DNA from: Candidatus Collierbacteria bacterium | GTDB lineage: Bacteria; Patescibacteriota; Microgenomatia; UBA1400; MFAQ01 | NCBI GenBank assembly: GCA_903884375.1 | Contig: CAISER010000025.1 | Location: 1,637 to 65,636, forward strand | Direction: 5' to 3' | Length of the DNA: 64,000 nucleotides | Notes under the pieces: generated by a model | What the model was told of the DNA's origin: nothing | Seen by the model: the letters and a program-made list of their open reading frames with translations, nothing else | Database searches by the model: none | Program-made: the position numbers and the translations under genes | Shown here: piece by piece, positions 1 to 64,000 of the stretch | Position numbering within the stretch: the first letter of the stretch is position 1 | Layout: each line of letters opens with the position of its first letter

Positions 1-336
1 GATTTTGCACAATATACTGCCTATGGAATGGTAAGTGAATTAAATAACTCAAAAAATAAGATCGAAGATAGACTTGGTATCACAATAAATTCAATTTCAT
101 GGCCATTAGAAAGTTGCCCTGTTTTTGCAAGTGACCTGGTTAAAATAGGCTATCGATACGCTTTTGGAGGCTATTCGAGAGATAAAGTAATAGATCTCGC
201 GGTTAAGAAAGCAGACAAAAATCCGTTCTGTTTACCGAGAATTTTTCCTCCTAACGAAGAAGGTATCTCAATGAGGCCAAAAGGTCTCACTCTAAAAGAA
301 ATTATGGAGTTATATATTGGCGAAGAGATATCTTAG
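1..336 (+). CDS. hypothetical protein, 3' portion; reading frame is open to window start so the gene probably begins upstream
   Basis: ORF track 28..336; frame 1 has no stop from position 1; followed by a terminator hairpin; no recognisable family motif. Confidence 0.35.
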   Translation, partial: DFAQYTAYGMVSELNNSKNKIEDRLGITINSISWPLESCPVFASDLVKIGYRYAFGGYSRDKVIDLAVKKADKNPFCLPRIFPPNEEGISMRPKGLTLKEIMELYIGEEIS

Positions 337-344
337 TAAAATTG

Positions 345-392
345 TTAAAAAAATACCCCCGGCGTTTATGCTGGGGGTTTTTGTTTTTTATT
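345..392. terminator. bidirectional intrinsic terminator between convergent genes (stem CCCCCGGC/GCTGGGGG with one G-U pair, loop GTTTAT, A-tract before and T-tract after)
   Basis: sequence aaaaaaataccccc ggcgtttatgc tggggg tttttgtttttta read directly. Confidence 0.5.
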
Positions 393-1101
393 GAAAGGGA
401 CTGCCGTCCTTTACCTCCGCGCCAACGGCATCAAATATGGTGACGTAGAGAAACTCTGGCTTTGACTGCCCTTTAATTTTGGGGTCGAAAGTGGAGAGGT
501 TCCATTTATTATCACCAAGATACTTATACATCCCCGCTACTTGGTGTAGCGTCCTTCCTAAACGAGGGCCTTTTTGCATTGAGGGAACAAATTCTGCAAA
601 AATTGGTTCTCCCTTTTTGTTATAGCCTAATAAGATTACGACATGGCTATATTCATTGTTCCCATTGTGATTAATCCTTGTTTGAAAATAGATTAATGCA
701 CCGGGATTGATACTGCCCCACAATTTTCCATCAAGTAAATCATTAACGGTTACTTTTATTACTTGGTTGGGGACATTTTTTTCTAGCCAAGCGACTTGCA
801 TGACAGTACTTGCCCAAGGAAATTCTTTTACATCTGCATTGGCATAGTCTTCAGGCCGACTGACAGCCAAGCCAAGTTTTTCAATATACCGACTGGCATA
901 GGTACTACAATGGGCATTTTTCTCCCAGTTATACCCTTGGCCGTTGAAGGAATTTGCAGCATCGTTTGCTGCCTTTACAGCCGTCTTTGTGTATCCTTGA
1001 GGGTCATCTACCAAATCGAATGGCAGAAGACCTTGTCCGTGAACTGGACTAGCTGCCGTCAATACAAGCACGGCAACGATAAATATCACTAATTTCCTCA
1101 C
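388..1101 (-). CDS. secreted cysteine peptidase/amidase, CHAP or NlpC-P60-like (putative cell-wall hydrolase)
   Basis: N-terminal signal peptide (MRKLVIFIVAVLVLTAASPVHG); conserved Cys in NAHCSTYASRY and downstream His in YSHVVILLGY typical of CHAP-type Cys-His amidases; family assignment from motif memory only. Confidence 0.45.
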   Translation of the reverse strand: MRKLVIFIVAVLVLTAASPVHGQGLLPFDLVDDPQGYTKTAVKAANDAANSFNGQGYNWEKNAHCSTYASRYIEKLGLAVSRPEDYANADVKEFPWASTVMQVAWLEKNVPNQVIKVTVNDLLDGKLWGSINPGALIYFQTRINHNGNNEYSHVVILLGYNKKGEPIFAEFVPSMQKGPRLGRTLHQVAGMYKYLGDNKWNLSTFDPKIKGQSKPEFLYVTIFDAVGAEVKDGSPFQ

Positions 1102-1283
1102 TTTATCCTCCTTTAAGGTGCTAGTTTTGATTAAACTGCGAGAATTATACCCATTACGAGCTTAATAGTTAACTATATAGGTTATTGCCGAAATTACTCA
1201 AATGCTTGGAAGTGGTGGTTGGTCTGGAAAAATATTATAAAGATAGGTCTTATTATTCGAAATAATTAAGATAAAATTAAATA

Positions 1284-2228
1284 ATGAAAATTTTAGTAAC
1301 AGGAGGCGCCGGTTTTATTGGCTCACATCTTTGTAAAAGATTGTTGGCCGAAGGAAACGAAGTGATTTGTGTAGATAATTTTTTTACCGGACGAATTAAA
1401 AATATAAAGGAATTAAAGAAAACTGACAATTTTTTGGTTGTTAAGCAAGATATTACAAAACCTTTGAAGTTTTCCGGTCTGGATAGAATATACAACTTGG
1501 CTTGTCCGGCTTCTCCTCCTGCTTACCAAAAAGATCCAGTTTTTACTTGGAAAACATGTGTTCTTGGTATGTTGAATGTATTAGAACTGGCAAAGAAAAA
1601 TGACGGTTGTATTGTTTTACAAGCTTCAACATCAGAAGTGTATGGAGATCCCTTGCAACACCCACAAACGGAAAATTATCGTGGAAATGTTAACCCCGTT
1701 GGGATTCGCTCTTGTTATGACGAAGGGAAAAGGGCAGCCGAAACATTGATGATGGATTACCATCGAAAATATAAAATACCGGTAAGGATAATTCGAATAT
1801 TTAATACCTATGGGCCTAATATGGATCCAAAAGACGGCAGAGTGGTAAGTAACTTTGTGGTTCAAGCGTTGACCAACAGAAATATTACGATTTATGGTAA
1901 CGGAACACAAACGAGAAGCTTTCAATATATTGATGATTTACTTGAGGGAATGATAAAAATGATGGAAAACAAAGTTAATTTTTCCGGTCCAGTAAATATT
2001 GGGAATCCGGTAGAGTTTAGTGTAAAAAAATTGGCAATAACTGTTTTACAAATGATCCCTAAATCAAAAAGTAAGATTGTTTATAAAAATATCCCTGATG
2101 ATGATCCAAAACTAAGAAGGCCTGATATCACTTTGGCTAAGGAAAAATTATTATGGGAACCAACCGTAAAATTAGAAGACGGACTGATTCCTACAATCGC
2201 CTATTTCAAGTCTGAAGTGCTGGGGTAA
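1284..2228 (+). CDS. uxs: UDP-glucuronate decarboxylase (UDP-xylose synthase), NAD-dependent SDR epimerase/dehydratase family
   Basis: N-terminal Rossmann motif [14 protein letters not shown], followed by VDNFFTGR, a signature of UXS-type enzymes; 314 aa. Confidence 0.75.
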
Positions 2229-3133
2229 ATAATTGGTTGGCCATAGTCATATATTTTTATAGGAAAGATTTCTTTTTTGATAAGAATATTGTCTTTGTAG
2301 GTTATTTTTAATATCTCTCCGAGACGGGTTTCGTCTGACCACATTTGATCAAAAATGAGATTCCCGAGAGAGTAATATATTGGTTTTCCTTGATAGATTT
2401 CATCAGTTTGAACCCAGTGAGGATGATGGCCAACAACAATATCAGCACCGGAATCTATTGCAAGATGACCTAGAAATATTTGGCGGTTGTTTGGTTTGTT
2501 TTGATATTCCCATCCCCAGTGGAAGGTAGCAATAACAATATCTGCAGAGAGTGCGGCTTCGGATATTTGAGCCGACATAAAATTTTCGTCTAATTGGGGG
2601 AAATCAGAAAATGATATTAGAGCAATTTTCACATTCTTTACTGTATTAAAGACCGGTTTGCCAAGACCAATCGGGGTGATACCGTTATTGGTGAGTATAG
2701 AGATTGTTTCATCAACTCCTTTTTGTCCCTGATTGCCGATGTGATTATTAGCAAGAGAAGCGAAATCCACTCCAGCGTAAACCAAACCAAATACACTTTT
2801 GGGGTCAGCACAAAAAATCATGCCTTTATCGGTTGGACGACAATCCGTAATAAATGGAGATTCCAAATTGATGATGGATATATCTGCTTCGGATAAAAGT
2901 GAGGTGATATTTTTGAAAGGCCAAGTCGGGTCGGCGTATTTTTGGATACGGGTATTAACGGAACGACCCAGCATAACATCGCCAGTGAATATGAAAGTCA
3001 AGGGGGAAGAAATATTAGGAAAAATTAATTCCGGAAGACGACCGGTGATGGGTAATGGTTTGGCGGAATAAAAAAATATTCCAATAAATAATCCAAGGAT
3101 AAAGAGAAAAAACAGCTTTAAATAACTGCTCAT
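2201..3133 (-). CDS. CapA/PGA_cap-family metallophosphoesterase-like protein with N-terminal membrane anchor
   Basis: motifs [28 protein letters not shown] typical of CapA/YwtB; start chosen at internal ATG ([11 protein letters not shown] helix) preceded by GAGGAT Shine-Dalgarno, because the longer ORF start at 3262 would overlap rpsI; convergent 28 nt overlap with uxs. Confidence 0.65.
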
Positions 3134-3221
3134 GAGGACATTATCCTCTATTTGATGTTTTAACTCTTTGGAGACTGACCCCGGAGTACCGAGGACGAGT
3201 TGCTCCGCAAGTCGTCCGAAA

Positions 3222-3701
3222 TTAACGTTTCGGACTTTGTTTCTTGGCACGAGCACGACCACCTTGACCGGCTTTTCTGGTTTCTTTCATTCGAGGATCA
3301 CGAGTAAGGAAGCCCTTGTCACGCATTAATTTTTTATATTTTTCCGAATCAGCTTTAACTAACGCTCTACCAATACCATGCATAATAGCTTCTGCTTGGC
3401 TCATAATGCCGGATCCAGCAACTTTGATCGAACCAGTATATTGACCAAGAACATCAGCAATCACAAATGGGGAGTGAATCATTTTTTTGATAGTTTCTCC
3501 TTTGAAGTAGGTGGAGAGGGGTTTGCCATTAATCGTAAGCTCTTGTTTACCTGGCCAGATTCGAACACGAGCAATCGCAGTTTTACGCCGACCAACAGCC
3601 GAAAAATAATCTTTGGGCATAGCCAAAAGCCCTTTTTTAACCGGTGTTGTTTTGACCGGTTTGATAGCTACTTTGGATTTTTTGGTTAGTTTTTGTGCCA
3701 T
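3222..3701 (-). CDS. rpsI: 30S ribosomal protein S9 (with lysine-rich N-terminal extension)
   Basis: GRRKTAIARV core and C-terminal KKQSPKR; follows rplM with 2 nt gap. Confidence 0.92.
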   Translation of the reverse strand: MAQKLTKKSKVAIKPVKTTPVKKGLLAMPKDYFSAVGRRKTAIARVRIWPGKQELTINGKPLSTYFKGETIKKMIHSPFVIADVLGQYTGSIKVAGSGIMSQAEAIMHGIGRALVKADSEKYKKLMRDKGFLTRDPRMKETRKAGQGGRARAKKQSPKR

Positions 3702-3703
3702 AT

Positions 3704-4138
3704 TTATTTTGCGGGTTTTTTGTTAAGACCAAGTTCTTGAGAATAGGGATGTTTATCATCAATGAAGATTTTTAAGCGACGTTGTCTTGTTTGTTGGTGT
3801 TTGTCTTTTGGAAGCATACCCTTGATAGCTTTTTCGATAACTTTTCGTGAGTCTTTAGCCATAAGTTGCTCAAGGGAAATTTCTTTGAGACCACCAGGAA
3901 AACCGGAGTGAGAATAATAAATTTTATCAGTTAGTTTTTTGCCGGTAACTTTAATTTTGTCGGAGTTTATGGCGACAACGTAATCACCTTGATCTAGATG
4001 AGAACCATTTAAGGCCTTACCTTTACCCATTAATAGTGTGGCAATTTTAACAGCAGCACGTCCAAGAATCTGGCCATCGAGATCAATAAGATGCCATGTT
4101 CTTTTAATATCTTGAGGTTTTAGCGTAGTTGTTTTCAT
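3704..4138 (-). CDS. rplM: 50S ribosomal protein L13
   Basis: N-terminus KTTTLKPQDIKRTWHLIDLDGQILGR matches L13. Confidence 0.93.
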   Translation of the reverse strand: MKTTTLKPQDIKRTWHLIDLDGQILGRAAVKIATLLMGKGKALNGSHLDQGDYVVAINSDKIKVTGKKLTDKIYYSHSGFPGGLKEISLEQLMAKDSRKVIEKAIKGMLPKDKHQQTRQRRLKIFIDDKHPYSQELGLNKKPAK

Positions 4139-4143
4139 AAAGG

Positions 4144-4602
4144 TTATTTAGCTTTTTTTTCTTTTTTGACAACTTTTTTGTCTTCTTTTTCCTGAGTGAC
4201 TTTAGTTTTTTTATCTATCACTTTTTTCTCAACAACCGGCGGCATAGCCATCAAACTTAGAGTGGCAATGGAAGTGGCATCACCTTTTTGAATGGACACT
4301 TTTTGGATGGTGGTAAAACCACTTTTGCGAGTACCCATAACCGGGATAATGGCATCGATAAGTTTGTTAGCTGACTTTGGTGAACCGAGAGCAGCGGCGA
4401 CATTTCGACGAGATGCGAGTGTCCCCTCTGTAGCTTTGGCGGCAAGTTTATCAAACAATCTCTTGATTATTTTAGCTTTGGTGACCGTAGTTGTTAGTTT
4501 TCCATTTTCAATGAGTGAACGTAACTGAACCCTAAACAAGGATTTTCTTGAATTTGAGTCACGGTTGAGTTTGGAAATGATTGAGTGATGACGTCGTCCC
4601 AT
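4144..4602 (-). CDS. rplQ: 50S ribosomal protein L17 (lysine-rich C-terminal tail)
   Basis: MGRRHHSIISKLNRDSNSRKSLFR L17 N-terminus; position after rpoA. Confidence 0.9.
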   Translation of the reverse strand: MGRRHHSIISKLNRDSNSRKSLFRVQLRSLIENGKLTTTVTKAKIIKRLFDKLAAKATEGTLASRRNVAAALGSPKSANKLIDAIIPVMGTRKSGFTTIQKVSIQKGDATSIATLSLMAMPPVVEKKVIDKKTKVTQEKEDKKVVKKEKKAK

Positions 4603-4604
4603 AT

Positions 4605-5507
4605 TTATTCAATAGTAATGCCCTTTTCACCAGCTTTTTCAATAACCTGCAAAGCAGATTTTTCGCCTAAGTTTTTGACTTTTTTGAGGTCAACCAGTGA
4701 GAGAGCTTTAAGATCTGATAATTTGTTGATATCGGCTTTTTTAAGAGCATTGAGAACACGTGTCGGAAGATCAAGATCGTCTACGAAACCAGCGGTTTCA
4801 ATGATTGATTTTGATTTTACTTCCTTGATATAGGCTTGTTCGGAGTTGACATAGTCAAAGAAACTAGTAAGTATACGGGCAGCTCCTTTTACCGCTTCTT
4901 CCGGGGTGATCGTACCATTGGTTGTAAGAGCCAAACGAACCTTGTCATAATTACTGGAACGACCGACACGGGCAGCTTCGATTGTATAGTTGGCTTTGAT
5001 TACTGGTGAGAAAGAAGAATCTAAGGGAATGACACCAATTTCATCGGTAGCATTGTCTTCTGCAGCAACATAACCCATGCCTTTAGCAACAGTCACTATG
5101 GCTGAAAGTTTGGCTTTGGCTGATGTCAAATGACAGAGAATTGTGTTGGGGTTGGCTAAAGAAACATTGGCAGGGAGATCCAAATCCGACGCTTTAACAA
5201 TGGTTTGTCCTGAAGCTTTGAGCTTAATTTCTACCGGCTCATCGGAGTCAACCTGAAAATTTAGTGTTTTTAAATTGAGGATTAATTCCAAAACATCCTC
5301 TTTCATACCTGAAAGGGTGGAGAATTGATGTGTGATCCCGTCAATTTTGACACGAATAGCGGCTCCTCCTTCAAGAGAGGTTAGTAAAACACGACGAAGA
5401 GCATTACCAAGAGTATGACCAAAGTTTTGTGGAAGCGGTTCGATAATAACTTCGGCGGTGTTAACAGCGATATCTTTGACTGAAACTTTGAAATTTGGTT
5501 CTAACAT
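4605..5507 (-). CDS. rpoA: DNA-directed RNA polymerase subunit alpha
   Basis: N-terminal domain GHTLGNALRRVLL and C-terminal alpha-CTD; canonical position S4-rpoA-L17. Confidence 0.93.
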   Translation of the reverse strand: MLEPNFKVSVKDIAVNTAEVIIEPLPQNFGHTLGNALRRVLLTSLEGGAAIRVKIDGITHQFSTLSGMKEDVLELILNLKTLNFQVDSDEPVEIKLKASGQTIVKASDLDLPANVSLANPNTILCHLTSAKAKLSAIVTVAKGMGYVAAEDNATDEIGVIPLDSSFSPVIKANYTIEAARVGRSSNYDKVRLALTTNGTITPEEAVKGAARILTSFFDYVNSEQAYIKEVKSKSIIETAGFVDDLDLPTRVLNALKKADINKLSDLKALSLVDLKKVKNLGEKSALQVIEKAGEKGITIE

Positions 5508-5537
5508 TTTCTTTTGTTTTTTTAATTACTAAATTAA

Positions 5538-6161
5538 TTACCTTGAGTAGAACTCGATAATGAGATTTTCTTTAATATCACTGCCAATCTCATCACGAGT
5601 AGGAAGACGATCAATTTTACCTTCGGCTCCTTTTTTGGATAACCATTTGGCTGGGACGTTTTTTTCGGTCAGGTTGGGAGAGACAAAAGCAAATTTAGTG
5701 GATTTTTCAGAAAGTTTAATTGTTTGACCTGGTTTGGTAATGTATGAGGCAATATCGACTTTTTTGCCATCGACAGTGACATTCCCGTGAGTAACAAGCT
5801 GACGAGCCAAAGAACGGCTAGAAACAAATCCCAGACGGAAAATTATGTTATCCAAACGGGACTCGAGAAGTTGCATGAGAACTTCTCCGGTATTTTGAGC
5901 TGACTTAATAGCTGTTTCGTAGTAAGTGTGAAATTGATTTTCCAAAATTCCATATGAACGTTTGGCTTTTTGTTTCTCACGAAGTTGGATACCATATCCT
6001 GATAGACGGCCATGAGATCTTTTTTTACCATGTTGACCAGGAATTTGGGCACCTTTTTTTTCAATAGGACATTTGGGAGAGAAACAACGCTCTCCTTTTA
6101 GATAAAGTTTGACGCCTTCACGGCGACAAAGTCTGCATTTGGGGTCGATATATTTAGCCAT
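5538..6161 (-). CDS. rpsD: 30S ribosomal protein S4
   Basis: N-terminal CxxC...CxxC zinc knuckle (CRLCRREG...CFSPKC) and S4 domain. Confidence 0.93.
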   Translation of the reverse strand: MAKYIDPKCRLCRREGVKLYLKGERCFSPKCPIEKKGAQIPGQHGKKRSHGRLSGYGIQLREKQKAKRSYGILENQFHTYYETAIKSAQNTGEVLMQLLESRLDNIIFRLGFVSSRSLARQLVTHGNVTVDGKKVDIASYITKPGQTIKLSEKSTKFAFVSPNLTEKNVPAKWLSKKGAEGKIDRLPTRDEIGSDIKENLIIEFYSR

Positions 6162-6182
6162 GTTTTGTTTTCGTATTATTTA

Positions 6183-6635
6183 TTAGACTCTTCTAGTTTT
6201 CTTTGGACGACAACCGTTGTGAGGAATAGGAGTGGTGTCGGCGAGTATATTAATTTCGATACCTGCAGTTTTGAGGACACGAAGGGCGGCATCTTTGCCT
6301 GGGCCTGGGCCTTTGAGGAAAACATCGACTGAAGTAAGACCTAAAGATTTGGCTTTTCTGGTGCCTTCTTCGATAATGGTGGTAGCTGCAAAAGGAGTTG
6401 AGCGTTTGGCACCTTTAAAACCACAAGTCCCAGCAGAACTCCAACAGATGACATCTCCATTCATATTAGTGAAGGAAACATAGGTTGTATTGAAAGTTGA
6501 TTTCACGTACATTTTTCCTTGACCACTTTTGAAATGAACTGCAGAAGCCTTTTTCCCCTTGGAAGTTATTTTGGTGGCAGGTTCAACAGTTACCGGTTCG
6601 GTTATGGTTGGTTCGATTGTTTTTGTTTCTGGCAT
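6183..6635 (-). CDS. rpsK: 30S ribosomal protein S11
   Basis: conserved S11 core; position S13-S11-S4. Confidence 0.92.
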   Translation of the reverse strand: MPETKTIEPTITEPVTVEPATKITSKGKKASAVHFKSGQGKMYVKSTFNTTYVSFTNMNGDVICWSSAGTCGFKGAKRSTPFAATTIIEEGTRKAKSLGLTSVDVFLKGPGPGKDAALRVLKTAGIEINILADTTPIPHNGCRPKKTRRV

Positions 6636-6644
6636 GTTAGTTAT

Positions 6645-7049
6645 TTATTTCTTGGTTGCTGAGGCTTCTGTCTTGGTAGCGTCTTCTTTGGAAATGGCAC
6701 CAATCGTTTTTCTCTTTCCTTTACGGGTACGAGCATTGGTACGAGTTCTCTGACCATGAACAGGAAGACCCATGGTGTGACGAAGACCACGATAAGCTTG
6801 AATTCGTTTTAGAGTTTCGATGTTGTCGCGGACTATTTTTCGAAGTTCACCTTCGGTAGGAAGAGCTTCAATGGCGGCTTGGATACTCTTGAACTCATCC
6901 GAGGTTAGGTTTTTGGTTCTAATGTTGGGATCAACTTTGGCTGTCTTGAGAATATCTTTAGCAACTTTGTCGCCAATGCCAAAAATATAAGTAAGAGCAA
7001 TGTCTATTCTTTTTTCGTTTGGGATATCGATACCGGCAATTCTAGGCAT
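6645..7049 (-). CDS. rpsM: 30S ribosomal protein S13
   Basis: MPRIAGIDIPNEKRIDIALTYIFGIG S13 N-terminus. Confidence 0.94.
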   Translation of the reverse strand: MPRIAGIDIPNEKRIDIALTYIFGIGDKVAKDILKTAKVDPNIRTKNLTSDEFKSIQAAIEALPTEGELRKIVRDNIETLKRIQAYRGLRHTMGLPVHGQRTRTNARTRKGKRKTIGAISKEDATKTEASATKK

Positions 7050-7062
7050 ATTTTATTTTTAG

Positions 7063-7176
7063 TTATCCTTGACGCTGTTTATGGCGTGGGTTGGTACAAA
7101 TAATGAACACCTTCCCATGGCGTTTAATAATTTTGCAGTTTTTGCATCTGGGTCTGACTGACGATTGAACGCGCAT
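7063..7176 (-). CDS. rpmJ: 50S ribosomal protein L36
   Basis: not in ORF track (below size cutoff); hand translation of minus strand gives [37 protein letters not shown], the L36 zinc-ribbon consensus. Confidence 0.88.
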
Positions 7177-7241
7177 GCGTGTTTAGTATTTAGTTAATAA
7201 ATAGTTTTTGTATTATAAAGCAAACGGGGAGTTGAAATAGG

Positions 7242-7460
7242 TCAACCTTGCCGATAAGTGATTCTGCCTTTGTCGGTGTCGTAAGGGCTCATTTCAACCT
7301 TTACTTTGTCACCGGGCATTACACGAATGCGATATAGTCGCATTTTACCTGCAAGATGAGCCAAGATTTCTCTGCCGTCTTCGAGAGTTACCCGAAATTG
7401 TGTGTTGGGTAAAGCTTCGGAAACGACTCCGTTTACCTCAGTCATCTGGTTTTTAGCCAT
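7242..7460 (-). CDS. infA: translation initiation factor IF-1
   Basis: [42 protein letters not shown]1-like IF-1; start trimmed to the MAKNQ ATG. Confidence 0.9.
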
Positions 7461-7591
7461 ATTTTGTTGTACGAGCGTTATTGTATCAAATATAGGCATG
7501 TTTTGCTAGTGCCTTTTTGATACCGCTTTATTGGTTTGATTTTACTATAATTCCCTAAAAAATAGCCATCTCATTTAGGGATAATTATTAA

Positions 7592-8326
7592 TTATTTTAT
7601 GCCTGTGAGAACGAGTGGTCCATTGGCGGTAAGATAGACTGTTTCTTCATAATAGCCTGTAATGGATTTATCTTGGGTTGAAAGTGTCCAACCATCAGGA
7701 TCTTCAACCAAGTGCGAATCTCCCATGGCATACATAGCCTCAATAGCGATTGTTTGGTCTGTTTGGAGTATGTCTTTTTTGTTTTGATTGTCGGCAAACA
7801 CCGGGATGTAGGGATCCATGTGTAGTTTGCGGCCAATCCCATGACCTGTGAGGTCACGAATGACACTATAACCCCCAGCTTCGATAATTTGCTGCATAGC
7901 CAGACTTATATCAAAAACGGAGTTGCCTGGGAGAGCCATGGTTATGGCTTTTTGGAGAGCTTTTTGACCTATTTCAAGGAATTGGCTGATTTTGATATCT
8001 TTTGGCTCGATTTGAACCGTAATGGCAGTATCAAGATGATAACCATTATGGAAAAGTCCCATATCGATTTTGACAACATCACCGGGCTTGAAGGGGGTGG
8101 CATTTGGAATTCCGTGGACCATGCCTTCATTAATATTGATACAAGTAGCATGGTGGTAGCCTGGTTCCATTTTGAAAGAGGCTTTGTCACCACCTTCAGT
8201 AATCAATTTATCAGCCAACGCTTCAATTTCAATTGGAGTGATTCCGACTTTTGCGGCTTTTACAAGCTGAGTTTTAATCTCGGCAAGTCGGGCGCCACCT
8301 TCAGTCATAGCTTCCAACTTTGTCAT
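7592..8326 (-). CDS. map: methionine aminopeptidase type I
   Basis: pita-bread fold metal ligand motifs; canonical position after adk. Confidence 0.9.
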   Translation of the reverse strand: MTKLEAMTEGGARLAEIKTQLVKAAKVGITPIEIEALADKLITEGGDKASFKMEPGYHHATCININEGMVHGIPNATPFKPGDVVKIDMGLFHNGYHLDTAITVQIEPKDIKISQFLEIGQKALQKAITMALPGNSVFDISLAMQQIIEAGGYSVIRDLTGHGIGRKLHMDPYIPVFADNQNKKDILQTDQTIAIEAMYAMGDSHLVEDPDGWTLSTQDKSITGYYEETVYLTANGPLVLTGIK

Positions 8327-8886
8327 TTTATTATTGTCAATTTACTAACAATATCATTGAAAATGGTCTGGATATCCGGTGTTCCATCTATTACCAAGAG
8401 TTTTCCTTGAGAACGATAATTTTCGATAATAGGAAGTGTAGTTTCTTCGTAAATTTTAAGTCTTTCGTTAATGGCGATTGGAGTGTCGTCTGTACGGTGT
8501 TCGATTTCGGCTCTTTTTCCGAGACGACGGAGACTTTCTTCTTTGGGAATTTCCAATAATATTACTTTGTCGATTTCGATTTTCTTTTCTTTAAAAAATG
8601 AATTCAAATACTCCGCTTGTTGAGAATCGCGGGGCGTTCCATCCAAAACAAAACCGGAAATAGCAGATAACAGTGCCGGTTCAAGAACTGAAACGATAGT
8701 TTCAAAAGGCATAAGTTTACCTGTTGTTAGAATTTTGGCAATAATTTTGCCTTTTTCTGAACCACTTTCCGCTTCATTTCGCAATAGTTCACCAGTAGAA
8801 ATGTGTTTTAGACCAAATTTTTCTGAAAGTAGTTTGGCTTGAGTGCCTTTGCCAGAGCCTTGGGGACCTAAGATTATTAAATTCAT
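8323..8886 (-). CDS. adk: adenylate kinase (short form, no zinc LID insertion)
   Basis: P-loop ILGPQGSGKGTQA and position secY-adk-map. Confidence 0.92.
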   Translation of the reverse strand: MNLIILGPQGSGKGTQAKLLSEKFGLKHISTGELLRNEAESGSEKGKIIAKILTTGKLMPFETIVSVLEPALLSAISGFVLDGTPRDSQQAEYLNSFFKEKKIEIDKVILLEIPKEESLRRLGKRAEIEHRTDDTPIAINERLKIYEETTLPIIENYRSQGKLLVIDGTPDIQTIFNDIVSKLTIIK

Positions 8887-8887
8887 T

Positions 8888-10174
8888 CTAATCCAAGAAT
8901 TTATCGTAACTGTACATGAAAAGTTGAGAGTTGATGGTTTTTAAAATCTCAAGAACAACCGAGACAACGATGAGAATGCTGGTACCGCCAATGGCTAACG
9001 ATGCTATACCAGTAAAGCCTGACATTATCGAGGGAAGAATGGCAACCAATCCGAGAAAACTGGCGCCAACCAAAGTAATACGGGTGAGAACAAAATTAAG
9101 ATAGTCTACGGTATTTGGGCCTGGTCTGATTCCCGGAATAAACGAGCCGGAAGAACGAAGATCTTTGGCAATTTTTTCCGGATTGAATACAACGGCAGTA
9201 TAGAAATAGGTAAAAGCAACAACAAGAACAAAGTAAAGAATATTGTAGAGAGCAGAACTGGGAGTAAGAAGACGACTAATCGTGGTAGCAAAACCAGCAA
9301 GAGCAGGTTGATTTACCCTACCCAATATCTGACTAAGCATCCCCGGAATAAGCATAAAAGAAACTGCAAAGATGATGGGAATAACACCGGCTTGGTTTAA
9401 ACGAAGAGGTAAATGAGAACTGGCGACAGCACTGTATGACGAAGAACCTCCACGACGAGCCGACTGAATAGGAATTTCACGAACTGCTTCTCCGGTTCTC
9501 ACAATCGCATAGATAGCGGCGATAGCAAAAATAAGAAAAATTAGATAGGAAAATATTTTAGTCTGATCTATAGTAGTAAGAGTTTGCATAAGATTTATCG
9601 GAATACGACTAACGATGCCAACAAAGATAATTAAACTAATACCGTTTCCCAGACCGTAATCGTTTAACTGTTCACCCATCCAAATAAGGAGAGAGGTTCC
9701 GGCGGCTAAGGTAAAAACGATTGAAGCCAGTTGTAGAGGATCTACTGTAGTAGTTAATCCCTGCTTTTGAAGAAGAAAAATAAGTGCTATACCTTGAAGA
9801 AAACAGAGAGGAATAGTGAGAAGACGAGTATATTGATTAATTTTTTGACGACCATAATCCCCTTCTTTTTGAAGAGCTTCAAGCTTGGGGATAACCATGC
9901 CGAGCATCTGGAAAATAATTGAGGCGTTGATGTAAGGGTTTAGACCAAGGGCCATAATGGAAAAGTTACCTAAAGTGCCACCAGAAAAGACGTCAAGAAG
10001 TGAGAGAAAGGCAGAGGAATTGAACATCTCTTTGAGGGCAGCGAGATTGATCCCTGGTGCCGGAACGTGGGCTACCAGGCGGAAAATAGCGATGATTATG
10101 GCAGTAAAAATTAGACGATTGCGTAGCTCTTTGATTTTTATGAGAGCACGTAGCGGAGCTAATATATTATTCAT
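8888..10174 (-). CDS. secY: preprotein translocase subunit SecY
   Basis: 10 TM helices, conserved IPxPGI; start set at ATG (MNNILAPLRALIKIKELRNRL), the ORF-track start at 10204 is a TTG. Confidence 0.93.
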   Translation of the reverse strand: MNNILAPLRALIKIKELRNRLIFTAIIIAIFRLVAHVPAPGINLAALKEMFNSSAFLSLLDVFSGGTLGNFSIMALGLNPYINASIIFQMLGMVIPKLEALQKEGDYGRQKINQYTRLLTIPLCFLQGIALIFLLQKQGLTTTVDPLQLASIVFTLAAGTSLLIWMGEQLNDYGLGNGISLIIFVGIVSRIPINLMQTLTTIDQTKIFSYLIFLIFAIAAIYAIVRTGEAVREIPIQSARRGGSSSYSAVASSHLPLRLNQAGVIPIIFAVSFMLIPGMLSQILGRVNQPALAGFATTISRLLTPSSALYNILYFVLVVAFTYFYTAVVFNPEKIAKDLRSSGSFIPGIRPGPNTVDYLNFVLTRITLVGASFLGLVAILPSIMSGFTGIASLAIGGTSILIVVSVVLEILKTINSQLFMYSYDKFLD

Positions 10175-10187
10175 TGGTTTTATTTTA

Positions 10188-10691
10188 TCAGGTTCGTAGT
10201 GCAATTAAGGCAATGTTGTAAACAAAATTGATGGGTGTTCGTTCTAGAATAATACCAGCACTTGCACAAGTGGCAAAAAGATTTACCCCTAAAGCTTCTG
10301 GATTAAAAATGACGTCACCTTGAATATCGGGCCTACCTGGAAGTTCGTTTTCAAGAAAATGTCTAAGTTCACTGCGGAGATGGTTTTGCCAGTGACGGGG
10401 ATTTCTTAGGGCTCTATCCGTCCAGTCGGGATGTTTTTCTCTTTTTTGGGCCAAGTATTCGGCAAAATTAAAACGGATTGCAGCAATATGTGCTTCTTTT
10501 TGATAAATGTCGGGAAAGTATGGAACATGGGGAGGACAACCAGTTTTGTAATTCCAGTTTGGACAGCCTTGGGGATGATTGTAGTAAGCATCACGGCAAT
10601 GGGCTTTGATTCGAGGATCACAAACAACTTCAACCGGACCAATAAATAATTTTTCTCTTTCGATAAATTTAATTTCTTTTTCAACAGACAT
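10188..10691 (-). CDS. hypothetical Cys-motif protein inserted between rplO and secY (C-x7-C ... C-x8-C, HPQGCPNW)
   Basis: 167-aa ORF with ATG start filling a 550-nt gap in the otherwise tightly packed spc operon; no Shine-Dalgarno; no family recognised. Confidence 0.45.
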   Translation of the reverse strand: MSVEKEIKFIEREKLFIGPVEVVCDPRIKAHCRDAYYNHPQGCPNWNYKTGCPPHVPYFPDIYQKEAHIAAIRFNFAEYLAQKREKHPDWTDRALRNPRHWQNHLRSELRHFLENELPGRPDIQGDVIFNPEALGVNLFATCASAGIILERTPINFVYNIALIALRT

Positions 10692-10711
10692 CGTGGTGAA
10701 ATTTTACACCA

Positions 10712-10740
10712 TAAAAAAGACCCCTTGAGGGGCCTTTTTT
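10712..10740. terminator. intrinsic terminator-like hairpin (CCCC-TTGA-GGGG flanked by A6/T6) between rplO and the inserted ORF; possible attenuator inside the ribosomal operon
   Basis: aaaaaagaccccttgaggggcctttttt read directly. Confidence 0.5.
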
Positions 10741-10754
10741 GTTTTTAATTCTAG

Positions 10755-11204
10755 TTACTTAGAAAAGGTGTATTTTCCACCAGCTTTTTCGATGGCTTTG
10801 ATAGCTCCGGCCGTGGCTAGAACATTGACTTCAAGAGCTTTTTCGAGCTTACCTGTGGCAATGATCTTGAAGCCACGTTTGGCTTCTTTGTCACTTACTT
10901 TGAAAGTTTTGACGAGGAGTGCAGCGTCAATGACGTCTTTGTCGTTGAAATATTTGGAGAGGATATCAAAGTTAACAGTGATTGGCTGAAGGTTAATGAC
11001 TTGGAATCTGTGTTTACCTTTAATGAAAGGGGTACGACGGACGATTGGAAGCTGTCCACCTTCAAACCAAAGGGGCATAACACCACGGGTCTTTTGGCCC
11101 TTTTGGCCACGACCAACGGTGTGACCGCCAACTCCTGAACCATAACCTCGACCAAGGCGTTTTTTACCGGTTTTGACTGATTTGGGTAGATTAGATAAGT
11201 TCAT
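10755..11204 (-). CDS. rplO: 50S ribosomal protein L15
   Basis: GRGYGSGVGGHTVGRGQKGQK L15 glycine-rich N-terminus. Confidence 0.93.
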   Translation of the reverse strand: MNLSNLPKSVKTGKKRLGRGYGSGVGGHTVGRGQKGQKTRGVMPLWFEGGQLPIVRRTPFIKGKHRFQVINLQPITVNFDILSKYFNDKDVIDAALLVKTFKVSDKEAKRGFKIIATGKLEKALEVNVLATAGAIKAIEKAGGKYTFSK

Positions 11205-11209
11205 AGGAT

Positions 11210-11743
11210 TTAGGCTTTGGTTTTAAGTTCTTTTAAGAGTTTGTATTTCTTGGCAAGTGACTCAACCTGTTTTAAAGCTTTGAAGGTGGCTCTAGCGTTG
11301 GTAGTCTTGTTGTTTGATCCAAGGGCTTTACAGACAATATCAGTGACTCCTGCGGCCTCAACAACGGCACGGATTGAAGAACCGGCGATGATGCCTGTAC
11401 CTTTAGGAGCTGGACGGAAGAGAACTTTACTGGCACCAAATTTAGAAATGGTCTCGTAAGGGATGGTACCGTTGACCAATGGAACTTGAACCAGATCACG
11501 ATTTCCAAGACGAATGGCTTTTTTTATTGCATCGGCAACGTTTGGGGCTTTGGCCAGACCAAGACCGACTTTACCTTTTTTGTCACCGGTAACGACTAAG
11601 GCAGAGAAAGAAACGTTGGAACCACCTTGAGTCTTTTTACTAACACGGCGAATTTGAAGGACTTGCTCGAAACCATCAGACTGAGGACGTTCTCCTCGGC
11701 CACCACGGTTACTGTTGTTGTTTGAGTTGTTTGAAGGATTCAT
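11210..11743 (-). CDS. rpsE: 30S ribosomal protein S5 (Asn-rich N-terminal extension); directly followed by L15 with no L30 gene
   Basis: S5 dsRBD-like and C-terminal domains; operon position. Confidence 0.93.
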   Translation of the reverse strand: MNPSNNSNNNSNRGGRGERPQSDGFEQVLQIRRVSKKTQGGSNVSFSALVVTGDKKGKVGLGLAKAPNVADAIKKAIRLGNRDLVQVPLVNGTIPYETISKFGASKVLFRPAPKGTGIIAGSSIRAVVEAAGVTDIVCKALGSNNKTTNARATFKALKQVESLAKKYKLLKELKTKA

Positions 11744-11748
11744 AAAAT

Positions 11749-12096
11749 TTAAAATTTGATTCCTGATTCGCGAACGGATTCGGCTAAGATTTTAACTCGG
11801 CCATGGAAACGATAAGAACCGCGATCAAAAATGACGTTTTCGATTTTAGCTTCTTTGGCGGCTTTTCCTAATAAAGTTCCAATTTCTTTGGCTTGTTCCA
11901 TTTTGTTACCCTTAAAATTTTTAAGAGTTTGGGAAGTTGCTGCAGCTAAGACATGTCCGTCTTTTCTAATAATTTGGGCGCCGATGTGCTGGTTTGAACG
12001 GAGCACGGTCAAGCGAGGTAAATTGGTTCCGGCTAAAAGCTTGGCACGAACACGATGCTGTCTTTTGGCCTTAGAGGTTAAGGTGTTTTGAATCAT
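11749..12096 (-). CDS. rplR: 50S ribosomal protein L18
   Basis: position L6-L18-S5 and conserved L18 core. Confidence 0.92.
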   Translation of the reverse strand: MIQNTLTSKAKRQHRVRAKLLAGTNLPRLTVLRSNQHIGAQIIRKDGHVLAAATSQTLKNFKGNKMEQAKEIGTLLGKAAKEAKIENVIFDRGSYRFHGRVKILAESVRESGIKF

Positions 12097-12113
12097 TTTT
12101 GTTAATAAATTAA

Positions 12114-12665
12114 TTAAGCGGCAGTAGTTTTTGTGGCTGTCTTACCTTGTTTTTTGATAACAACTTCATCAGCGTAGCGAATACCTTTACCTTTATATGG
12201 TTCAGGTTTTTTGAGCTCACGGATATTGGCGGCAACTTGACCGACAAGTTGTTTGTCGATACCCGAGATGTGAATTTTGTCTTGACCTTCAACTATCATA
12301 TTGACGCCTTCAACTTTTTTGAAAATGACGGGGTGACTGAAACCTAAAGATAGAGAAAGACCTTCAGCTGTAGCGGCTACACGATAACCTGTGCCTAAGA
12401 GCTGAAGATGTTTTTCGTATCCTTCGGTAACTCCAGTAACGCAGTTTTGGGCTAAACGACGAGCGAGGCCATGAAGGGCTCTAACTGATGGAATATCGTT
12501 TTCGCGAGTAAAGTTTATAACATTGTCTTTTTGTTCGACTTTAATTCCCTTGGGAACAACGGATTCAAGAGTACCTTTTGGTCCAGTGAATTTAAGCGAA
12601 GTATCAAGCATTTCTACTTTAACAGTTTCGGGGAGATATAGAGGTTTTCTTCCTATGCGGCTCAT
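12114..12665 (-). CDS. rplF: 50S ribosomal protein L6
   Basis: MSRIGRKPL start (internal ATG of the longer ORF, 4 nt after rpsH stop). Confidence 0.92.
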   Translation of the reverse strand: MSRIGRKPLYLPETVKVEMLDTSLKFTGPKGTLESVVPKGIKVEQKDNVINFTRENDIPSVRALHGLARRLAQNCVTGVTEGYEKHLQLLGTGYRVAATAEGLSLSLGFSHPVIFKKVEGVNMIVEGQDKIHISGIDKQLVGQVAANIRELKKPEPYKGKGIRYADEVVIKKQGKTATKTTAA

Positions 12666-12669
12666 ATTT

Positions 12670-13059
12670 TTACCAAATTTGACAAATAACTTCACCACCG
12701 AGATGTTTTTCTCGAGCGGTTTTTCCGGTCATGAGACCTTGTGATGTAGAAACAATGGTGGTACCAGCACCGGATAAGGCTTGAGGAATTTTGTCGAAGC
12801 CGGAATAGATTCTTACACTGCCTTTACTAATACGTTTAATACCAGTAACGGCAGGAAGATCTTTTTCGAAATAACGAAGGTCAAGAATAATTTTTTTTGA
12901 TGGTTTGGTGTTTTCTACAGAGTAATCAGTAATGTAACCGTCGGCCTTAAGAAGTTTTGCGATTCCTTCACAAACTATAGTGTGTTTGGCTATGACGGTA
13001 TCTTTTTTTGCGAGATAGCCGTTTCTTATAATGGTGATGAAGTCAGCAATTGTATCCAT
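12670..13059 (-). CDS. rpsH: 30S ribosomal protein S8
   Basis: MDTIADFITIIRNG S8 N-terminus; start trimmed to abut rpsN. Confidence 0.92.
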   Translation of the reverse strand: MDTIADFITIIRNGYLAKKDTVIAKHTIVCEGIAKLLKADGYITDYSVENTKPSKKIILDLRYFEKDLPAVTGIKRISKGSVRIYSGFDKIPQALSGAGTTIVSTSQGLMTGKTAREKHLGGEVICQIW

Positions 13060-13060
13060 A

Positions 13061-13246
13061 TTATTTTGACATTTTGTAGACGCCCGGAAGTTCACCTTTG
13101 TGGGCTAATTCTCTAAAGCACAAGCGACATAATCCGAAGATTCGAATGACACCTCGAGGTCTGCCACATAATTGACAACGACGACGATCTCTAGTCGAGT
13201 GACCAACTAATCTTTTTGATTTTTCGATTTTACTTGTTTTAGCCAT
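13061..13246 (-). CDS. rpsN: 30S ribosomal protein S14, zinc-binding Z-type (61 aa)
   Basis: CQLCGRPRG...CRLCFRE zinc ribbon, length 61 aa. Confidence 0.93.
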
Positions 13247-13254
13247 GGTTTAAC

Positions 13255-13806
13255 TTAGTTTGCGTCTTTGGTAAAAGGCATACCGAGAGCAGTAAGAAGC
13301 ATCAGGGAAGTTTTTGCGTCTTTGGCACTTGTTGAAATAGTAATTTCCAAGCCTTGAATCCTGCCTATTTTATCATATTCGACCTCGGGAAACACAATTT
13401 GTTCGGAAAGCCCGAGAGTGTAGTTGCCATTTTGATCAACGGTTTTTTGAGAAACACCTTGGAAGTCTTTAATACGAGGCAGAACAATGGAAGTGAGTTT
13501 TTGGAAAAAGTCATACATACGATTACCTCTAAGAGTAACTTTGATTCCAACAACTTCTCCTTCACGAAGATTAAAGGCAGCGATACTGTGTTTGGCTTTA
13601 GTTTCAACAGGTGCTTGGCCGGTGATTTGGGTGATCCATGCCTTGGTTTTGGCGAGAAGCTCTTTGTCTGTTTTGAAGTCTCTGGATGAAGTATTTAATG
13701 TAATTTTCACCAATTTTGGGGTAGCTTCAATCGAAGAAAGTCCTAGCTCTTTTTGTAAAGCCGGTCTGATTGTTTTTTGATAGTTTTCTTTTAGTGTTTG
13801 AGTCAT
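13255..13806 (-). CDS. rplE: 50S ribosomal protein L5
   Basis: position L24-L5-S14 and conserved core. Confidence 0.93.
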   Translation of the reverse strand: MTQTLKENYQKTIRPALQKELGLSSIEATPKLVKITLNTSSRDFKTDKELLAKTKAWITQITGQAPVETKAKHSIAAFNLREGEVVGIKVTLRGNRMYDFFQKLTSIVLPRIKDFQGVSQKTVDQNGNYTLGLSEQIVFPEVEYDKIGRIQGLEITISTSAKDAKTSLMLLTALGMPFTKDAN

Positions 13807-14129
13807 TTTTTCTTGGTTTCGCTGGTGATAACTTGACGACAGAGGTGACAGACGCGAACCTTAGGAGTCTGTGAGGCATCAAAACCTATCCTGGTAGCCT
13901 TACCGCAGCTCGGGCAGACAAGTGCGACCGAAGCGGTGGAAATGGCACGAGGAAGAGTAACTATCGAACCGGCTTCGTTGCCTTTGGGTTTGAGATGTTT
14001 TTTATAGACATTTAAACCTTCGACTAAAACTTTTTGATCTCCTGGAAGAACTTTAATGATTTTTCCAGTACGACCTTTATCTTTACCGGCGGTTATTTTT
14101 ATGGTATCTCCAATTTTAAATTTAAACAT
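13803..14129 (-). CDS. rplX: 50S ribosomal protein L24 with C-terminal CxxC...CxxC zinc-ribbon extension
   Basis: KOW motif FKFKIGDTIKITAGKDKGRTGKI; C-terminus CPSCGK...CHLCRQ. Confidence 0.92.
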   Translation of the reverse strand: MFKFKIGDTIKITAGKDKGRTGKIIKVLPGDQKVLVEGLNVYKKHLKPKGNEAGSIVTLPRAISTASVALVCPSCGKATRIGFDASQTPKVRVCHLCRQVITSETKKK

Positions 14130-14135
14130 ATTCTT

Positions 14136-14510
14136 TTAAACAACTTCGGGTGCTAAAGAGGCAATTTTGGCAAATCCAGCATCTTTGACTTCACGGGCGA
14201 TGGGTCCAAAAATACGGGTGCCGAGAGGTTGTTTGCCAGCAATTGAGTCAATAATAACAACAGCGTTGTCATCAAAACGAACATAAGTACCGTCGGGACG
14301 ACGAGTTTCTTTGCGACATCTCACGATGACGGCTTTAACGACTTGTTTGTCCTTGACTGTACCGTTTGTGTCTGAACCTTCAACGGCGGCGGTGACGATA
14401 TCACCCACAAAACCGAATCGTCTGCGAGAACCACCATGAACCAGAATAACTTTAACTAGTTTGGCACCAGAGTTGTCGGCAACATTGAGGACTGATCTTA
14501 GTTGAATCAT
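14136..14510 (-). CDS. rplN: 50S ribosomal protein L14
   Basis: [18 protein letters not shown]14 N-terminus. Confidence 0.95.
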
Positions 14511-14734
14511 AATACTTTAGTTATTTGCCAATGTTTATTTTTACTTATGGGTCTCGTATCTTTGAGTTGAACTTTGTCGCCTTCTTTTGCACCAATTTCG
14601 TTGTGAGCAGAATATGATTTATTTACCTTGATACGTTTGAGGTATTTCGGGTGAACTTGAAAATGAACCACGTCAACCACAGCAGTTTTCATCATCTTAG
14701 CGCTTTTGACAGTTCCAATTAGTTGTTTTTTCAT
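14507..14734 (-). CDS. rpsQ: 30S ribosomal protein S17
   Basis: OB-fold S17, position L29-S17-L14. Confidence 0.92.
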
Positions 14735-14735
14735 A

Positions 14736-14933
14736 TTATTTATTATTTGATTTTCCTCCAGAGGCGGATCCGACTTTGGCGGATGATAGCAATTGAGCGA
14801 TTTGAACTTTGGTTTTTTTGTGAGCGTTGGTATTTTTTTCTTGATTAGCTTTAATCTTTAGTTTGATATCAGCCAATTTAATTTTTAACTCGTCAAGGGT
14901 TTCGATGGTGTTCTCCGTCTTTGTTTTAGGCAT
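14736..14933 (-). CDS. rpmC: 50S ribosomal protein L29
   Basis: 65 aa helical protein in canonical position. Confidence 0.88.
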   Translation of the reverse strand: MPKTKTENTIETLDELKIKLADIKLKIKANQEKNTNAHKKTKVQIAQLLSSAKVGSASGGKSNNK

Positions 14934-15339
14934 TTTCTTTTTCTATAAATTTTGTTTTAACGGACAATTTGTGACCTGCAAGTCGAATCGCTTCTGCAGC
15001 AATTTCTCGACTGACACCGGAGATTTCCATAAGAATTTGACCAGGTTTAACGACGGCAACATAAGCTGAAACATCGGATTTTCCTGAACCCATACGCGCC
15101 CCGGGTGTTTTCCAACCGATTGGCTTGTGAGGAAAAACTCTTAAAAAGAATTTACCCATACGTTTGGTGTGGTGAGTAATAGTACGACGTGCTGACTCGA
15201 TTTCAGCGGCGGTAACCCAACCACAAACTTCGGATTTGATTCCATATTCACCATAGGCTAAGAAGTTGCTTCTGGTAGCAACACCACCCATAGAACCTCG
15301 GAACTCTTTTCTGTATTTGCGTCTTGATGGTTGTAGCAT
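14926..15339 (-). CDS. rplP: 50S ribosomal protein L16
   Basis: MLQPSRRKYRK L16 N-terminus. Confidence 0.94.
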   Translation of the reverse strand: MLQPSRRKYRKEFRGSMGGVATRSNFLAYGEYGIKSEVCGWVTAAEIESARRTITHHTKRMGKFFLRVFPHKPIGWKTPGARMGSGKSDVSAYVAVVKPGQILMEISGVSREIAAEAIRLAGHKLSVKTKFIEKENA

Positions 15340-15354
15340 AGTCTTTAAATTAAA

Positions 15355-16008
15355 TTAGATGATGATATCTCCGGTATAGATCCAAACTTTGATGCCCACA
15401 TAACCGGAACGAGTGAGGGCGGGTTTTTCGACATAATCGATATTGGCACGAAGAGTTTGTGTAGGGATACGGCCCTGTTTAAATTTTTCGGTACGGGCGA
15501 TTTCAGCTCCATCGATACGACCGGCGAAGACGATTTTGACACCCTTGGCTCCAGCAGCCATAACTTTTTCGATGGCTTGGTTAGCGGCTCTGCGGAAAGG
15601 ATAACGGTGTTCCAGCTGATTCGCTAAACGGTCGACAATAATCCCCGCGGAGAGTTCTGGATTTTTAATTTCCATCGGATGGAGATTAATTTTGATAGCG
15701 TTTTTAGCCTTCAAATCAATCTTTAATAGTTTTTCAACATCTTTTTTGAGCTGTTCTAAAGAAGAACCGCCGCGTCCAATGACGACACCAGGTCGTGAAA
15801 CATACATAAAAATATCAACAGTGTTGATACTTCGTTTGATTTCAATATTGGTAATACCAGCTAGTTTCAATTTTTCCTCAAGAAAACGTCTGATTTTATT
15901 GTCTTCAAGAACAAACTTGGCGTAATTTCGAAAATTGCTGTACCAAACAGATCTCGTAGGGAACGTGTAGCCGGTTCTAAAAATGGTAGGATTGACTTTT
16001 TTACCCAT
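15355..16008 (-). CDS. rpsC: 30S ribosomal protein S3
   Basis: MGKKVNPTIFR start (trimmed to abut rplV), KH domain. Confidence 0.93.
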   Translation of the reverse strand: MGKKVNPTIFRTGYTFPTRSVWYSNFRNYAKFVLEDNKIRRFLEEKLKLAGITNIEIKRSINTVDIFMYVSRPGVVIGRGGSSLEQLKKDVEKLLKIDLKAKNAIKINLHPMEIKNPELSAGIIVDRLANQLEHRYPFRRAANQAIEKVMAAGAKGVKIVFAGRIDGAEIARTEKFKQGRIPTQTLRANIDYVEKPALTRSGYVGIKVWIYTGDIII

Positions 16009-16009
16009 G

Positions 16010-16426
16010 TTATTTAGTTTTTTTAGTGGTTGCTGCTTTGGCCTCAACTTTTGGAGTTACTACTTTTGGAGAAGCAACTCTTAATTTTAAGGTTAGATGA
16101 GAAGAAATTCTTTCATATGGTTTGGTACGGCCACGACCGCCAATATGGGCTCGTTTGACGGTACGACCCTTAGTGGCGAAAGCGGAGTCGATAATGAGAG
16201 TGTCCGGTGAGAGTTGTTTTTGAGAAACGGCGTTACCAATGGCTTGTTTTATAAGCTTGGCAATGGGATCTGAAGCTCTTTTTTGGATAACCGAAAGTTG
16301 TTTAATAGCTAATAGTGCGGGTCGACCAACCAAAGCCTTAAGGATAAGGTTTGTTTTGCGGGGAGAGGAGAGTACATGACTCTCACGAGCAACGATTAGA
16401 TTGGTGTTTTCTTTATTAGTAGCCAT
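16010..16426 (-). CDS. rplV: 50S ribosomal protein L22
   Basis: canonical position S19-L22-S3. Confidence 0.9.
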   Translation of the reverse strand: MATNKENTNLIVARESHVLSSPRKTNLILKALVGRPALLAIKQLSVIQKRASDPIAKLIKQAIGNAVSQKQLSPDTLIIDSAFATKGRTVKRAHIGGRGRTKPYERISSHLTLKLRVASPKVVTPKVEAKAATTKKTK

Positions 16427-16431
16427 ATTTT

Positions 16432-16716
16432 TTATGTTTTGGTTAAGAGTCTCTTAACAATTCGTCCATGTCCTCTAAAGTTTCTTGTGGCCGAAAATTC
16501 ACCCAAGCGATGGCCAACCATATCTTCGGTAATAAAAACGTCTTTAAAAACTTTGCCATTATGGACTAAAAAGGTGTAACCAACAAATTCCGGAGGAATC
16601 TGTGAAGATCTTGCCCAGGTTTTAATAGGTTCTTTTTTACCCGAGTTTTTCATACGCTCAACTTTAGCGATAAGCTTCTCGGCTACATATGGTCCTTTGA
16701 TCGAACTTCTGGACAT
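16432..16716 (-). CDS. rpsS: 30S ribosomal protein S19
   Basis: [11 protein letters not shown] and [11 protein letters not shown] motifs. Confidence 0.95.
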
Positions 16717-16718
16717 AA

Positions 16719-17477
16719 TTAATGGTTATAACGATGTTTAATAATTGATTTATTGCTATATTTCTTTTTGTTTCTGGTTCTTTTACCCATGGTTCTTTTA
16801 CCCCAAGGAGATTTTGGAGATTTCATACCGACACCGGAACGACCTTCACCACCACCGTGGGGGTGAGATCTTGGATCTTGAGCAACACCACGAACTGTGG
16901 GACGGATACCCATATGGCGTTTGCGTCCGGCTTTTCCAAGGATTTCTTCTTTGTGATGTTCGTTTGTTAAACTTCCAATTGTGGCCTTACAAGCACCTTT
17001 GAAAATGCGAATTTCACCTGATGGTAATTTAACCGAAACCAATTCTCCTTCTTTGGACTGAACTGTGGCTGAGTTACCGGCGCTTCTGACCATTTGGGCA
17101 CCTTTTCCGGGGGTGATTTCCAGATTATGAATCTGAATACCAATTGGAATGTTTTTTAATGGCAGACAATTGCCAATTTTGATTTCGGCAGTTTCGGAAG
17201 AAATAATGATATCTCCGACTTTGAGACCTTGAGGGGCCAGAATATAGTCTTTGACACCATTTCCATAGACTAAAAGTGCAATATCGGCTGTACGATTTGG
17301 ATCGTACTCGATAGAAGCCACCTTAGCGGACAACGCCAAACTACGCTTCCAGTCGATATGACGAAGAAAGCGTTTTTCGCGGCCACCTTGATGACGAACT
17401 GTTATTTTACCAGAAAAATTTCGGCCTGACGATTTTGGATTAATTGATTTAAGTTTTTTAGATGAATTTGTCTTCAT
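16719..17477 (-). CDS. rplB: 50S ribosomal protein L2
   Basis: conserved L2 C-terminal region [17 protein letters not shown]. Confidence 0.95.
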
Positions 17478-17482
17478 AGGCT

Positions 17483-17791
17483 TTAAGACTTAAGTGCGGA
17501 AAAGAGATCAATTTTTTGACCTGCTTTTATTTTAACGATAGCTTTTTTGTCGGTTGGTCTGGTAATATGTCGACCAGTTTTTCTTGATTTTTCACTTCTG
17601 GCGTTGTGTTTTACTGTGTTGATACTTAATACATTTACTTTGAATAGATCTTCAACAGCTTTTTTTATCTGATATTTACTGGAAGCTGGATCAACTTTAA
17701 AAACGTATTTATCAAGCGCTGAAAGAACATAACTTTTTTCGGTGACAACAGGGCTAATAATAGTGTTTTGGTGAATAAGTGGTGTAGACAT
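17483..17791 (-). CDS. rplW: 50S ribosomal protein L23
   Basis: position L4-L23-L2. Confidence 0.9.
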   Translation of the reverse strand: MSTPLIHQNTIISPVVTEKSYVLSALDKYVFKVDPASSKYQIKKAVEDLFKVNVLSINTVKHNARSEKSRKTGRHITRPTDKKAIVKIKAGQKIDLFSALKS

Positions 17792-17793
17792 AT

Positions 17794-18411
17794 TTATTTA
17801 GATTTGGCGGATAAAACGGTTTTAAGTCTTTCTGTTAAGTGGATATAGGCACTGGGGGTTATGACAAGTTTGGGGCTTTGAACCACCTTGTAGACGTTTA
17901 AACGATTGGCTGAAAGTAATACAACATTTTTAAGATTACCAATAGCTTGGAGGGTTTTTGTTTCTTCATGGAAATGAACAAGACCAAGATTTTCGGAACC
18001 AAGAGCTTTAAGTGCAGATTTGGTGGAGTGGTCTTTGATACTATCAATGTCGAGCAATGAAAGACGGCCTTCTTTGTTGTAAAGGGACAAAGCGCCAAGA
18101 AGTGCCTTTATTTTCATTTTTTTATTGAGAGATTTTGGTGTAAGTTTTAAGCCACGAGGACCAAAAACGACTCCTCCTCCCACAAAGATTGGAGCAGACT
18201 TGGCTCCATGACGAGCATTTCCAGTACCTTTTTGTTTGTAAACTTTCTTTTTGGTATAGTCTATTTCACCACGAGTTTTGACTTTGGATACTCCAACGTG
18301 AGAGTTTTCTTGATAAACATAAATTGCTTGAGCAAGAAGAGAAGGAGTTACCTCGATATTAAATATCGAAAGATCGGGCATAGTTTTGGTTTGAACTTTT
18401 TTTGTAGCCAT
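17794..18411 (-). CDS. rplD: 50S ribosomal protein L4
   Basis: position L3-L4-L23; conserved core. Confidence 0.92.
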   Translation of the reverse strand: MATKKVQTKTMPDLSIFNIEVTPSLLAQAIYVYQENSHVGVSKVKTRGEIDYTKKKVYKQKGTGNARHGAKSAPIFVGGGVVFGPRGLKLTPKSLNKKMKIKALLGALSLYNKEGRLSLLDIDSIKDHSTKSALKALGSENLGLVHFHEETKTLQAIGNLKNVVLLSANRLNVYKVVQSPKLVITPSAYIHLTERLKTVLSAKSK

Positions 18412-18414
18412 AGT

Positions 18415-19017
18415 TTATAGAATAGTGATCTTGGTAACTGCTCCACGGCCACCAGGAATAGCTCCGGTTATTTGAAGTATGCCTGACTCGTTATCAAAAG
18501 AGTGAATTCTTAAGTTTTCGATAGTAACGTTGACATCGCCCATATGACCAGCCATATGTTTGCCTTTGACAACTCTTCCGGGGGTTGTTCCACGGGCGAT
18601 AGATCCAGGAGCGCGACCTCTATCAGATTGGCCATGAGTGCGTGGACCACCAGCAAAACCCCAACGTTTCATAACACCAGAGGTACCCTTGCCTTTTGAA
18701 GTTGCAGTAACATTAATTAATGTTCCCGGAACTAATATTTCGGCAAGATTATAATTTTCCGATTCCTGAAGAGAAATTTCTCTGATTATTTTTGGAGTAA
18801 TTCCAATACCGGTTTTTTTGAGATAACCAGCAAGAGGTTTGTTGGCTTTTTTTCGATTACCGATGCCAATTATTTGTGCCTCATAACCATCTTTTTCAAT
18901 AGTTTTTTGAGAAATAACCACGTGAGGATCTACCGAGAGAACGGTCAAGGGGATCCGCTTACCTTCTACGAAGGTTTGAGACATAGCTCTTTTGATTGCG
19001 TATACTTGTTTTGTCAT
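18415..19017 (-). CDS. rplC: 50S ribosomal protein L3
   Basis: AIKRAMSQTF matches L3 N-terminal GKKVGMTQIF pattern. Confidence 0.93.
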   Translation of the reverse strand: MTKQVYAIKRAMSQTFVEGKRIPLTVLSVDPHVVISQKTIEKDGYEAQIIGIGNRKKANKPLAGYLKKTGIGITPKIIREISLQESENYNLAEILVPGTLINVTATSKGKGTSGVMKRWGFAGGPRTHGQSDRGRAPGSIARGTTPGRVVKGKHMAGHMGDVNVTIENLRIHSFDNESGILQITGAIPGGRGAVTKITIL

Positions 19018-19104
19018 TTTTATTAATAGATTACCCGACCCGATTATCGGGGAAACCGAAAACCGGAAAGGGAAGTTTTAGTTATTTAAAGATAGCGACA
19101 TTTG

Positions 19105-19422
19105 TTACATCTTGATTTCAATACCAACACCAGCTGGAAGATCAAGGTGCTGAAGAGAATCAATTGTCTTATTGGTTGGGTTCACAATATCAATAAGTCT
19201 CTTGTGAGTGAGGATGGCAAATTGTTCACGAGAGTCTTTGTCGGTGTGAGGAGAAGCGGTAACGACAACAACTTTCTTCTTGGTGGGCAATGGCACAGGA
19301 CCAACCACCTGAGCGCCAGAAACTAAGGCTGCTTGAATAATTTTTTTGGCAGCTTCATCGATAACACGATGATCAAATGATTTTAGTTTGACGCGAATAC
19401 GTGGTTGGTCTGTCATGTTCAA
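19105..19422 (-). CDS. rpsJ: 30S ribosomal protein S10
   Basis: [16 protein letters not shown]10 signature. Confidence 0.95.
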
Positions 19423-19445
19423 GAAGAATAAATGTGCGATTTTGG

Positions 19446-19464
19446 GCCTAAATCGAATTTAGGC
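19446..19464 (-). terminator. 8-bp stem-loop (GCCTAAAT-CGA-ATTTAGGC) overlapping the tuf stop codon; possible partial terminator/attenuator between tuf and rpsJ
   Basis: perfect inverted repeat read directly; no strong U-tract on transcript so terminator function uncertain. Confidence 0.3.
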
Positions 19465-20634
19465 GATAACCTTGGTAATAACACCAGCGCCAACTGTAAG
19501 TCCACCTTCGCGGATAGCGAAGTTTTGGCCTTCCATCATAGCGATTGGCTGAATAAGTTCAACATTCATCTTGGCATTGTCACCAGGCATAATCATCTCA
19601 ACGCCTTCGGGAAGTTTAACTTCTCCAGTGACGTCGGTGGTTCTGATAAAGAATTGAGGTTTGTAACCTGTGAACATTGGAGTGTGGCGACCACCCTCAT
19701 CTTTGCCTAAGATATAAGCTTCGGCTTCAAATTTAGTGTGAGGAGTGATTGAGCCAGGCTTGGCCAAAACTTGACCTCTTTGGACATCATCTTTTTCAAC
19801 ACCTCTAAGTAATAGACCAACATTGTCTCCTGCTTGGCCTTGCTCGAGTTGTTGGTGGAACATTTCAACTCCGGTAACGACTGATTTAGTGGTATCTTTG
19901 ATACCAACAATTTCAATTTCATCTCCGATTTTGACGATTCCGGTTTCAATACGTCCAGTAACAACTGTACCGCGACCTTTGATAGAAAAAACGTCTTCAA
20001 CAGGCATAAGGAAAGGTTTGTCGAGATCACGAACTGGATCTGGGATCCATTCATCAACCGTATCCATTAGTTTCATAATTCCTGCTTGAGCTTCTTTGTC
20101 TCCTTCGAGAGCTTTGAGTGCTGACACACGAACGATTGGAGTGTCTTCCTCAAATTTATATTTTTTCAATAACTCTTTAATTTCCATTTCGACCAGCTCA
20201 AGAAGTTCTGGATCTGAAACGGCATCAACTTTATTTAAGGCAACTACCAATCGAGGAACGTTAACTTGGTGAGCCAAAAGTAAATGTTCTTTGGTTTGAG
20301 GCATTGGACCGTCTGTAGCAGCAACAACCAAAATACCTCCATCCATCTGGGCTGCACCGGTGATCATATTTTTGATGTAGTCGCGGTGACCTGGACAGTC
20401 AATATGTGCATAATGACGTTTGGATGTCTCATAAGGAACGTGAGAAATATTGATTGTAACTCCTCGTTCTCTTTCTTCGGGAGATTTATCAATTTGATCA
20501 AAAGGAAGAGCTTCTGCAAGTCCTTGAGCTGCTAATGTGGTGGTAATAGCGGCAGTAAGAGTGGTCTTGCCGTGGTCGACGTGACCGATAGTGCCGATAT
20601 TAACGTGAGGTTTGGTTCTTTGGTATGTAGCCAT
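19459..20634 (-). CDS. tuf: elongation factor Tu
   Basis: [16 protein letters not shown]1 motif; 391 aa. Confidence 0.97.
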
Positions 20635-20706
20635 TTTTGTTAATTTTTTTTAATTATTTATAATTGCGCTTTTTCAAGCCTATTTATTTTAGCAGATTTT
20701 ACTCTA

Positions 20707-22827
20707 TTATGCGGGATTTTTCAACAACTTGGAAGCAATATTGTTTGGTAGTTCTTGATAATGACTTGGTTCCATATAATATGAGGCACGACCGGCAGTA
20801 AGTGAACGAATAGCAGTAGCATAAGATGAAAGTTCTGAAAGAGGAACAGTTGCCGTAATAACACGTGCGTTGCCTCTTTGGGCAGTACCACCAATTTGAG
20901 CACGTCTGGCTGATAGATCTCCAATAATATCGCCCATATTGGCTTCCGGCGTGGTAACTTCGACTTTCATAATTGGTTCGAGAATAACCGGACCGGCTTG
21001 TTTGACAGCGTCTTGAAGAGCCATAGATCCCGCGATTTTGAAGGACATTTCCGAAGAATCGACTTCGTGGAAACTTCCATCGACAACTGCTACATCGAGA
21101 TCAACCATCGTAAAACCAGCGATAATACCGTTGTCAAGGGCTTCACGAACACCTTTTTCGATAGGATTAATAAATTCACGAGGAATCGTGCCACCAACAA
21201 TTTTATTAGTAAATGTGAAGCCTTCTCCGCGAGATTTTGGAGTAACAATTAAAATACAATGTCCATATTGTCCTCGACCACCCGATTGACGAATGTATTT
21301 TCCCTCGCCTCGAGCTTCTTTGGTAATAGTTTCACGATAAGCAACTTGAGGAGCCCCCGTGGTAGCGTCAACTTTAAATTCACGACGAAGACGATCAACT
21401 AATATTTCCAAATGTAATTCACCCATACCGGCGATGACAGTTTGGCCTGTTTCATGATTTGTTTTAATCTTGAAAGTTGGATCTTCTTCCGCCAATCGTC
21501 CAAGAGCAATATCCAATTTTTCTTGATCTGCTTTTGTTTTTGGTTCAATAGCTAGTGATATAACCGGATCCGGGAAGTCGATTGACTCAAGAACGATAGG
21601 TTTTGATTCGTCACAAAGAGTATCGCCTGTTTTAGTAGCTTTTAAACCAACAATACCAACAATTTCACCTGCTTTGGCTTCTTGAATTTCTTCTCGAGTA
21701 TTAGCATGCATGAGCATTAAACGACCAAGGCGCTCTCTTTCTGACTTACTGGCGTTGAAAACATATGAACCTGCTTGGATTTTCCCTGAGTAAAGACGTA
21801 CATAGGTAACTTTTCCAACATGAGGATCTGCTTGGATTTTGAATGCTAAACCCACAAAGGATTCATCAGGACTGGGTTTTCTTGTTTCGGCTTCTTTGGT
21901 TTTGGGGTTGATCCCTTCTGTGTCGGCAATATCGAGAGGAGAAGGGAGAAAATCGACAACAGCGTCAAGGAGAGGCTGGACACCTTTATTGCGTAGCGAA
22001 GAGCCAGGAAAAACTGGAACAATTTCGTTATTGATGGTAGCTTTGCGAAGAGCCGTTTTAAGATCTGCCATTGAAGGTTCCTCGCCATTTAAGTATTTTT
22101 CCATTAAGACTTCATCGGTTTCGACAATTGACTCGATGAGCTTACCTCTTTCACTTTCACACTCCGACTTCATGTCTTCGGGGAAACCATCGGTAACATC
22201 ATATTTGGCACCGGTTTCGTCACCTTGCCAAATAATAGTTTTTCTTTCCAAAAGAAGCGCGACCCCCTTGAAAGTATTTTCAACTCCAATAGGAAGCGCC
22301 ATGATGGCAGTTTTGGCTCCAAGTTTTTCATGGACATCTTTTATGGTAGCCATAAAATCGGCTCCCAAGACATCCATTTTGTTGATTAGAGCAATACGAG
22401 GTACTTTGTATTTATCAGCTTGACGCCAAACAGTTTCTGTTTGAGACTGAACTCCGCTTCCTGCATCAAGAACAATAATGCCACCATCAAGTACGCGGAG
22501 GGAGCGTTCCACTTCAGCTGTAAAGTCTACATGTCCTGGGGTATCAATAATATTAAAACGACAGTCCTCCTTGATGTTGGCATCAGCTAAAACAGGAGTC
22601 CAAAAAGTTGTGGTGGCAGCAGATACTATGGTGATACCACGTTCACGCTCTTGATCCATCCAATCCATTTGAGTATCTCCTTCATCAATATCACCAATTT
22701 TATAAGTTTTTCCAGTATAAAAAAGAATACGTTCGGTGGTTGTGGTTTTTCCAGCGTCAATGTGAGCAATGACACCAATATTTCTAACACGATCAAGTGG
22801 TACTTGTTTTGAGACGGGTGCAGCCAT
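20707..22827 (-). CDS. fusA: elongation factor G
   Basis: AHIDAGKTTTTERIL G1 motif, 706 aa five-domain EF-G. Confidence 0.96.
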   Translation of the reverse strand: MAAPVSKQVPLDRVRNIGVIAHIDAGKTTTTERILFYTGKTYKIGDIDEGDTQMDWMDQERERGITIVSAATTTFWTPVLADANIKEDCRFNIIDTPGHVDFTAEVERSLRVLDGGIIVLDAGSGVQSQTETVWRQADKYKVPRIALINKMDVLGADFMATIKDVHEKLGAKTAIMALPIGVENTFKGVALLLERKTIIWQGDETGAKYDVTDGFPEDMKSECESERGKLIESIVETDEVLMEKYLNGEEPSMADLKTALRKATINNEIVPVFPGSSLRNKGVQPLLDAVVDFLPSPLDIADTEGINPKTKEAETRKPSPDESFVGLAFKIQADPHVGKVTYVRLYSGKIQAGSYVFNASKSERERLGRLMLMHANTREEIQEAKAGEIVGIVGLKATKTGDTLCDESKPIVLESIDFPDPVISLAIEPKTKADQEKLDIALGRLAEEDPTFKIKTNHETGQTVIAGMGELHLEILVDRLRREFKVDATTGAPQVAYRETITKEARGEGKYIRQSGGRGQYGHCILIVTPKSRGEGFTFTNKIVGGTIPREFINPIEKGVREALDNGIIAGFTMVDLDVAVVDGSFHEVDSSEMSFKIAGSMALQDAVKQAGPVILEPIMKVEVTTPEANMGDIIGDLSARRAQIGGTAQRGNARVITATVPLSELSSYATAIRSLTAGRASYYMEPSHYQELPNNIASKLLKNPA

Positions 22828-22946
22828 ACTTTTTGTTGTTTTGTTTAATTGTATATTTTGACGAAATAAATCTGTCCGTTATTGGGACATATTTCACGAG
22901 CTTAATTTTACCATAACACTATAGCTATGGGTATAAATAATGGCGA

Positions 22947-25007
22947 TTAATGACGGAATCGGTGGCGGGAGAAGTGTTTCGAATTTTGAGATTTTTTTTC
23001 TTGCCGTTTTTGGTGTTTCCCAAAATTACGAAATAGATCCGGAAGATAATCTTTTAACCAATCTTTTTTTACTTCCAAGCAGGTACAAGCAAAAGTTTTT
23101 CCTTGAGGGTTGATAAAGATTTCATTGGCCACTAAGAATGAACCTTTGGATGGATAGCTGTTGAAATAGACAGAGTTGGGATGAATATAAATGTTAGACT
23201 TGGTTCCATCAACTTTTTTATAATAAAATTTATCAGACTTTTGAATTAGATTGCCAATAAGACCAGCCGTAATTGCTTGATGAATGGCATCTTTTCTGAT
23301 AATCGGCTTAGTGTTGGGATCAATATTGATTTGATGGTTGGCTAAGACAGTCAAAATATCCAAACGAACGTTTTTGGCTTCTTCAAGAACTTTTTCGTTG
23401 AAATAATTTTGTTTTGCCCAATCGTCACTGTAACCACTGGCGGCATATGCTTTCCAAATATTGAGCAGAACAATAAAATCTGAGTCGTTATTATTGATAT
23501 ATTGATCATGAGCTTTGTCAGCGAGGATTGCCTGGGCAGCTTCTTGAGGTCTGATAAATAAATTTTTCCCATCTAGAAGAGAAGCAATTATGACTATTTC
23601 ATTGACACAATTTATTTTTGGATCTAACGATTCAATAATCATGCGACCCAAACAAGGTTCTACCGCCAACTCAACTAACCAATCGCCTATTTCGGTAATT
23701 TGGCCTGATTCGTCCAAAGCACCAAGAGAAGTAAGAAGATTTAGAGCTTGAATGAGATTCTCGCTGCCTGGGTGATCCATAAAATCAAAGTTTCCAACAT
23801 TTTCGATGCCGACTTTTTTCATTGCGAGAACAACTTGGGACAAGTTGGAGCGTTGAATTTCAGGCGTTTGATACTGAGGGCGGTGTTTTAAACTTTCTTC
23901 AGTAAATAATCGATAACAATAGCCTGGTGCAGTGCGACCTGCTCTTCCTTTGCGTTGCTCTAAACCACTTATGGCGTGTTCAATAAGTTCTAACTTTTCA
24001 ATCCCGGATTTTGGATCAAACTTTGTTTGTTTAATTAGTCCGGAGTCGATAACGTGAATAACCCCATCGATAGTTACAGAGGTTTCGGCAATATTGGTAG
24101 CAATAATTATTTTTCTTTTGGGTGTAATAGTAAAAATATTGTCTTGCTCTTCTGGGGGTAGCTCTGCATGAAGAGGAAGAATTTCGACATCTGAAGAGCC
24201 CAACATTGCTTCAATTTTTTCAACTGTATCAGCAATTTCCTTTTTACCTGGCATAAAAATGAGAATATCTCCTTCGAGTTTTTGGTCGATGATCATTTTG
24301 ACTTTTTCGGCAGCGCCTTTGGTAAAGTCATAGTTGTAGGGAATTTCATTTTCGTAAAATATTTTTACGGGATACATTTTCCCAGGAATTTCAACCGAGT
24401 TATTGTTATCCTTCATGCCAATGTATTCAGCAAATCTATTCCGCTCAATAGTAGCCGAGGTAACAATGACACGAATAGGATCAACTCCAGCACCCAAACG
24501 ACGTTCGTTGACATCTTTAAGAAGTCCAAGGCAGAGATCAATGTTCAAACTGCGCTCATGAGCTTCGTCAACCATGACAATGGCGTAGTCAGTGAGCAAT
24601 GGGTCAAATTGAATTTTCCTTAATAAAATACCATCCGTCATAAAAGTAATGTCGGTGTTGTCCGTTGTCATGTCTTCAAAACGAATATGGAAACCTACCT
24701 GATCACCAACTTCACATTGCATCATTTCGGAAACACGACTAGTAACACTTCTTGTGGCGATTCTTCTGGGTTGAGTAACTGCGATTCCCCCCTTAAGTTT
24801 GAGCTCGTTTCGAAGTTCAAGGAGAAGAGGCGGTAAACAAGTGGTTTTGCCTGAACCGGTTTCTCCGATAAGAACAAAGTTTTGATGCTGTCTTATTTCT
24901 TGACGCAATAAATTTCTGAGATTGGCGACAGGAAGCCTATCCAAATTTTCAAGAGCATATTCCGACGAACAAATTTGTCGATTAATAGTATTTATTTCAG
25001 GTTTCAT
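22947..25007 (-). CDS. DEAH-box (DExH/RHA-type) ATP-dependent RNA helicase, HrpA/HrpB/Prp43-like
   Basis: motif I GETGSGKTT, motif II VMVDEAHER, motif V TNIAETSVTIDG, motif VI QRKGRAGR, followed by winged-helix/OB C-terminal region; 686 aa. Confidence 0.8.
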   Translation of the reverse strand: MKPEINTINRQICSSEYALENLDRLPVANLRNLLRQEIRQHQNFVLIGETGSGKTTCLPPLLLELRNELKLKGGIAVTQPRRIATRSVTSRVSEMMQCEVGDQVGFHIRFEDMTTDNTDITFMTDGILLRKIQFDPLLTDYAIVMVDEAHERSLNIDLCLGLLKDVNERRLGAGVDPIRVIVTSATIERNRFAEYIGMKDNNNSVEIPGKMYPVKIFYENEIPYNYDFTKGAAEKVKMIIDQKLEGDILIFMPGKKEIADTVEKIEAMLGSSDVEILPLHAELPPEEQDNIFTITPKRKIIIATNIAETSVTIDGVIHVIDSGLIKQTKFDPKSGIEKLELIEHAISGLEQRKGRAGRTAPGYCYRLFTEESLKHRPQYQTPEIQRSNLSQVVLAMKKVGIENVGNFDFMDHPGSENLIQALNLLTSLGALDESGQITEIGDWLVELAVEPCLGRMIIESLDPKINCVNEIVIIASLLDGKNLFIRPQEAAQAILADKAHDQYINNNDSDFIVLLNIWKAYAASGYSDDWAKQNYFNEKVLEEAKNVRLDILTVLANHQINIDPNTKPIIRKDAIHQAITAGLIGNLIQKSDKFYYKKVDGTKSNIYIHPNSVYFNSYPSKGSFLVANEIFINPQGKTFACTCLEVKKDWLKDYLPDLFRNFGKHQKRQEKKSQNSKHFSRHRFRH

Positions 25008-25117
25008 TTAGGCTGAATTAGATTAACATAAGAAGGTGAAAATATGTATAGGTGTTGTATATATGTATCTAGTGTCGTTAATTAATGATTGATGCGCTTG
25101 ACTGACGGAAAATACAA

Positions 25118-25150
25118 AATAAGCGCCCAATTAAGGGCGCTTTTTAATTT
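25118..25150. terminator. bidirectional intrinsic terminator (GCGCCC-AATTA-AGGGCGC, T-tracts on both strands) ending the small ORF upstream of the helicase gene
   Basis: aataagcgcccaattaagggcgctttttaattt read directly. Confidence 0.6.
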
Positions 25151-25334
25151 ATTCCGGTTCAGAAGGAAATTGAGCCGGGCAGTCGAATTGTCGAAAATCT
25201 GGTTTGGTTTCGGGGAGAGCCTGGTTCTTTGGTAACGATAACAAATCATCGTTACTGTTTTGGGAATTGGTGGCGGGTGCTGCTGGGGCAACGGGTTCGT
25301 TCTTTATAGATTTATTCGGTAGGCGTTTAGACAT
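25149..25334 (-). CDS. small hypothetical protein, 61 aa, Pro/Ala-rich, acidic C-terminus (MSKRLPNKSIKNEPVAPAAPATNSQNSNDDLLSLPKNQALPETKPDFRQFDCPAQFPSEPE)
   Basis: ATG preceded by consensus Shine-Dalgarno TTAAGGAGGT at optimal spacing, own terminator immediately downstream, sits between two terminators inside the str locus. Confidence 0.6.
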   Translation of the reverse strand: MSKRLPNKSIKNEPVAPAAPATNSQNSNDDLLSLPKNQALPETKPDFRQFDCPAQFPSEPE

Positions 25335-25511
25335 TAATACCTCCTTAAGGTGCAAGATTTGGAGATATTTTAGCACAAACACTTATTTGCTAGGTAGGAT
25401 ACAACACAATTTCCTTTTGTCTTTTTAATATCGCTCTCGGTGAAACGAATTATTTGATACATATATCCATAATAAACCCAAACATTTAACTAATCAATAC
25501 CGAATCAATAT

Positions 25512-25545
25512 ATAACAAAACACCCCGTTTCCGAGGTGTTTCTAA
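25512..25545 (-). terminator. intrinsic terminator after rpsG (ACACCCCG-TTTC-CGAGGTGT hairpin followed by U-tract on the minus-strand transcript)
   Basis: aacaaaacaccccgtttccgaggtgtttcta read directly; rc gives hairpin then TTTTGTTATATATT. Confidence 0.5.
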
Positions 25546-25565
25546 TTATTCTATATATTATAGGA

Positions 25566-26041
25566 CTACCATCTAAAATGAGCGAAGGCCTTGTTACTTT
25601 CAGCCATTTTGTGTGTATCTAGCTTTTTCTTGATTGCTGAGCCTGTGTTTTCATGAGCTTCCATGACTTCAGCAGCAAGTTTATCAGCCAGAGTTCTGGT
25701 TGGGTTGTTGGATCTGGCCTTGGCAGCATTCAATATCCAACGAATAGCAAGTGAATCGCGACGCTCCGGACGAATGGGAGTTGGGACCTGATAAGAGGCT
25801 CCTCCAACACGACGAGAACGAACTTCAATGTTTGGTTTGACATTTTCGATAGCTTCAGAAAGAAACTCTAGGCCGTTTTTGCCTGATTTTCGGCAATGAT
25901 ATCAATGGCGGTATAAATTTGTTTGGCAGCAACTGATTTTTTGCCTTCGAGCATACAACCATTAATGATCTTGGATACCAACTCACTTCCGTAAATTGGA
26001 TCAAGTTGAATTTTTTTAGTTGGGGTTTTTTTTGATCTCAT
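25566..26041 (-). pseudogene. rpsG: 30S ribosomal protein S7, interrupted by a +1 frameshift in an A4 (plus-strand T4, 25887-25890) homopolymer; probably a sequencing/assembly indel rather than true gene decay
   Basis: hand translation: frame A gives MRSKKTPTKKIQLDPIYGSELVSKIINGCMLEGKKSVAAKQIYTAIDIIAE then stop; frame B continues KSGKNGLEFLSEAIENVKPNIEVRSRRVGGASYQVP...KMAESNKAFAHFRW stop, together a complete S7; one extra A restores the frame. Confidence 0.7.
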
Positions 26042-26046
26042 ATTTT

Positions 26047-26466
26047 TTATTTAGCAGGAGCTGGACGTTTGGTACCATATTTACTGCGACTGGTGCGACG
26101 TTTTTCAATACCGGCAGTATCAAGCTTTCCTCTTATAATGTGATATTTAACACCAGGTAGATCACGAACACGTCCTCCCCTGATCATCACGATACTGTGT
26201 TCGGCTAAATTATGGCCTTCACCCATGATGTAAGCTGTGACTTCTTGCTTATTTGATAGTCTGACACGAGCAATTTTACGTAGAGCCGAGTTTGGTTTTT
26301 TGGGAGTCATTGTTTTGACTTGAAGACAAACTCCAGCTTTTTGAGGAGATTGAGTCTCGACCATGCGCCGTTTGACTGAGTTAAAACTCTTACGAAGAGC
26401 AGTGGTTTTCACCTTTCGTGCACTAGTAAGACGACCCTTCTTGATTAATTGATTTGTTGTAGGCAT
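26047..26466 (-). CDS. rpsL: 30S ribosomal protein S12
   Basis: [12 protein letters not shown] ... [11 protein letters not shown]12 signature. Confidence 0.96.
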
Positions 26467-26485
26467 AGATGCGTTGTGTATTTTA

Positions 26486-29400
26486 TCAGATATTTTCGAT
26501 TTTTGCTCTCAGTTTGCTCGTGGGAACCAACCGACCAATAATAACGTTTTCTTTCATGCCAATAAGGTGATCTATTTTCCCTTGAACTGCGGAGTCAGTT
26601 AAAACGGAAGTTGTATCTTGGAAAGAGGCAGCCGAAAGCCAGGAATCAGTATGTAAAGCAGCTCTTATAGCACCAAGGATTAAATTGGTAGCGGTAGCCG
26701 GTTCTCCTCCTTGAGCGATAACGGCTTCGTTGGCCATTTCATATAAACCTCGACTAATAACATCTCCTGCGACCAAAGCCGTATCACCGACAGCATCAAT
26801 TCTGACGTAGTCACACATTTTGCGTAGAATAACTTCAAAATGTTTGTCATGAATACTAATACCCTGAGACTCATAAATGGATTGAATTTCTCCAATGAGA
26901 TAGTTTTGAGTTGTACGAAGGCCTTTAATCTTTAAGAGTTGTTTGATATCTACTCCTCCTGAGGCCAATTGAGTGCCAACAGAAATTAAGTCTCCGTCAG
27001 CAACTTTAAGCGACATGGCAAGAGGAATAAGATATTCTTTTCGATCTTCTTTGGCTTTGCTACTTGGAGTGATAGTAACCAAATTACCGTTTTCTGTTTC
27101 AACAACTTTTACTTTTCCAGAAACTTCAGCAATTGGAGCAACCAACTTGGGAGTTCTGACTTCCAATAATTCTGTTACGCGAGGAAGTCCTTGGGTAACG
27201 TCGACGCCTGCAGCACCTCCTGAGTGTTTGGTACGCATAGTGAGCTGAGTTCCAGGTTCACCAATGGATTGGGCGGCAATGACACCAACCGGATCGCCAA
27301 CAATGGCAAGAGAATTGGTGGCTGTGTTATGACCATAACATTTGGCACAGAGTCCAAAACGTAGCTTACAGGTTATCGGGGAACGAACTTCGACCTCTTT
27401 AACTCCAGCTGCTTCAATTGCGGAGGCAATTTCTTCTGTTATTAATTCTCCAGCATCAACCAGTACTTTTTTCGTCTCTGGGGCAACAACTTTTTTAACT
27501 ACATAACGATAAACAATACGTTTAGCAAAAATCTTTGGTCTTTCTTCTGAAGTTATTGTAATAAATTCATCAGTACCACATTCTTCGGCACGGATAATGG
27601 CATCATGGCTAACGTCGACCAAACGACGGGTTAAGTAACCTGCGTCGGCGGTACGAAGAGCTGTGTCGGTAAGACCTTTTCTTGAACCTCTAATGGAAGT
27701 AACATACTCGAAGATTGAAAGACCTTCGCGGAAGTTGCCTTTAATTGGAAGTTCAATTAAATTGCCTAATGGATCAGCAATAAGACCACGCATGGCGGAA
27801 AGTTGTTCGATTGAGTTTTTGGTAACACGACCGGAGGCAGAGTCAATAACTAGACGAATTGGATTAACTTTTGAGAACGTTGCCCAGGTTTTTTCTGCCA
27901 AATCAGAAGCTGTTTCTCGCCACATATTAATGGTTAATTTGCTTCTTTCACTGTCGGTTATCAAACCTTGTTTGTAGTTATCTTCAATTTCTTCGGCTTT
28001 TTTGTTTCCTGAAGAAATAAGTTCCGATTTTTGGGGATAAACTTCGTTATCGGAGATGGCAAATGAGAAACTACTGATAGTGGCATATTCAAAACCAATA
28101 TTCTTAACAGCGTCAATCAATTTAACAACACGTTTGGTGTCACAAGTTTTGATAGCGCGGGTGAAGAGGGCGGAAATTTCTTTACCGGTAAAACTCTTGT
28201 TCTGGAAATCCCATTCTTTGGGAAGAATGTGATTAAAGATAATACGACCGACGGTAGTGTTGGTCATAACCATCTGTTCCGGATCAAGACGAACATCAAT
28301 TGGTTGACGAACTTCTACAACTTTATTTTGATATGCGGTAATCGCTTCCGTTGGACTACCAAAAGGATATTTATAAGGAGTTAAAGTTTCATCAATTGAA
28401 GTGAGATAGTAAACACCAACGGCCATTTCTTTACGTGAAGGAATATTGACACTTTGTCCCGAAGAGGGTTTAAGAAGATTGAATTGGGGCAACATGAATT
28501 TTTTGGCCTCACGAATAGCTTTTTTGGTTAATGGTACATGAACAGCCATTTGGTCTCCATCAAAATCAGCGTTGAAACCTTCACAAACAACAGGATGTAA
28601 TCGAATAGCAGAGCCATCGACCAGTACAGGTAAAAAGGCAAGAATTGAAAGTTTGTGGAGTGTGGGAGCGCGGTTTAAGAGTATTGGATGTTTTTTGGTA
28701 ATTCTTTCCAAAATGTCGAAAACCTCAGGTTGACGTTTTTCGATGAGAGCTTTTGCAGCTTTGACGTTTGGCGCCAAGTCTTGCTTGATGATCTCGTGAA
28801 GAACAAATGGTTTGAACATTTCAAGAGCCATATCTTTGGGAAGGCCACATTGATTAAGTTTAAGTTCCGGACCAACGATGATAACGGAACGACCTGAGTA
28901 ATCAACACGTTTTCCAAGAAGGTTTTGACGGAAACGGCCCTGTTTTCCACGAAGCATGTCTGAAAGGGACTTGAGAGTTTTACCCGTTCTGGATCTTCTG
29001 GTAGAACGTGCCTGTGAAGAGTCAATTAAAGAGTCAACAGCTTCTTGAAGCATTCGTTTTTCGTTTCTTAATATAATTTCAGGAGCTCCAAGATCAATTA
29101 AATGTTTTAAGCGGTTGTTGCGGTTGATGACACGACGATATAAATCGTTTAGGTCGGAAGCAGCAAAACGACCACCCGAGAGCTGAACCATCGGACGAAG
29201 ATCAGGAGGAATAACAGGAAGAACTTCCAAGACCATCCATTCTGGTTTTACTTTTGAATCAAGAAGGCCTCTTACTACCTGAAGACGCTTGGTGGCTCTG
29301 ACACGTTTCGCTTCTGAGCTTGAGAGAGATTCTTCTTTAAGCTTGACGGCCATCTCTTCAAGATTAACTTTCTTAAGGGCGTCCAAAATTGCCTCTGAAC

Positions 29401-30193
29401 CCATACCGGCAGTCATCCAATCTACAAGGTTATATTCGGCGAGTTTGGCGTATTCCGAGTCAGACAGAAGAGAATTAACTTGAATTTTTTCAATAATGAT
29501 AGCGAGTTTACTGTAGATTTCTTCAGTGAATGCCAATTCGACGACCATTTGTTCACGGAGACTGGCAATTTTTTGTTTGGTTTCGACTTTTAAGTCTTCT
29601 GACTTAAGTTCGCGTTCGTCTTTGGCTTTGGATTTTTTCTTTACTTCAGTAAGTTCTTTTTTACCTTCGTCTTTTATTTCTTCAATTTGCTTGTCAAAAT
29701 TAGCGCGAACTTCTTCAAGTTTGGCATCTTTTTGGATTGTAATATCTTTTAGAGCTGCTTCTCTTTTTTCTTCATCAACTGACATGATGAGGAACTTACT
29801 AAAATAAATTACCGAGGTAAGTGCTTTAGGAGAAATATCCAATAGTAGAGAAAGTTTACTGGGGGCGCCTTTGAAAAACCAAACATGGGCTACTGGAGCT
29901 GCTAAATTAATGTGACCCATGCGTTCACGACGAACACGACTGAGTGTTACTTCAACACCACATTTGTCACAAATGATACCCTTGAATCTGACTCTTTTAT
30001 ATTTACCACAATAACACTCCCAGTCCTTAACTGGACCAAAAATTCTTTCACAAAAAAGACCATCTTTTTCCGGTTTTTGAGTTCGATAGTTAATGGTTTC
30101 CGGTTTGGTAACTAAACCGTGTGACCATTTTCTAACGTCATCCGGACTGGCAAGTCTGATTTGTAATCCTGAAAAATCGACTATGTTATTCAT
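26486..30193 (-). CDS. rpoC: DNA-directed RNA polymerase subunit beta' (with Lys/Glu-rich lineage-specific insertion near residues 135-260)
   Basis: zinc-binding CxxC..CxxC N-terminus, NADFDGDQM catalytic motif, 1235 aa. Confidence 0.96.
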
Positions 30194-30198
30194 GTGAT

Positions 30199-33100
30199 TT
30201 ATTGATTTTGTTCTTCATTAGTAACACCCGCTTCAGCGGCCTCTTCCGAAACTTCTTCTTTTTCAATATCGGCCTCTTCTTCATCTTCAAAAGTGGCGGC
30301 TTGAAGTTCTTCGCTCATAGCTGTTGCTTCGGAAATTACAGCGGCAACTTCCGGTTTTATAGAAACGGCTTCTTCTTCTGCAACTTCAACTGAACCGGTG
30401 GGAACAATGGCAAGGCCAAGAGAATTTAATTCTTTAACAAGAACTTTAAAAGACTCTGGAACCGATGACATTGGAATGGTTTCGCCTTTAACTATTGATT
30501 CAAAAGCTTTGGAACGGCCAACTACATCGTCGGATTTGATTGTAAGCATTTCTTGAAGTGAGTAGGCAGCTTTGTGTGCTTCGAGAGCCCAGACCTCCAT
30601 TTCTCCCAAACGCTGACCACCCATTTGAGCTTTACCTCCTAATGGTTGCTGAGTAACAAGACTATAAGGTCCTATCGAACGGGCATGAGTCTTGTCTTCG
30701 ACCATGTGATTTAACTTGATGATGTAGGAAACACCAACAGCGGTTTCTGCTTCAAATGGTTCACCAGAACGACCGTCAAATAGTTGAATTTTCCCGGAAA
30801 CTGGAAGGTTGGCTTCTTTTAAGGCGTCAGCGATTTTGGCTTCAGATACATTTTCAAATACTGGAACAGAATAACGTTTGTTTAATTTACTTCCGGCAAA
30901 ACCGAGCTGAGCTTCAAGCAATTGACCTAAGTTCATACGAGCCAGTACGGAAAGCGGAGAAATAATAATATCAACAGGAGTACCATCAGCCATGTGAGGC
31001 ATATCGGCGGTGGAAACTATTTTACTGATAACTCCTTTATTTCCATGTCGTCCGGCGACTTTATCTCCAACGGTAATTTTTCTTAGTTGAGCAACTTTTA
31101 TTTTGATTTGTTTGATGACACCGGCGTCAAGTTCATCTCCCTCATCACGGTCTAAAATACGAACGGAGATAACGACTCCTTGTTCACCATGAGGCATACG
31201 AAGTGAGGTGTCTCTCACCTCTCTTGCCTTTTCACCAAAGATAGCACGAAGTAATCTTTCTTCTGCAGTAAGTTCAGTTTCTCCTTTGGGGGCAATTTTC
31301 CCGATAAGAATATCGTTTGGGCCAACAACGGATCCAATAGCGATAATCCCTTCGTGATCAAGATTTCGAAGGTCTGTTTCGGCAACATTAGGAATGTCTC
31401 GTGTCAACTCTTCAGGTCCTAGTTTGGTATCCATAACATCACAAGTGTGTTCGTGAATGTGAACTGAGGAGAGTAAATCCTGACTTACACAACGATCAGA
31501 AACAACAATGGCATCTTCATAACCCAAACCCTCAAAAGCGGCATAGGCGATTAAAAGATTTTGTCCAAGAGCTAGTTCACCTTTTTCAGCCGCAGGACCG
31601 TTGATAATAACATCACCTTTTTTAATTTTATCGCCAACATCAACGAGAGGATGTTGGTTGTAAGAAGTATCTTGAGAAGAGTTGTGATATTTTCTGATAT
31701 TGTAGGTAACTATGTCTTTGTTTATTTCGACAAAGCCATAATCAAAAGGCGAGATACTGGATGTAGCAGTTTTGGCATCAATATCAGAAAGTTTAAGAGA
31801 AATATGATCAGCATCAACAGAAATTACTTCGCCGGCAAAAAGAGATTTAATTGACCAACCCATACTTTGAGCAACAACGTTTTCCATACCTGTTCCAACG
31901 ATAGGAGCAGATGGTTTTACCAAGGGTAATGCTTGAGTTAGGTGGTGAGTGCCCATGAGAGCACGAGTGCCTTCGTCTTGTTGGATGAAAGGAATAAGAG
32001 AAGCAGAAGTACCAACAACCTGACGAGGAACGACATCGATATATTGAATTAAGTCAGCGTCAACTTCAATATATTTTCCTCTAAAACGAGCCGGAACCCA
32101 TTTTTGAGTGATGACGTCACCTTCACGTTCAATACCGGCATGAGTGATATAAGCATCTTCTTCGTCATCAGCAGCTAGATAAGTAATCTCTTTACCGATA
32201 ACCATTTTACTTTTACCTCCCTTGGTAATTTTTTCGACTTTAAGATAGGGTGATTCCAAGAAACCATAATCATTAACTCGGGTGTAGAGAGCAAGATAAG
32301 TAACCAAACCAATGTTTGGACCTTCTGGAGATCTAACCGGGCAGATACGAGAGTACTGAGAAGCATGAATATCACGCATGGAGAAACTGGCTCTTTCTCT
32401 GGTGATACCTCCCGGTCCCATAACGGAGATACGACGAAGGTTATCAATTTCGGATAATGGATTAACTTGATCAAGAATAGAAGAAAGTCTGTTTCGTCTA
32501 AAAAATTCAGTAATGGCAGAGATAATAGGACGAGGGTTAACAAAAGCGGCGGGGGTAGGAAGTTCATCTGGTTTGGCAAGAGACATCTTTTCTTTAATTG
32601 AACGTTCAAGCCTTAATAGTCCTGCCTTAAAAGCAGTTTGATTGACTAACTCGCCCACACAACGCAATCGACGATTAGCCAAGTGATCGATATCATCAAC
32701 CTTGCCATGACCGTTTTGTAAACCAATGAGATATTTAATAGAACCAACAAAATCATCGATGGTCAAAGTAATATGCTGTTTATCTACTGGAGTCGCTAAG
32801 CCAAGTTTACGACTCATCTTGTAACGACCGACAAGTCCTAGGTTGTAACGGCGAGAATCAAAAAACATTTGATGGAGTAAAGCTTTGGCATTTTCGAGAA
32901 CAGCCGGTTCACCGGGACGAACTTTTTGATAAAACTCGAGAAGAGCTTCTTCGGTGTTTGTAGTGGTGTCTTTTTGAAGAGTGGTGGCGATATATTGATG
33001 GTCTTTGTCGACATCAACGTCGGTAAAAAGTGCCAAAATTTCTTCGTTGGTACTAAAGCCTAATGCACGAAGTAGTGTGGTCGCAGATACTTTACGATGG

Positions 33101-33642
33101 CGGTCAATCCTGACAGAAACGTGATCATTACGACTGACAAGTACTTCCAACCAAGAACCGCGCATTGGCCGTATTTCAGCTTGGTGAATAGCACGACCAG
33201 AGTGAGGGTCAACTTCACGGGTGAAGTAGGCTCCTGGAGATCGAACTAACTGGTCAACGACTACACGTTCGACACCATTAATAATAAAGGTGCCTGTGGT
33301 TGTCATCATGGGAATATCGCCAAGGAAGATTTCCTGTTGCTGACTATCTTTTGAATGAAGGTTAGTAAGTTTGACGGTTGCCCAAAGAGGAGCTTCAAAA
33401 GTAACACCTTTTTCAATGGCTTGTTTGGGGGTTATTTTGGGAAGTCCAACACGATTGGAAAGAAATTCAAATTCAAAAACCTTACCAGTAAAATCTCTAA
33501 TTGGATTTAACTCGATCAACGATTCACGTATACCATCTTCGATAAATTGTTTGTATGAGTCTAATTGAATTTGAGTCAAATTCAATTCTGGTAATACCGG
33601 GTTTATAGTTCCCCAGTTTTCACGATTGGTTTGTTTATTCAT
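30199..33642 (-). CDS. rpoB: DNA-directed RNA polymerase subunit beta (acidic about 60-aa C-terminal tail)
   Basis: conserved beta-subunit blocks throughout; start placed at ATG MNKQTNRENWG... (ORF-track start at 33705 is a GTG and adds 21 residues with no similarity to beta N-termini). Confidence 0.93.
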   Translation of the reverse strand: MNKQTNRENWGTINPVLPELNLTQIQLDSYKQFIEDGIRESLIELNPIRDFTGKVFEFEFLSNRVGLPKITPKQAIEKGVTFEAPLWATVKLTNLHSKDSQQQEIFLGDIPMMTTTGTFIINGVERVVVDQLVRSPGAYFTREVDPHSGRAIHQAEIRPMRGSWLEVLVSRNDHVSVRIDRHRKVSATTLLRALGFSTNEEILALFTDVDVDKDHQYIATTLQKDTTTNTEEALLEFYQKVRPGEPAVLENAKALLHQMFFDSRRYNLGLVGRYKMSRKLGLATPVDKQHITLTIDDFVGSIKYLIGLQNGHGKVDDIDHLANRRLRCVGELVNQTAFKAGLLRLERSIKEKMSLAKPDELPTPAAFVNPRPIISAITEFFRRNRLSSILDQVNPLSEIDNLRRISVMGPGGITRERASFSMRDIHASQYSRICPVRSPEGPNIGLVTYLALYTRVNDYGFLESPYLKVEKITKGGKSKMVIGKEITYLAADDEEDAYITHAGIEREGDVITQKWVPARFRGKYIEVDADLIQYIDVVPRQVVGTSASLIPFIQQDEGTRALMGTHHLTQALPLVKPSAPIVGTGMENVVAQSMGWSIKSLFAGEVISVDADHISLKLSDIDAKTATSSISPFDYGFVEINKDIVTYNIRKYHNSSQDTSYNQHPLVDVGDKIKKGDVIINGPAAEKGELALGQNLLIAYAAFEGLGYEDAIVVSDRCVSQDLLSSVHIHEHTCDVMDTKLGPEELTRDIPNVAETDLRNLDHEGIIAIGSVVGPNDILIGKIAPKGETELTAEERLLRAIFGEKAREVRDTSLRMPHGEQGVVISVRILDRDEGDELDAGVIKQIKIKVAQLRKITVGDKVAGRHGNKGVISKIVSTADMPHMADGTPVDIIISPLSVLARMNLGQLLEAQLGFAGSKLNKRYSVPVFENVSEAKIADALKEANLPVSGKIQLFDGRSGEPFEAETAVGVSYIIKLNHMVEDKTHARSIGPYSLVTQQPLGGKAQMGGQRLGEMEVWALEAHKAAYSLQEMLTIKSDDVVGRSKAFESIVKGETIPMSSVPESFKVLVKELNSLGLAIVPTGSVEVAEEEAVSIKPEVAAVISEATAMSEELQAATFEDEEEADIEKEEVSEEAAEAGVTNEEQNQ

Positions 33643-33778
33643 CCGTTTTTGGATTGTAAGGAAAGCTAAATAACAATGGACAACATACAAAAACCTGACC
33701 GACACAAAATCCAGCCAAGTTTATAGCAGTGGCACAAGGATATCATAATATTGAGGCCGTTGTCAACCTGGAAATTTC

Positions 33779-34768
33779 TTAATTATTACAGTCTTTTTGA
33801 AGATAGACACAAATGTTATTGTGGTGCTGTTCTATTGTATTGGCAAAGTGAATAATGCCTTTTGTATCATGAAGATAAAACCAGGCAGAAGTTTTTTTAG
33901 GAGAAGCTGCAGCTTTTATGGCAGCGGCGCCAGGATTACATATTGGTTTTGGTGGTAGACCTTGATTTTGATATGTATTGTAGAGAGATTTTATTTGAAG
34001 ATCGGTATTTGAAAGACTTTTAGGCCACCAGTCACAGACTAAGTTTTTGCATCGGGCGGAAGAAAGAGCAAACTGAATAGTGGCATCAATCTGAAGAGGC
34101 CATTTGGCAGCGAGTCTGTTTTCTATTACTCCGGCAATTTCAGGCATTTCTTCTGCTGTGGCGGCTTCCCTTTCTAGAAGTGAAGCTAATATAAGAATAC
34201 TGTTTTGATCTTGTATATTAATTTTCGCTTCATTTAATACATCATTAAATCGGTTTTCCAAACGAGTGATAATGTCCGAAGTGCTGTCTTTGGGATCAAA
34301 ATCGTAAGTATCTGGAAATAACTTGCCTTCTTTGTTTTCAGTTTGATTCATAAATTCCGTCAAGGAAAAAGTTTTTCCTTCAATGTTTTTGAAGGCGTTG
34401 TCAAAAATGAGAGCGATTTCTTGGCGTCTTAAACCTTCCGGAATTGTAACTCTAACTTGTTTGGTACTGGCATGAGTGAGTGCTTTGGCAATGTCGGTAA
34501 TACTCATATTGGGAGAAAGACGAAAATATCCGGCTTGGACATTACTGCTAATTCCCATGGTAACAACGGTAATTTTAAATGCACTTCTGGATCTTATTAA
34601 TTGTTTGGTGCTTAGTTCCTGACCGATGCGATCGATACCCCATCCTGACACAATTTCGAACTCGACAGAAGGCAGCTGTTTGTACGTAACCGGTCTAGTG
34701 GCAAGGTAAAACCAACCAAAAAATGCGATGGCGATAAAAACAAGGGCGATAAAAAGACGTTTAAACAT
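33779..34768 (-). CDS. mltG: endolytic murein transglycosylase MltG (YceG-like)
   Basis: N-terminal TM anchor then YceG-like domain; 329 aa. Confidence 0.7.
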   Translation of the reverse strand: MFKRLFIALVFIAIAFFGWFYLATRPVTYKQLPSVEFEIVSGWGIDRIGQELSTKQLIRSRSAFKITVVTMGISSNVQAGYFRLSPNMSITDIAKALTHASTKQVRVTIPEGLRRQEIALIFDNAFKNIEGKTFSLTEFMNQTENKEGKLFPDTYDFDPKDSTSDIITRLENRFNDVLNEAKINIQDQNSILILASLLEREAATAEEMPEIAGVIENRLAAKWPLQIDATIQFALSSARCKNLVCDWWPKSLSNTDLQIKSLYNTYQNQGLPPKPICNPGAAAIKAAASPKKTSAWFYLHDTKGIIHFANTIEQHHNNICVYLQKDCNN

Positions 34769-34772
34769 GTGA

Positions 34773-34979
34773 CTAAACTTCGCTTAAAAGGGCACGTCTG
34801 TAGGTTTTTGTCTTTGGGTTATAGATAAAAATACGGCCACATTTACAAGTAACCTGATTGCATCCTTTTATTTTATTTGAAGGAGTACTTTCGCCTTCAA
34901 TTAAAGGTGTGCCACAACCAACGCAGGAACCCTTGGAAAGAAGCCAGGCTTGAACCGGAGCAATAATATTCTTAAACAT
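34773..34979 (-). CDS. small zinc-ribbon protein (CxxC ... CxC), function unknown
   Basis: CVGCGTPL ... CNQVTCKCGRIF; 68 aa; 4 nt from mltG. Confidence 0.5.
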   Translation of the reverse strand: MFKNIIAPVQAWLLSKGSCVGCGTPLIEGESTPSNKIKGCNQVTCKCGRIFIYNPKTKTYRRALLSEV

Positions 34980-35001
34980 ATTTATATTGTATCAGTAGTG
35001 A

Positions 35002-35400
35002 TTATGACAAAAGATTTTCGAGGTAATCTTCCAGAATAATGGCGGCGGCGGTTTGATGTTCACTTTTTTTTCTTTTGACGATGGTTTTTCCGGTTACTTT
35101 TAAAAGACTTCTCGCTGAACGAGAAGAAAGATCTTCGGAAAAGAGAACTATCTCGCCGGAGAAAATTTTTTCCAGTTCGGATTTGACGGCATCAGCATAC
35201 TCAACCAATGGACCATGAGGGGGAATGCCGATAACAATAGTATCAGGATGGGTCTTGACGATTAAGGGGAGAAGTTTACCTATGAGCTTATCAATCTTTG
35301 ATTCAAAGATTGTCGCCAAAGGTTCTGCCAATATTCCTTCACGAGAAATGGCTAAACCGGTGTGGACAGTACCGACATCAAGACAAAGAATTGTGGGCAT
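35002..35400 (-). CDS. ruvX: putative pre-16S rRNA nuclease / Holliday-junction resolvase-like YqgF (RuvX)
   Basis: MPTILCLDVGTVHTGLAIS RNase H-fold N-terminus. Confidence 0.8.
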   Translation of the reverse strand: MPTILCLDVGTVHTGLAISREGILAEPLATIFESKIDKLIGKLLPLIVKTHPDTIVIGIPPHGPLVEYADAVKSELEKIFSGEIVLFSEDLSSRSARSLLKVTGKTIVKRKKSEHQTAAAIILEDYLENLLS

Positions 35401-35502
35401 AATTTATTATAGTGTAGATGATTATCCCATCTTTTCTTTCCCTGTCCATTATTCCTTTATCTATCGGCTCAAAGAGTGTTAGAAATAATTTAGCGAGGGA
35501 GG

Positions 35503-36255
35503 TTAGTTTTCGATTAAGGAACCCTCAACTACCAAGCGACGTAGTGTGGTTCCAGGAGGGACACAGGTCACTACTTTTATCGTTTTGGAATTGTAATTTT
35601 GTTTTAATACCCAGAGTTCAGAGGGTTTTACTTCAATTACTTTGGTAACCCGGTAGGTGTACTCTTTGTCATTGTATTTGACGAATATGTCCGAGCCAGG
35701 TTTTATTTTTGGAAGATTGGAAAAAATAGTGGTGTATTTTTGTGCATCAAAAAATTGGGGAAGGGTGGAATGGCCAAAAATAACCGGTGAGCCGACCTGC
35801 CCAGGAAGAGCTGTTTGAGGATACTGAACCAGATGTTTAGTAAGATCTTCATCAAAAAGACTAACTTTTGCTTCTGCTAGACCGAGAGAGGGAATCGAAA
35901 TGGTATAAAATTCCGGAATTTCTCCATCATTTTCGATAGGTGAATTGAAAAGCTGATTTTGAGTACTACCTGGGAACCAACTACTGGCTTTGGTGTAGTC
36001 TAAATCACTTAATACTTTGGGTTCACTATCCGAATTTGCTTTTGATTCGTAGTAAACAGGTGACAACAAACCTTGGTCTTTTGAGTTGAAAAGATTTATA
36101 TCTTTAAGCTGATAACTGACAACCGGATAAATAACTGCACCAAGAATCCCAAGCCCCAAAGCAGAAATTAGAGTAGGAATTGTTTTTAGATAGATAGGAA
36201 TTTTTTTCCCGGGATGCGGATTTTTTGCCGTAGCCTTTTTGTACCCGTAGAGCAT
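35503..36255 (-). CDS. sortase-family transpeptidase with N-terminal membrane anchor
   Basis: catalytic His context VIFGHSTL and TLxTC-like motif IKVVTCVPPGTTLRRLVV near C-terminus. Confidence 0.7.
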   Translation of the reverse strand: MLYGYKKATAKNPHPGKKIPIYLKTIPTLISALGLGILGAVIYPVVSYQLKDINLFNSKDQGLLSPVYYESKANSDSEPKVLSDLDYTKASSWFPGSTQNQLFNSPIENDGEIPEFYTISIPSLGLAEAKVSLFDEDLTKHLVQYPQTALPGQVGSPVIFGHSTLPQFFDAQKYTTIFSNLPKIKPGSDIFVKYNDKEYTYRVTKVIEVKPSELWVLKQNYNSKTIKVVTCVPPGTTLRRLVVEGSLIEN

Positions 36256-36256
36256 A

Positions 36257-38434
36257 TTATTTCTCTTTCAGCTCAAACTTGATGTTTTTTAGAGGAATAT
36301 AGTTGGCAAAAACAGGAATTTTGGGAGATATTCTGATGGTCAGATGGTCAAAACCTTGGATTGTGGTAAAAAAAGGACGAATATCGGCGGCCGGTTTCCC
36401 TTTGATAAATCCAGCAGTTTTTATCTCATCAATTTTAGGAAAAAGACTGGTTTCCACATTTATTTTGGCTTCATAGAAACTTCCTTTATTGGTGGGAGTT
36501 TCAAGTTTCATGGAAGTGTTACCGGGAAAAATTTCCGAACCGGAAGAAATTTTTGGAGAAAGCTGATTCGAAACTAACTGAAATAATCCGTCTTCGGAAT
36601 AAACAAGTGTTTCAACAGAACCTTCTAAATCAAGGTTGAGAACGGTGGCTTCTTCACCAACATTTTTATCAAAAGTTTTTTTGGTATAGGTAAAATCAGA
36701 CAGGGCTAAGGATTTATAACCCGTTGTTTGATCCCCTGTCGATGATTGAATCTGGGACGTTATCTTTTCACCAGCGATTTGAAGTAATTTTTCTTGATCA
36801 ATTTTCGAAACTGCTTGAACAGCTCTCGACGTACCACCGGAAAAGTCTGAGTCCGCCACAGCTACAATGGTGTTTTTTGAGTAGTTATCAACTGAAAAAG
36901 CAGAATTTTTGGGTAGATTGTGATCGGCACCAATTTTAGTAGCAGTTACTTTTACGCCTGAGGCAATTCCATAAGCACCCTGAACAATACCGACATCGGC
37001 GCTTTTGGAAGCGATGGTAATAGCCTCAGTAATGAGATAAGAATATTTGCCATTATCAGATAAGATTGAAGCACCTGATTTTAGAATAATCGGAGCAGTT
37101 GATTTGTTGGCGACAGTGATAATACCATTAGCTTTATCACCAACTGTTGCTTCTCCAGTGGTTGGAATTTGTTCTTTGGCGGAACCGAAAACTGTTTTTT
37201 TGGTGGCAAGTAGAGTTGGCGAACCGGAAATAGTGCTCTCGGCTATTGAAATTGAAAATTGATCGTTAATTTTTTCAGGTTTGAAATATATAGAGATGAT
37301 TGCTTGGCCGGTAAAAAGATAAAAAACAAAGCCTAAAATCAAAAATGCGGGAATAATAAGAAGATATAACCAGGAAAATTTACTTATTTTTAAGTTTGGA
37401 AAGTGAAATTTGGGTAATGAAGGAAGGGGTAGGGTATATTTTTGTTTGGGAGTTTTTATAAGAAGCGGTTCTTCGGGTTCAATAGCATATTCCGATTCTT
37501 CAGGTTCCGTTACCGATTCTATAATTGGCTCGGGCGGAGCTTTTTCAAGTGAGTCTGGAGCGGTTGATTCTTCGTAAGAAAAACCCAATTCACTTATAGA
37601 AGATGGTGTAACTTCGGGGATATAAATATTTGTTTCTTCTCGCGGAAGACTTTCTTCGTGAGTGTCTTCGATAACTTGCCCGGTAAGGTACTGAACAGCT
37701 TCGGTTCCTCCGGTGAGAGCAATGGCTTTAATACTAAAATCAACTGCCAATACTTCAACTTTTGGCATGTGCTGAAAAGGAAGGCGTTCTTGCCACGGAT
37801 GTGAAGTTATTCGTTGTTCCTCTTCTTCCAAGACTCCACCGTTAGTGAGAATAAAACGAGTGGGAAGTTTTTCGTGGCCGATCACGGTAAGCCCTTCTTC
37901 TACATCTTGTGCGAGGTCATCTGACCTTGCAGCTTCTTCTGAAGAAGTAATTTCACCTTTTTCTATAATTGAAACAACAACTTTGGTGGTATAAATCTCT
38001 AACAGAATAGCTGTCGGAGGAATACCTTCAAGTTTTTTCATGTAATGGGCAATTGCCGAGTTTATGGGAACCATACCAATCGGGTTAAGGCCCAACTCTT
38101 TTACCAGTCTGGCAATAAGTTTCGTTTTTGAAGGATGTATTTTGCCGTCATGTATCCAAGAATCCGGCAAACCAAAAATGACTTTACGCGGTTCTGCTTT
38201 AATTATTTTGACAGCTTGTTCGAGAGAGGCATCAACACCATTAATAAGTGAGTCTTCATCGGTCCAAGACTCAAATGAACCGACACTTACAACCGAAGGA
38301 TTGCCATTGGCAATTTCCCAAAGGGCGGTTTTGATTAAAGATTCATGGATTTCGATGGCCAAAAAATATTCCGGTTCTGTGGATTTTGATTTGTTCCCAA
38401 ATAGATTTACAAGATTCATGACGACAGTCGTCAA
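36257..38434 (-). CDS. fusion protein: cytoplasmic FtsA/PilM-like actin-fold domain, acidic Pro/Glu linker, single TM helix, about 350-aa extracytoplasmic beta-rich domain
   Basis: N-terminal YFLAIEIHESLIKTALWE...VVSVGSFE resembles FtsA/PilM phosphate-1 region; TM FSWLYLLIIPAFLILGFVFYLF; translationally coupled (ATGA) to alaS; next to sortase. Confidence 0.5.
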   Translation of the reverse strand: MTTVVMNLVNLFGNKSKSTEPEYFLAIEIHESLIKTALWEIANGNPSVVSVGSFESWTDEDSLINGVDASLEQAVKIIKAEPRKVIFGLPDSWIHDGKIHPSKTKLIARLVKELGLNPIGMVPINSAIAHYMKKLEGIPPTAILLEIYTTKVVVSIIEKGEITSSEEAARSDDLAQDVEEGLTVIGHEKLPTRFILTNGGVLEEEEQRITSHPWQERLPFQHMPKVEVLAVDFSIKAIALTGGTEAVQYLTGQVIEDTHEESLPREETNIYIPEVTPSSISELGFSYEESTAPDSLEKAPPEPIIESVTEPEESEYAIEPEEPLLIKTPKQKYTLPLPSLPKFHFPNLKISKFSWLYLLIIPAFLILGFVFYLFTGQAIISIYFKPEKINDQFSISIAESTISGSPTLLATKKTVFGSAKEQIPTTGEATVGDKANGIITVANKSTAPIILKSGASILSDNGKYSYLITEAITIASKSADVGIVQGAYGIASGVKVTATKIGADHNLPKNSAFSVDNYSKNTIVAVADSDFSGGTSRAVQAVSKIDQEKLLQIAGEKITSQIQSSTGDQTTGYKSLALSDFTYTKKTFDKNVGEEATVLNLDLEGSVETLVYSEDGLFQLVSNQLSPKISSGSEIFPGNTSMKLETPTNKGSFYEAKINVETSLFPKIDEIKTAGFIKGKPAADIRPFFTTIQGFDHLTIRISPKIPVFANYIPLKNIKFELKEK

Positions 38435-40269
38435 ACAAATTGTAAATAAAGGCGGCGTGTCCCTGCGCCAAGCGACTCTTGTTTGACTATCTTTATCTTA
38501 GCAAGTTCTTCAGTGTTCGTCACGTGGGGACCTCCACAAATCTCTTTGGAAAACGGATTATTTTTGTTCCCGATGGTGTAGACACTAACAATATCAGGAT
38601 ATTTTTGTCCAAAAAAGGCCATGGCACCTTCTTTTATTGCTTTTTCTTTAGGCATTTCTTCGCGGGTGACCGCTTGTTTTTCTGCGATAGTTTTATTAAT
38701 TAATTCTTCGACCTGTAGGAGCTCTCCGTCTGTTAATTTTTCTGGGTGAGAAAAATCAAACCTTAGTCTTTGCGCTGTTAAATTTGAACCTTTTTGACCA
38801 ATATGGTTTCCAAGTATTTGACGTAGAGCCGAGTGAAGAAGATGAGTAACAGTATGATAAGCGGTGACTGTTTTTGAGTTGTCTTCAAGACCACCCTTAA
38901 ACATACCAACAGAAGCAGTCCGACTAAGTTCTTTGTGTTTTTCAAATTCGGTTTCAAATTGATTGGTATCGATTTTAATATCCATTTGAGACAAAATCTC
39001 TGTGGTAATTTCAATGGGGAAACCGTAGTTTTGGTAAAGGTCAAAGGCTGTTTTCCCATCAATGTGGGGGTTTTTTTGAAGTTCTTTAATTCCTTTATCG
39101 AGTGAGAAACCAAATTTTTTTATTTCTACCCTTATCGTTTCAAAAATAACCGGAATATCTTTTTTTATTTCAAAATATATGGGTGAGTAAAATTGACAGA
39201 CAAGTGAACTTATTGGAGCCATCTTTTCCAGTATTTCGAGATTGCCTGTAAGAAAATACATTTTTACAGCTGCGCGGCGAAGTAGTCTTCTTAAAACATA
39301 GCCTTGAGCTTTATTTGTGGGGAAAACTCCGTCTTTAATCAAAAAAGTTGCAGCAGTTAAATGGTCTGCAATAACTCGCATTGAGGGCTGATTGATAACA
39401 TCAGAGTAAGACTTACCAGATATTTTTTCGATTTCTTGAATCAGGGGGTATAGGCTGCTAATTTTAAACATATCCGGTTCGGAATTGGTAACTGCTTCGA
39501 GTCTGGTAAGCCCACCACCAAAATCAATATTTTTTCGAGGAAGCTCCACCAAAGAACCGTCTTCATTTTTAATATATTGCATAAAAACAGAATTACCAAT
39601 TTCCAAGAAACGTCCACATTCACAGTTGGGGTGACATTTTTCATTTTTAAATGGTGATTTTTCATGAAGCAGACGATTTTCACCAAAATCAAAGAAAACT
39701 TCAGAATCTGGACCGCCTGGTTCACCTGGGGGCATATTTTCCGGCACCCCTGCTCTAGACCACCAATTTTTATTTGACTGATAGGCAAAAATGCGCTCAC
39801 CTTCTTTTGCCGTAAGACCGACTTTTTTAAATAAATCTTGCCAGATGGCAATTGATTCAATATCCTTACCCACTCCAGAACCACCCCCAAATACCGTGAT
39901 AAATAATTTTTTAGGGTCAAGACCAAGACCTTCATCTTTTTTTGTTAAAAATGTAAAAAACCATTCGAGCTGTTTGTCTTTAAAATAATCGCCTAAAGAC
40001 CAGTTCCCTAACATTTCAAAAAAAGTGGTATGACGATTATCACCAATTTCATCAATGTCACCAGAACGGAAACATTTTTGAGAATCAACCAGACGGGTAC
40101 CAAGGGGATGTTTTTGACCTAATAGATAAGGCATCATGGGTTGCATCCCAGCGGAAGTAAAGAGAGTAGTGGCGTCACCTTCTGGAACTAACGAAGAAGA
40201 GGGAATAATGGAATGACCTCGTTTTTCCATAAATAAGAGATATTTCTGCCTTATTTCATTGATGGTCAT
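38431..40269 (-). CDS. alaS: alanine--tRNA ligase, short form (catalytic, tRNA-recognition and editing domains; no C-Ala domain)
   Basis: FTSAGMQPMMPYLLG, FEMLGNWSLGDYFK, editing-site HTVTHLLHSAL and CGGPHV motifs; 612 aa. Confidence 0.88.
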   Translation of the reverse strand: MTINEIRQKYLLFMEKRGHSIIPSSSLVPEGDATTLFTSAGMQPMMPYLLGQKHPLGTRLVDSQKCFRSGDIDEIGDNRHTTFFEMLGNWSLGDYFKDKQLEWFFTFLTKKDEGLGLDPKKLFITVFGGGSGVGKDIESIAIWQDLFKKVGLTAKEGERIFAYQSNKNWWSRAGVPENMPPGEPGGPDSEVFFDFGENRLLHEKSPFKNEKCHPNCECGRFLEIGNSVFMQYIKNEDGSLVELPRKNIDFGGGLTRLEAVTNSEPDMFKISSLYPLIQEIEKISGKSYSDVINQPSMRVIADHLTAATFLIKDGVFPTNKAQGYVLRRLLRRAAVKMYFLTGNLEILEKMAPISSLVCQFYSPIYFEIKKDIPVIFETIRVEIKKFGFSLDKGIKELQKNPHIDGKTAFDLYQNYGFPIEITTEILSQMDIKIDTNQFETEFEKHKELSRTASVGMFKGGLEDNSKTVTAYHTVTHLLHSALRQILGNHIGQKGSNLTAQRLRFDFSHPEKLTDGELLQVEELINKTIAEKQAVTREEMPKEKAIKEGAMAFFGQKYPDIVSVYTIGNKNNPFSKEICGGPHVTNTEELAKIKIVKQESLGAGTRRLYLQFV

Positions 40270-40329
40270 TTGAATATGAATTATAACAAGCTCTTTAAGA
40301 GAAAGTATAAGTAAAAGAATCCTGATTCA

Positions 40330-40677
40330 TTATATTGGCCGAAAGGGGCGAACAGAAGGAGGTGCCGGGGGAGGAACTTCCCCCAAAGAAACATTGGGGC
40401 CTAATACTTCAGTACTGTGAAAATCATAGGTAGAATGATGAGGTGTTTCCTCCGGAATTATTATAGGAGTTCGTGGAAGTTCTGGTTTATCTTGATGAAT
40501 TAAATTATCAGGAATTTTTTTATATTTTTCAGGTATGGAATCAAGAACTTTTTTGACAACCTTACGGCCTTCTTCAGTGCCAAAAAGTAAGGCAGCAATG
40601 ATACCTATAGTGGCTCCCATAGCAAAGGAAGAAAAATGATGATCGGTGGCTTTATTAGATGGAGTCATTGTTTTCAA
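40330..40677 (-). CDS. YtxH-like small membrane protein
   Basis: MGATIGIIAALLFGTEEGRK TM-then-charged pattern; start uncertain (internal ATG at 40620 possible). Confidence 0.5.
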   Translation of the reverse strand: MKTMTPSNKATDHHFSSFAMGATIGIIAALLFGTEEGRKVVKKVLDSIPEKYKKIPDNLIHQDKPELPRTPIIIPEETPHHSTYDFHSTEVLGPNVSLGEVPPPAPPSVRPFRPI

Positions 40678-40954
40678 GATTTACCGGGGGAGTTGGCTGA
40701 TCTTTACCCAGAAGATGTTGAACCATCTCAACGATTTTGCCTGACTGGCGGAAACCCTCGATGATGGCAAAAAGTCCAACTGCTGGTTGAGAAAGTTTTT
40801 GGAGAGTATCATCGGCAGTGTCGAGAGTGTGATTGATTCTGGTAAGGGAACTTTTCATTTCTTTTAAAACAACTATTAGCTCAATGCCGACGATAACGGC
40901 AACAATAGTCAGTACGGACATAGAGATTAAGGAAACAATTTGGGGCAGTGTCAT
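40655..40954 (-). CDS. DUF948/YtxG-like membrane protein
   Basis: N-terminal TM helix followed by coiled-coil; paired with YtxH-like gene as in Firmicutes ytxGH. Confidence 0.5.
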   Translation of the reverse strand: MTLPQIVSLISMSVLTIVAVIVGIELIVVLKEMKSSLTRINHTLDTADDTLQKLSQPAVGLFAIIEGFRQSGKIVEMVQHLLGKDQPTPPVNLENNDSI

Positions 40955-41006
40955 GTATTAATAATAACAAATTTCAAGTAGCAATGATTTAATAACTAAA
41001 AACTCT

Positions 41007-41636
41007 TCAGTTTGAAATAACGGTAAGGGGTAATTCGATAAAAGAGGAACGAGAAAAACGGTTGGTCGTTTTTATTTTTATTATTGTCTCCCCCACCGGA
41101 AGGCTAAGTCTCAACTGAAAGTGGCCATTTTGGTCTGGCTTTACCACATTATCATCATTAATAGTAACTAATGAATCGGTGGAAGTTTCCCCCAGTATTT
41201 CAACAGGAGAGGCTAATACTGTATCTTTTTGGGGTTTGCTTATTTCCAGAGGTGGTGGAGTGAGAATGACCCGAAACTGGAAAGCCAAATAGATAATAAA
41301 AACAACAATACCAAGGATAATAGAGAAAAATTGTGGTGATAATCCAGATAGGATCTTTTTGGATGATCGATTATTATTTTTTAAAAAATTGTTATTATCA
41401 AAATTACGATAATCTCTTCTGAAAATAGCAATGTTTTCTTCGGGGTTGCATCCTAGATTTAAAGAGAGATTTCTGATAAAACCCTTAGCAAAGGTTTCTG
41501 ATGGAAGAAGATCATATTTGTCGGCTTCAAGAGCTTTTATGTATTTAACGTCAATCTTTGTAGCGAGAGATAGCTCTTCAACGGAAATATTTTTTATATT
41601 TCTTTCTTTGTAAAGTAACTGGCCGACTGTTTTCAT
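41007..41636 (-). CDS. rodZ: cytoskeleton protein RodZ-like (XRE-type HTH, TM helix, extracytoplasmic C-terminal domain)
   Basis: HTH LYKERNIKNISVEELSLATKIDVKYIKALEADKYDLLP then TM FFSIILGIVVFIIYLAF. Confidence 0.7.
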   Translation of the reverse strand: MKTVGQLLYKERNIKNISVEELSLATKIDVKYIKALEADKYDLLPSETFAKGFIRNLSLNLGCNPEENIAIFRRDYRNFDNNNFLKNNNRSSKKILSGLSPQFFSIILGIVVFIIYLAFQFRVILTPPPLEISKPQKDTVLASPVEILGETSTDSLVTINDDNVVKPDQNGHFQLRLSLPVGETIIKIKTTNRFSRSSFIELPLTVISN

Positions 41637-41641
41637 AACAG

Positions 41642-43762
41642 TTATTCTTCCAAAGTTTCGTTTTGGGGCAGATATTCATCAAAACTGCTAACAATAATTT
41701 CACGGGGTTTGTTGCCTTCAGCATGGGCCAAAATACCGGCATTTTCCAACTGGTCGAGGATTCTGGCTGCTCTGGCGTAGCCGACTTCGAGACGCCGTTG
41801 AAGAAGGGAGGCCGAACCCTTGCCTTCGGCGATACAGAGTCTGGCAGCTTCTTCAAATTTTTCGTCAACGTTACCTAAGTCTTGACCATTGGTGGACATG
41901 GTCCCTTTAGTAGAAACATTCCGAGTAATAGTGTCATCAACCTTTGCTTCAACTCCCATGCTCTTTATGTATCTAATTAGGTCGCCAATTTCTCGTTCAG
42001 AAACGAAGGCTCCTTGAATACGTTTGGGTTTGGCAACGTCTGGAGGAATAAATAACATATCGCCTTTACCTAATAGTTTTTCGGCACCTGGTGAGTCAAT
42101 AATGACACGAGAATCGATCATGGAAGTGACTTGGAAAGCAATACGGGCAGGGACATTGGCCTTGATAATACCAGTCAAAACGTTAACTGATGGACGTTGG
42201 GTGGCAAGAACCAAGTGAATACCAACGGCACGAGCCATCTGGGCTAACCTAACAATGCGATTTTCAACTTCCCCGGCATTTTTACTCATCATAATATCGG
42301 CAATTTCATCAATAACAATGACAATATAAGGCATGGATTGAAAGGCTTTACTTTCGTTGTAACCAGCAATATTTTTAACACCAACCTCTTGGAATATTTT
42401 GTAACGAGTTTCCATTTCTTTGACAGCCCAACCAAGAGCGTTGACTACTTTATCAACATCTACAATAACATCGGTAAGAAGATGAGGAATTCCACTGTAA
42501 GGAGTAAGTTCGACACGTTTTGGGTCAACCATGATAAATTTAACTTCTTCAGGAGAAGCACGGAAAAGAATTGAGGCGATAAAGGCATTAATTAAAACGG
42601 ATTTTCCGGAACCTGTAGTTCCGGCTATAAGAACGTGAGGCATTTTGGCTATATCAACAGTACAAGCTGTGCCAGAAACATCAAGACCTAACGAAACCAT
42701 GGTTTTTGATTTACTGCTTTGCATGGCCGGAGAACTTAGCATGTCTCTCAGAGAAACAAATTCAAGTGAGCGATTAGGTATTTCGATACCGACCAAGTCT
42801 CTCCCGGGGATGGGGGCTTCAATACGAATTTGACCTTGGGGAGCTGACAGAGCCAAGGCCAGATCTGATTGAAGTGCGTTTATTTTACTTAGCTTTGTCC
42901 CCATAGCGATAGTGAGAGCATACTGAGTGACTGCAGGACCTTTGTGAACTTCGGAAACTTGAGCTTCAATTGAAAATGATTTCAAAGTATTTTGAATGAT
43001 TTCAATATTTTTGTTGATATCACCACGATCGGCTTTGCCAAGTTTTTGATCAGAGAGAAGATTAATGGGAGGATATTGCCAAATAGTAGCCGTAGCTCCT
43101 TCGAGTAGTGGCTTGGGCGGAAGCTGACTTACTGGTTGAGTCTTGATTTTTGCTTCTTGATGAATAACCGGTGTGGTTGGTGTAAATGTATCCTCTCCAC
43201 CAGTAATTTTGACTGAACCAGGTTTACTAACGAAAACGGTGCCATTTCTTTTTCCTAGAGTTTGAAGTTTATTTCCAGCATCACCAACTTTTTTGGCACC
43301 TTCCTGAATAAAAAGGACTAGGTCTTCGATTGAAGTCTCAAAAAGAATAAATAAACCGATGGCGGTACCGACAACAAAAAAGAGAATGGCTCCAGGTGTT
43401 GAGATCAGAGAAACAATAGAGTCTTTTATACCAACACCAATACTGCCCGAACCTGTAAGACCAGATAACGAAATCATCGTTACAACACTACCCAATAGAA
43501 CATGAGCAGATGCAATGGCTAGTTTAACATGAGTCAACATTAAGCCACCAGAAATAAGAATAAAAGGAATAAAAAGAAGTGGCCAACCGAGTAACCCGCG
43601 GCCAACTTCATTGACCTTGGTTAAAAAGACGCCTTGTTGGGAGAAAGAAATAGCGATTAAACCACCTATTCCCATAATTAGAACGGCCATGATGGAATTC
43701 ATGGTGTCTTTTTTAAGATTTAGTTTGTAAGGTTTTGAACGGCGACCTTTTTTACGAGCCAT
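41642..43762 (-). CDS. ftsK: DNA translocase FtsK/SpoIIIE
   Basis: N-terminal 4 TM helices, motor domain Walker A GTTGSGKSV, C-terminal gamma winged helix; 706 aa. Confidence 0.92.
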   Translation of the reverse strand: MARKKGRRSKPYKLNLKKDTMNSIMAVLIMGIGGLIAISFSQQGVFLTKVNEVGRGLLGWPLLFIPFILISGGLMLTHVKLAIASAHVLLGSVVTMISLSGLTGSGSIGVGIKDSIVSLISTPGAILFFVVGTAIGLFILFETSIEDLVLFIQEGAKKVGDAGNKLQTLGKRNGTVFVSKPGSVKITGGEDTFTPTTPVIHQEAKIKTQPVSQLPPKPLLEGATATIWQYPPINLLSDQKLGKADRGDINKNIEIIQNTLKSFSIEAQVSEVHKGPAVTQYALTIAMGTKLSKINALQSDLALALSAPQGQIRIEAPIPGRDLVGIEIPNRSLEFVSLRDMLSSPAMQSSKSKTMVSLGLDVSGTACTVDIAKMPHVLIAGTTGSGKSVLINAFIASILFRASPEEVKFIMVDPKRVELTPYSGIPHLLTDVIVDVDKVVNALGWAVKEMETRYKIFQEVGVKNIAGYNESKAFQSMPYIVIVIDEIADIMMSKNAGEVENRIVRLAQMARAVGIHLVLATQRPSVNVLTGIIKANVPARIAFQVTSMIDSRVIIDSPGAEKLLGKGDMLFIPPDVAKPKRIQGAFVSEREIGDLIRYIKSMGVEAKVDDTITRNVSTKGTMSTNGQDLGNVDEKFEEAARLCIAEGKGSASLLQRRLEVGYARAARILDQLENAGILAHAEGNKPREIIVSSFDEYLPQNETLEE

Positions 43763-43795
43763 ATTTAATCTAAGTATAGCTTAATGAATTAAATT

Positions 43796-45454
43796 TTAAA
43801 CCTCAAGAAGAATGGCTATAACCAGAGGACGTCTTTGGGTATGATCGAAAGCAAATTTCTCAAGTTGGCCTTCAATCTTTTTTCTAATAAATCCCCAATC
43901 TGTAGCTTGACCTTTGAGATCTTTAAGACATGCATAGACATGTTTCCGAGCATCGTTTATCAACTCTTGCGATTCTTTTTGATAAACGAAACCTCTGGAA
44001 ATAATTTCAATATCTCCGGTTACCTGAGAGTTATCTCGACGCATGGGAACAATGGCCAGTAATATGCCGTCGGCGGACATGACTTGTCGGTCTCTTAAAA
44101 CAACCGTTCCAACATCACCAATACCTAAGCCATCTACGTAAACGTTTCTGGTTTCGATTTTGGGACCTTGTTTGACGATTCCTCCTTCCAATACAATGGA
44201 CTGGCCGTCGGAGAGAACAAAAACTTTTTCAGGGTCAAAGTTCATTTCTTTGGCTAGGTCTTTATAAATCATCATGTGACGAAGATTGCCGCCAATAGGA
44301 ATAATGTTTTTGGGTTTTATCAAACGGGCAAGGAGAGTTAAATCACCTCGATATCCATGACCAGAAACATGAAGATTTTCGGAAGTGCCTGAGTATGTTA
44401 CTTGAATACCTCTTTTGTAGAGAGTGTCGAGTAAATCGAAAATGTCACCTTCATTCCCGGGAATAGCATCGGAACTAATGAGTACTTTGTCACCTTTTTT
44501 TAACTTTATCTGAGTATGTTCGTCATTGGCAAGACGATGCATAGCGGAACCAACCTGGCCTTGAGAACCGGAGACAATAACCGTTACTTGGTGTGCGGGA
44601 AGTGTGGAAACTTGCTGACTTTTAATAAATATTCCTTTGGGGATTTTGATAAAACCATTTTTGGCGGCGGCTTCGACATTTTGTTCGACACTACGCCCAA
44701 TGATGGCTACACGACGATGATATTTGGCACTGGCATCGATGGCCATCTGAATACGAGAAATCGAAGAAGACATGGTAGTAAATATCATTTTGCCTTCGGT
44801 GGAGCGAACTTCACTGTCTATGGCTGTGAGTAAAGAACGTTCCGATGGACAGAAGCCGTTTTTTTCAACACGAAGACAGTCGGTAAGCATCAAGTCAACA
44901 CCGTTATTCCCGGCAACGGCCATGGCACCCATATCCGGAGGAAGATTATCTATTGGTGTTAAATCAAACTTAAAATCGGCACCATGATATACGGTTCCGG
45001 CGGGAGTTTTGATGAGAACATGAAAACAGTTGGGGACGGAGTGAGTGATATGAATGAATTCCAAGTGGAAAGGTCCAAGATTTAGAACTCCTTCAACAGG
45101 TGTCATTTTGTTAGTTATGCCAAACTCGCGAACTTTGATTTCGGCAATAGCGATAGCCAATTTGCTTCCATAAACTTCGATGCCTTTAAGACGAGGAAGA
45201 ATGTAAGGCAAACCACCAACATGATCTTGATGGGCGTGGGTTAGAACAATTCCATGAAGCTTTTTATTGGAGTGCTCAAGATAACTAATATCGGGAATAA
45301 CGGCATCGACGCCAAGGGCGTCATCTTTGGGGAAACCCATACCACAATCAATCACAATTTGATCGTTGCCATATTCATATACGTACATATTTTTGGTGAC
45401 GTCACCGACGCCTCCCAAAGGAATAATTTTTAAAGGAATTTTTTTAAAATCCAT
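43796..45454 (-). CDS. rnj: ribonuclease J (metallo-beta-lactamase/beta-CASP)
   Basis: HAHQDHVGGLPY metallo-beta-lactamase motif, beta-CASP and C-terminal domain; 552 aa. Confidence 0.9.
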   Translation of the reverse strand: MDFKKIPLKIIPLGGVGDVTKNMYVYEYGNDQIVIDCGMGFPKDDALGVDAVIPDISYLEHSNKKLHGIVLTHAHQDHVGGLPYILPRLKGIEVYGSKLAIAIAEIKVREFGITNKMTPVEGVLNLGPFHLEFIHITHSVPNCFHVLIKTPAGTVYHGADFKFDLTPIDNLPPDMGAMAVAGNNGVDLMLTDCLRVEKNGFCPSERSLLTAIDSEVRSTEGKMIFTTMSSSISRIQMAIDASAKYHRRVAIIGRSVEQNVEAAAKNGFIKIPKGIFIKSQQVSTLPAHQVTVIVSGSQGQVGSAMHRLANDEHTQIKLKKGDKVLISSDAIPGNEGDIFDLLDTLYKRGIQVTYSGTSENLHVSGHGYRGDLTLLARLIKPKNIIPIGGNLRHMMIYKDLAKEMNFDPEKVFVLSDGQSIVLEGGIVKQGPKIETRNVYVDGLGIGDVGTVVLRDRQVMSADGILLAIVPMRRDNSQVTGDIEIISRGFVYQKESQELINDARKHVYACLKDLKGQATDWGFIRKKIEGQLEKFAFDHTQRRPLVIAILLEV

Positions 45455-45697
45455 ATTTATTTATTTAATTACTAAACTTTCAACACAGAATCACTGCTTG
45501 AATACGCCACAATAAGGTGGCAAAACTTAATTTATTTTACACTTACTAAGGGGATTGTTTTCGGAACCAAAGCTGCAATAAACTTGGGGTCAAAGATACT
45601 TTTCTTAGTCAAGCCAAAACTTAATATAGGACTATTATACCACAATAATAAATAATTAGTGTTTACATTGAAGAGAAAAAGAGTAAACTATTTTTGA

Positions 45698-47062
45698 ATG
45701 GAAAAATTGGTGAAAGAAAGAGTGATTCGAATATTTAATTTATCAGAGGATGTTTGGCCTTTTATTGAAACGATGGGCAACAAAAAGGCAAGAATGTCGG
45801 AGATTGAGGAAAACGCAAACTTGGCCGACCGTGATTTGTTTTCAATGGCTGAGGAGTTTGAGTTTACCTTTATCACTCCCAAAAAACTGGATCCCCATTT
45901 CGTAAACTACTTTATCAAAGTTTGTATGATGCGGGAAATGGAAGTATTGGTTCCCAAAAAAAATAGTGGACTTATTTGTGAGGATATTTTGGCGGATAAG
46001 GAGATTATGAAGAGGCTTGTTAAACTGGGGAAGAGCTGTAAAAGATTGGTGCTTACCGCCTACTCTACTTCGCCATATTTTTTACACTTGGTTGGCGAGT
46101 TACGGAAAAAGGGAATTGAAGTACGAACACCAGAAGCTCCAGATGAGGCTAATGCTTGGACGGTAAATTTTTACGGAAGCAAATCGGGGATAAGACAACT
46201 GACACAGATAAACGGGGCAATTAGAGCGGACTTGAAAATGCCTAATGGAGTTGTTTCCTCGGGAGTGTTGGACTCTGCAAGGATAGCGGCAAATAAATAT
46301 ATAAAGGAAAATGGAGTAGTAATCAAAACAAACAAAGGCCACTCAGGAATGGGAGTACTTATTTTCCGTAAAGGTGATTTGCCGAAAAAATATCGAGAGT
46401 GTCAGAAAAAAATTATTGAAATATTTAACGGAGACAGTTACTGGGAAAAATTTCCGATCGTGGTGGAGTCTTTGGTAAAACCCAATCCTCGGATCGGAGG
46501 AGGTTTTCCAAATGCGGAGTTTTTGATAAAAAAAGATGGCGAGGTAAAACTTTTGTATTACTGTGGAATGCGAGTAGACGACAAGGGCGTTTTTGGCGGA
46601 GTGGAGATAGGAGAAGAAGTATTGCCTCGTCGTGTGACTTCCAGAATTACCGATATCGGTTATCTAATTGGCGAACAGTATGCCGAAGACGGTTATCGTG
46701 GTTTTTTTGATATTGATTTTATTGCCGGAAAAGGTGGAGAGATATTTGTGAATGAGTCGAATGTAAGAGTCACTGGAGGAACACATGTGTATCAAGCAGC
46801 AGTAGAACTGGCTGGGCGAGAGTTTATGAAGAAAGTCTATGTGTTGTCGAATAATAACTACGATATTCCAAACAAAAAAATCTTTACTTTCGACAGACTT
46901 CATAAACTAATGAAACCGATACTTTTTGACAGAAAAACGCGTGAGGGATTGGTGATTGCATCGTCAAATCTATTGGCAATGGGAAAACTGGCTTACATTA
47001 TTTTTGGAAAAAATAAACGTAGAGCTTTGGCCGTCGAGGAAGAGATGACGAGATTATTATAA
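45698..47062 (+). CDS. ATP-grasp superfamily carboxylate-amine/thiol ligase, subfamily unassigned
   Basis: VVIKTNKGHSGMGVLIF matches ATP-grasp phosphate-binding loop (cf. RimK VVxKPxxGSxGxGV); C-terminal FVNESNVRVTGG matches the E-x-N-x-R motif; 454 aa; only plus-strand gene in a 45-kb minus-strand block. Confidence 0.7.
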   Translation: MEKLVKERVIRIFNLSEDVWPFIETMGNKKARMSEIEENANLADRDLFSMAEEFEFTFITPKKLDPHFVNYFIKVCMMREMEVLVPKKNSGLICEDILADKEIMKRLVKLGKSCKRLVLTAYSTSPYFLHLVGELRKKGIEVRTPEAPDEANAWTVNFYGSKSGIRQLTQINGAIRADLKMPNGVVSSGVLDSARIAANKYIKENGVVIKTNKGHSGMGVLIFRKGDLPKKYRECQKKIIEIFNGDSYWEKFPIVVESLVKPNPRIGGGFPNAEFLIKKDGEVKLLYYCGMRVDDKGVFGGVEIGEEVLPRRVTSRITDIGYLIGEQYAEDGYRGFFDIDFIAGKGGEIFVNESNVRVTGGTHVYQAAVELAGREFMKKVYVLSNNNYDIPNKKIFTFDRLHKLMKPILFDRKTREGLVIASSNLLAMGKLAYIIFGKNKRRALAVEEEMTRLL

Positions 47063-47193
47063 ATATAGAATGGACCCCTCTCCCGCTCAACCAGGTTTGT
47101 TACAAAACTGGTTTCGCAATCGTCGCAAATTCCTTATGCTATGTTTTTTATAATCTGCACAAGGCATATTATGAAAAACCGGGAATTTACTCC

Positions 47194-48255
47194 TCACCAC
47201 TTTGGTAGAAATGATTTTATATTTTCGGGCGTGAGAGATATTGTCTTGGCTTGACCGGTAACAATTAATAGAGCAACTTTACGGACAATACCTTCGATCG
47301 TGCGATTTAGGGTACGAATACCGGCGTCGTAACCTAGAGGACGAATAATCATCGGCCAGAGAGCAGGGTCAATGGTAATGATTGAGGGATCCATACCGGC
47401 GGCTTCCAAAGCTTTGGGGAATAGATATTCGAGGGCAATATGAGTTTTTTCATCGTCGGAGTAAGAAGGCATTTGAATTGGTTCCAAACGATCCATAACG
47501 GCGGTCGCTAAATTGCCCGTGTTGTTGGCCGTGGCGATAAACATAACTTCGGAAAGGTCAACGGGGTAATCAATAAAGTGATCGAGAAAACGATTGTTTT
47601 GCGTTGGATCAAGAAGCTCGACCAAAACACCCATAATATCAGCTCTGGCTTCTTCGGTAACACGGTCGATTTCATCCAGAAGAATAATGGGGTTTTTAAC
47701 TCCCGTATCACAAAGAGCTCTGACCACATAACCAGGTTCGGCTTCAAGATGTAGACGAGACTGGCCACGTAAGTCTTTAGCTGAACCCAAACCTCCAAAA
47801 GGAATACGGGCAATGGGGCGGCCAAGCGCTTCAGAGAGGGCATAAGCAAAAGTAGTTTTACCGGTACCAACAAGACCAACTAAGCAAACAATCGGAGCTC
47901 TCCCCGCTCCAAGGTTTCTGGTGGTACGGAGTTTTAAGATAGACATATATTCAAGAATTCGTTCCTTGACCTCGTTCATGCCGTAGTGATTTTTATCAAG
48001 TGTGGCCTTGATAGCAGTTAAGTCAATCGGGCGTTCGACTCTTTTTGTCCAAGGAACTTTGGCAACCCAAGAAATATAGTGGCTGATTTTTTCGTATTCT
48101 TCAGAAAAAAATCCTTGGGTGGAAAGACGCTCGAGACGAGCAATCATATCAAGAGTATTTTCTTTTAACTCTGGGGGTGTTTCGATACTTTCAATTTTTT
48201 GACGAAGATCATCAAGAAGAGTATTGGCTTTTGTGGTGATTGGAGCAGGATCCAT
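47194..48255 (-). CDS. Lon-like AAA+ ATPase lacking both the Lon N-terminal (LAN) domain and the S16 protease domain
   Basis: near-collinear match to the LonA AAA+ module: YISWVAKVPWTKRVERP...LDKNHYGMNEVKERILEYM (cf. Lon LDxDHYGLExVKxRILEYLAV), Walker A GLVGTGKTT, Walker B ILLDEID, sensor/Arg-finger region; protein ends exactly where the Lon protease domain would begin. Confidence 0.75.
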   Translation of the reverse strand: MDPAPITTKANTLLDDLRQKIESIETPPELKENTLDMIARLERLSTQGFFSEEYEKISHYISWVAKVPWTKRVERPIDLTAIKATLDKNHYGMNEVKERILEYMSILKLRTTRNLGAGRAPIVCLVGLVGTGKTTFAYALSEALGRPIARIPFGGLGSAKDLRGQSRLHLEAEPGYVVRALCDTGVKNPIILLDEIDRVTEEARADIMGVLVELLDPTQNNRFLDHFIDYPVDLSEVMFIATANNTGNLATAVMDRLEPIQMPSYSDDEKTHIALEYLFPKALEAAGMDPSIITIDPALWPMIIRPLGYDAGIRTLNRTIEGIVRKVALLIVTGQAKTISLTPENIKSFLPKW

Positions 48256-48367
48256 AGTTTCATTATATCCGTTTTAAAAAATACTTAGATCAGAATAAAT
48301 CACACACTCTATCTAAGAAAAGGATCTTTATCGAGGATATTATTAAATAGGGCTGCTGTTAATTTTA

Positions 48368-49363
48368 TTATCGAATATTGTAGGTTGGTGGCTTAGTGCT
48401 GCCGCTACCGGTGTTAATTCTGCACAAACTATCGTTAGTACAAGTGCTTTTAGGACATGTTGAGCTAATATTGACAGTTTTTGATATTGATTTACAAAGA
48501 TTGTTACTACATGTTTTGTAAATACAAACTTTTGTGTTTGCCACTCCTGATCCCACTGTCGAGCATTTACATGTAATGCTCCCATCTTTACAGGTACACA
48601 CTCTGCTCTTTGATTGTCCTGTTCCACAACCTAATGATGCCGGACAATTACCGGAACATTGATTATATGATTGACCGCTGGCAAAAGTATAACCATCACT
48701 GGTAGTGCAAGTGCCAGGCTTAATGATGGTACCGGCACAAGTATTATCATTTGAGCCTTTGCATGTACTAGTAGGACAGGTCGAACTTTGTTTAAAGGTC
48801 ATGTTATATGACTTACACTGACCCTGATAACACTGGGACCATTTACATTCTTTAGTCCCTGAGGGAACGGGCTCTTTATCGGCTATGCATTGGCCGACTG
48901 CGGAACTGGCGGTATAGTTTAAGGCAATTTTTCCATTACCACAGTGATAACCAGAGCAACACTGCCGGACATCATTCCAAGAAAAAACTCCACAGTGTCC
49001 ACCTTCTTCCACACACCTATTTGAAGTTGGTCGAGGTTTTTCAGTGCAATTCGATGGTTTACAGCTCGCGGTAAACGCTCTGCTCTCGCCTCCACCAGTG
49101 TAAGCGCAAATTTCTCCGGTTTTGCAGCCACCTTCCCAACCACATTTATTTGCGGTTGCCAGGCTGCTGCCACAAGTAACGTTTGCCGCTGCTGGTTCAC
49201 TTTCTGGAGCATTGGGGGCTACGGCTTGTCTGGCAGTTAATTGAGCAGCAATAAAAAGAACGGCACCAAGAATAGCAGCAAAAATTAAGACAGGAAAAAA
49301 CTTTTTCAAAAAAGGATTAGTATGCTGTTTGACAATCGTCTTCTTGGGCATCTTCTTGGCCAT
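48368..49363 (-). CDS. membrane-anchored, extremely cysteine-rich extracytoplasmic protein (about 32 Cys in about 270 residues, Thr/Ser/Gly-rich, repeated S-T-C-P-x-S-T-C-like units)
   Basis: Lys-rich N-terminus, one TM/signal-anchor (FFPVLIFAAILGAVLFIAAQL), then Cys-rich domain; locally GC-richer than surroundings; no bacterial family recognised. Confidence 0.7.
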   Translation of the reverse strand: MAKKMPKKTIVKQHTNPFLKKFFPVLIFAAILGAVLFIAAQLTARQAVAPNAPESEPAAANVTCGSSLATANKCGWEGGCKTGEICAYTGGGESRAFTASCKPSNCTEKPRPTSNRCVEEGGHCGVFSWNDVRQCCSGYHCGNGKIALNYTASSAVGQCIADKEPVPSGTKECKWSQCYQGQCKSYNMTFKQSSTCPTSTCKGSNDNTCAGTIIKPGTCTTSDGYTFASGQSYNQCSGNCPASLGCGTGQSKSRVCTCKDGSITCKCSTVGSGVANTKVCIYKTCSNNLCKSISKTVNISSTCPKSTCTNDSLCRINTGSGSTKPPTYNIR

Positions 49364-49442
49364 ATTAGTGTGAGTTAATTATTAATTAAATTAATTAACC
49401 TCTGTTTTAATAATAACTGTTTTTTTGTAAAGGTCAAATTAA

Positions 49443-49470
49443 CAAAACGCCCCGAGAATCGGAGCGTTTA
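49443..49470 (-). terminator. intrinsic terminator downstream of pnp (ACGCCCCGA-GAA-TCGGAGCGT hairpin, U-tract on minus transcript)
   Basis: aacaaaacgccccgagaatcggagcgtttattg read directly. Confidence 0.55.
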
Positions 49471-49499
49471 TTGCTAAGGCCTAACTTTATTATTCTACA

Positions 49500-51677
49500 T
49501 TAACGAGAGTCTCTAAAATTGCGGAAGTTTGGACGACCACCACCTCTTTGACCGCCTCGATCACCACCGCCAAATCTTGGCCTGTCTCCTCCGCCACCCA
49601 TAGGTCGCTGTGCTCTTATTGGTTCCTCGCCTTCTTTGAGCATGGTGAGATTTACGCGACCCATGGAGTCTACTTCGTAACATCTGACTTCAACTTTGTC
49701 GCCGATTTTCATTGTTTTGAAAACTTCTGGTTGGACTTGGGAAATATGAACTAAACCATCTTTCCCCGGAAGAATATTGACGAATGCGCCAAAAGCTTCA
49801 ACTCTAGCAACAGTACCTTGATAGGTCATGCCAACTTCGGCTTCGGCAACAATGGAATCAATGAAAGCTCTGGCTGCATCTACCTTGGATTGATCTGTAC
49901 CGGTAACGGTAACAGTACCATCATCTTCGATGTTGACTTCAACTAAGAAATCATCTTGGATTTGGTGAATGATCTTGCCACCTGAACCAATAACGTCACC
50001 AATCTTGGCAACCGGGACTTTGGTGGAAACAATTTTAGGAGCGTACTGAGATAGTTTTTCGCGTGGAACAGAAATGGATTCGACCATGAGGTCTAGAATC
50101 TTCATTCTGGCACGTTTGGCTTGTTCAACAGCTTGGGTTAGGACTTCGGCTTTGATACCCGTAACCTTGACGTCCATTTGGAGAGCGGTGATACCGTCTT
50201 TGGTTCCAGCGACTTTGAAATCCATGTCACCTAGGTGATCTTCGAGACCACAGATGTCGGTGAGGGTGACAAAATCTTTGCCTTCGGTAATTAGTCCCAT
50301 GGCAGTACCGGCAACAGGTTTTTTAATTGGAACACCAGCGTCCATGAGAGACAAGGTAGAACCACAAATTGAGGCTTGAGAAGTAGAGCCATTTGAAGAC
50401 ATAACTTCAGAGACAACACGAATGGTATACGGGAAAACGGCGGTGTCTGGAAGGACAGGAACCAAGGCTCTTTCGGCAAGATTCCCATGACCAATCTCAC
50501 GGCGACCTGTACCTGGGCGACCAACTTCACCGGCTGCGTAGCCTGGCATGTTGTAGTGATGCATATAGCGCTTGGTGGTTTCACCCTTCATACCATCGAT
50601 AAGCATTTCTCTGGCTGGAGAAGCTAGAGTAACAACCGAAAGTACATGAGTAAGTCCTCTTTGGAAAAAGGCAGAGCCGTGAGTACGAGGAAGCAAACCA
50701 ATCTCGATATTGATAGGGCGAATATCCTCGATTCCACGTCCGTCTGGTCTGGTTTTGGTTTCGAGAATGGTTTTTCTAGCCTCGTCACGAAGCATATGAT
50801 CAGCGGTTTCGGCAATGTGACTAGCATTGTATTCTGGATGAGCGGCGATAATGCCGTCGACGATTTCTCTAGCTTGGATTCCAGTTTTGGTAGCTTCGTT
50901 TTTCAAGATTACTTGAAGATCTCCAATTTCGGCGCTAACAAACTTTTTAATTTCAGAATCTATAACGATTTCAGGGATAGTACGTTTGGCTTTGCCGTTT
51001 TCTTTGGCAAATTTGTCAATTCCTTCGGCAATGATGTCGACATATTTTTGAGCGTAGGCAAGGGCGCCGGTCATCTTTTCTTCGGAAACTTCATTGGCTC
51101 CGGCCTCAACCATACAAATGCCCCCCTTAGGACCAGAAACGACAAGATCGAGAGGAGAAACAAGCTTTTCTTGCTCATTTGGGTTGATGATGTACTCACC
51201 TTCTGGGGTCATACCAACACGAACAGCACCAACCGGTCCGGCCCATGGATAGTCAGAAAGAGATACAGCAGCTGAAGAAGCAATAATGGCTAAAATTTCT
51301 GGCTCTTCGACTCCATCGATGGAGAGAGGATAAGACATGATCTGAACTTCATTTCTTGAAGCTTGATCAAACAAAGGACGGAGAGAGCGATCGATCACAC
51401 GACCAACAAGGATTTCACCTTCTGAAGGACGTCCTTCACGTTTTATAAAACGACTGGAAGAAATAACTCCACCTGCGTAGAATTTTTCTTGGTAATCAAT
51501 GGAAAGAGGAAAATAATCAATTCCTTCTTTAACTCTGTTTGTGGCTACTACTGAAGCAACAACTATAGTGTCGCCGCATCTTGCAGTAACAGAACCTGAG
51601 GCCTGGGCACCAAAACGGCCGGTTTCGATTGTAATTGTTTTACCATTGAGAACAATGGTAGTTTGAGGATGTGTCAT
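49500..51677 (-). CDS. pnp: polyribonucleotide nucleotidyltransferase (PNPase) with C-terminal RGG/Gly-Arg-rich tail
   Basis: two RNase PH domains, KH and S1 domains; start set at ATG MTHPQTTIV preceded by AAAGGA (ORF-track start 51704 is GTG); C-terminus GGGGDRPRFGGGDRGGQRGGGRPNFRNFR. Confidence 0.93.
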   Translation of the reverse strand: MTHPQTTIVLNGKTITIETGRFGAQASGSVTARCGDTIVVASVVATNRVKEGIDYFPLSIDYQEKFYAGGVISSSRFIKREGRPSEGEILVGRVIDRSLRPLFDQASRNEVQIMSYPLSIDGVEEPEILAIIASSAAVSLSDYPWAGPVGAVRVGMTPEGEYIINPNEQEKLVSPLDLVVSGPKGGICMVEAGANEVSEEKMTGALAYAQKYVDIIAEGIDKFAKENGKAKRTIPEIVIDSEIKKFVSAEIGDLQVILKNEATKTGIQAREIVDGIIAAHPEYNASHIAETADHMLRDEARKTILETKTRPDGRGIEDIRPINIEIGLLPRTHGSAFFQRGLTHVLSVVTLASPAREMLIDGMKGETTKRYMHHYNMPGYAAGEVGRPGTGRREIGHGNLAERALVPVLPDTAVFPYTIRVVSEVMSSNGSTSQASICGSTLSLMDAGVPIKKPVAGTAMGLITEGKDFVTLTDICGLEDHLGDMDFKVAGTKDGITALQMDVKVTGIKAEVLTQAVEQAKRARMKILDLMVESISVPREKLSQYAPKIVSTKVPVAKIGDVIGSGGKIIHQIQDDFLVEVNIEDDGTVTVTGTDQSKVDAARAFIDSIVAEAEVGMTYQGTVARVEAFGAFVNILPGKDGLVHISQVQPEVFKTMKIGDKVEVRCYEVDSMGRVNLTMLKEGEEPIRAQRPMGGGGDRPRFGGGDRGGQRGGGRPNFRNFRDSR

Positions 51678-51706
51678 CCTTAAATCCTTTCTTTTTCGCG
51701 CCACCC

Positions 51707-51747
51707 TTCTTGAGAAGAAAACAGAAGATACCCAAGGACACCCTTGG
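51707..51747 (-). promoter_or_regulatory. two stem-loops (TTCTT-GAG-AAGAA and CCAAGG-ACAC-CCTTGG) in the rpsO-pnp intergenic leader; candidate pnp autoregulatory/RNase III-type processing site by analogy with E. coli
   Basis: inverted repeats read directly in the 98-nt leader between rpsO stop and pnp start. Confidence 0.3.
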
Positions 51748-51775
51748 ACGGATATACTCTATTTACTCCTCAAGC

Positions 51776-52066
51776 TTATTTTGCTGAGTCGCGCAACTGA
51801 CTGTTAATGTTTAGAGACTTGGTAACTTCAAGATAATCTTTTGAATTGGATTTTAGAAGATAATTTAGGAGGCGGCGTCTTTTGGAAATAATCTTTAAGA
51901 GGCCACGTCTGGAATGATTATCTTTATTGTGAACTTTTAGATGATTGGTGAGTTCTTCGATTTGGGCAGTGAGAAGGGCAATTTGCACACGAGGAGAACC
52001 AGTGTCTTTGTCACTGGCAGCGAAGGATTTTATGATATCTACTTTTGTTTCGGATTTAAGAGCCAT
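51776..52066 (-). CDS. rpsO: 30S ribosomal protein S15
   Basis: [51 protein letters not shown]15 signature; start set to [11 protein letters not shown] (ORF-track start is TTG). Confidence 0.9.
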
Positions 52067-52131
52067 ATCGGGTTGTATTGTAACAGATGTATTTCGTTTT
52101 GCCAAGACTGAACTGTGCGTAAAGAAAAAAT

Positions 52132-52389
52132 TTAATCATCGGAATCAAGGTCTTTGTCTTTGGTTGGTTGAGATTTCCAGATACCACCCTTGTCTTCAGG
52201 CTCAACTGGTTCAAGTTCATTACCCCAGGCTCTAAACATTCTTACTTGTCTGGGGGTAAGTTTCCGGATCAAGACAACCCTTTCCCCTGTTTCGGGGACA
52301 ATCCCTGTTTCATAAGTACCGTCGGGTCCTTTTATCTTAAAAGGACGCGTAATATCGTCGTCTTGTTCGTATTCTGGTATTCCACCCAT
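52132..52389 (-). CDS. small hypothetical protein, 85 aa, acidic C-terminus
   Basis: ATG-initiated ORF 15 nt downstream of the DHH-like gene and 26 nt upstream of rpsO; no family recognised. Confidence 0.4.
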
Positions 52390-52404
52390 ATTAACTATAT
52401 TATA

Positions 52405-53319
52405 TCAACCATTGTCACCAACACGGAAGATTTTAGGTTTGTTCCAGTCTGCCGGGATTGAGGTACCAGCTTCATTGGTAGATAGGTTTTCTTCTTCCGG
52501 AAGAGGAATGTTTTCTTCGGTAGGAGCCGATGGAACATCGGGCACTTCAAAAAATGGCGCTTGGGAAAAACGAGGAGTTTGAACTTTTGTTTTTGGAAGA
52601 TGAGCACCGGAGCGCATAAGGAAAGCAATGGCTTCAAAGGTGTCTGCCGTTAGATTGCCTGTGGATAAATTATTGGAACTTTCGTAAATATTGGTTAATA
52701 GATTTTGAGAAACAGAAGTGTTTAGTTTTAATTTTAATTCCTTGAGAAGACCAATAACCAACTCAGAAAAAGAACCCATGTTTTTGTGATAAAGATTGCC
52801 GGTAAATGCGGCTGGTCGAAGAGTATTGTTGAGATTTAGAATGGTGGCATTATCCAAAAAGTTTTTTTCATCGGCATAAATTTTTCCTAATTCTTCGAGA
52901 GAATTAATACCAAGAGTAATGACTAAGTCGGCTTGAGCTCCTGAGTAAGAGTATTTAACACCGCCGATATCGGGAACGGGAGCACCAGTTTTGGGTTTTA
53001 CCAATAGATAAAATTTGCCGTCATCTCTGACATCGTAGTCAACTTTATCCAAATCTTCTTCACGATAATCAAAGGAGATAATTAAGTTACGACTACCAAT
53101 GGAGTCGGGGATGTTTTTTATACCATTAGTTTCGTCATCAACTTCGACTTCACTTCCACAACCGATTTGAGAAATTTTCCCTGATTGTTTTAGAGCAAGA
53201 TGAAGACTGATTCCGGCGGTAACAAGATCTTTTCCTGGATCGGGAGGAAGAATAATAATAATAGACTTGGCAGATTTAATTAAATTATTAACGTTTATTT
53301 CCGATTTGTTGTCTTCCAT
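52405..53319 (-). CDS. DHH-family (NrnA-like) homolog with degenerate catalytic motifs, likely catalytically inactive
   Basis: collinear with NrnA N-terminal DHH domain (IIIILPPDPGKDLVTAG vs IvIhrHvrPDGDalGS; NLIISFDY motif II Asp retained) but DHH triad replaced by TLG and no GGGH DHHA1 motif; occupies the rbfA/nrnA slot after infB. Confidence 0.5.
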   Translation of the reverse strand: MEDNKSEINVNNLIKSAKSIIIILPPDPGKDLVTAGISLHLALKQSGKISQIGCGSEVEVDDETNGIKNIPDSIGSRNLIISFDYREEDLDKVDYDVRDDGKFYLLVKPKTGAPVPDIGGVKYSYSGAQADLVITLGINSLEELGKIYADEKNFLDNATILNLNNTLRPAAFTGNLYHKNMGSFSELVIGLLKELKLKLNTSVSQNLLTNIYESSNNLSTGNLTADTFEAIAFLMRSGAHLPKTKVQTPRFSQAPFFEVPDVPSAPTEENIPLPEEENLSTNEAGTSIPADWNKPKIFRVGDNG

Positions 53320-53320
53320 T

Positions 53321-54724
53321 TTAGTTTTCTATAGTTGTGGCCGTCATTATATCACCAGTTTTAAACTCAATATTGGGAGTTAAAACCAAACCACATTCCT
53401 GATCTTTTTTGGCCTCCAAAACATCTTCTTTGCCGATTTTAAGGGAAGTAATTTTTGAGTTATCAACCGTGTCGCCAATTTTAAATTTACCTGAGGTAAT
53501 ACTACAACCATAGACGATGGTCCCGCCAAAATTAAAGACTTTGAGAACACTGGCTTCCCCTGTCGTAATTATCTTGGGAGCGGCTTGTGCCGATTTGGTT
53601 GTTTGCAGTTCTTTTAGATAATCAAATAGTTGATAAATTATTTTGAAATTGGTGAATTTGATATGTTCGATTTCCGCCAAACGGGCAACTGAGGCCGACA
53701 TTTTGGAGTTGAAGCCTAAAATTTCGGCTTTGGTGGCAATAGCTGTTTCAATATCGGAATCAGTGACCAAACCAACGGAACTACTAACAATATTGGCTTT
53801 ATCTTTGATTGTTTCTGAGATGGCTTCAAGTGAACCTTGGACATCGGCTTTGAGAATAATGGTAGGAATTTCTTCACTAATAACATCCGAAACACCAAAA
53901 GTATTATTTGTTTTTTGGTTGATGCAGGGTTTGCTGGTGATAATGTCGCCAACATTGGGAACTTTGGCAAAACCAATTACTTGAAAAGGAGTCGAGGGGG
54001 TTGCCTTGGAAAGAAATTTACCGGAGTAGTCCAACATGGAGCGGATTTTGCCGAAATCAATTTTACCGTTGTAGAGAGGATCGTTTTTATCAAAAACACC
54101 ACTTTTTACTAATAGAGTTGCCAAAGGACCTTTTTGCGGATGCATTGACGACTCAATAACAAGAGCCGTGGCCGGACAGTCATCCGAATTGTCTTTTAGC
54201 TCTTCCAGCTCAGCCAATAGAAGAATAATTTCCAGTAAATCATCTACGCCCTCACCGGTTTTGGCGGAAATGTTGACTATGGGAATATTCCCTCCATAGC
54301 CTTCAACAAAAACGCCTTCGTTTGCTAGATCTGTTTTGACTCTTTCAGGATTTACTCCTGCAAGGTCGGTTTTATTAACGGCAACAACAAAAGGAATACC
54401 GGCAGATTTGATGTGTTCGATGGATTCTTTCGTCTGGGGCATCACCGAGTCGTCGGCAGCAATAATAAGGATAGCTACATCAGCAGCTTGGCCACCTCTT
54501 CGACGCATTGCCGAAAAAGCCGCATGACCGGGGGTATCGATAAAGGTAATTATTTTGCCTTGATGTTCAATTTGATAAGCACCAATGGCTTGAGTAATGC
54601 CACCAACTTCACCTGAAGCAACCGAAGCATGACGAATCCTGTCTAATAAAGAGGTCTTTCCATGATCTACGTGTCCTAAAATAGTAACCACCGGTGGCCT
54701 GGTGGCAATTGTTTTTTCGGCCAT
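53321..54724 (-). CDS. infB: translation initiation factor IF-2, short form (G domain starts at residue 10)
   Basis: [15 protein letters not shown]1 motif; 467 aa; after nusA. Confidence 0.9.
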   Translation of the reverse strand: MAEKTIATRPPVVTILGHVDHGKTSLLDRIRHASVASGEVGGITQAIGAYQIEHQGKIITFIDTPGHAAFSAMRRRGGQAADVAILIIAADDSVMPQTKESIEHIKSAGIPFVVAVNKTDLAGVNPERVKTDLANEGVFVEGYGGNIPIVNISAKTGEGVDDLLEIILLLAELEELKDNSDDCPATALVIESSMHPQKGPLATLLVKSGVFDKNDPLYNGKIDFGKIRSMLDYSGKFLSKATPSTPFQVIGFAKVPNVGDIITSKPCINQKTNNTFGVSDVISEEIPTIILKADVQGSLEAISETIKDKANIVSSSVGLVTDSDIETAIATKAEILGFNSKMSASVARLAEIEHIKFTNFKIIYQLFDYLKELQTTKSAQAAPKIITTGEASVLKVFNFGGTIVYGCSITSGKFKIGDTVDNSKITSLKIGKEDVLEAKKDQECGLVLTPNIEFKTGDIMTATTIEN

Positions 54725-54732
54725 GATTTAAT

Positions 54733-55941
54733 TTAGTTTTTGTAAACAGCCAACTGCGATTTGATTTTTTCAAGAGTCTTGGGGCCAAGACCTTTGACTG
54801 AGTCGAGTTTATCAGAGGTGAGATCCTCAATATGAGTTAGCTCTGCTTCCAAAAGAATATTTCTGGTTTTGGTGTCTAAACCTAGTTGGTCAATTTCGTA
54901 TTCTTCTGTACCGGTAACAACAATCCCTGCATCTTTATCTTTGGTTTCTTCAGAAATTATTCTCAATTTTGTTTGAGTAAGCTTGGCAGCCAATTTAACA
55001 TTTTGACCACCACGACCGATCGCCAATGAAAGCTGGTCTGCAGGAACGGTAACAATTGTTTCGCCAGTTGTTTTGTCGTATTTTATTTCCAATCCTTCAG
55101 CGGGGGCTAAAGCAGACTTAATATATTTGTCTTTGTCTTCTGAGAACTGAATAATGTCAATTTTTTCGTTATTTAATTCATTAATGACTGCTTGAACGCG
55201 AACTCCTTTTTGACCAACGCAAGAACCTACTGGATCGACTCCGGGTTGTGTAGACTCAACGGCAACCTTGGAACGACTTCCTGGTTCACGAGCAACCCCT
55301 TTTATGATGACACTACCAGCACTAACTTCAGGAACTTCTCTTTCGAAAAGACCTGAAAGTAAATTGTCATCGGCTCGAGATACAATAATTTGACGGCCTT
55401 TAGCTGTTTCGGCAATTTCTTTCAAATAAACTGCAAGACGAGAATTTAAACGATAAAACTCAGTTGGAGATTGTTCTTCGGGAGGCATGACTGCTTGGCC
55501 ACGACCTAAATCAATAATTACACTACGTCCGTCCATGCGTTGGACCATACCGGTCATGACTTCACCAATGTGGTCTTGGTAATCAGCGAGAACGGAGTCA
55601 CGTTCGGCTTCGCGAATAGTTTGGAGAATAACAAATTTGGCGGCTTGAGCAGCAATACGACCGAAGCCAGGAGGAGTAATGTCTTTTAAATCTTTTTTCT
55701 TGGCACCTTCCTCACCAACAAACAAACGGAATTGGCCGTTATCGGAATCGACATCGGCAGTAATCATTTTGCCTTCTTCTTCAAGTTTTAGTGCCTGTTC
55801 TGGATAGTCTTTTTTAAATGAAGCTATGAGAGCAGTATTGATGGCGCCCAACACAGTTTCCGGAGCGATGCCCCGTTCGGAACAAATTTGATTTATGGCT
55901 GCGGCGAACTCGGTTCTTGCCGATAGTGTTTGTGTATCCAT
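54733..55941 (-). CDS. nusA: transcription termination/antitermination factor NusA
   Basis: N-terminal domain, S1 and two KH domains; 402 aa; precedes infB. Confidence 0.9.
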   Translation of the reverse strand: MDTQTLSARTEFAAAINQICSERGIAPETVLGAINTALIASFKKDYPEQALKLEEEGKMITADVDSDNGQFRLFVGEEGAKKKDLKDITPPGFGRIAAQAAKFVILQTIREAERDSVLADYQDHIGEVMTGMVQRMDGRSVIIDLGRGQAVMPPEEQSPTEFYRLNSRLAVYLKEIAETAKGRQIIVSRADDNLLSGLFEREVPEVSAGSVIIKGVAREPGSRSKVAVESTQPGVDPVGSCVGQKGVRVQAVINELNNEKIDIIQFSEDKDKYIKSALAPAEGLEIKYDKTTGETIVTVPADQLSLAIGRGGQNVKLAAKLTQTKLRIISEETKDKDAGIVVTGTEEYEIDQLGLDTKTRNILLEAELTHIEDLTSDKLDSVKGLGPKTLEKIKSQLAVYKN

Positions 55942-56038
55942 GTTAGATGTTTTAAATTTTATGTTTTACGTTTAATATTTTTGACTAAGTTTAAAAAAGG
56001 ACGGTCAAACGCCGCCCAAAATACACTTAATCGAGGTT

Positions 56039-56047
56039 ATTATAGCA
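56039..56047 (-). promoter_or_regulatory. candidate extended -10 element (TGCTATAAT) of a nusA-infB operon promoter, about 95 nt upstream of nusA ATG
   Basis: rc of plus-strand attatagca gives tgcTATAAT; no convincing -35. Confidence 0.3.
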
Positions 56048-56090
56048 CGTTGAAGCCAAATCGAGAAAGAATTTAAATGGTGAAATTGAT

Positions 56091-56939
56091 TTAGGATTCC
56101 TCGAATTTATTAAGAAGATCCTTTTGCTTATTAGAAAGATGAGTGGGGAGTTTTATGACAAAACGAATATATAAATCGCCATGTTGATTGCCTTTGAGAT
56201 GTTTAATGCCTTTCCCGGTTAGTCGAAGTGTGGTACCGGGTTGAGTGCCGGAGCGAACTTTGATCTTTAAATCTCCGTTTAAGGTAGGGATTGTGGTGTT
56301 ACCGCCCAGGATAGCTTGTGTGAAAGAAATTTCATGATTAACAATAACGTCATAGCCTTCGCGTTGGAAAATTTTGCTGGGACGGACAACAAAACTAATA
56401 TCAAAATCGGAGTAACGAATTTGGGTTCCCTCGTCTGCTCCTGCAGGAATTTTGACAGTGTATTCTTTTCCTTGGTGAACAATGGTTTTTTCGGCACCTT
56501 TGACAGCGTCGTCAAAATCAATTTTAAGTGAGTAATGAGTCTTTTGTGGTCTTCTTTGTCCACCAAAACCTCCGCCAAAGAAACCACTAAAAATATCAAA
56601 GGGGTCGGAAAAACCACCGGCTCCACCAAATAAATCTTCAAAATTAATATTGCCACCTTGCTGATAGTAACCACCGAAGGGATTTCCTCCAGCACCGAAG
56701 GGATTTCCTCCACCTTGGCTAAAAGCAGCATGACCAAACTGATCATATTTAGCTTTTTTATCAGAGTTGCTTAAAACTTCGTAGGCTTCATTGATTTCTT
56801 TGAATTTTTCATGAGTATCGCTATCTTTATTTCTGTCGGGGTGCCACTTGAGCGCTAGTTTTCTATAAGCAGATTTAATCTCTGCAGCTGTGGCAGATTT
56901 ATTTACTCCGAGAATGTCATAGTAATCTCTTGTTGTCAT
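56091..56939 (-). CDS. dnaJ: DnaJ-family co-chaperone lacking the CxxCxGxG zinc-finger domain (CbpA/type-II-like)
   Basis: J domain DYYDILGV...HPDRN with HPD, Gly/Phe-rich region, C-terminal substrate-binding domains; 282 aa. Confidence 0.85.
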   Translation of the reverse strand: MTTRDYYDILGVNKSATAAEIKSAYRKLALKWHPDRNKDSDTHEKFKEINEAYEVLSNSDKKAKYDQFGHAAFSQGGGNPFGAGGNPFGGYYQQGGNINFEDLFGGAGGFSDPFDIFSGFFGGGFGGQRRPQKTHYSLKIDFDDAVKGAEKTIVHQGKEYTVKIPAGADEGTQIRYSDFDISFVVRPSKIFQREGYDVIVNHEISFTQAILGGNTTIPTLNGDLKIKVRSGTQPGTTLRLTGKGIKHLKGNQHGDLYIRFVIKLPTHLSNKQKDLLNKFEES

Positions 56940-57107
56940 TTGTTATTTAGATATCATAATAAGAGCTTTCTCGTTTTCTTTTCAATAATTTTATTATTGA
57001 AATATCCAAACTGCGCTTCCTCTTATATTCGCTCATAGTTCGTTTCACTTCACTATGATGCTTGAATATAGTCTCTCGTGGTAGCCATATTAATTCAACA
57101 ACCATTT

Positions 57108-57133
57108 TAACAGGGGCTTGAATCGTCAAGCCC
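57108..57133 (-). promoter_or_regulatory. perfect 9-bp stem-loop (GGGGCTTGA-ATCG-TCAAGCCCC) in the dnaK-dnaJ intercistronic region; possible mRNA processing/attenuation element
   Basis: inverted repeat read directly; weak U-tract so not a confident terminator. Confidence 0.35.
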
Positions 57134-57149
57134 CTGAAATTAATTGGTT

Positions 57150-59051
57150 TTATTCGACAACCTCGCCTTCCTCGGCAGTTTTGGCATCAGTCTTTGCTTC
57201 TTCAGCTTTGCCGTCTTCAGGTTTACTTTCTTCTTTCTTGTCTTTTTCACCGGCGGCTTTGTATAGCGCTTCTGCATGTTTTTGAACCAGTTCGGTGGCG
57301 GTTTTTAGTTTGGCATCAACAGATTCCAAAGTAGTATCGGCTTTTTTCAGTTCTTCTTCCAACTCCGAAAGTGATTTTTCGATTTCTTCTTTGGCAGCAC
57401 TATCGAATTTGTCTCCCGAGTCTTTGAGAACTTTTCTTGTTTGAATGATTAAAGTGTCGGCTTCGTTTTTCTTGTCGACCAACTCTTTCTTCTTTTTATC
57501 GTCTTCGGCATACTTCTCGGCTTCTTGTTTCATTCTTTCGACTTCTTCATCGGAAAGGTTGGTAGCGTTTTTTATCGTAATCTTTTGTTCTTTGCCGGTG
57601 GCCTTATCCTTGGCCGAAACATTTAAGATACCGTTGGCGTCGATGTCAAAAGTAACTTCAATCTGAGGAATACCTCGAGGTGCAGCCGGAATACCATCAA
57701 GGATGAAACTACCTAGTGTCTTGTTGTCTGCGGCCATTGGTCGCTCACCTTGGAGAATATGAATCTCAACTTGGGGCTGATTGTCACTGGCTGTTGAAAA
57801 TACTTGAGATTTACTGGAAGGAACCGTGGTGTTTCTTTCGATTAGAGGAGTCATCACTTGGCCCATGGTTTCGATACCAAGAGTTAGAGGAGTAACGTCT
57901 AGAAGTAGGACATCTTTGACGTCTCCGGAGATAACACCTCCCTGAATGGCGGCACCAAGAGCAACGGCTTCGTCCGGATTAACGGATTTGTTTGGCTCTT
58001 TGCCAAAGAAGTCTTTGACTACTTGCTGAACCTTGGGCATACGAGTCATTCCACCGACCAAAATGATTTCGGCAATAGCAGATTTTTCAATCTTGGCATC
58101 AGCCAAAGCTTTTTTACACGGTTCAATGGTTTTTTGAATTAAATCATCAACTAATTCTTCAAGTTTGGCTCTGGTTATCTTCATAGTTAAGTGAAGTGGG
58201 TTGCCATCACGTTGAGTGATAAAAGGTTGATTAATTTCTGTTTCGGTAGCACTGGAAAGTTCGATTTTGGCCTTTTCGGCGGCGTCTTTAATACGCTGAA
58301 GCGCTTGTTTGTCTTGAGCAAGGTCAACACCATTTTCCTTTTTGAATTCGGAAACAATGTATTCAATTATTTTGTGATCAAAATCATCACCACCAAGGAA
58401 AGTGTCGCCGTTGGTTGATTTGACTTCAAAAACGCCATCGCCCAGTTCGAGAATAGAAACGTCAAAAGTACCACCACCTAAGTCATAGACCACGACAACT
58501 TCATTTTTTCCTTTATCCAACCCATAGGCCAAAGCGGCGGCGGTTGGTTCGTTTACAATGCGCTTTACATTTAATCCGGCAATCTCACCTGCTTGTTTGG
58601 TGGCTTGGCGTTGAGAATCATCAAAATAGGCAGGAACAGTAATGACAACGTCGGTTACGGGTCCTCCAAGATAGGCTTCGGCGTCTGCTTTGGCTTTTTG
58701 GAGAATTTTGGCAGAAATTTCCTGTGGTGTGTATGTTTTCCCTCCAATTTTTATAATAGCCAGACCATCTTTACCCGCTTCAATATCGTAAGGAGCAATT
58801 TCTTTGGTTTTTTGGGCTTGTTTGCCGGAATATTTTTGGCCCATCAATCTTTTAACGCTAAAAATCGTGTTTTCCGAGTTTAAGACCATTTGACGTTTGG
58901 CAACATCACCAACAAGATTTTTTAGAGGTTCAACAATTGAAGGAAAGGTGTTTTTCCCTTCAGCCGTGGGGATAATTTTGGCTTTTCCAGCCTCCATGAC
59001 CGCAATGGCACTATTGGTGGTGCCTAGATCGATGCCGATTATTTTTGACAT
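57150..59051 (-). CDS. dnaK: molecular chaperone DnaK (Hsp70)
   Basis: [18 protein letters not shown] motifs; 633 aa. Confidence 0.97.
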
Positions 59052-59084
59052 ATGTTTTTGTTTAATTAATTTATTAATACTTGA

Positions 59085-59534
59085 TTATTTTTCTCCTGAG
59101 CCGACATTTACTTTAGCAGGACGGAGAACCTTATCGAAAAGATAATAGCCTTTGGTAAGGGTAGAAATGACATGGTCTTTTTTGCCCGGAACGACTTCGA
59201 GACAATCCATAGTGAGTGGATCAAAGAGTTTCCCATCCGATTCAATTAATTGAAGTCCTTCTGTTTTTAGAGTTTCATGAAGTTGTTTGATAACCATTTC
59301 CAAACCGGCATCATGGAGATGATTTTGCGCCATTTCCAATGAATCGAGATTGAGAAGAATTTTTTCAAGAAGCACCGCATTGGCGAATTTGACTATTTGA
59401 GTCTGAGTTTCTTTAAAGCGACGGTCTTGATTTTGATAATCAGCCAATACTCGTTTGTAGTTTTGTTCGTGTTCATCAGCACGAGCGATGATTTTTTCTA
59501 TTTCTTTGCTGGAGGGATGTGTTTTTTTTACCAT
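59085..59534 (-). CDS. grpE: nucleotide exchange factor GrpE
   Basis: coiled-coil N-terminus and C-terminal beta domain; position between hrcA and dnaK. Confidence 0.88.
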   Translation of the reverse strand: MVKKTHPSSKEIEKIIARADEHEQNYKRVLADYQNQDRRFKETQTQIVKFANAVLLEKILLNLDSLEMAQNHLHDAGLEMVIKQLHETLKTEGLQLIESDGKLFDPLTMDCLEVVPGKKDHVISTLTKGYYLFDKVLRPAKVNVGSGEK

Positions 59535-60271
59535 TCTTGTGCAATTTGATTTACTAAATTAGCGATATAGCGAACGAAGGGAATATTGCGGTCATATTCC
59601 TGACGACTGGAGCCGATGATACCGAGACTGCCACGATGACCACCAATGTTTAGATCGGCAAAGACACAACTGGCAGGGCGAAGGAGGGTGATACCCATTT
59701 CGTCACCAACTAAAATATGAATTGGAGAGTTGTTTCCTGCCCGATTAAATATATCCAAAAGACGTTGGTGTTGATCTAATAGATAGAATACTTCTTTTGC
59801 GGTAGTAAAATCTTGAAACTCAATCTCATTAAAAATATTGGCATAACCGGCATGATACATTTGACCTTCTTCGGTGGTGGCGATACAAAGTGACTTGGTT
59901 CTTTCGGAGAGAACTTTGGTAGCTTCACGGAGAAGATCATCTCTGTTATAGCGATGATCCCAAACTCTTGATTTCACATTAACCTCTTCAGCAACAGAAA
60001 GATCTTTTTCTTTCATTAATTCATTAACATAAAACTTGATGGCCATGGGGGTGGGGATGCGACCGGCAGAGGTGTGTGGTTGGGTGAGAAAACCTTTTTC
60101 TTCCAGAACAGCCATTTCATTTCGAAGAGTTGCCGGAGATACACCAAGACGGTATTTGTTTTCCAGAGTGACCGAACCGACCGCTTCGGCAGTCTGGGTA
60201 AACTCTTCAACAATCGTTTTAATTATTTGTATCTGTCTTTCGGTTAGATCCATAATTTTTTTGTTTATCAC
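59528..60271 (-). CDS. hrcA: heat-inducible transcription repressor HrcA (short, 247 aa)
   Basis: N-terminal winged HTH LTERQIQIIKTIVEEF...VGSVTL and first gene of hrcA-grpE-dnaK-dnaJ operon; CIRCE-like operator just upstream. Confidence 0.85.
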   Translation of the reverse strand: MINKKIMDLTERQIQIIKTIVEEFTQTAEAVGSVTLENKYRLGVSPATLRNEMAVLEEKGFLTQPHTSAGRIPTPMAIKFYVNELMKEKDLSVAEEVNVKSRVWDHRYNRDDLLREATKVLSERTKSLCIATTEEGQMYHAGYANIFNEIEFQDFTTAKEVFYLLDQHQRLLDIFNRAGNNSPIHILVGDEMGITLLRPASCVFADLNIGGHRGSLGIIGSSRQEYDRNIPFVRYIANLVNQIAQEW

Positions 60272-60288
60272 TCTAGTTAGGAAAGTGA

Positions 60289-60315
60289 TTAGCAGTACTA
60301 TATCATGAGTGATAA
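60289..60315. promoter_or_regulatory. CIRCE-like HrcA operator: TTAGCAGTA-N9-GAGTGATAA (consensus TTAGCACTC-N9-GAGTGCTAA), 15/18 arm positions match with the canonical 9-nt spacer
   Basis: ttagcagtactatatcatgagtgataa read directly; overlaps -10 of the putative hrcA promoter; nested in a longer TTATCACTC...GAGTGATAA inverted repeat. Confidence 0.65.
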
Positions 60316-60326
60316 TTGGTCGTCAA
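60297..60326 (-). promoter_or_regulatory. putative sigma-70-type promoter of hrcA-grpE-dnaK-dnaJ: -35 TTGACG, 18-nt spacer, -10 TATAGT
   Basis: rc of plus strand 60297-60326 reads TTGACGaccaattatcactcatgaTATAGT. Confidence 0.45.
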
Positions 60327-60351
60327 GTCTTTTTTGTTGTAAAGTTATTTC

Positions 60352-61743
60352 ATGGCTAGAAAAAGTGAGTTGTTTAAAAGCTTGATACCGTTGATTTTTG
60401 GATTAATAGTGATAGTCATTGTGGTAGAAGTAATCCCAAACGCGGTTAAGTTGGTTAGCAAAGCTTCGGGACAAAAAGCTGATTTAGTTTTTAATCTTGA
60501 AGGTGTTATCGGAAAGATGCCTACACCTTGGAGAAACTTGGCACAGGGAGGAGAAGAACAGGGTGATATGATTTCCAAAGTAATACCGGAAGTTCGGGCA
60601 CTAAAACCTGAGTATATTCGTATTGACCATATATATGACGCATATAAAGTAGTATCCAGAAATGAGGGGCAGCTCGTTTATGACTGGTCGCGTCTTGATA
60701 GTGCAGTAGCTTCAATCATGGCAACTGGTGCTAAGCCATTTTTATCTTTGTCTTATATGCCGGAAGTTATTGCCAAAGGAGATATAGTGTCGGCAGCTCG
60801 TGACTGGAGTGAGTGGGGACAGGTAGTGGGAGCAACAATTCAACATTACAGTGGCATAAATCAAAAAAATATTGATGGCGTAATTTATGAAGTGTGGAAT
60901 GAACCTGATTTGTTTGGCGGTTTTAAAACATACGGAGAGAAAAATTATCTTGATATGTATGCCGCCTCGGCTCGAGCGGCCGCTAATGTTCGTGGAACAA
61001 ATTTATTTGAAATTGGAGGACCGGCAACTACCGGACTTTATCAAAACTGGCTGGAAAGATTAATTAAATTTGTGGAAGCTAATAGTTTGAGAATGGATTT
61101 TATTAGTTGGCATAAATACACAACCGATCTTGAACAGTTCGAAAAAGATGTTACTTCCGCTAGATCTTGGGCAGAAAACATTCCAGCATTAATAAATCTA
61201 AAGTACTACGTAACAGAGTGGGGTTTTGATAGTGAAAACAACAAAGGATATGACGAGAGAAGCGGAGCTATCCATTTATTGGCGGCAACTAGAACTATGG
61301 TGGGAACTGTCGACCGTGCCTTTGTATTTGAAATAAAAGATGGTCCGGGACCGGAAAAATACTGGGGGCGATGGGGAGTTCTCACCAATGAAAAATTCGG
61401 TACACCCGAGAAAAAGCCTCGATATGAAGCGATCGAGTTTATCAATAGCTTGTATCCGTATCGTATAAGCGTTTCCGGTGAAGGATCTTGGATTAAGAGT
61501 TTGGCAACAGCAAATGAAAATGGTGATATTAAAATTTTGGTGACCAACTACGATTCAAAGAACAGCCATGTTGAAGCAGTGCCAATAACTTTGGAAAATT
61601 TACCAAAGAGTAAGTTCACAATTGTTCGAGATAACTTTATGGGAGAAAGTAGAAGTTTAAAAGTGGCTACAACAAGTGCGACATGGAAAACCAGTGAGTA
61701 TTTTGAACCAAACTCGGCGGCAATATTTACGATAAATTTTTAA
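60352..61743 (+). CDS. membrane-anchored glycoside hydrolase, clan GH-A (GH39/GH5-like)
   Basis: N-terminal TM helix; catalytic acid/base motif EVWNEPDL and downstream nucleophile context VTEWGFD typical of clan GH-A (beta/alpha)8 glycosidases. Confidence 0.6.
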   Translation: MARKSELFKSLIPLIFGLIVIVIVVEVIPNAVKLVSKASGQKADLVFNLEGVIGKMPTPWRNLAQGGEEQGDMISKVIPEVRALKPEYIRIDHIYDAYKVVSRNEGQLVYDWSRLDSAVASIMATGAKPFLSLSYMPEVIAKGDIVSAARDWSEWGQVVGATIQHYSGINQKNIDGVIYEVWNEPDLFGGFKTYGEKNYLDMYAASARAAANVRGTNLFEIGGPATTGLYQNWLERLIKFVEANSLRMDFISWHKYTTDLEQFEKDVTSARSWAENIPALINLKYYVTEWGFDSENNKGYDERSGAIHLLAATRTMVGTVDRAFVFEIKDGPGPEKYWGRWGVLTNEKFGTPEKKPRYEAIEFINSLYPYRISVSGEGSWIKSLATANENGDIKILVTNYDSKNSHVEAVPITLENLPKSKFTIVRDNFMGESRSLKVATTSATWKTSEYFEPNSAAIFTINF

Positions 61744-61752
61744 GAAAATATA

Positions 61753-63522
61753 TTAGACCTTAACTACAGCGAGGAAAGCAGACTGGGGAAGTTGAACTTT
61801 GCCGAATTGTTTCATACGAGCTTTACCTTTTTTCTGTTTGTTTAAAAGTTTTAGATTTCTGGTAAAGTCGCCGCCATGGAGCTTAGCATCCACATCTTTT
61901 CTGTATGCTTTGATAGTTTCACGAGCAATAATTTGACCGCCGATGGCAACTTGAATGGGGATTTCGAATTGTTGACGAGGAATGGCTTCTCTCAGTTTTT
62001 CGGCAATAGCTTTAGCCTTAAAGCCCGATTTTTGCTTGACCGTAATAATGCTCATTGGAGTAAAGACTTCGTGATTTAACAATACATCCAGACGAACCAG
62101 CTCAGCTTTTTGCCAGCCGGAAAGTTCGTAGTCGAGGGAGGCAAAGCCTTGAGAGACACTTTTTAAACTATCGTGAAGTGCGGTAATGACTTCGATTAGA
62201 GGTAAGAGATAGTCGATTTCGACAAGCTGATCAAGATAGCTGACATTAGTCATATTGCCACGAAGATCTTGACAAAGTTGCATGACAGCACCGACATAAT
62301 TATCGGTTACCACAATTTTGACATTGGCCATTGGTTCATAACCCTCGGCGATAATAGCCGGGTCGGGAAAATCAGCTGCCGAACTAAAGATTTTCTCTAT
62401 GCCATTTCTTTGGACTACTTTATATTCAACTGATGGCGAAACGGCAATAACCGGTAAATTAAATTCACGTTCAAGACGTTCGCCAACAACTTCTGAATGT
62501 AATAACCCAAGGAAACCGACTTTAACACCTTGACCAAGGATAGGAGAGTTGATTCCTTGAGTAGTAAGAGCCGAGTCATTTAATTTTAGTTTTTCCAACG
62601 CATCAACTAAGTCTCTATATTGAGAACCATCAGATGGATACATATCCAAGTAAACATTGGGGTGAATTTTGCGGAAACCGGGGAGCGGAGTAACTTCTTT
62701 GCTTTGTGATGCCAAACAAAGAGTGTCCCCGACCAAAATACGACGAATATCTTTTAGACCAGTAATGATGTAACCAACATTCCCAGCAGTAATGATTTTT
62801 CTTTCTTCACGTTTGGGACTAAACACACCAATTTCGGATGCCATAATAACTTGACCAGAGTTTAAAAACTCCAGTTTGTCATTAGTATGAAGATCACCTG
62901 TAATGATACGGCAAAAGGCAATGACACCAAGATGAATATCGTAGACCGAGTTAAAAACGAGTGCTTGAAGAGGTTTGTCTTCCGTTTTTGGTGAAGGTAG
63001 GTCAGAAATTATCTTGTCTAGTAAATCGGCTACTCCCTCACCAGTTTTGGCGGAAACAAAAAAGGGTTCTGTGGAGATATTTAATAACTGTTTTATTTGC
63101 CTGGTGGCTGCGGCTACATCGGCAAGAGGAGCATCAATTTTATTGATGACAGGAATAATTGTAAGTCCTAAGTGTTTGGCAAGTCTTAGGTTGGCGACTG
63201 TTTGGGCTTGTACTCCTTTGGTGGCATCAACCAGAAGAATAGCGCCGTCACAGGCTTCTAGTGCCCTTTCGACTTCATAATTAAAATCCACATGTCCGGG
63301 AGTGTCGATAAGATTTAGAGTGAAACCTTTGTAATGCATGGTCACTGGAGCAAGTTTTATGGTGATGCCACGCTCTCTTTCAATGGGGTTGCTGTCGAGA
63401 AGCTGGGGAATGATTTTGTCTTTATCGACGGTTCCGGTAATTTCCAACATCCGGTCGGCCAAAGTGGATTTACCGGCATCAATATGGGCAATGATAGAAA
63501 AATTTCTGATTTTGTTTTCCAT
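61753..63522 (-). CDS. lepA: elongation factor 4 (LepA)
   Basis: FSIIAHIDAGKSTLADR G1 motif and LepA-specific C-terminal domain; 589 aa. Confidence 0.95.
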   Translation of the reverse strand: MENKIRNFSIIAHIDAGKSTLADRMLEITGTVDKDKIIPQLLDSNPIERERGITIKLAPVTMHYKGFTLNLIDTPGHVDFNYEVERALEACDGAILLVDATKGVQAQTVANLRLAKHLGLTIIPVINKIDAPLADVAAATRQIKQLLNISTEPFFVSAKTGEGVADLLDKIISDLPSPKTEDKPLQALVFNSVYDIHLGVIAFCRIITGDLHTNDKLEFLNSGQVIMASEIGVFSPKREERKIITAGNVGYIITGLKDIRRILVGDTLCLASQSKEVTPLPGFRKIHPNVYLDMYPSDGSQYRDLVDALEKLKLNDSALTTQGINSPILGQGVKVGFLGLLHSEVVGERLEREFNLPVIAVSPSVEYKVVQRNGIEKIFSSAADFPDPAIIAEGYEPMANVKIVVTDNYVGAVMQLCQDLRGNMTNVSYLDQLVEIDYLLPLIEVITALHDSLKSVSQGFASLDYELSGWQKAELVRLDVLLNHEVFTPMSIITVKQKSGFKAKAIAEKLREAIPRQQFEIPIQVAIGGQIIARETIKAYRKDVDAKLHGGDFTRNLKLLNKQKKGKARMKQFGKVQLPQSAFLAVVKV

Positions 63523-63530
63523 AGAGAATA

Positions 63531-64000
63531 TTAACTACCAGAAACCGGAGTCTCGATGACTTCATCGGTTTCAGCAAATACTTGTCTCCAGTTGCCTAGT
63601 TTCCCAAAAAGCCGTTGGACGTCAATGAATTGATTGATTTTGAGTAGATAAGCGAGACCAAAATAAACAGTAAGACCGGTGATACTAACAATTGCTGTCA
63701 GGATTAGAAGAGGAACGGTGCGAGTAGTGTCAAAAACGAATTGATCCAAGAGTTTCATGGGTATCCACAAAGCGATAGCAGTGAGAGAAGATACCAGAAG
63801 CATTTTGATTATTTCTTTGGTGATTTTTAAGCTTGGTAATCCAGCACGAATAACTAAGTAAAGAACAAAAAAGTTTAAAGCGTTGCTAAGACTCATGGCA
63901 AAACTCATACCCAACACTCCCCAGGCAAAGGTATCGGTAAACAAATATGACGATACAACGAAGAGAATTAAGGTGGCGATATTAATAATAAGAGGCGTCT
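63531..64000 (-). CDS. murJ: MOP-superfamily flippase (MurJ-like lipid II flippase), C-terminal portion; gene continues beyond the window end
   Basis: hydrophobic helices with MurJ-like C-terminal pattern; ORF-track start is a TTG and the frame stays open to position 64000. Confidence 0.5.
   Translation of the reverse strand, partial: TPLIINIATLILFVVSSYLFTDTFAWGVLGMSFAMSLSNALNFFVLYLVIRAGLPSLKITKEIIKMLLVSSLTAIALWIPMKLLDQFVFDTTRTVPLLILTAIVSITGLTVYFGLAYLLKINQFIDVQRLFGKLGNWRQVFAETDEVIETPVSGS

Follow-up and report, generated by a model that had tools for sequence, protein, structure and literature searches.

A DUF2284-like accessory gene with its own putative -10 box at the rplO–secY junction of Candidatus Collierbacteria

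The junction between rplO and secY in a genome of Candidatus Collierbacteria is probably the boundary of two transcription units that hosts an accessory gene, here called X, rather than the site of an operon-internal regulator. This reading is drawn from a 64-kb stretch of DNA (the window) and its comparison with related loci. The gene order flanking the junction is shared with the spc operon of Escherichia coli and Bacillus subtilis (...rpsE-(rpmD)-rplO-secY-(adk-map-infA)); the absence of rpmD is usual in the Candidate Phyla Radiation. Unlike the E. coli and B. subtilis operon, the window has a terminator-like hairpin, an extra gene, and two -10 boxes between rplO and secY (Table 1), and sister genomes hold up to four extra genes at this junction.

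Table 1. Features of the rplO–secY region of the window and the basis of each assignment
Feature	Position	Strand	Basis
rplO (ribosomal protein L15), end of the ribosomal-protein transcription unit	10755-11204	minus	149-aa ORF
Intrinsic (Rho-independent) terminator-like hairpin	10713-10740	minus	fold; position kept in relatives
GGTGTAAAAT box, putative -10 element (TAAAAT)	10701-10710	minus	conserved 10-mer
Gene X, 167-aa DUF2284-like predicted metal-binding protein, ATG start; invariant C32/C43/C52 with H39 or H87	10188-10691	minus	homologues; dN/dS
TGATAAAAT, putative extended -10 box of secY	10182-10190	minus	TGnTAnAAT in related loci
secY, 428 aa	8888-10174	minus	76-93% identical to SecY of related loci
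adk, downstream of secY	8323-8886	minus	
map, downstream of secY	7592-8326	minus	
infA, downstream of secY	7242-7499	minus	confirmed

The distance from the rplO stop codon to the secY ATG is 580 nt in the window. An earlier note on this DNA had described a hairpin and a 167-aa ATG-initiated ORF in this gap; both are present on the minus strand. The distance of 13 nt that it gave from the end of the ORF to secY holds for the secY ATG at 10174. A TTG at 10204, given as the secY start in the ORF-tool listing, was rejected as a longest-ORF artefact because the secY homologues all begin MNN(L/I)LAPLRA. The window rplO is 72-94% identical to rplO of the related loci, where the Pfam domain Ribosomal_L27A is precomputed, and the Pfam domains SecY, ADK, and Peptidase_M24 are precomputed in relatives of the window locus.

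X is a real gene under purifying selection and encodes a single-domain protein of about 165 aa. A search of 5.8 billion proteins returned 28 homologues with E values from 1e-114 to 7e-14, one database entry being identical, and a profile search of 1.84 billion cluster representatives (50% identity) found about 724 X-family clusters. In comparisons with five orthologues, pN was 0.14-0.26 and pS was 0.65-0.87 (synonymous sites saturated), with a dN/dS of 0.05-0.2, and the differences numbered 29, 22, and 84 at the first, second, and third codon positions, respectively. An AlphaFold2 model generated from an alignment of 28 sequences (mean pLDDT 92.2, pTM 0.84) is a single alpha+beta domain in which a long structured loop, residues 34-58, bears a Cys/His motif; no signal peptide or transmembrane-like segment was seen in this model. 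A foreign composition of X was considered and rejected, since its GC (0.40) and GC3 (0.27) are within the range of the neighbouring genes.

The protein appears to be best described as a divergent branch or relative of the DUF2284/COG5423 family and not as a curated member. Its sole Pfam match is DUF2284 (PF10050, "predicted metal-binding protein"), which covers residues 41-81 with a score of 23.3 bits (E = 6e-5), just below the gathering threshold of 25 bits. Since this score is sub-threshold while other family proteins reach 30.2, 31.4, and 26.7 bits, above the cut-off, X was filed as a divergent relative of PF10050. The PF10050 domain is precomputed for 19 of the 28 homologues, and across the X family the matches run collinear with the profile at both its N-terminal end (positions 20-61) and its C-terminal end (positions 105-159), the latter being matched by other family members. 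An orthologue with 62% identity carries the JGI name "predicted metal-binding protein". Like DUF2284/COG5423 proteins, X is a single domain of about 160 aa with a Cys-rich loop ending in C-P-P, and the domain makes up the whole 167 aa. The X branch is set apart from DUF2284 by the signature C-x6-H-x3-C-P-N-x6-C-P-P, HPDW, (Y/H)WQ, and PEAxG(V/I)(N/D). The alpha+beta folds of nitroreductases, CblC (MMACHC), and the MetH activation domain are also among the nearest known systems, as weak fold matches.

Both of the paired Cys motifs pointed out in the earlier note are present in X, as C-x7-C (C24/C32) and HPQGC-x8-C (H39/C43/C52). C32, C43, and C52 are invariant, whereas C24 is kept in near relatives only. 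Close homologues share the invariant residues C32, Y36, H39, G42, C43, N45, C52, P53, H87, W90, W101, Q102, E132, A133, and G135. Across 81 diverse representatives of the family, C32, Y36, G42, C43, C52 (together with P53), and Q102 are invariant and H87, P88, W90, W101, P131, E132, and G135 are found in at least 90%, H39 being near-invariant there and strictly invariant solely among the close homologues. The predicted Cys3(+His) loop most likely holds a Zn or Fe-S centre. The proposal of a novel small metal-binding protein was therefore right in that X is a genuine, selected gene of the Cys/His metal-binding type, but X is not wholly novel, as it belongs to a branch of the already catalogued DUF2284/COG5423. 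A PDB sequence search with two profiles gave no relative of X and nothing below E = 0.15, and no model in NCBIfam, PHROGs, or PADLOC (anti-phage defence and phage models) matched it. The literature search found two incidental mentions of DUF2284, no functional study of it, and nothing on COG5423.

In agreement with the rplO-X-secY synteny that the earlier note had proposed to look for in sister genomes, X lies between rplO and secY in all ten related Collierbacteria genome loci that carry it, with X identities from 81% down to 42% and SecY identities of 76-91%. The interval behaves as a variable slot: its length is 0.58 kb in the window, against 0.6-3.7 kb among the relatives, and it contains 0-4 extra ORFs. 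The extra DNA consists of same-strand units, each with its own -10 box, often a Shine-Dalgarno (SD) motif, a small ORF, and a terminator. At least three ORF families recur in the slot, in four, three, and two loci, respectively, and these had no Pfam or PADLOC match. Orphan cassettes were located in L013 (4082-4938), L016 (4500-4862), L017 (3196-4600), L019 (3684-4875), L020 (3644-7183), L023 (414-2158), L144 (616-1742), and L149 (7675-9399), and a protein resembling M28 peptidases is found in the slot of L020 and L149. Many of the cassette genes have a clear SD motif as well as their own -10 boxes, unlike the core genes of the window.

Some of the slot sequences are repetitive. A 53-nt segment comprising a terminator tail, promoter, and leader is repeated at 92% identity in L019, and near-identical hairpins flank X in L019 and L020. 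One slot hairpin, CCACCCYTMACYGGGTGGTTTT (CCACCC...GGGTGG-T4), looked slot-specific among the fetched loci and was considered as an attC-like cassette recombination site. This was rejected: 10 of its 66 exact metagenomic occurrences are in the slot, and the contigs range from 30 to 64% G+C. Because the other 56 occurrences lie elsewhere, at widely different G+C, this hairpin is regarded as a generic terminator. The slot is like an integron cassette array in its tandem series of small orphan genes on one strand at a fixed chromosomal site, with a palindromic hairpin at the end of each gene, and in the repeated junction sequences of L019 and L020. Unlike in integron arrays, each slot cassette has a promoter of its own, and no integrase was found in the flanks examined, so the combination of integrase and attC that marks an integron was not seen.

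The metagenome scan for this hairpin also served as a sample of the slot that is independent of X, in which X was present in seven loci and absent in two (L144 and L149). L144 is a close relative of the window locus (rplO 94% and SecY 93% identical) that lacks the X coding sequence and carries two other cassettes. It nevertheless keeps both -10 boxes, in the order GGGTGTAAAAT, 29 nt, and CTGCTAAAAT-AAAACA-ATG(secY). Since L144 and L149 are without X, the gene is dispensable, and secY would be expressed without it. Judging from these loci, X is the commonest and oldest occupant of the slot, and a dispensable one.

The hairpin after rplO begins 15 nt past the stop codon and has the sequence AAAAAA-GGCCCC-TCAA-GGGGTC-TTTTTT, that is, A6, a 6-bp G+C stem with one G-U pair (core stem 10719-10734), a 4-nt loop, and T6. 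In an 81-nt context it folds with -24.2 kcal/mol (z = -4.7), as good a fold being reached by 0 of 200 shuffles, and it is among the 3-4 clean terminator-like hairpins of the window. A terminator occupies the same post-rplO position in L013, L014, L015, L016, and L144, with stems that are different or only partly similar, and no post-rplO hairpin is present in L017 and L019. Folding and conservation in relatives, two of the checks on the hairpin suggested earlier, gave a stable structure and a position kept in five loci. With a stem-loop and a U-tract following a stop codon, and with its position rather than its sequence conserved, we infer that the hairpin is an ordinary intrinsic terminator that would end the ribosomal-protein transcript. 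As a separate feature of three related loci, a conserved and apparently structured segment of 40-100 nt lies past the rplO stop codon and before the terminator in L014 (4850-4935), L144 (~1845-1800, minus strand), and L017 (2975-3035). It reads TCATCACGAGGAGTGTA(A/C)TCACGACGTGGTGATCT, in L014 and L017 also ...TCATTGCG...GGCAATC, and is absent from the window.

Each of the two genes that follow the hairpin is preceded by a -10-like box. The GGTGTAAAAT box is positioned 9 nt upstream of the X ATG in the window, and L013, L015, L016, and L017 each have a single copy of the exact 10-mer, 7-12 nt ahead of the X ATG; its counterpart in L014 is AGTGTAAAAT. The spacers around it are otherwise unconserved and unalignable. 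In this box the TAAAAT hexamer is conserved, the TG is one position nearer to the hexamer than in canonical extended -10 boxes (TGnTAnAAT), and there is no evident -35 element. TGnTAnAAT is the textbook extended -10 element, and every one of the 11 Collierbacteria loci has it 7-12 nt ahead of the secY ATG. In the window it takes the form of TGATAAAAT, 7 nt upstream of the ATG, and its TGA is the X stop codon; in other loci it is preceded by the X coding sequence (L013), a terminator (L019, L023, and L025), or another cassette. Because the box lies inside the X coding frame in L013, it is taken to be a DNA-level signal. A simple sigma-70 scan called neither the X box nor the secY box. A promoter-like site inside X (10276-10249) was discarded as one of 26 matches against 25 expected by chance.

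Three other window genes, with starts at 34979, 40269, and 26466, have the extended -10 box 6-13 nt before their start codon. In the bin 0-9 nt ahead of the window starts, TAnAAT hexamers are enriched (8 versus 0-4 in other bins), and 18 of the 19 TGnTAnAAT matches in the window are on the gene-bearing minus strand. Further window starts with a -10 or extended -10 box 5-13 nt upstream are those at 48255, 35400, and 1284. An SD motif (GGAG, GAGG, or AGGA at -20 to -4) was found for only 2 of the 71 window ORFs. The earlier note had correctly observed that X has none, but this does not distinguish X from its neighbours and is uninformative because so few of the window ORFs have one. Leaderless mRNAs from -10 or extended -10 promoters are well described in Actinobacteria, Deinococcus, and archaea. 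As in those systems, 8-9 window genes have a -10 hexamer 5-13 nt before the start and no SD motif; unlike in them, the X box is without a canonically spaced TG. X and secY each probably start a leaderless or near-leaderless mRNA from their own -10 box, and the pattern as a whole suggests widespread leaderless or near-leaderless transcription in this genome. A literature search on leaderless transcription in Patescibacteria found nothing relevant.

Three other explanations of the region were weighed against these data. The missing SD motif might be taken to mean that ORF X is spurious and that the region is a mere long 5' UTR of secY, a reading that the earlier note had linked to a reading frame unconserved among relatives and devoid of a third-position pattern. 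It has practically no chance of being correct, as the conserved reading frame already refutes it: differences fall mostly at third codon positions, dN/dS is low with synonymous sites saturated, homologues number in the hundreds, the fold is predicted with confidence, and SD motifs are nearly absent throughout the window. The earlier note had also considered the hairpin as an attenuator controlling secY-adk-map-infA expression, and a regulated attenuator of the riboswitch, protein-binding, or leader-peptide type could indeed tune read-through into X-secY-adk-map-infA. Such a device would fit a strong hairpin located within a region that is one operon in model bacteria, as well as the unusual A-tract/T-tract symmetry of this hairpin. 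However, no upstream segment pairs with the 5' arm of the terminator, and constrained folding showed that forbidding the stem by blocking its 3' arm costs about 18 kcal/mol and yields no replacement, leaving no competing alternative structure. An Rfam scan of 7000-21000 gave no family, with two sub-threshold chance matches (the best being Atu_C8, 25.6 versus 50 bits). There is no leader ORF, the stem sequence is unconserved among relatives, two of which (L017 and L019) have no hairpin, and a conserved -10-like box comes directly after it. An attenuator is therefore highly improbable, and an ordinary terminator remains the preferred reading of the hairpin.

The third explanation makes X a factor of the translocon, for example a metallochaperone or an accessory subunit, functionally coupled to SecY, with one promoter driving the expression of both. 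It draws on the placement of X in the window and in L013-L017, where it lies immediately ahead of secY across a terminator-free gap of 5-44 nt, and on the presence of X in the rplO-secY interval in every Collierbacteria genome locus that carries it (10 of 10). Against it, none of the homologues in WWE3, other Patescibacteria, Bacillota, Planctomycetota, an Asgard archaeon, and the 73 phage contigs adjoins secY, and X is parted from secY by other genes or a terminator in L020, L023, L025, and L029. Moreover, secY has a conserved -10 box of its own, the slots of L144 and L149 are without X, and the X model shows no signal peptide or transmembrane-like segment. We consider this explanation very unlikely, and co-expression with the translocon, which the earlier note had put forward, does not stand as a specific link, since X is unlinked to secY elsewhere, secY has its own box, and two relatives do without X. 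Since X is co-oriented with secY and no terminator separates them in the window, read-through co-transcription from X into secY is possible. X is kept at this locus in most of the sampled Collierbacteria, and in the window's clade it borders secY directly with no terminator between them, so co-expression with secY may bring some functional benefit.

Outside Collierbacteria, X homologues were found in WWE3, other Patescibacteria, Bacillota, Planctomycetota, an Asgard archaeon, and others, never near secY. They are also frequent in phages, at 73 IMG/VR loci, many of 100-316 kb, and in a 735-kb record labelled "uncultured phage". The phage neighbours include DNA polymerase A, DNA methylases, UDG, HNH, HD, NT5C, ribonucleotide reductase, radical SAM, and ParB proteins. 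Neighbours were counted at 31 genome loci from outside Collierbacteria and at 49 phage loci after dereplication; the most recurrent one within three genes was a family-4-UDG-like protein (7 dereplicated lineages, mostly immediately downstream), followed by an HD-domain protein (5 lineages). No conserved operon partner was found, any one family occurring in at most about 10% of lineages; because the neighbours are this heterogeneous, the UDG-like and HD proteins are leads only. In three WWE3 loci (L021, 2150-6279; L022, 4359-6286; L026, 5434-6285), the gene directly downstream of the X homologue encodes a DNA alkylation repair protein resembling AlkD (PF08713, E = 1e-59), with an MGMT/Atl-like DNA-binding protein and a NUDIX hydrolase nearby, and this locus may be a small DNA-damage island. 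Fusions of the X domain to NADAR and to a P-loop kinase were also found. In one phage lineage (L063-L070, IMG/VR, 4475-8086), the X homologue is directly upstream of a gene for a 1203-aa protein, probably a fusion of a UDG-like protein and DNA polymerase A; relatives of this protein in Bacillota loci (L034 and L041) bear a family-4-UDG-like motif (…AEAPGRLGA…).

Members of the family occur widely in large phages and in scattered bacteria, in or next to genes for DNA replication, repair, and nucleotide metabolism. X is therefore most likely a horizontally acquired accessory metallo-enzyme or cofactor protein that acts on nucleotides or DNA, as far as guilt by association at the level of such modules can tell. 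A more specific proposal is that the slot is a dedicated landing site for orphan cassettes and that X is a Cys3-His metallo-enzyme, spread by phages, that acts on damaged or modified bases together with DNA glycosylases (family-4 UDG-like, AlkD-like) or nucleotide-modifying enzymes. This proposal is tentative, and we regard it as rather unlikely in this full form.

In the arrangement that we favour, transcription of the ribosomal-protein genes would end at the hairpin after rplO, and X would have a transcript of its own, leaderless or nearly so, started from the GGTGTAAAAT box 9 nt before its ATG. Such a start would fit a genome that is almost entirely without SD motifs. The secY gene would be started from its own TGATAAAAT box overlapping the X stop codon and therefore would not depend on X transcription, although X transcripts are expected to continue into secY. 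In Candidatus Collierbacteria, promoter-ORF-terminator cassettes of orphan proteins would be gained and lost in the slot, and the window would represent its minimal state, namely, a terminator, the X promoter, X, the secY promoter, and secY.

Several other features of the window were observed. In the str cluster, a gene for a 686-aa DEAH/HrpA-like helicase (DEAD, Helicase_C, HA2, and OB_NTP_bind; 22947-25007, minus strand) lies between rpsG and fusA, an insertion that makes a second break in a normally contiguous ribosomal gene cluster in the window. Ahead of the helicase gene lie a hairpin that resembles a strong bidirectional terminator (AAGCGCCC...GGGCGCTT, 25109-25145) and a 77-aa orphan ORF (25149-25382). 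The neighbouring rpsG (ribosomal protein S7; 25540-26046, minus strand) is split by a frameshift, its N-terminal 57 aa (25868-26041) ending in a stop codon and the remainder of S7 (…EVRSRRVGGASYQVP…HKMAESNKAFAHFRW) lying in another frame down to ~25566. The probable cause is an assembly or homopolymer error close to an A-run, though the frameshift may be real. Another strong bidirectional terminator hairpin (CCCCCGGCG...GCTGGGGG, 346-385; -15 to -17 kcal/mol on either strand) sits between the convergent ORFs 28-336 (plus strand) and 388-1101 (minus strand).

Together, these results correct an appealing reading of the locus, in that neither a new regulator of translocon expression nor a partner of SecY is supported. 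They provide a clear example of how, in a lineage of the Candidate Phyla Radiation, accessory genes and what appear to be a terminator and promoters can interrupt the "universal" spc cluster. The junction, a possible dedicated landing site, sits within the most conserved gene cluster of bacteria. In this SD-poor genome, many genes, including secY, would start from -10 boxes 5-13 nt before the ATG, and such starts bear on how genes are called and expression is modelled in uncultured Patescibacteria. For X itself, a defined DUF2284 branch with invariant residues, a confident model, and an association with phages and DNA metabolism provides a starting point for work on its function.

Follow-up and report, generated by a model that had tools for sequence, protein, structure and literature searches.

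This locus raises the question of why a gene for a DEAH/RHA RNA helicase lies between rpsG and fusA, in the middle of the conserved str operon, and whether this position says anything about what the helicase does. The original prediction described a eukaryote-type, HrpB-like enzyme of minimal size that was wired into the operon in a novel arrangement. In the window, i.e., the entire 64-kb stretch of DNA that was analyzed, the ORF list and Pfam confirmed the placement between rpsG and fusA, with rpoB, rpoC, rpsL, and rpsG upstream and fusA, tuf, and rpsJ downstream on the same strand (Table 1). Across the whole window, Rfam returned no matches at gathering thresholds, and no tRNAs were found. 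Independently of the helicase, a deletion of 1 nt was observed in rpsG of the window upon comparison with three relatives; it results in a premature TAG and splits the gene into ORFs at 25868-26041 and 25566-25733. The alignment with rpsG from loci L001, L002, and L081 contained one gap, at column 158, and the gene is in a single frame in L001 and L002.

Table 1. Positions of the helicase gene, its predicted domains, and the neighboring genes and signals. Nucleotide positions are those of the window; domains are given in helicase residues.
Feature	Position	Strand	Source or detail
fusA (EF-G, 706 aa)	20707..22827	-	downstream neighbor of the helicase, then tuf, rpsJ; Pfam, ORF list
Hairpin TGTCC-N7-GGACA, then ATTTATTTCGTC	22873..22889	-	helicase-fusA spacer; putative fusA 5' leader element
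fusA promoter-like extended -10 (TGGTAAAAT)	22905..22913	-	helicase-fusA spacer
DEAH/RHA helicase CDS	22947..25007	-	ATG start, 686 aa; ORF list
C-terminal K/R/H-rich tail (...GKHQKRQEKKSQNSKHFSRHRFRH)	22950..23030	-	residues ~660-686; predicted disordered
RecA1 (DEAD)	residues 37-190		Pfam
RecA2 (Helicase_C)	residues 236-359		Pfam
Beta-hairpin in RecA2	residues 324-343		strands 324-331 and 336-343, between motifs V and VI; AlphaFold model
Winged helix (HA2_N)	residues 421-441		Pfam
Ratchet (HA2_C)	residues 450-514		Pfam
OB fold (OB_NTP_bind)	residues 575-655		Pfam
Promoter-like motif TATGTTAATCTA, extended -10-like	25019..25030	-	family consensus TGTGTTAATCTA
Intrinsic terminator-like hairpin	25121..25142	-	8-bp stem, 6 G-C pairs, T-run on both strands; terminator scan
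61-aa ORF, P/A/N/Q-rich	25149..25334	-	AAGGAGG ribosome-binding site; rpsG-helicase gap
Intrinsic terminator-like hairpin	25517..25542	-	11-bp stem, directly after rpsG; terminator scan
rpsG (ribosomal protein S7)	25566..26041	-	upstream neighbor; 1-nt deletion near 25889

The predicted small size and the complete set of signature motifs of the 686-aa protein were both confirmed. All eight DEAH/RHA motifs were located on two RecA-like domains, namely I (GETGSGKT, 48-55), Ia (TQPRR), Ib (TDGILL), II (DEAH, 147-150), III (SAT), IV (LIFMPG), V (TNIAETSVT), and VI (QRKGRAGR, 351-358), and none of them varied across a family alignment of 17 sequences. The Pfam domains DEAD, Helicase_C, HA2_N, HA2_C, and OB_NTP_bind cover residues 37-655, and the winged helix (WH), ratchet (HA2), and OB fold that make up the C-terminal module of a DEAH/RHA helicase, as well as the beta-hairpin in RecA2, are present according to Pfam and the AlphaFold model (pLDDT 84.9, pTM 0.81). 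Since the catalytic motifs are all conserved, RNA-stimulated NTPase activity and 3'-5' translocation or unwinding can be expected. By homology, the protein would act as an NTP-driven 3'-to-5' translocase on single-stranded RNA, which would pass through a tunnel with the RecA domains on one side and the WH, ratchet, and OB domains on the other.

With regards to ancestry, the structural comparisons at first sight agree with a eukaryote-type helicase related to Prp43/DHX15 or Prp22/DHX8, either taken up from eukaryotes or a specific relative of their ancestor. The PDB sequence search (best E-value 1e-124, far above chance) ranked DHX8 and DHX15 at 417-420 bits before E. coli HrpA at 359 and HrpB at 210 bits, and Foldseek aligned the model over approximately 650 columns to DHX15, DHX8, and Prp22 with TM scores of 0.81-0.85, compared with 0.81 for HrpA (6zww). 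The OB region likewise aligned to DHX proteins and not to E. coli HrpA in phmmer, while the structure-based alignments gave 35-36% identity to DHX8/DHX15 and 33% to E. coli HrpA. However, the best NCBIfam match was the HrpA profile TIGR01967, which scored 472.6 bits and spans residues 22-660, with the OB fold being part of the match. In a neighbor-joining (NJ) tree of 161 core sequences (100 bootstraps, simple corrected distances, HrpB as an outgroup on a long branch), the helicase fell into a clade of 666-694-aa Microgenomates proteins with a bootstrap of 100/100, with other CPR proteins, likewise bacterial, as the sisters of this short clade (94/100). A clade of their own was formed by the eukaryote-like sequences (100/100), which was sister to the window family in 0/100 replicates; the deep backbone of the NJ trees was not resolved. 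The closest relatives returned were Patescibacteria, with Spirochaetota and a small number of further bacterial MAGs ranking next. The nearest ones outside the family are bacterial forms of 1000-1500 aa with 44-49% identity, one of them with a partial DUF3418 match. We read the modest lead of DHX8/DHX15 over E. coli HrpA (420 versus 359 bits) as a reflection of the divergence of E. coli HrpA and not of ancestry. The eukaryotic label consequently had to be dropped, and an origin of this kind is hardly credible.

The HrpB part of the earlier description fared no better. HrpB models do match the protein, at 361 and 325 bits, and HrpB structures at 210 bits (residues 25-461), as would be expected if the gene were a minimal HrpB orthologue. 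Nevertheless, the better of these scores lies below both the HrpB cut-off of 546.15 (TIGR01970/NF008662) and the scores of the HrpA models, HrpB forms the long-branch outgroup in the NJ tree, and the model alignment covers residues 25-483 only, which leaves the ratchet/OB part and the C-terminal extension of HrpB unmatched. Of the proposed Prp43/HrpB-like C-terminal region, the Prp43-like WH/ratchet/OB arrangement was thus retained, whereas the likeness to HrpB ends at approximately residue 483, and we consider orthology to HrpB highly improbable. Annotation pipelines label the gene 'HrpA-like RNA helicase' or 'ATP-dependent RNA helicase'. The equivalog cut-offs for HrpA were not reached either (TIGR01967, 472.6 versus 722.75; NF008348, 427.8 versus 1400). 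By its sequence relationships, the helicase belongs to a bacterial, HrpA-like radiation within the Patescibacteria/CPR.

Within this radiation, the predicted protein is a core-only HrpA relative that is missing both the N-terminal domain and the DUF3418 C-terminal region. The alignment with HrpA begins at residue 74 of the latter (residue 22 of the window protein), i.e., after the N-terminal accessory domain, and Pfam did not match PF11898 (DUF3418) in the helicase. In a phmmer search, the C-terminal region of E. coli HrpA (residues 801-1300) matched none of the 272 collected relatives, and no ORF resembling it was found in the window. Instead, the protein ends 31 residues past the OB fold in a basic tail, which occupies the place of the ribosome-binding C-terminal region of HrpA. 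The AlphaFold model shows a pLDDT below 50 for residues 663-686 and predicts residues 1-13 to be disordered as well. Such tails were found in the complete members of the short family whatever the genomic context; counted from residue 655, they comprise 14-38 residues with 8-15 K/R/H and few D/E. The tail is probably a non-specific tether for RNA.

To understand how the gene is accommodated in the operon, promoters and terminators were called from consensus or conservation, at the level of the sequence. The claim of terminators on the rpsG side was correct, as the terminator scan found two strong terminator-like hairpins there. The one directly after rpsG marks the predicted end of the rpoBC-rpsLG transcription unit, and the second is located just upstream of a promoter-like motif of the helicase. 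Ahead of the helicase, a G+C-rich hairpin followed by a T-run was found in the window and in L001, L002, L081, L082, L089, and L091, while no equivalent was evident in L003 or L090. The promoter-like motif ends 11 nt ahead of the ATG, which implies a very short leader without a Shine-Dalgarno sequence. A conserved copy precedes the helicase gene in the window, L001, L002, L081, L082, L089, and L090, L003 shows only a diverged form, and the motif is also present in L083, where the helicase lies elsewhere. We infer that this motif works as the promoter of the helicase. A general promoter scan of the region gave 14 sites, compared with 14.8 expected from shuffled sequence.

Similar signals were found on the other side of the gene, where 22828-22946 was inspected for a promoter belonging to fusA itself. 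This spacer contains a conserved, promoter-like extended -10. The pattern TGnTAnAATTA precedes fusA in all 11 clade loci in any upstream context and is absent from L093, a more distant relative with a canonical junction. In L088, a GTG start follows 7 nt past the extended -10, which would make fusA leaderless there. The fusA leader can also form a hairpin, which folds at the same place in nine distinct sequences from ten loci with differing stems (GTCC/GGAC, GCCC/GGGC, and GTCG/CGGC) and with folding energies of -7.9 to -14.4 kcal/mol, compared with shuffle means of -3.9 to -8.9. These values stem from individual folds, as a MAFFT alignment had placed the hairpins out of register. Because the hairpin is also present in L090 and L092, which have no helicase directly upstream, it would belong to fusA, and it may double as a weak terminator for the helicase. 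In summary, two terminator-like hairpins and promoter-like motifs before both the helicase and fusA do not describe the str operon as a single unit. The notion of a helicase wired into the operon is difficult to reconcile with a predicted terminator ahead of it in most syntenic loci, a motif that travels with the gene, and an extended -10 that fusA has for itself.

The comparison with related genomes demonstrated that the arrangement is typical of a single Collierbacteria-related clade and is not shared by the phylum as a whole. The order rpsG-helicase-fusA was found in nine related loci with helicase identities down to 51%, and was seen in L001-L003, L081, the P0018 contig, L082, L089, and L091; all loci found with this order belong to the one Collierbacteria-related Microgenomates clade. 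The gene lies elsewhere in the sister lineages L004-L006 and L083-L085, several of which carry it beside unrelated genes, e.g., ABC transporters. In L084, its start is separated from the preceding rplS by 3 nt, and in L004, too, the upstream neighbor is L19. The rpsG-fusA junction is canonical in L093 and broken in L088. A single origin of the arrangement was tested in the NJ tree, in which the seven core syntenic helicases formed a clade in 84% of the bootstraps and all nine together in 1%. Novelty can thus not be claimed for an arrangement that is typical of a clade and a gene that is already annotated as an RNA helicase.

The junction behaves as a slot, in which small ORFs, a gene for a RelE/ParE-like toxin, a NUDIX gene, and a DUF559 endonuclease are found as well. 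In the window, the gap between rpsG and the helicase contains a 61-aa ORF without any match in Pfam, NCBIfam, or PADLOC and without a tblastn match in relatives, and this predicted ORF is lineage-specific cargo of the gap. It is unrelated to the Cys-rich ORFs of 73-86 aa in L001, L081, and L089, and no such ORF was present in L002, L003, and L082, so that the idea of a conserved small-protein partner was rejected; the small ORFs adjoining the helicase are not conserved between loci. A recurrence of RNA helicases at this junction was likewise considered and discarded. L092 has a DEAD-box helicase there, but none of the 65 metagenome loci that encode its relatives has rpsG or fusA in the flanks, and the case is a one-off.

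Such varied contents could suggest that the helicase belongs to a mobile or defense island that landed in an insertion hot spot. Toxin or toxin-antitoxin genes at the junctions of L088 and L090, the DUF559/MTES_1575 endonuclease on the P0018 contig, and the variable small ORFs would fit such a scenario, and so would a GC content slightly below that of the flanks (37-39% versus 40-42%) and the coupling of the helicase to a SAVED-like protein in other CPR lineages. However, this partner is absent from the window and all syntenic loci, PADLOC matched neither the helicase nor the 61-aa ORF, and a phage search yielded only annotated hrpA/hrpB genes. Furthermore, no integrase or repeats were seen, and among the loci examined, closer helicases pair with more similar EF-G and RpoC. 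We consider a mobile origin very unlikely.

Taken together, the reading that we regard as probable is that of a core-only bacterial helicase of the CPR HrpA branch in a lineage-specific gene order, situated in a gap between two predicted transcription units. In the Collierbacteria-related clade, fusA would have an extended -10 and a leader hairpin of its own, with the rpoBC-rpsLG unit ending in a terminator, so that a gap could open between the two units. The helicase would occupy this gap with its own promoter-like motif beside variable cargo. As the spacer to fusA offers only the weak leader hairpin, helicase transcripts may read through into fusA.

This possible read-through leads to the question of whether the position is functional. 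In that case, the helicase would be a dedicated translation factor for rescue or biogenesis that lacks the HrpA C-terminal region, and its expression would be coupled to EF-G and EF-Tu by read-through and kept by selection. The arrangement is indeed kept even between helicases that share no more than 51% identity, the helicase-fusA spacer is short (approximately 100-140 nt) with a weak hairpin only, the association with L19 in L084 and L004 involves another translation gene, E. coli HrpA acts on ribosomes (PMC11419001), and the basic tail could bind rRNA. Because the order persists at 51% identity and one member follows rplS after 3 nt, the position may not be neutral. However, in most syntenic loci, a terminator-like hairpin precedes the gene, which also has a promoter-like motif to itself, the promoter-like signal of fusA is independent of the helicase, and the slot also accepts the toxin, NUDIX, and endonuclease genes and unrelated small ORFs. 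Several sister lineages keep the helicase next to ABC transporters or other unrelated genes, and a further point is its recurrent neighbor in other CPR, an uncharacterized SAVED-like protein and not a translation gene. Selection for this position is therefore possible but, in our view, rather doubtful.

Returning to the preferred reading of a core-only helicase in a gap, the most plausible substrates would be ribosome-associated RNAs, either mRNA on stalled ribosomes or rRNA during assembly, with a general role in RNA remodeling being nearly as likely. A link to translation, as originally proposed, is plausible, but a ribosome-linked role is not simply transferable from HrpA since the collision-sensing C-terminal region is absent. 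A bolder and unlikely extension is that the core-only helicase is dedicated to translation, with the basic, rRNA-binding tail replacing both the collision-sensing C-terminal region of HrpA and the SAVED-like partner seen in other CPR lineages. Read-through would co-express the helicase with EF-G and EF-Tu, and the enzyme would rescue or mature ribosomes by pulling RNA without a recognition domain, in ultra-small bacteria that are without many other quality-control factors.

The finding itself is a lineage-typical gene order, which corrects the eukaryote-type over-reading and reveals no new system. Nevertheless, it draws attention to a compact, uncharacterized HrpA-family branch in Patescibacteria without the domain that directs E. 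coli HrpA to collided ribosomes, and our literature search yielded no paper that deals with DEAH/HrpA helicases of the CPR/Patescibacteria or with a str operon that contains a helicase. Should this branch still act on ribosomes, it would demonstrate with how little protein a DEAH helicase can do so, and it would offer a small target for biochemistry and cryo-EM. A more original lead may lie in the SAVED-like protein that accompanies the helicase in other CPR.

In E. coli, the 3'-5' RNA helicase HrpA uses its C-terminal region to split ribosomes that have collided (PMC11419001, PMC8325345), with residues 851-1300 (DUF3418) recognizing the interface of the collided ribosomes (PMC11419001). The window protein has the same RecA1-RecA2-WH-ratchet-OB core (6zww, 9gft; 359 bits over residues 22-619, 33% identity, TMq 0.81) and presumably shares the mechanism of RNA translocation. 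However, HrpA has 1300 aa compared with 686 aa, and the shorter protein lacks the N-terminal domain and residues 851-1300, with a basic disordered tail in their stead. The eukaryotic Prp43/DHX15, Prp22/DHX8, and Prp2/DHX16 provide the best matches among solved structures over the full core and OB fold and have a similarly compact core, but they form a separate clade, and the window protein is without an N-terminal extension, no G-patch cofactor is known for it, and its host is bacterial.

Closest outside the short family are the split or fused HrpA-like helicases of Patescibacteria, which share 44-56% identity with it and form its 94%-supported sister group. L006/P0074 encodes a 712-aa helicase and, as a separate ORF of 717 aa, a protein similar to the C-terminal region of HrpA, while both parts are fused in L007 and L012 (1321-1330 aa). 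These relatives thus keep a DUF3418-like C-terminal region, either fused or as the next gene, and are translationally coupled to an upstream protein of approximately 200 aa with a SAVED-like predicted fold, whereas the window and the syntenic loci have neither. In the genome scan, the bacteria that come next after the CPR are spirochaetes, whose homologues share 34-38% identity. Here, HrpA of Borrelia burgdorferi, an 823-aa RNA-stimulated ATPase/helicase, was described as a global post-transcriptional regulator (PMC3868530, PMC3144200). Compared by description, it is likewise an HrpA-family helicase much shorter than that of E. coli, with a broad role in RNA processing in a small genome, but it belongs to another phylum and is longer than the window protein. 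To our knowledge, its gene is not reported to lie in a str locus.

Finally, the insertion of small groups of genes between translation operons is an established pattern in evolution (Brandis et al. 2019, PMC6735719). As in the insertions described for rpoBC-str-S10-spc-alpha, the helicase gene lies between the stop and putative terminator of one unit and the predicted promoter of the next. In contrast to those cases, the break in the window falls within the classical str operon and separates rpsG from fusA, which would be possible because fusA has its own promoter-like signal in this clade. The locus would thus be a clean example of a conserved str operon that was split by a new fusA promoter and in which the resulting gap collects cargo.

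The ORF, its Pfam domains (DEAD, Helicase_C, HA2_N, HA2_C and OB_NTP_bind), all eight DEAH/RHA motifs and the AlphaFold model agree on a 686-aa DEAH helicase between rpsG and fusA, as the original prediction had proposed. The model (pLDDT 84.9, pTM 0.81) has five core domains, flanked by disorder at the N-terminus (residues 1-13) and in the C-terminal tail (663-686), and superposes on DHX15, DHX8, Prp22, Prp2 and Prp43 with a TM of 0.81-0.85 and on E. coli HrpA with a TMq of 0.81. The top NCBIfam model was HrpA (TIGR01967, 472.6 bits, residues 22-660), followed by HrpB (361 bits, residues 25-483), both below their equivalog cut-offs, while phmmer against the PDB returned DHX8/DHX15 (417-420 bits), Prp43 (372), E. 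coli HrpA (359) and HrpB (210). Homologues at 50-100% identity in the database search were ~680-aa proteins from Microgenomates, Collierbacteria and Woesebacteria MAGs, named 'HrpA-like RNA helicase' or 'ATP-dependent RNA helicase' by annotation pipelines. Among 1.84 billion representatives searched exhaustively, the nearest proteins outside this family were bacterial forms of 1000-1500 aa with an N-terminal core (44-49% identity), one long form having a partial DUF3418 match; eukaryote-like proteins, whose core begins at residue 226-515, appeared from about 430 bits down.

A neighbor-joining tree was built from 161 helicase cores, with bootstraps run on 65 taxa. The short Microgenomates clade was recovered in 100/100 bootstraps, the same clade with its CPR (Patescibacteria) sisters in 94/100, and a separate eukaryote-like clade in 100/100, while the window family was sister to eukaryotes in 0/100. 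With regards to these values and the HrpA and HrpB scores, the proposed 'eukaryote-type' and 'HrpB-like' identities are unsupported; the window helicase is an offshoot of the bacterial HrpA branch that consists of the core only.

In E. coli HrpA, collided ribosomes are sensed by the C-terminal region (residues 851-1300, DUF3418; PMC11419001). No match to it was found among the collected family members, and the window family lacks it both as a fusion and as an ORF of its own. In the sister group (loci L006, L008 and L010), the helicase measures 712-732 aa and a distinct ORF of 300-717 aa comes after it; this ORF is homologous to the C-terminal part of the fused long forms (tblastn identity 35%, weak DUF3418 match). 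Two other CPR loci (L007, L012) carry the same DUF3418-like region fused to the helicase: one and the same protein, split in the former loci and fused in the latter. Complete window-family members carry a terminal tail of 14-38 residues (from residue 655) with 8-15 K/R/H and few acidic residues, kept regardless of the genomic location of the helicase.

Clustering of neighbours at 30 helicase loci (L083-L085 and 27 that the genome scan had given) revealed an uncharacterised protein X of about 190-223 aa. In 12 loci, among them the sister group, X is encoded upstream of the helicase and on its strand; in ten of these 12 the gap measures -10 to +7 nt. X is missing from the window and the syntenic loci. 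It had no match in Pfam, NCBIfam or PDB sequences; a word-indexed database search returned 16 relatives, all Patescibacteria 'hypothetical protein', and PADLOC gave a faint CARF match for one member (E 6.5e-4).

Coordinates of the features at the rpsG-fusA locus and in related loci
Feature	Position	Strand	Remark
rpoB	30199-33705	-	
rpoC	26486-30193	-	
rpsL	26047-26466	-	
rpsG (ribosomal protein S7)	25566-26041	-	
Putative terminator 1	25542-25517	-	between rpsG and 61-aa ORF
61-aa ORF	25149-25334	-	between two terminators
Putative terminator 2	25142-25121	-	between 61-aa ORF and helicase
Helicase upstream motif TATGTTAATCTA	25030-25019	-	ends 11 nt before ATG
Helicase ORF, 686 aa	22947-25007	-	
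Helicase-fusA spacer			119 nt
fusA extended -10, promoter-like	22913-22905	-	
fusA leader hairpin	22889-22873	-	then TTTATTTCGTC
fusA	20707-22827	-	
tuf	19459-20634	-	after fusA, then rpsJ and S10 operon
Separate C-terminal-region ORF	L006:10204-12354, L008:3019-3927, L010:10165-12036		just downstream of helicase
Cys-rich ORF	L001:7584-7844, L081:5616-5876, L089:2578-2799		CPF...C..C..WN...CG; not in window

When one genome per GTDB species was scanned, 80 loci came up, of which only the three closest showed rpsG-helicase-fusA (helicase 67-72% identical to the window's; RpoC, EF-G and EF-Tu 89-96%). Contig look-ups supplied six further places, with helicase identities of 75% (L081), 68% (P0018 contig), 64% (L082) and only 51% (L089 and L091); in L090 the order is helicase-NUDIX-ORF-fusA. 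The helicase is located elsewhere in L004-L006 and L083-L085, adjoining ABC transporters in L083 and beginning 3 nt after rplS in L084. In the Collierbacteria locus L088 (L088:4900-5100; EF-G 85% identical; GWB1_45_35-type genomes), fusA is parted from rpsG and has a toxin-antitoxin pair before it, a Gp49/HigB-like and an HTH gene, and in L093 (EF-G 72%) rpsG and fusA form the canonical junction, 45 nt apart. The seven core syntenic helicases were monophyletic in 84% of bootstraps, all nine in only 1%. By its distribution, the arrangement is a trait of a single clade rather than of the phylum. The feature is real and correctly located; its placement is lineage-typical and pipelines already call the protein 'HrpA-like' or 'ATP-dependent' RNA helicase, but it is neither universal in the phylum nor hrpB.

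In the more distantly related Microgenomates locus L092 (EF-G 77%), the rpsG-fusA slot holds three ORFs without NCBIfam match and a 420-aa CshA/DbpA/RhlE-like DEAD-box helicase (L092:1306-4855). Relatives of this protein occur at 65 metagenome loci, and as the position recurs at none of these, it looks like an isolated event.

Compared with L001, L002 and L081, the window rpsG is split by a 1-nt deletion near 25889 (GCCGAA-AATCAGG), giving a premature TAG after 57 codons; relatives have the gene intact. Because rpsG is essential, an error of assembly or sequencing is the likeliest cause, a real frameshift being less probable. Elsewhere in the window, 36257-40269 (- strand) encodes a 612-aa alanyl-tRNA synthetase and, downstream of it, a 725-aa ORF without Pfam match whose start the synthetase gene overlaps by 4 nt. 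The synthetase comprises the catalytic core and second additional domain and apparently misses the usual C-terminal part. RNase J (43796-45454) and PNPase (49500-51704) share the strand of the translation gene cluster. Across the 64 kb, neither a tRNA gene nor, at gathering thresholds, an Rfam match was found.

On the rpsG side, where terminators were expected, two terminator-like hairpins were located. In most syntenic loci, a G+C-rich hairpin with a T-run and then the motif TGTGTTAATCTA precede the helicase, and this motif stays with the helicase even in the non-syntenic L083. A promoter of fusA's own, sought in 22828-22946, has a conserved promoter-like candidate there, an extended -10 (TGnTAnAATTA) found in 11/11 loci of the clade. 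The conserved TGTGGTAAAAT extended -10 of L088 is separated by 7 nt from the GTG start of fusA, so that the EF-G mRNA there would be leaderless. In the other clade loci a hairpin follows, whose stems vary in sequence while pairing is retained; all nine distinct sequences fold (-7.9 to -14.4 kcal/mol vs shuffle means of -3.9 to -8.9). Since the hairpin also occurs in L090 and L092, without a helicase directly upstream, it belongs to the fusA leader. Promoter-like element, hairpin and U-rich tract together (window 22873-22913, - strand; L001-L003, L081, L082, L089-L092) match no Rfam family and could act as a 5' stabiliser or attenuator for the fusA-tuf-S10 unit. None of these signals was found in L093, and a generic promoter scan gave no enrichment of sites. 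We infer three putative units from sequence, rpoBC-rpsLG, the helicase and fusA-tuf-S10, with possible read-through of helicase transcription into fusA. Preceded by a terminator-like hairpin in most syntenic loci and carrying a promoter-like motif of its own, the helicase is not demonstrably part of the str transcription unit.

By homology to HrpA and Prp43 (PMC8325345, PMC11419001), the window helicase would translocate on RNA in the 3'-5' direction. HrpA function, long retention beside fusA and the rplS-adjacent family member suggest a ribosome-linked role. Four observations weaken it: the C-terminal region is missing, the transcription signals are separate, the cargo varies, and in sister lineages the helicase has unrelated neighbours. 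A helicase specifically dedicated to translation is doubtful; rather probable is a core-only HrpA-family helicase occupying a lineage-specific gap between transcription units.

The rpsG-helicase gap itself holds the 61-aa ORF, unique to the window, a Cys-rich ORF of 73-86 aa in L001, L081 and L089, or, in the P0018 contig, a DUF559/MTES_1575 protein together with two small ORFs, and is empty in L002, L003 and L082; the ORF upstream of the L090 helicase reads as a putative RelE/ParE-like toxin. Small insertions between translation operons are known to be confined to the stretch from a stop codon to the promoter that follows (PMC6735719), and the variable cargo of this slot fits that pattern.

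Follow-up and report, generated by a model that had tools for sequence, protein, structure and literature searches.

Within the window analysed here, a stretch of 64,000 nucleotides (64 kb), ribosomal protein S7 is encoded in two reading frames, neither of which is complete. S7 is a universal primary 16S-rRNA-binding protein. The interruption of its gene, rpsG, raises the question whether the organism carries a damaged, divided or recoded gene, or whether the deposited sequence lacks a base that is present in the cells. The initial annotation of the locus had described rpsG as split by a single-base frameshift in a homopolymer, and had placed the affected run at plus-strand TTTT (25887-25890).

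Translation of the minus strand located the break (Table 1). The S7 ATG is at 26041 (minus strand), and the frame that it opens (frame 0) reads MRSKK...IDIIAENQAKTA*, with the TAG at 25868-25870. This frame can be read as MRSKKTPTKKIQLDPIYGSELVSKIINGCMLEGKKSVAAKQIYTAIDIIAE, then NQAKTA, then TAG, and thus as a 57-codon ORF composed of 51 authentic S7 codons and 6 out-of-frame codons. The remaining 107 S7 residues are encoded in the -1 (equivalently +2) frame as KSGKNGLEFLSEAIENVKP...AFAHFRW*, with its TAG at 25566-25568 (minus strand); the same frame up to this stop reads KSGKNGLEFLSEAIENVKPNIEVRSRRVGGASYQVP...NKAFAHFRW. The interval 25566-26041 comprises 476 nt, a length of the form 3n+2. A tblastn search of the window with the repaired S7 protein placed residues 1-61 in one frame and residues 52-158 in another, the latter at 100% (E = 3e-70). 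The same search detected no second S7-like sequence in the 64-kb window, and thus no alternative rpsG copy there. These results confirm the single-base split and the coordinates of the TTTT run. The accompanying statement that the gene ends after 51 codons needs correction: the authentic S7 sequence ends there, but the ORF ends after 57 codons.

Table 1. Features of the rpsG locus in the window (position 1 is the first nucleotide of the window).
Feature	Coordinates	Strand	Evidence
rpsL (S12), intact, directly upstream of rpsG	26047..26466	-	Pfam PF00164; identical protein on 7 contigs
rpsG 5' segment	25868..26041	-	ORF translation; tblastn, residues 1-61 of repaired S7
Frameshift box, the sole stretch open in both frames	25871..25901	-	Direct reading of the sequence
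Missing-base site, AAAA here and AAAAA in siblings	25887..25890	-	Alignment and blastn indel lists
rpsG 3' segment, S7 residues 52-158, -1 frame relative to the ATG	25566..25889	-	Translation; tblastn
Terminator-like hairpin, 11 pairs, GAAA loop, T-rich tail, 24 nt past the rpsG stop	25517..25542	-	

Any frame change would have to fall within the frameshift box, a stretch of 31 nt between a -1-frame TGA (25902-25904) and the frame-0 TAG, because only this stretch is open in both frames. Insertion of one A at the AAAA run yielded a 158-aa protein that matched the Pfam family PF00177 (Ribosomal_S7) over profile positions 1-148 of 148 (E = 1.5e-55, 187 bits, cut-off 24 bits). The initial annotation had claimed that a complete S7 is recovered only by adding an A to this run. 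The recovery of a complete protein holds, but the exclusiveness does not: a base added anywhere in the box restores the ORF, so that translation alone does not fix the site, and an A added to the AAAAA run at 25876-25880 likewise gave 158 aa. The site was fixed at the AAAA run by comparison with other assemblies.

In order to find contigs of other assemblies from the same population, we used the S12 protein as an exact-match anchor. The contigs retrieved in this way encoded an identical S12, followed by a called S7 of 158 aa. Contig L003 (ENA ERZ18643896, 4,044 bp), aligned with window positions 25424-29466, showed no mismatches and a single gap, where it has AAAAA and the window has AAAA. Contig L002 (ENA ERZ18644181, 5,865 bp; window 23048-28919) also has AAAAA at the rpsG site, and differs from the window only by a scaffold N-run and by this same single base. 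The third sibling, L001/L084 (Logan assembly, run SRR22250822), represents a strain with 99.5% identity to the window along an alignment of 17.8 kb (22406-40193). Here, too, the run is AAAAA, and according to blastn the sole indel of this strain inside a gene relative to the window is the rpsG site; the other four indels of L084 are all located in the non-coding spacer after rpsG. The sibling alignment thus places the gap in the GAAAA(A)T run, where loss of the fifth A turns GCC GAA AAA TCA into GCC GAA AAT CA.

For two further contigs only gene calls were considered. One encodes a 158-aa S7 and the other a partial S7 cut at 68 aa by the contig end, which is longer than 57 aa and therefore extends past the position of the premature stop in the four-A allele. 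An exact look-up found the intact 158-aa S7 on five contigs and the 57-aa stub on one of 85,242 bp in NCBI and ENA, presumably the window's own source. The frameshift is thus in the public record, and it is private to one assembly. Three short contigs over the L14 region were 100% identical to the window. No match to the site, with four or with five A residues, was found among JGI metagenome contigs, a collection that does not include this population. When EF-Tu, SecY and a 725-aa ORF of the window were used for exact-protein look-ups, nothing on record was returned, likely because the ORF taken from its first start differs from the called gene; RpoC and L14 worked in their place.

The comparison with L084 also yielded an observation on strain variation. 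The window and L084 differ at 88 positions over the 17.8 kb, and 35 of these are concentrated within about 150 bp (window 25460-25605; L084 approximately 14590-14740). This segment comprises the last 13 rpsG codons, where the differences are mostly synonymous apart from S-to-A and A-to-S replacements, as well as the terminator hairpin, and has the appearance of a small patch that is recombined or hypervariable. The N-run of L002 lies near window 26624-26631, inside rpoC and close to its 3' end. Like an N-run in L016, a locus of a related species, it looks like a scaffold gap or masking rather than biology.

The nearest species representatives in the genome collection belong to Candidatus Collierbacteria (Microgenomates, Patescibacteria/CPR), with S7 identities of 75-93%. 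We examined 30 related species representatives, of which 29 were readable, and all 29 encode S7 in one 477-nt frame. Comparison with orthologous rpsG genes, a check that the initial annotation had suggested, thus found the gene uninterrupted both in the siblings (L001, L002, L003 and L084) and in all readable representatives, and interrupted in the window. A 629-nt S7 match in L016 (3671-4299) was considered as a possible insertion and rejected, as it contains a run of N inside the gene. At the nucleotide level, the site varies freely among the relatives (GAACAGTCC, GAGCAATCT, GAAAAAACA and others), indicating that only the protein is conserved there.

The residues around the site distinguish between the possible repairs. 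Restoration of the fifth A in the AAAA run gives AEKSGKNGLEF, and the alternative repair in the second run gives AENQAKNG. In the 29 relatives, residue 52 (K, Q, E or A) is preceded by A or G and then by E, Q or A, and is followed by S, T or A at residue 53 and by G or K at residue 54, with A instead in L032. Repair at the 25876-25880 run was rejected, as it yields NQA at residues 52-54 and as the siblings put the gap in the other run. None of the 29 relatives has Q at residue 53, and no Collierbacteria-like relative has N at residue 52 or A at residue 54; the latter was seen only in L032, the most distant locus. As a side observation, S7 sequences of the Collierbacteria type (75-93%) occur in many records titled "uncultured Pseudomonadales bacterium" or "Spirochaetia bacterium" (L004, L007, L009, L012 and others; L006), and these titles look taxonomically wrong.

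The genomic setting of rpsG is that of a str operon. On the minus strand of the window, which has 40% G+C, rpoB, rpoC, rpsL and rpsG are followed by a gene for a DEAH-type helicase, by fusA and tuf, and by a long S10-spc-alpha cluster. Only 5 nt separate the rpsL stop from the rpsG ATG, and the gene calls of L001-L003 show the same gene order. The spacer between rpsG and the helicase gene contains a 77-aa ORF (25149-25382, minus strand) without Pfam match, flanked by two terminator-like hairpins, the one after rpsG (25542-25517) and another at 25142-25121 that begins 7 nt past the stop of the ORF. In L001/L084, a 61-aa gene was called in this spacer. The helicase itself (686 aa, DEAH/HrpA-like, 22947-25007, minus strand) has DEAD, Helicase_C, HA2 and OB_NTP_bind domains, and is placed between rpsG and fusA, within the normally contiguous str operon. 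By tblastn, it was detected at the same position in 10 of the 30 related species loci, nine of them among the closest relatives (S7 identity of at least 85%) and one (L023) at 78%, and was absent from the fetched flanks of the other, more distant Collierbacteria.

We also asked whether the assembly is error-prone elsewhere, as the initial annotation had proposed checking for other homopolymer frameshifts. A greedy ORF map covered 95% of the window, and rpsG was the only place where two short ORFs of the same strand occupy a gene-sized gap. Pfam was searched with essentially all remaining ORFs of at least 60 aa (about 70). No other split gene was found among them in the 64-kb window, and no family was split between adjacent ORFs. 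The expected matches of intact genes were obtained for ribosomal proteins, RpoA/B/C, EF-G, EF-Tu, SecY, IF-1, IF-2, NusA, DnaK/DnaJ/GrpE, PNPase, RNase J, FtsK, AlaRS and LepA, and most of them reach both ends of the profile. Several candidates for second split genes (40330-40677 with 40655-40954, 33779-35400 and 51776-52461, as well as overlapping pairs of ribosomal protein ORFs) were dismissed, because Pfam assigned them to separate full-length families or to none that is shared. The window contains 1,527 homopolymer runs of at least 4 bases and 610 of at least 5. In the approximately 20 kb covered by independent contigs, the rpsG site is the only indel within a gene, and relative to the contigs of the identical population (about 8 kb) it is the sole difference at a determined base. 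These findings speak against a generally error-prone assembly and give no sign of the systematic homopolymer error of raw long-read data. They indicate a single, isolated error; that no others of its kind were found argues for isolation and not against an error as such.

The survey of the window yielded some further observations. The S5 gene (11210-11743, minus strand) is followed after 5 nt by that of L15 (10755-11204, minus strand), without an intervening L30 gene; CPR bacteria typically lack L30. Between L15 and secY lies a 167-aa ORF (10188-10691, minus strand) with a sub-threshold match to DUF2284, a predicted metal-binding family (23.3 bits against a cut-off of 25). The 725-aa ORF (36257-38434, minus strand; 720 aa as called in L084) has no Pfam family and is located directly upstream of a sortase gene (35503-36255, minus strand). 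A quick search found no LPXTG-type motif in it, so that it is not an obvious sortase substrate. The alanyl-tRNA synthetase ORF (38431-40269, minus strand) is short (612 aa), with a catalytic profile match of 1-436 of 552 and a SAD domain. IF-2 (53321-54724, minus strand) is also short (467 aa) and begins directly at its GTPase domain.

Several explanations of the four-A run have to be weighed. If it were true of living Collierbacteria, S7 might be made by recoding. One possibility would be unusually efficient, unprogrammed slippage of the ribosome by -1, with Lys-tRNA slipping on A_AAA_A (25876-25881) or Asn-tRNA on A_AAU; the other would be the addition of an A by RNA polymerase within a very short A run. 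A CPR bacterium would then tolerate a freshly arisen indel in the gene of an essential ribosomal protein. The initial annotation had named a real +1 site as its alternative. This direction is wrong: as one base is missing, rescue needs a -1 (or +2) shift, and the downstream frame is -1/+2, which does not fit a prfB-type +1 shift; a CUU_UGA-like motif is also absent at the site. The overlap of both frames across two short A runs would suit slippage, and errors are known to arise both by slippage of a single tRNA on A-rich codons and by insertion of A at A/T runs (PMC5009743; PMC5574713). However, a codon-by-codon reading of the box (AUC AUU GCC GAA AAU CAG GCA AAA ACG GCC UAG) revealed no X_XXY_YYZ heptamer in phase. 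The nearest approach, A_AAA_ACG, is not a slippery heptamer, because the A-site codon ACG cannot re-pair as AAC, and only the P-site Lys-tRNA could re-pair. No Shine-Dalgarno-like (GGAGG-like) sequence was found in the 15 nt upstream of the site, and no downstream structure was evident: the predicted fold of 25800-25905 (106 nt, nested base pairs only) had a minimum free energy of -19.6 kcal/mol versus a mean of -20.0 kcal/mol for shuffled sequences (z = 0.13), of which 105 out of 200 folded as well as the native one. The A runs in the box, of 4 and 5, fall short of the known transcriptional realignment sites, which comprise more than 7 A or 8 T residues in a row (PMC3711429), and the frequency of slippage insertion drops exponentially with shorter runs (PMC5574713). 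Antonov et al. (2013) require a conserved site of at least 7 nt in several genomes for a frameshift to be called programmed (PMC3711429); a frameshift was found in none of the 29 readable related species and in none of the three siblings, and the nucleotides of the site are not conserved. Slippage on the five-A run would moreover put NQA instead of KSG at residues 52-54, a combination that no relative has, and error-level slippage could hardly supply a stoichiometric ribosomal protein. There is no sign of recoding at the rpsG site, and we regard this explanation as very improbable.

The presence of two ORFs might also suggest a genuinely split gene, with S7 made as two separate polypeptides. 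However, the first start codon (ATG, GTG or TTG) that the -1 frame offers downstream of the box is the TTG at 25733 (minus strand), so that the 3' segment is untranslatable on its own. An independent start would be possible for the last 55 residues only, with loss of residues 52-103, and no relative has a split S7. The lack of a start codon effectively refutes this explanation. More serious, though still unlikely, is a real deletion in the DNA: a loss-of-function allele in some or most of the sampled cells, without special rescue, such as a deleterious mutation of recent origin or a minor variant that entered the assembly. True indels commonly arise by replication slippage in A/T runs, and the lack of other homopolymer errors in the assembly leaves a technical cause without independent support. 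Against this, the deletion would inactivate S7, of which the window holds no second copy. Over about 6 kb, every determined base of the flanks is the same as in the five-A contigs, so that the allele would have to be extremely recent, and it is found on one contig versus an intact gene on at least five. An assembly or basecalling indel, the reading favoured by the initial annotation, agrees best with the three independently assembled contigs that have five A residues and with the single occurrence of the stub. Only one assembly is affected, and the length of one homopolymer is changed by one. The repair in the AAAA run fits the residues of the 29 relatives, all of which have S7 in one frame, the repaired protein spans the entire Pfam profile, and the classification of Antonov et al. 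(PMC3711429) points the same way.

Judged from these sequence comparisons, the four-A run is an isolated deletion of one base that only this assembly has, and very probably an error of the consensus or the assembly, without recoding. The rpsG gene of the organism would be an ordinary uninterrupted gene of 158 codons. The deposited contig would have lost one A from the five-A run, splitting the frame after codon 51, and the loss, confined to one assembly, would reflect an error at a homopolymer. We infer that the deletion arose in sequencing or assembly rather than in cells, and the frameshift is almost certainly not a real biological feature. The lesion bears on no open biological question, and the value of the finding lies in flagging an error in the record, which gives an essential universal marker gene the look of a pseudogene. 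It would lower completeness estimates and drop S7 from ribosomal protein phylogenies of this Collierbacteria genome, and it might be misread as recoding. The annotation is corrected once the fifth A is restored at the missing-base site.

With dnaX-type -1 frameshifting (A_AAA_AAG with an upstream Shine-Dalgarno-like sequence and a downstream hairpin), rpsG shares the -1 direction and the A-rich overlap, but it lacks the tandem slippery heptamer, the stimulators and the conservation. The dnaX shift, moreover, gives a second, shorter product and does not repair an essential gene. The prfB gene (RF2), with its +1 frameshifting (CUU_UGA_C and an upstream Shine-Dalgarno sequence), is likewise a gene of the translation apparatus in two frames. 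However, prfB has an extra base relative to a single ORF, whereas rpsG lacks one, which is the wrong direction, and rpsG has neither the motif nor an in-frame stop at the shift site. Hundreds of genera conserve the prfB shift, and that of rpsG occurs on a single contig. The rescue by poly(A) slippage in Buchnera and Blochmannia (PMC5009743) also concerns essential genes, changes in the length of A runs and small AT-leaning genomes, but the endosymbiont tracts have about 8-10 A residues or more, compared with 4 in the rpsG run and 5 in the intact allele. The case also resembles the homopolymer indel errors that fragment genes in assemblies of draft genomes and metagenomes (Antonov et al., 2013, PMC3711429; PMC12007338), which are likewise single-base changes in A/T runs. 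Such errors are usually numerous in long-read or flow-chemistry assemblies, whereas the rpsG case is the only one found in 64 kb. As in the singleton frameshifts described earlier (PMC3711429), the rpsG change is common to no related sequence, its two halves match one conserved domain, and the gene is essential.

Follow-up and report, generated by a model that had tools for sequence, protein, structure and literature searches.

A slowly evolving, stand-alone ATP-grasp enzyme of Microgenomates, probably a PGM1-like amino-acid or peptide ligase

In this study, we have described a complete gene (45698..47062, + strand, 454 aa from an ATG start in the ORF listing) that lies in the window, i.e., the whole 64-kb stretch of DNA analysed here, and whose product is probably an intact amide-bond-forming ATP-grasp enzyme of the PGM1/BesA/LdmS amino-acid/peptide ligase type, as judged mainly by comparison of folds. 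An alternative GTG start at 45710 gives the 450-aa form that corresponds to database entry P0001. Among Microgenomates, the gene is widely and vertically distributed as a core gene that evolves slowly and stands alone. An earlier note on this DNA had read it as an orphan ATP-grasp enzyme of unassigned subfamily, suggestive of a peptide- or protein-modification system; that reading is supported in part, whereas the orphan status and the tie to the neighboring Lon-like ATPase are not upheld, and neither is a role as a RiPP macrocyclase.

The protein has the three-domain ATP-grasp fold. Its N-terminal pre-ATP-grasp (Rossmann-like) domain, placed at about aa 1-150 (45698..46147, +) from PF18604 and secondary structure and with approximate borders, carries the motif N14-L-S-E17-D18-V-W20 directly after strand 1, as well as a clade-specific helical insert at aa 20-50. 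The ATP-grasp core that follows, made of the central and C-catalytic domains (about aa 151-375; 46148..46822, +), was delimited by invariant columns, motif coordinates, and alignments, and its key residues are K162/G164/R166, K210, the Gly-rich loop 210-220, E257, D340, E353, N355, and R357. A C-terminal PGM1_C-like domain (about aa 376-454; 46823..47059, +) is recognised by PF18105 and by alignment to the C-termini of 8ynd and PGM1. The complete ATP-grasp signature is present, namely the ATP-binding Lys, the Gly-rich loop, the Mg2+ ligands D/E...E-x-N, and the catalytic Arg. The phosphate-binding loop and the E-x-N-x-R motif announced in the earlier note could both be located, the former, by conservation and motif coordinates, as the flexible Gly-rich loop KTNKGHSGMGV at aa 210-220 (46325..46357, +) and the latter within the Mg2+-ligand and catalytic motif NESNVRVTGGTH (N-E353-S-N355-V-R357-V-T-G-G-T-H363) at aa 352-363 (46751..46786, +). 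K210, G214/G217/G219, E257, D340, E353, N355, and R357 show no variation across 34 close and 75 distant homologs. Among homologs of 25-32% identity, K210, G217, E257, D340, E353, N355, and R357 are 100% conserved, the broader set of K162, R166, K210, G217, E257, G301, D340, E353, N355, and R357 is kept at 99-100%, and N14 and E17 in the N-terminal domain reach 97% and 93%, respectively. Other residues (D18, E35, G160, T211, H215, R292, S354, and E447) are specific to the clade of the window protein and are candidate specificity determinants.

The assignment to the PGM1 group comes from profile and fold comparisons. With the window protein as query, Pfam PreAtp-grasp PF18604 (aa 59-133, 20.0 bits vs a gathering score of 27.5), PGM1_C PF18105 (aa 408-448, 19.7 bits vs 22.5), and ATPgrasp_ST all match below threshold, and the NCBIfam models PRK06524 'biotin carboxylase-like', BesA (NF042917, 28.8 bits vs 750), and LdmS (NF047900, 16.5 bits vs 475) fall far under their cut-offs, the last two missing the equivalog level. 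These scores under curated cut-offs speak against our reading, as do the identity of 16-20% to characterised enzymes and the fact that ATP-grasp folds also serve carboxylases and kinases. Among 34 relatives, PF18604 is found in 26 and PF18105 in 25 (E <= 0.01; best E 1.6e-9 and 2.3e-5, respectively). A sequence search of the PDB with phmmer retrieves the 'ATP-grasp peptide ligase' 8ynd (2e-6), PGM1 (1.5e-3), and BesA (2e-3), and a profile of 34 family members finds the same entries at 1.4e-9, 8e-7, and 2e-5, the alignments spanning aa 277-450. The best Foldseek match is again 8ynd/8ynq (E 3e-24, TM up to 0.83), and the correspondence with the PGM1 group is full-length, including the extra N- and C-terminal domains. 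After a clear drop in the fold scores come PurK and PylC (about 21), Ddl (14-17), GshB and RimK (about 13), and the graspetide ligases CdnC, MdnC, and PsnB (11.7-12.6), Foldseek being concordant.

A divergent member of the standard metabolic ATP-grasp enzymes (PurK/PurT/PurD, biotin carboxylase, Ddl, GshB, or CPS-like), or a non-ligase such as a kinase, is very improbable, given that the PGM1 group leads the standard enzymes by a wide margin over the full-length fold, that the family possesses conserved N- and C-terminal domains of its own, and that matches to standard enzymes span only the shared C-domain motif region, aa 296-369. A confident match to one of them, which the earlier note had named as its refutation, is absent, with scores far below the cut-offs (35.8 vs 684); its exclusion of RimK, Ddl, GshB, PurK/PurT, and cyanophycin synthetase likewise agrees with our finding of neither a family HMM match nor a nearest-fold relationship to these enzymes. 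Its statement that the N-terminal ~200 aa match nothing holds for the window protein itself, in which PF18604 stays sub-threshold, but not for the relatives that match this model, nor for the structure, as the domain superposes on PGM1. On account of the PF18604 and fold results, this region can be described as a PGM1-type pre-ATP-grasp domain with a clade-specific insert. Our literature search found no paper on the CPR family to which the window gene belongs.

PGM1 joins an acid to a peptide N-terminus and BesA joins Glu to propargylglycine, both being single carboxylate-amine ligations. The closest PDB entry by sequence as well as by Foldseek, the Streptomyces ATP-grasp peptide ligase 8ynd/8ynq, is 16-18% identical to the window protein, with confident sequence alignment limited to the C-terminal third, and PGM1, the pheganomycin peptide ligase of Streptomyces cirratus (PDB 3wvq/3wvr), is ~18% identical and differs from the window protein in the conserved, clade-specific N-terminal insert (D18, E35, and others). 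PGM1 couples guanidino-phenylglycine acid to a ribosomal peptide and is encoded in an actinomycete antibiotic gene cluster (PMC8939145), whereas the window gene stands alone in a CPR housekeeping block without precursor or tailoring genes; no biosynthetic cluster that would supply a non-proteinogenic acid or a precursor peptide is found, the flanking genes being those of RNase J and a Lon-like AAA+ protein. A bes-type cluster, as would befit BesA (L-propargylglycine--L-glutamate ligase, PDB 8yi6), is also missing at the window gene. LdmS, the L-aspartate--L-methionine ligase of Staphylococcus aureus (PDB 7r8p), which ligates Asp and Met (PMC9486568), is shorter and has no PGM1_C-type end, and its hmrA-type carboxypeptidase partner is absent at the window gene. 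The residues that set its specificity (Arg47, Tyr252, Asn255, Asn307, and Ser309, with an R-x-N-x-S sequence after the catalytic Arg; PMC9486568) are not recognisably kept; R-x-N-x-S reads R-x-T-x-G in the window protein, and therefore the specificity of LdmS is not transferable.

The ligase gene lies on the strand opposite to its surroundings, as had been noted before: both flanking genes are on the - strand, and it is one of only five + strand ORFs out of ~75 greedy ORF calls in the 64-kb window, ~95% of whose genes are on the - strand. The surroundings form a CPR housekeeping block with the S10/spc/alpha ribosomal-protein operons, rpoB/C, EF-G/EF-Tu, AlaRS, FtsK, RNase J, PNPase, S15, IF-2/NusA, DnaK/DnaJ/GrpE, and LepA. 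Divergent from the ligase gene is the RNase J gene (43796-45454, -), with which it shares a 243-bp intergenic region (45455..45697), and convergent with it, across a 131-bp spacer (47063..47193), is the Lon-like AAA+ gene (47194-48255, -); the ligase gene is apparently monocistronic. The 64-kb window holds no other paralog or Ddl-like gene. The GC (0.396) and GC3 (0.385) of the gene are native values, and recent horizontal transfer was rejected on these grounds. A role in anti-phage defence was likewise rejected, as the PADLOC defence-system HMMs gave 0 matches for the ATP-grasp protein, and so was carriage by phages, the viral contigs of IMG/VR containing no relative.

The same flanks bear on the idea of a RiPP macrocyclase, such as a graspetide ligase, whose substrate would be a ribosomal precursor peptide encoded nearby. 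This is exceedingly improbable, although graspetide clusters do occur in CPR genomes and the nucleophile used by PGM1 is a ribosomal peptide (PMC8939145). Of what would mark a microviridin-type graspetide ligase, neither an MdnC/PsnB-like nearest fold nor an adjacent precursor with Thr/Ser and Asp/Glu was found. The search for Thr/Ser- and Asp/Glu-rich precursor ORFs that the earlier note had proposed gave no plausible candidate on either side: the flank ORFs of >= 20 aa are of low complexity, overlapping, and not rich in Ser/Thr or Asp/Glu, the 243-bp region contains no credible small ORF, and the 131-bp spacer shows neither a precursor-like ORF nor a predicted terminator. Promoter and terminator scans of the flanks gave counts not above those of shuffled sequence, and the promoter-like hexamers in the 243-bp region (7 vs 5.7 expected) are not in excess. 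Rfam gave zero matches at E <= 1 in 45300-47400 and none at the gathering score throughout the window; a riboswitch or T-box in the 243-bp leader, as a clue to the substrate, was rejected on this basis.

Several other features of the window were recorded. A PGA_cap gene (CapA-like, capsule-synthesis/metallophosphatase; 2201-3262, -) is present, and a sortase gene (35503-36255, -) lies directly downstream of a gene for a 725-aa protein without Pfam match (36257-38434, -), perhaps a substrate of this sortase or a pilus protein. The AlaRS (38431-40269, -) has tRNA-synt_2c and tRNA_SAD domains and is only 612 aa long, against ~870 aa in a typical bacterial AlaRS, which suggests that its C-terminal region has been lost. 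Of the 32 2-kb bins (1-64000), 28 have a positive GC skew on the + strand though ~95% of genes are on the - strand; the coding strand is therefore C-rich and A-rich, an unusual relationship between skew and orientation.

The gene is far from being an orphan, as it had been called. A word-indexed search returned at least 732 homologs, the best 120 of which are full length, 54-100% identical, all named 'hypothetical', and assigned, where labelled, to Collierbacteria, Gottesmanbacteria, Microgenomates, or Patescibacteria. An exhaustive HMMER search gave 593 clusters (50% identity), 128 of them at E <= 1e-30, which form a smooth gradient down to ~25% identity and are nearly all ~450 aa long. Among GTDB contigs, with one genome per species, relatives are encoded at 202 loci, the nearest being from Collierbacteria (88-89%). 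Across genome pairs, the ligase diverges at the pace of the adjacent core genes (at one locus, L010, 73% for the ligase, 77% for RNase J, 70% for FtsK, and 72% for PNPase), and it is under housekeeping-grade purifying selection, unlike RiPP or conflict systems. One metagenome-assembled genome, nzgw413 (JAHFKQ01), has two ligase copies on two contigs (L011 and L024, 74% and 73% to the query), which could reflect a paralog, a strain mixture, or bin contamination.

The gene context was surveyed by clustering all ORFs within 6 kb at 82 related loci. None of the neighbors, biosynthetic genes included, is conserved family-wide at these loci, lineage-specific blocks being the only regularity, and a universal partner gene was rejected accordingly. 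In the Collierbacteria type, RNase J is divergent upstream in 12-18 loci, the FtsK...PNPase-S15 synteny block is kept, and the Lon-like AAA+ gene is convergent downstream in 22 of the 82 loci, in 12 as the immediate neighbor; the block that retains it is one lineage-level synteny block with RNase J, FtsK, PNPase, and S15. The Gottesmanbacteria type (~32-37 loci) has a co-directional order, with gaps of 24-75 bp, of a 130-144-aa protein, a 783-aa DUF8128/DUF87/TraG-like membrane ATPase, the ligase, and an Idi-like NUDIX protein (e.g., L001, 7193-11398). This order persists in a deep branch (L091/L092) with a ligase 40% identical to the query, and the 783-aa ATPase is 71-100% identical across loci; a functional link between the ligase and this neighborhood is neither shown nor excluded. 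In a third type (~9 loci), a DEAD-box helicase gene is divergent upstream and a SAM methyltransferase gene is convergent downstream, overlapping the ligase gene. An arginase/agmatinase-family gene adjoins the ATP-grasp gene at three loci (L048, L050, and L037); at L048 and L050, which belong to the third type, it is inserted directly upstream of the ligase, divergent at 34 bp. The label of L048 (9001-9867, CP011212.1) is candidate division TM6 and not Microgenomates, although its ligase copy shares 52% identity with the query; transfer or mislabelling could explain this. The contexts of remote homologs are heterogeneous, with purA/purB at L085 and, at L084 (6523-14989), a co-directional run in which a ~25% identical homolog (P0226) is accompanied by five GNAT genes, a HAD hydrolase, and an amidase, suggesting small-molecule tailoring.

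The Lon-like neighbor is itself unusual. Its 353-aa product consists of an AAA+ module with lid, corresponding to positions 250-571 of the 795 in TIGR00763, and has neither the LAN N-domain nor the Lon_C protease domain. With 77-88% identity among its copies at 20 or more Collierbacteria-type loci, a level of conservation higher than that of PNPase, it is a real protease-less Lon-type ATPase. Between its gene and that of PNPase lies a gene (48368-49363, -) whose 331-aa product is rich in cysteine and has a hydrophobic anchor or signal at its N-terminus. No Pfam or PADLOC match and no homolog in syntenic loci, even of 88%-identical relatives, was found for it; from its absence at these loci, it is a fast-evolving or variable insert in a conserved block. 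That the ligase and the Lon-like ATPase belong to one protein- or peptide-modification and proteolysis system, for example marking a protein for unfolding or degradation, would be in line with the AAA+-only make-up of the ATPase, with the close convergent abutment of the two genes (-11 to +2 bp) at several loci of the Collierbacteria type, and with a ClpB/C-like AAA+ gene that follows the ligase operon in three sister-clade loci. We consider such coupling improbable, as the association is confined to the 22 loci and single synteny block mentioned above, the convergent orientation rules out co-transcription, and the substrates of the ligase's nearest relatives in structure are small molecules or short peptides and not folded proteins. 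The tie to a convergent proteolysis-related ATPase proposed in the earlier note is thus not upheld.

A profile of distant members revealed two additional subfamilies in CPR, found as pairs on shared contigs, and in the neighbor-joining tree the window clade is sister to this pair, A2 (~480 aa, 44-50% to the query) and B (~445 aa, 32-35%). Contigs of the Roizmanbacteria type have A2 and B side by side in the same direction. The operons (L086, 8001-10785; L087, 2979-6829; L088, 6953-12170; L090, 6563-11941) include a Ddl-like ATP-grasp ligase in L087, L088, and L090 (PRK01372, E 8e-48, sub-threshold); L088 has, in addition, a third paralog with 27% identity to the query. A 503-aa MurL-like protein, whose namesake activity is that given in PMC5808125, is encoded in two of the five sister loci (L090 and, truncated, L086), with a weak match to NF041275 (E 2e-9, 36 bits vs 700). 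A divergent pair of genes for an M17 leucyl aminopeptidase and a CBS protein lies beside the operon in four of the five loci (L086, L087, L088, and L090), and an RND pump is sometimes found there too; the fifth, L089, has the A2 and B-like pair only, without Ddl-like, MurL-like, aminopeptidase, or CBS partners. From their gene content, these operons seem to specify the step-wise assembly of a peptide, possibly one with a D-residue, by several ATP-grasp ligases, a route that may be independent of Mur ligases, and by analogy they support amino-acid or peptide substrates for the wider family. This reading is not directly transferable to the window gene, because the latter is single, and the context of paralogs of 27-50% identity may not apply to it.

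These operons also bear on whether the window enzyme adds one amino acid to a peptidoglycan precursor, at a stem branch or cross-bridge, or to another wall peptide, as the enterococcal D-aspartate ligase, an ATP-grasp cross-bridge enzyme, does. Such an envelope function is rather unlikely. The pairing of paralogs with Ddl-like and MurL-like proteins in the sister clade would favor it, the housekeeping-grade constraint fits it, and a VanW/PG_binding_4 gene is found ~2.4 kb downstream in 22 Gottesmanbacteria-type loci. However, the window-clade gene shows no linkage to mur, fem, or ddl (at only four of the 82 loci does a Ddl-like gene occur within 10 kb), the MurL match is weak and restricted to two sister loci, and the VanW linkage may be mere synteny.

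Our preferred reading is the single-ligation PGM1-type enzyme: the protein is likely to act in the cytoplasm as a carboxylate-amine ligase of the ATP-grasp type, to be catalytically competent, and to belong structurally to the PGM1/BesA/LdmS clade. By analogy with these enzymes, ATP-Mg2+ would be bound between the central and C-domains via K210, the Gly-rich loop, E257, D340, E353, and N355; the carboxylate of the substrate would be converted into an acyl-phosphate stabilised by R357; and an amine, from an amino acid or a peptide N-terminus, would attack it to form one amide (peptide or isopeptide) bond with release of ADP and Pi. We infer that the substrates are amino-acid or peptide-like and that the window enzyme performs a single ligation step. 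In DdlB, Glu15 holds the ammonium group of the substrate, and the N14/E17 loop after strand 1 would play the same role here. The conserved acidic residues of the N-terminal domain (E17, D18, E35, D96, and D100) and the arginase-family gene beside some ligase genes hint, if weakly, at a substrate that is basic or carries an ammonium group. The product would most likely be small, either a dipeptide or a peptide conjugate, or else a peptide that branches off an envelope precursor.

All together, what is known in this enzyme is the PGM1-like architecture, along with the chemistry presumed from it, and what is new is a deeply divergent member (16-20% identity) that is a stand-alone CPR core gene. 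The assignment narrows the search to amino-acid, peptide, or amine substrates and removes the false lead of a RiPP or proteolysis-coupled system, and the multi-ligase operons of the sister clade offer a tractable route to the product class. It is conceivable, although we propose it only tentatively, that the protein is the founding member of a PGM1-like branch that is CPR-wide and vertically inherited and catalyses an essential step of primary metabolism or of the envelope (formation of a specific dipeptide or of a peptide branch, which a cell-wall precursor or a D-amino-acid-containing peptide might carry), and that a sister lineage expanded it into Mur-ligase-independent operons with two to three paralogs, a Ddl-like ligase, a MurL-like epimerase, and a leucyl aminopeptidase. 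If so, the PGM1 clade, so far known mainly from actinomycete natural products, would have a housekeeping role in ultra-small bacteria. The genomes of CPR/Patescibacteria are tiny, and nearly every enzyme retained in them is expected to matter; in this context, a 450-aa ligase with PNPase-like conservation across Microgenomates, annotated everywhere as 'hypothetical', is a testable gap in their metabolic map.
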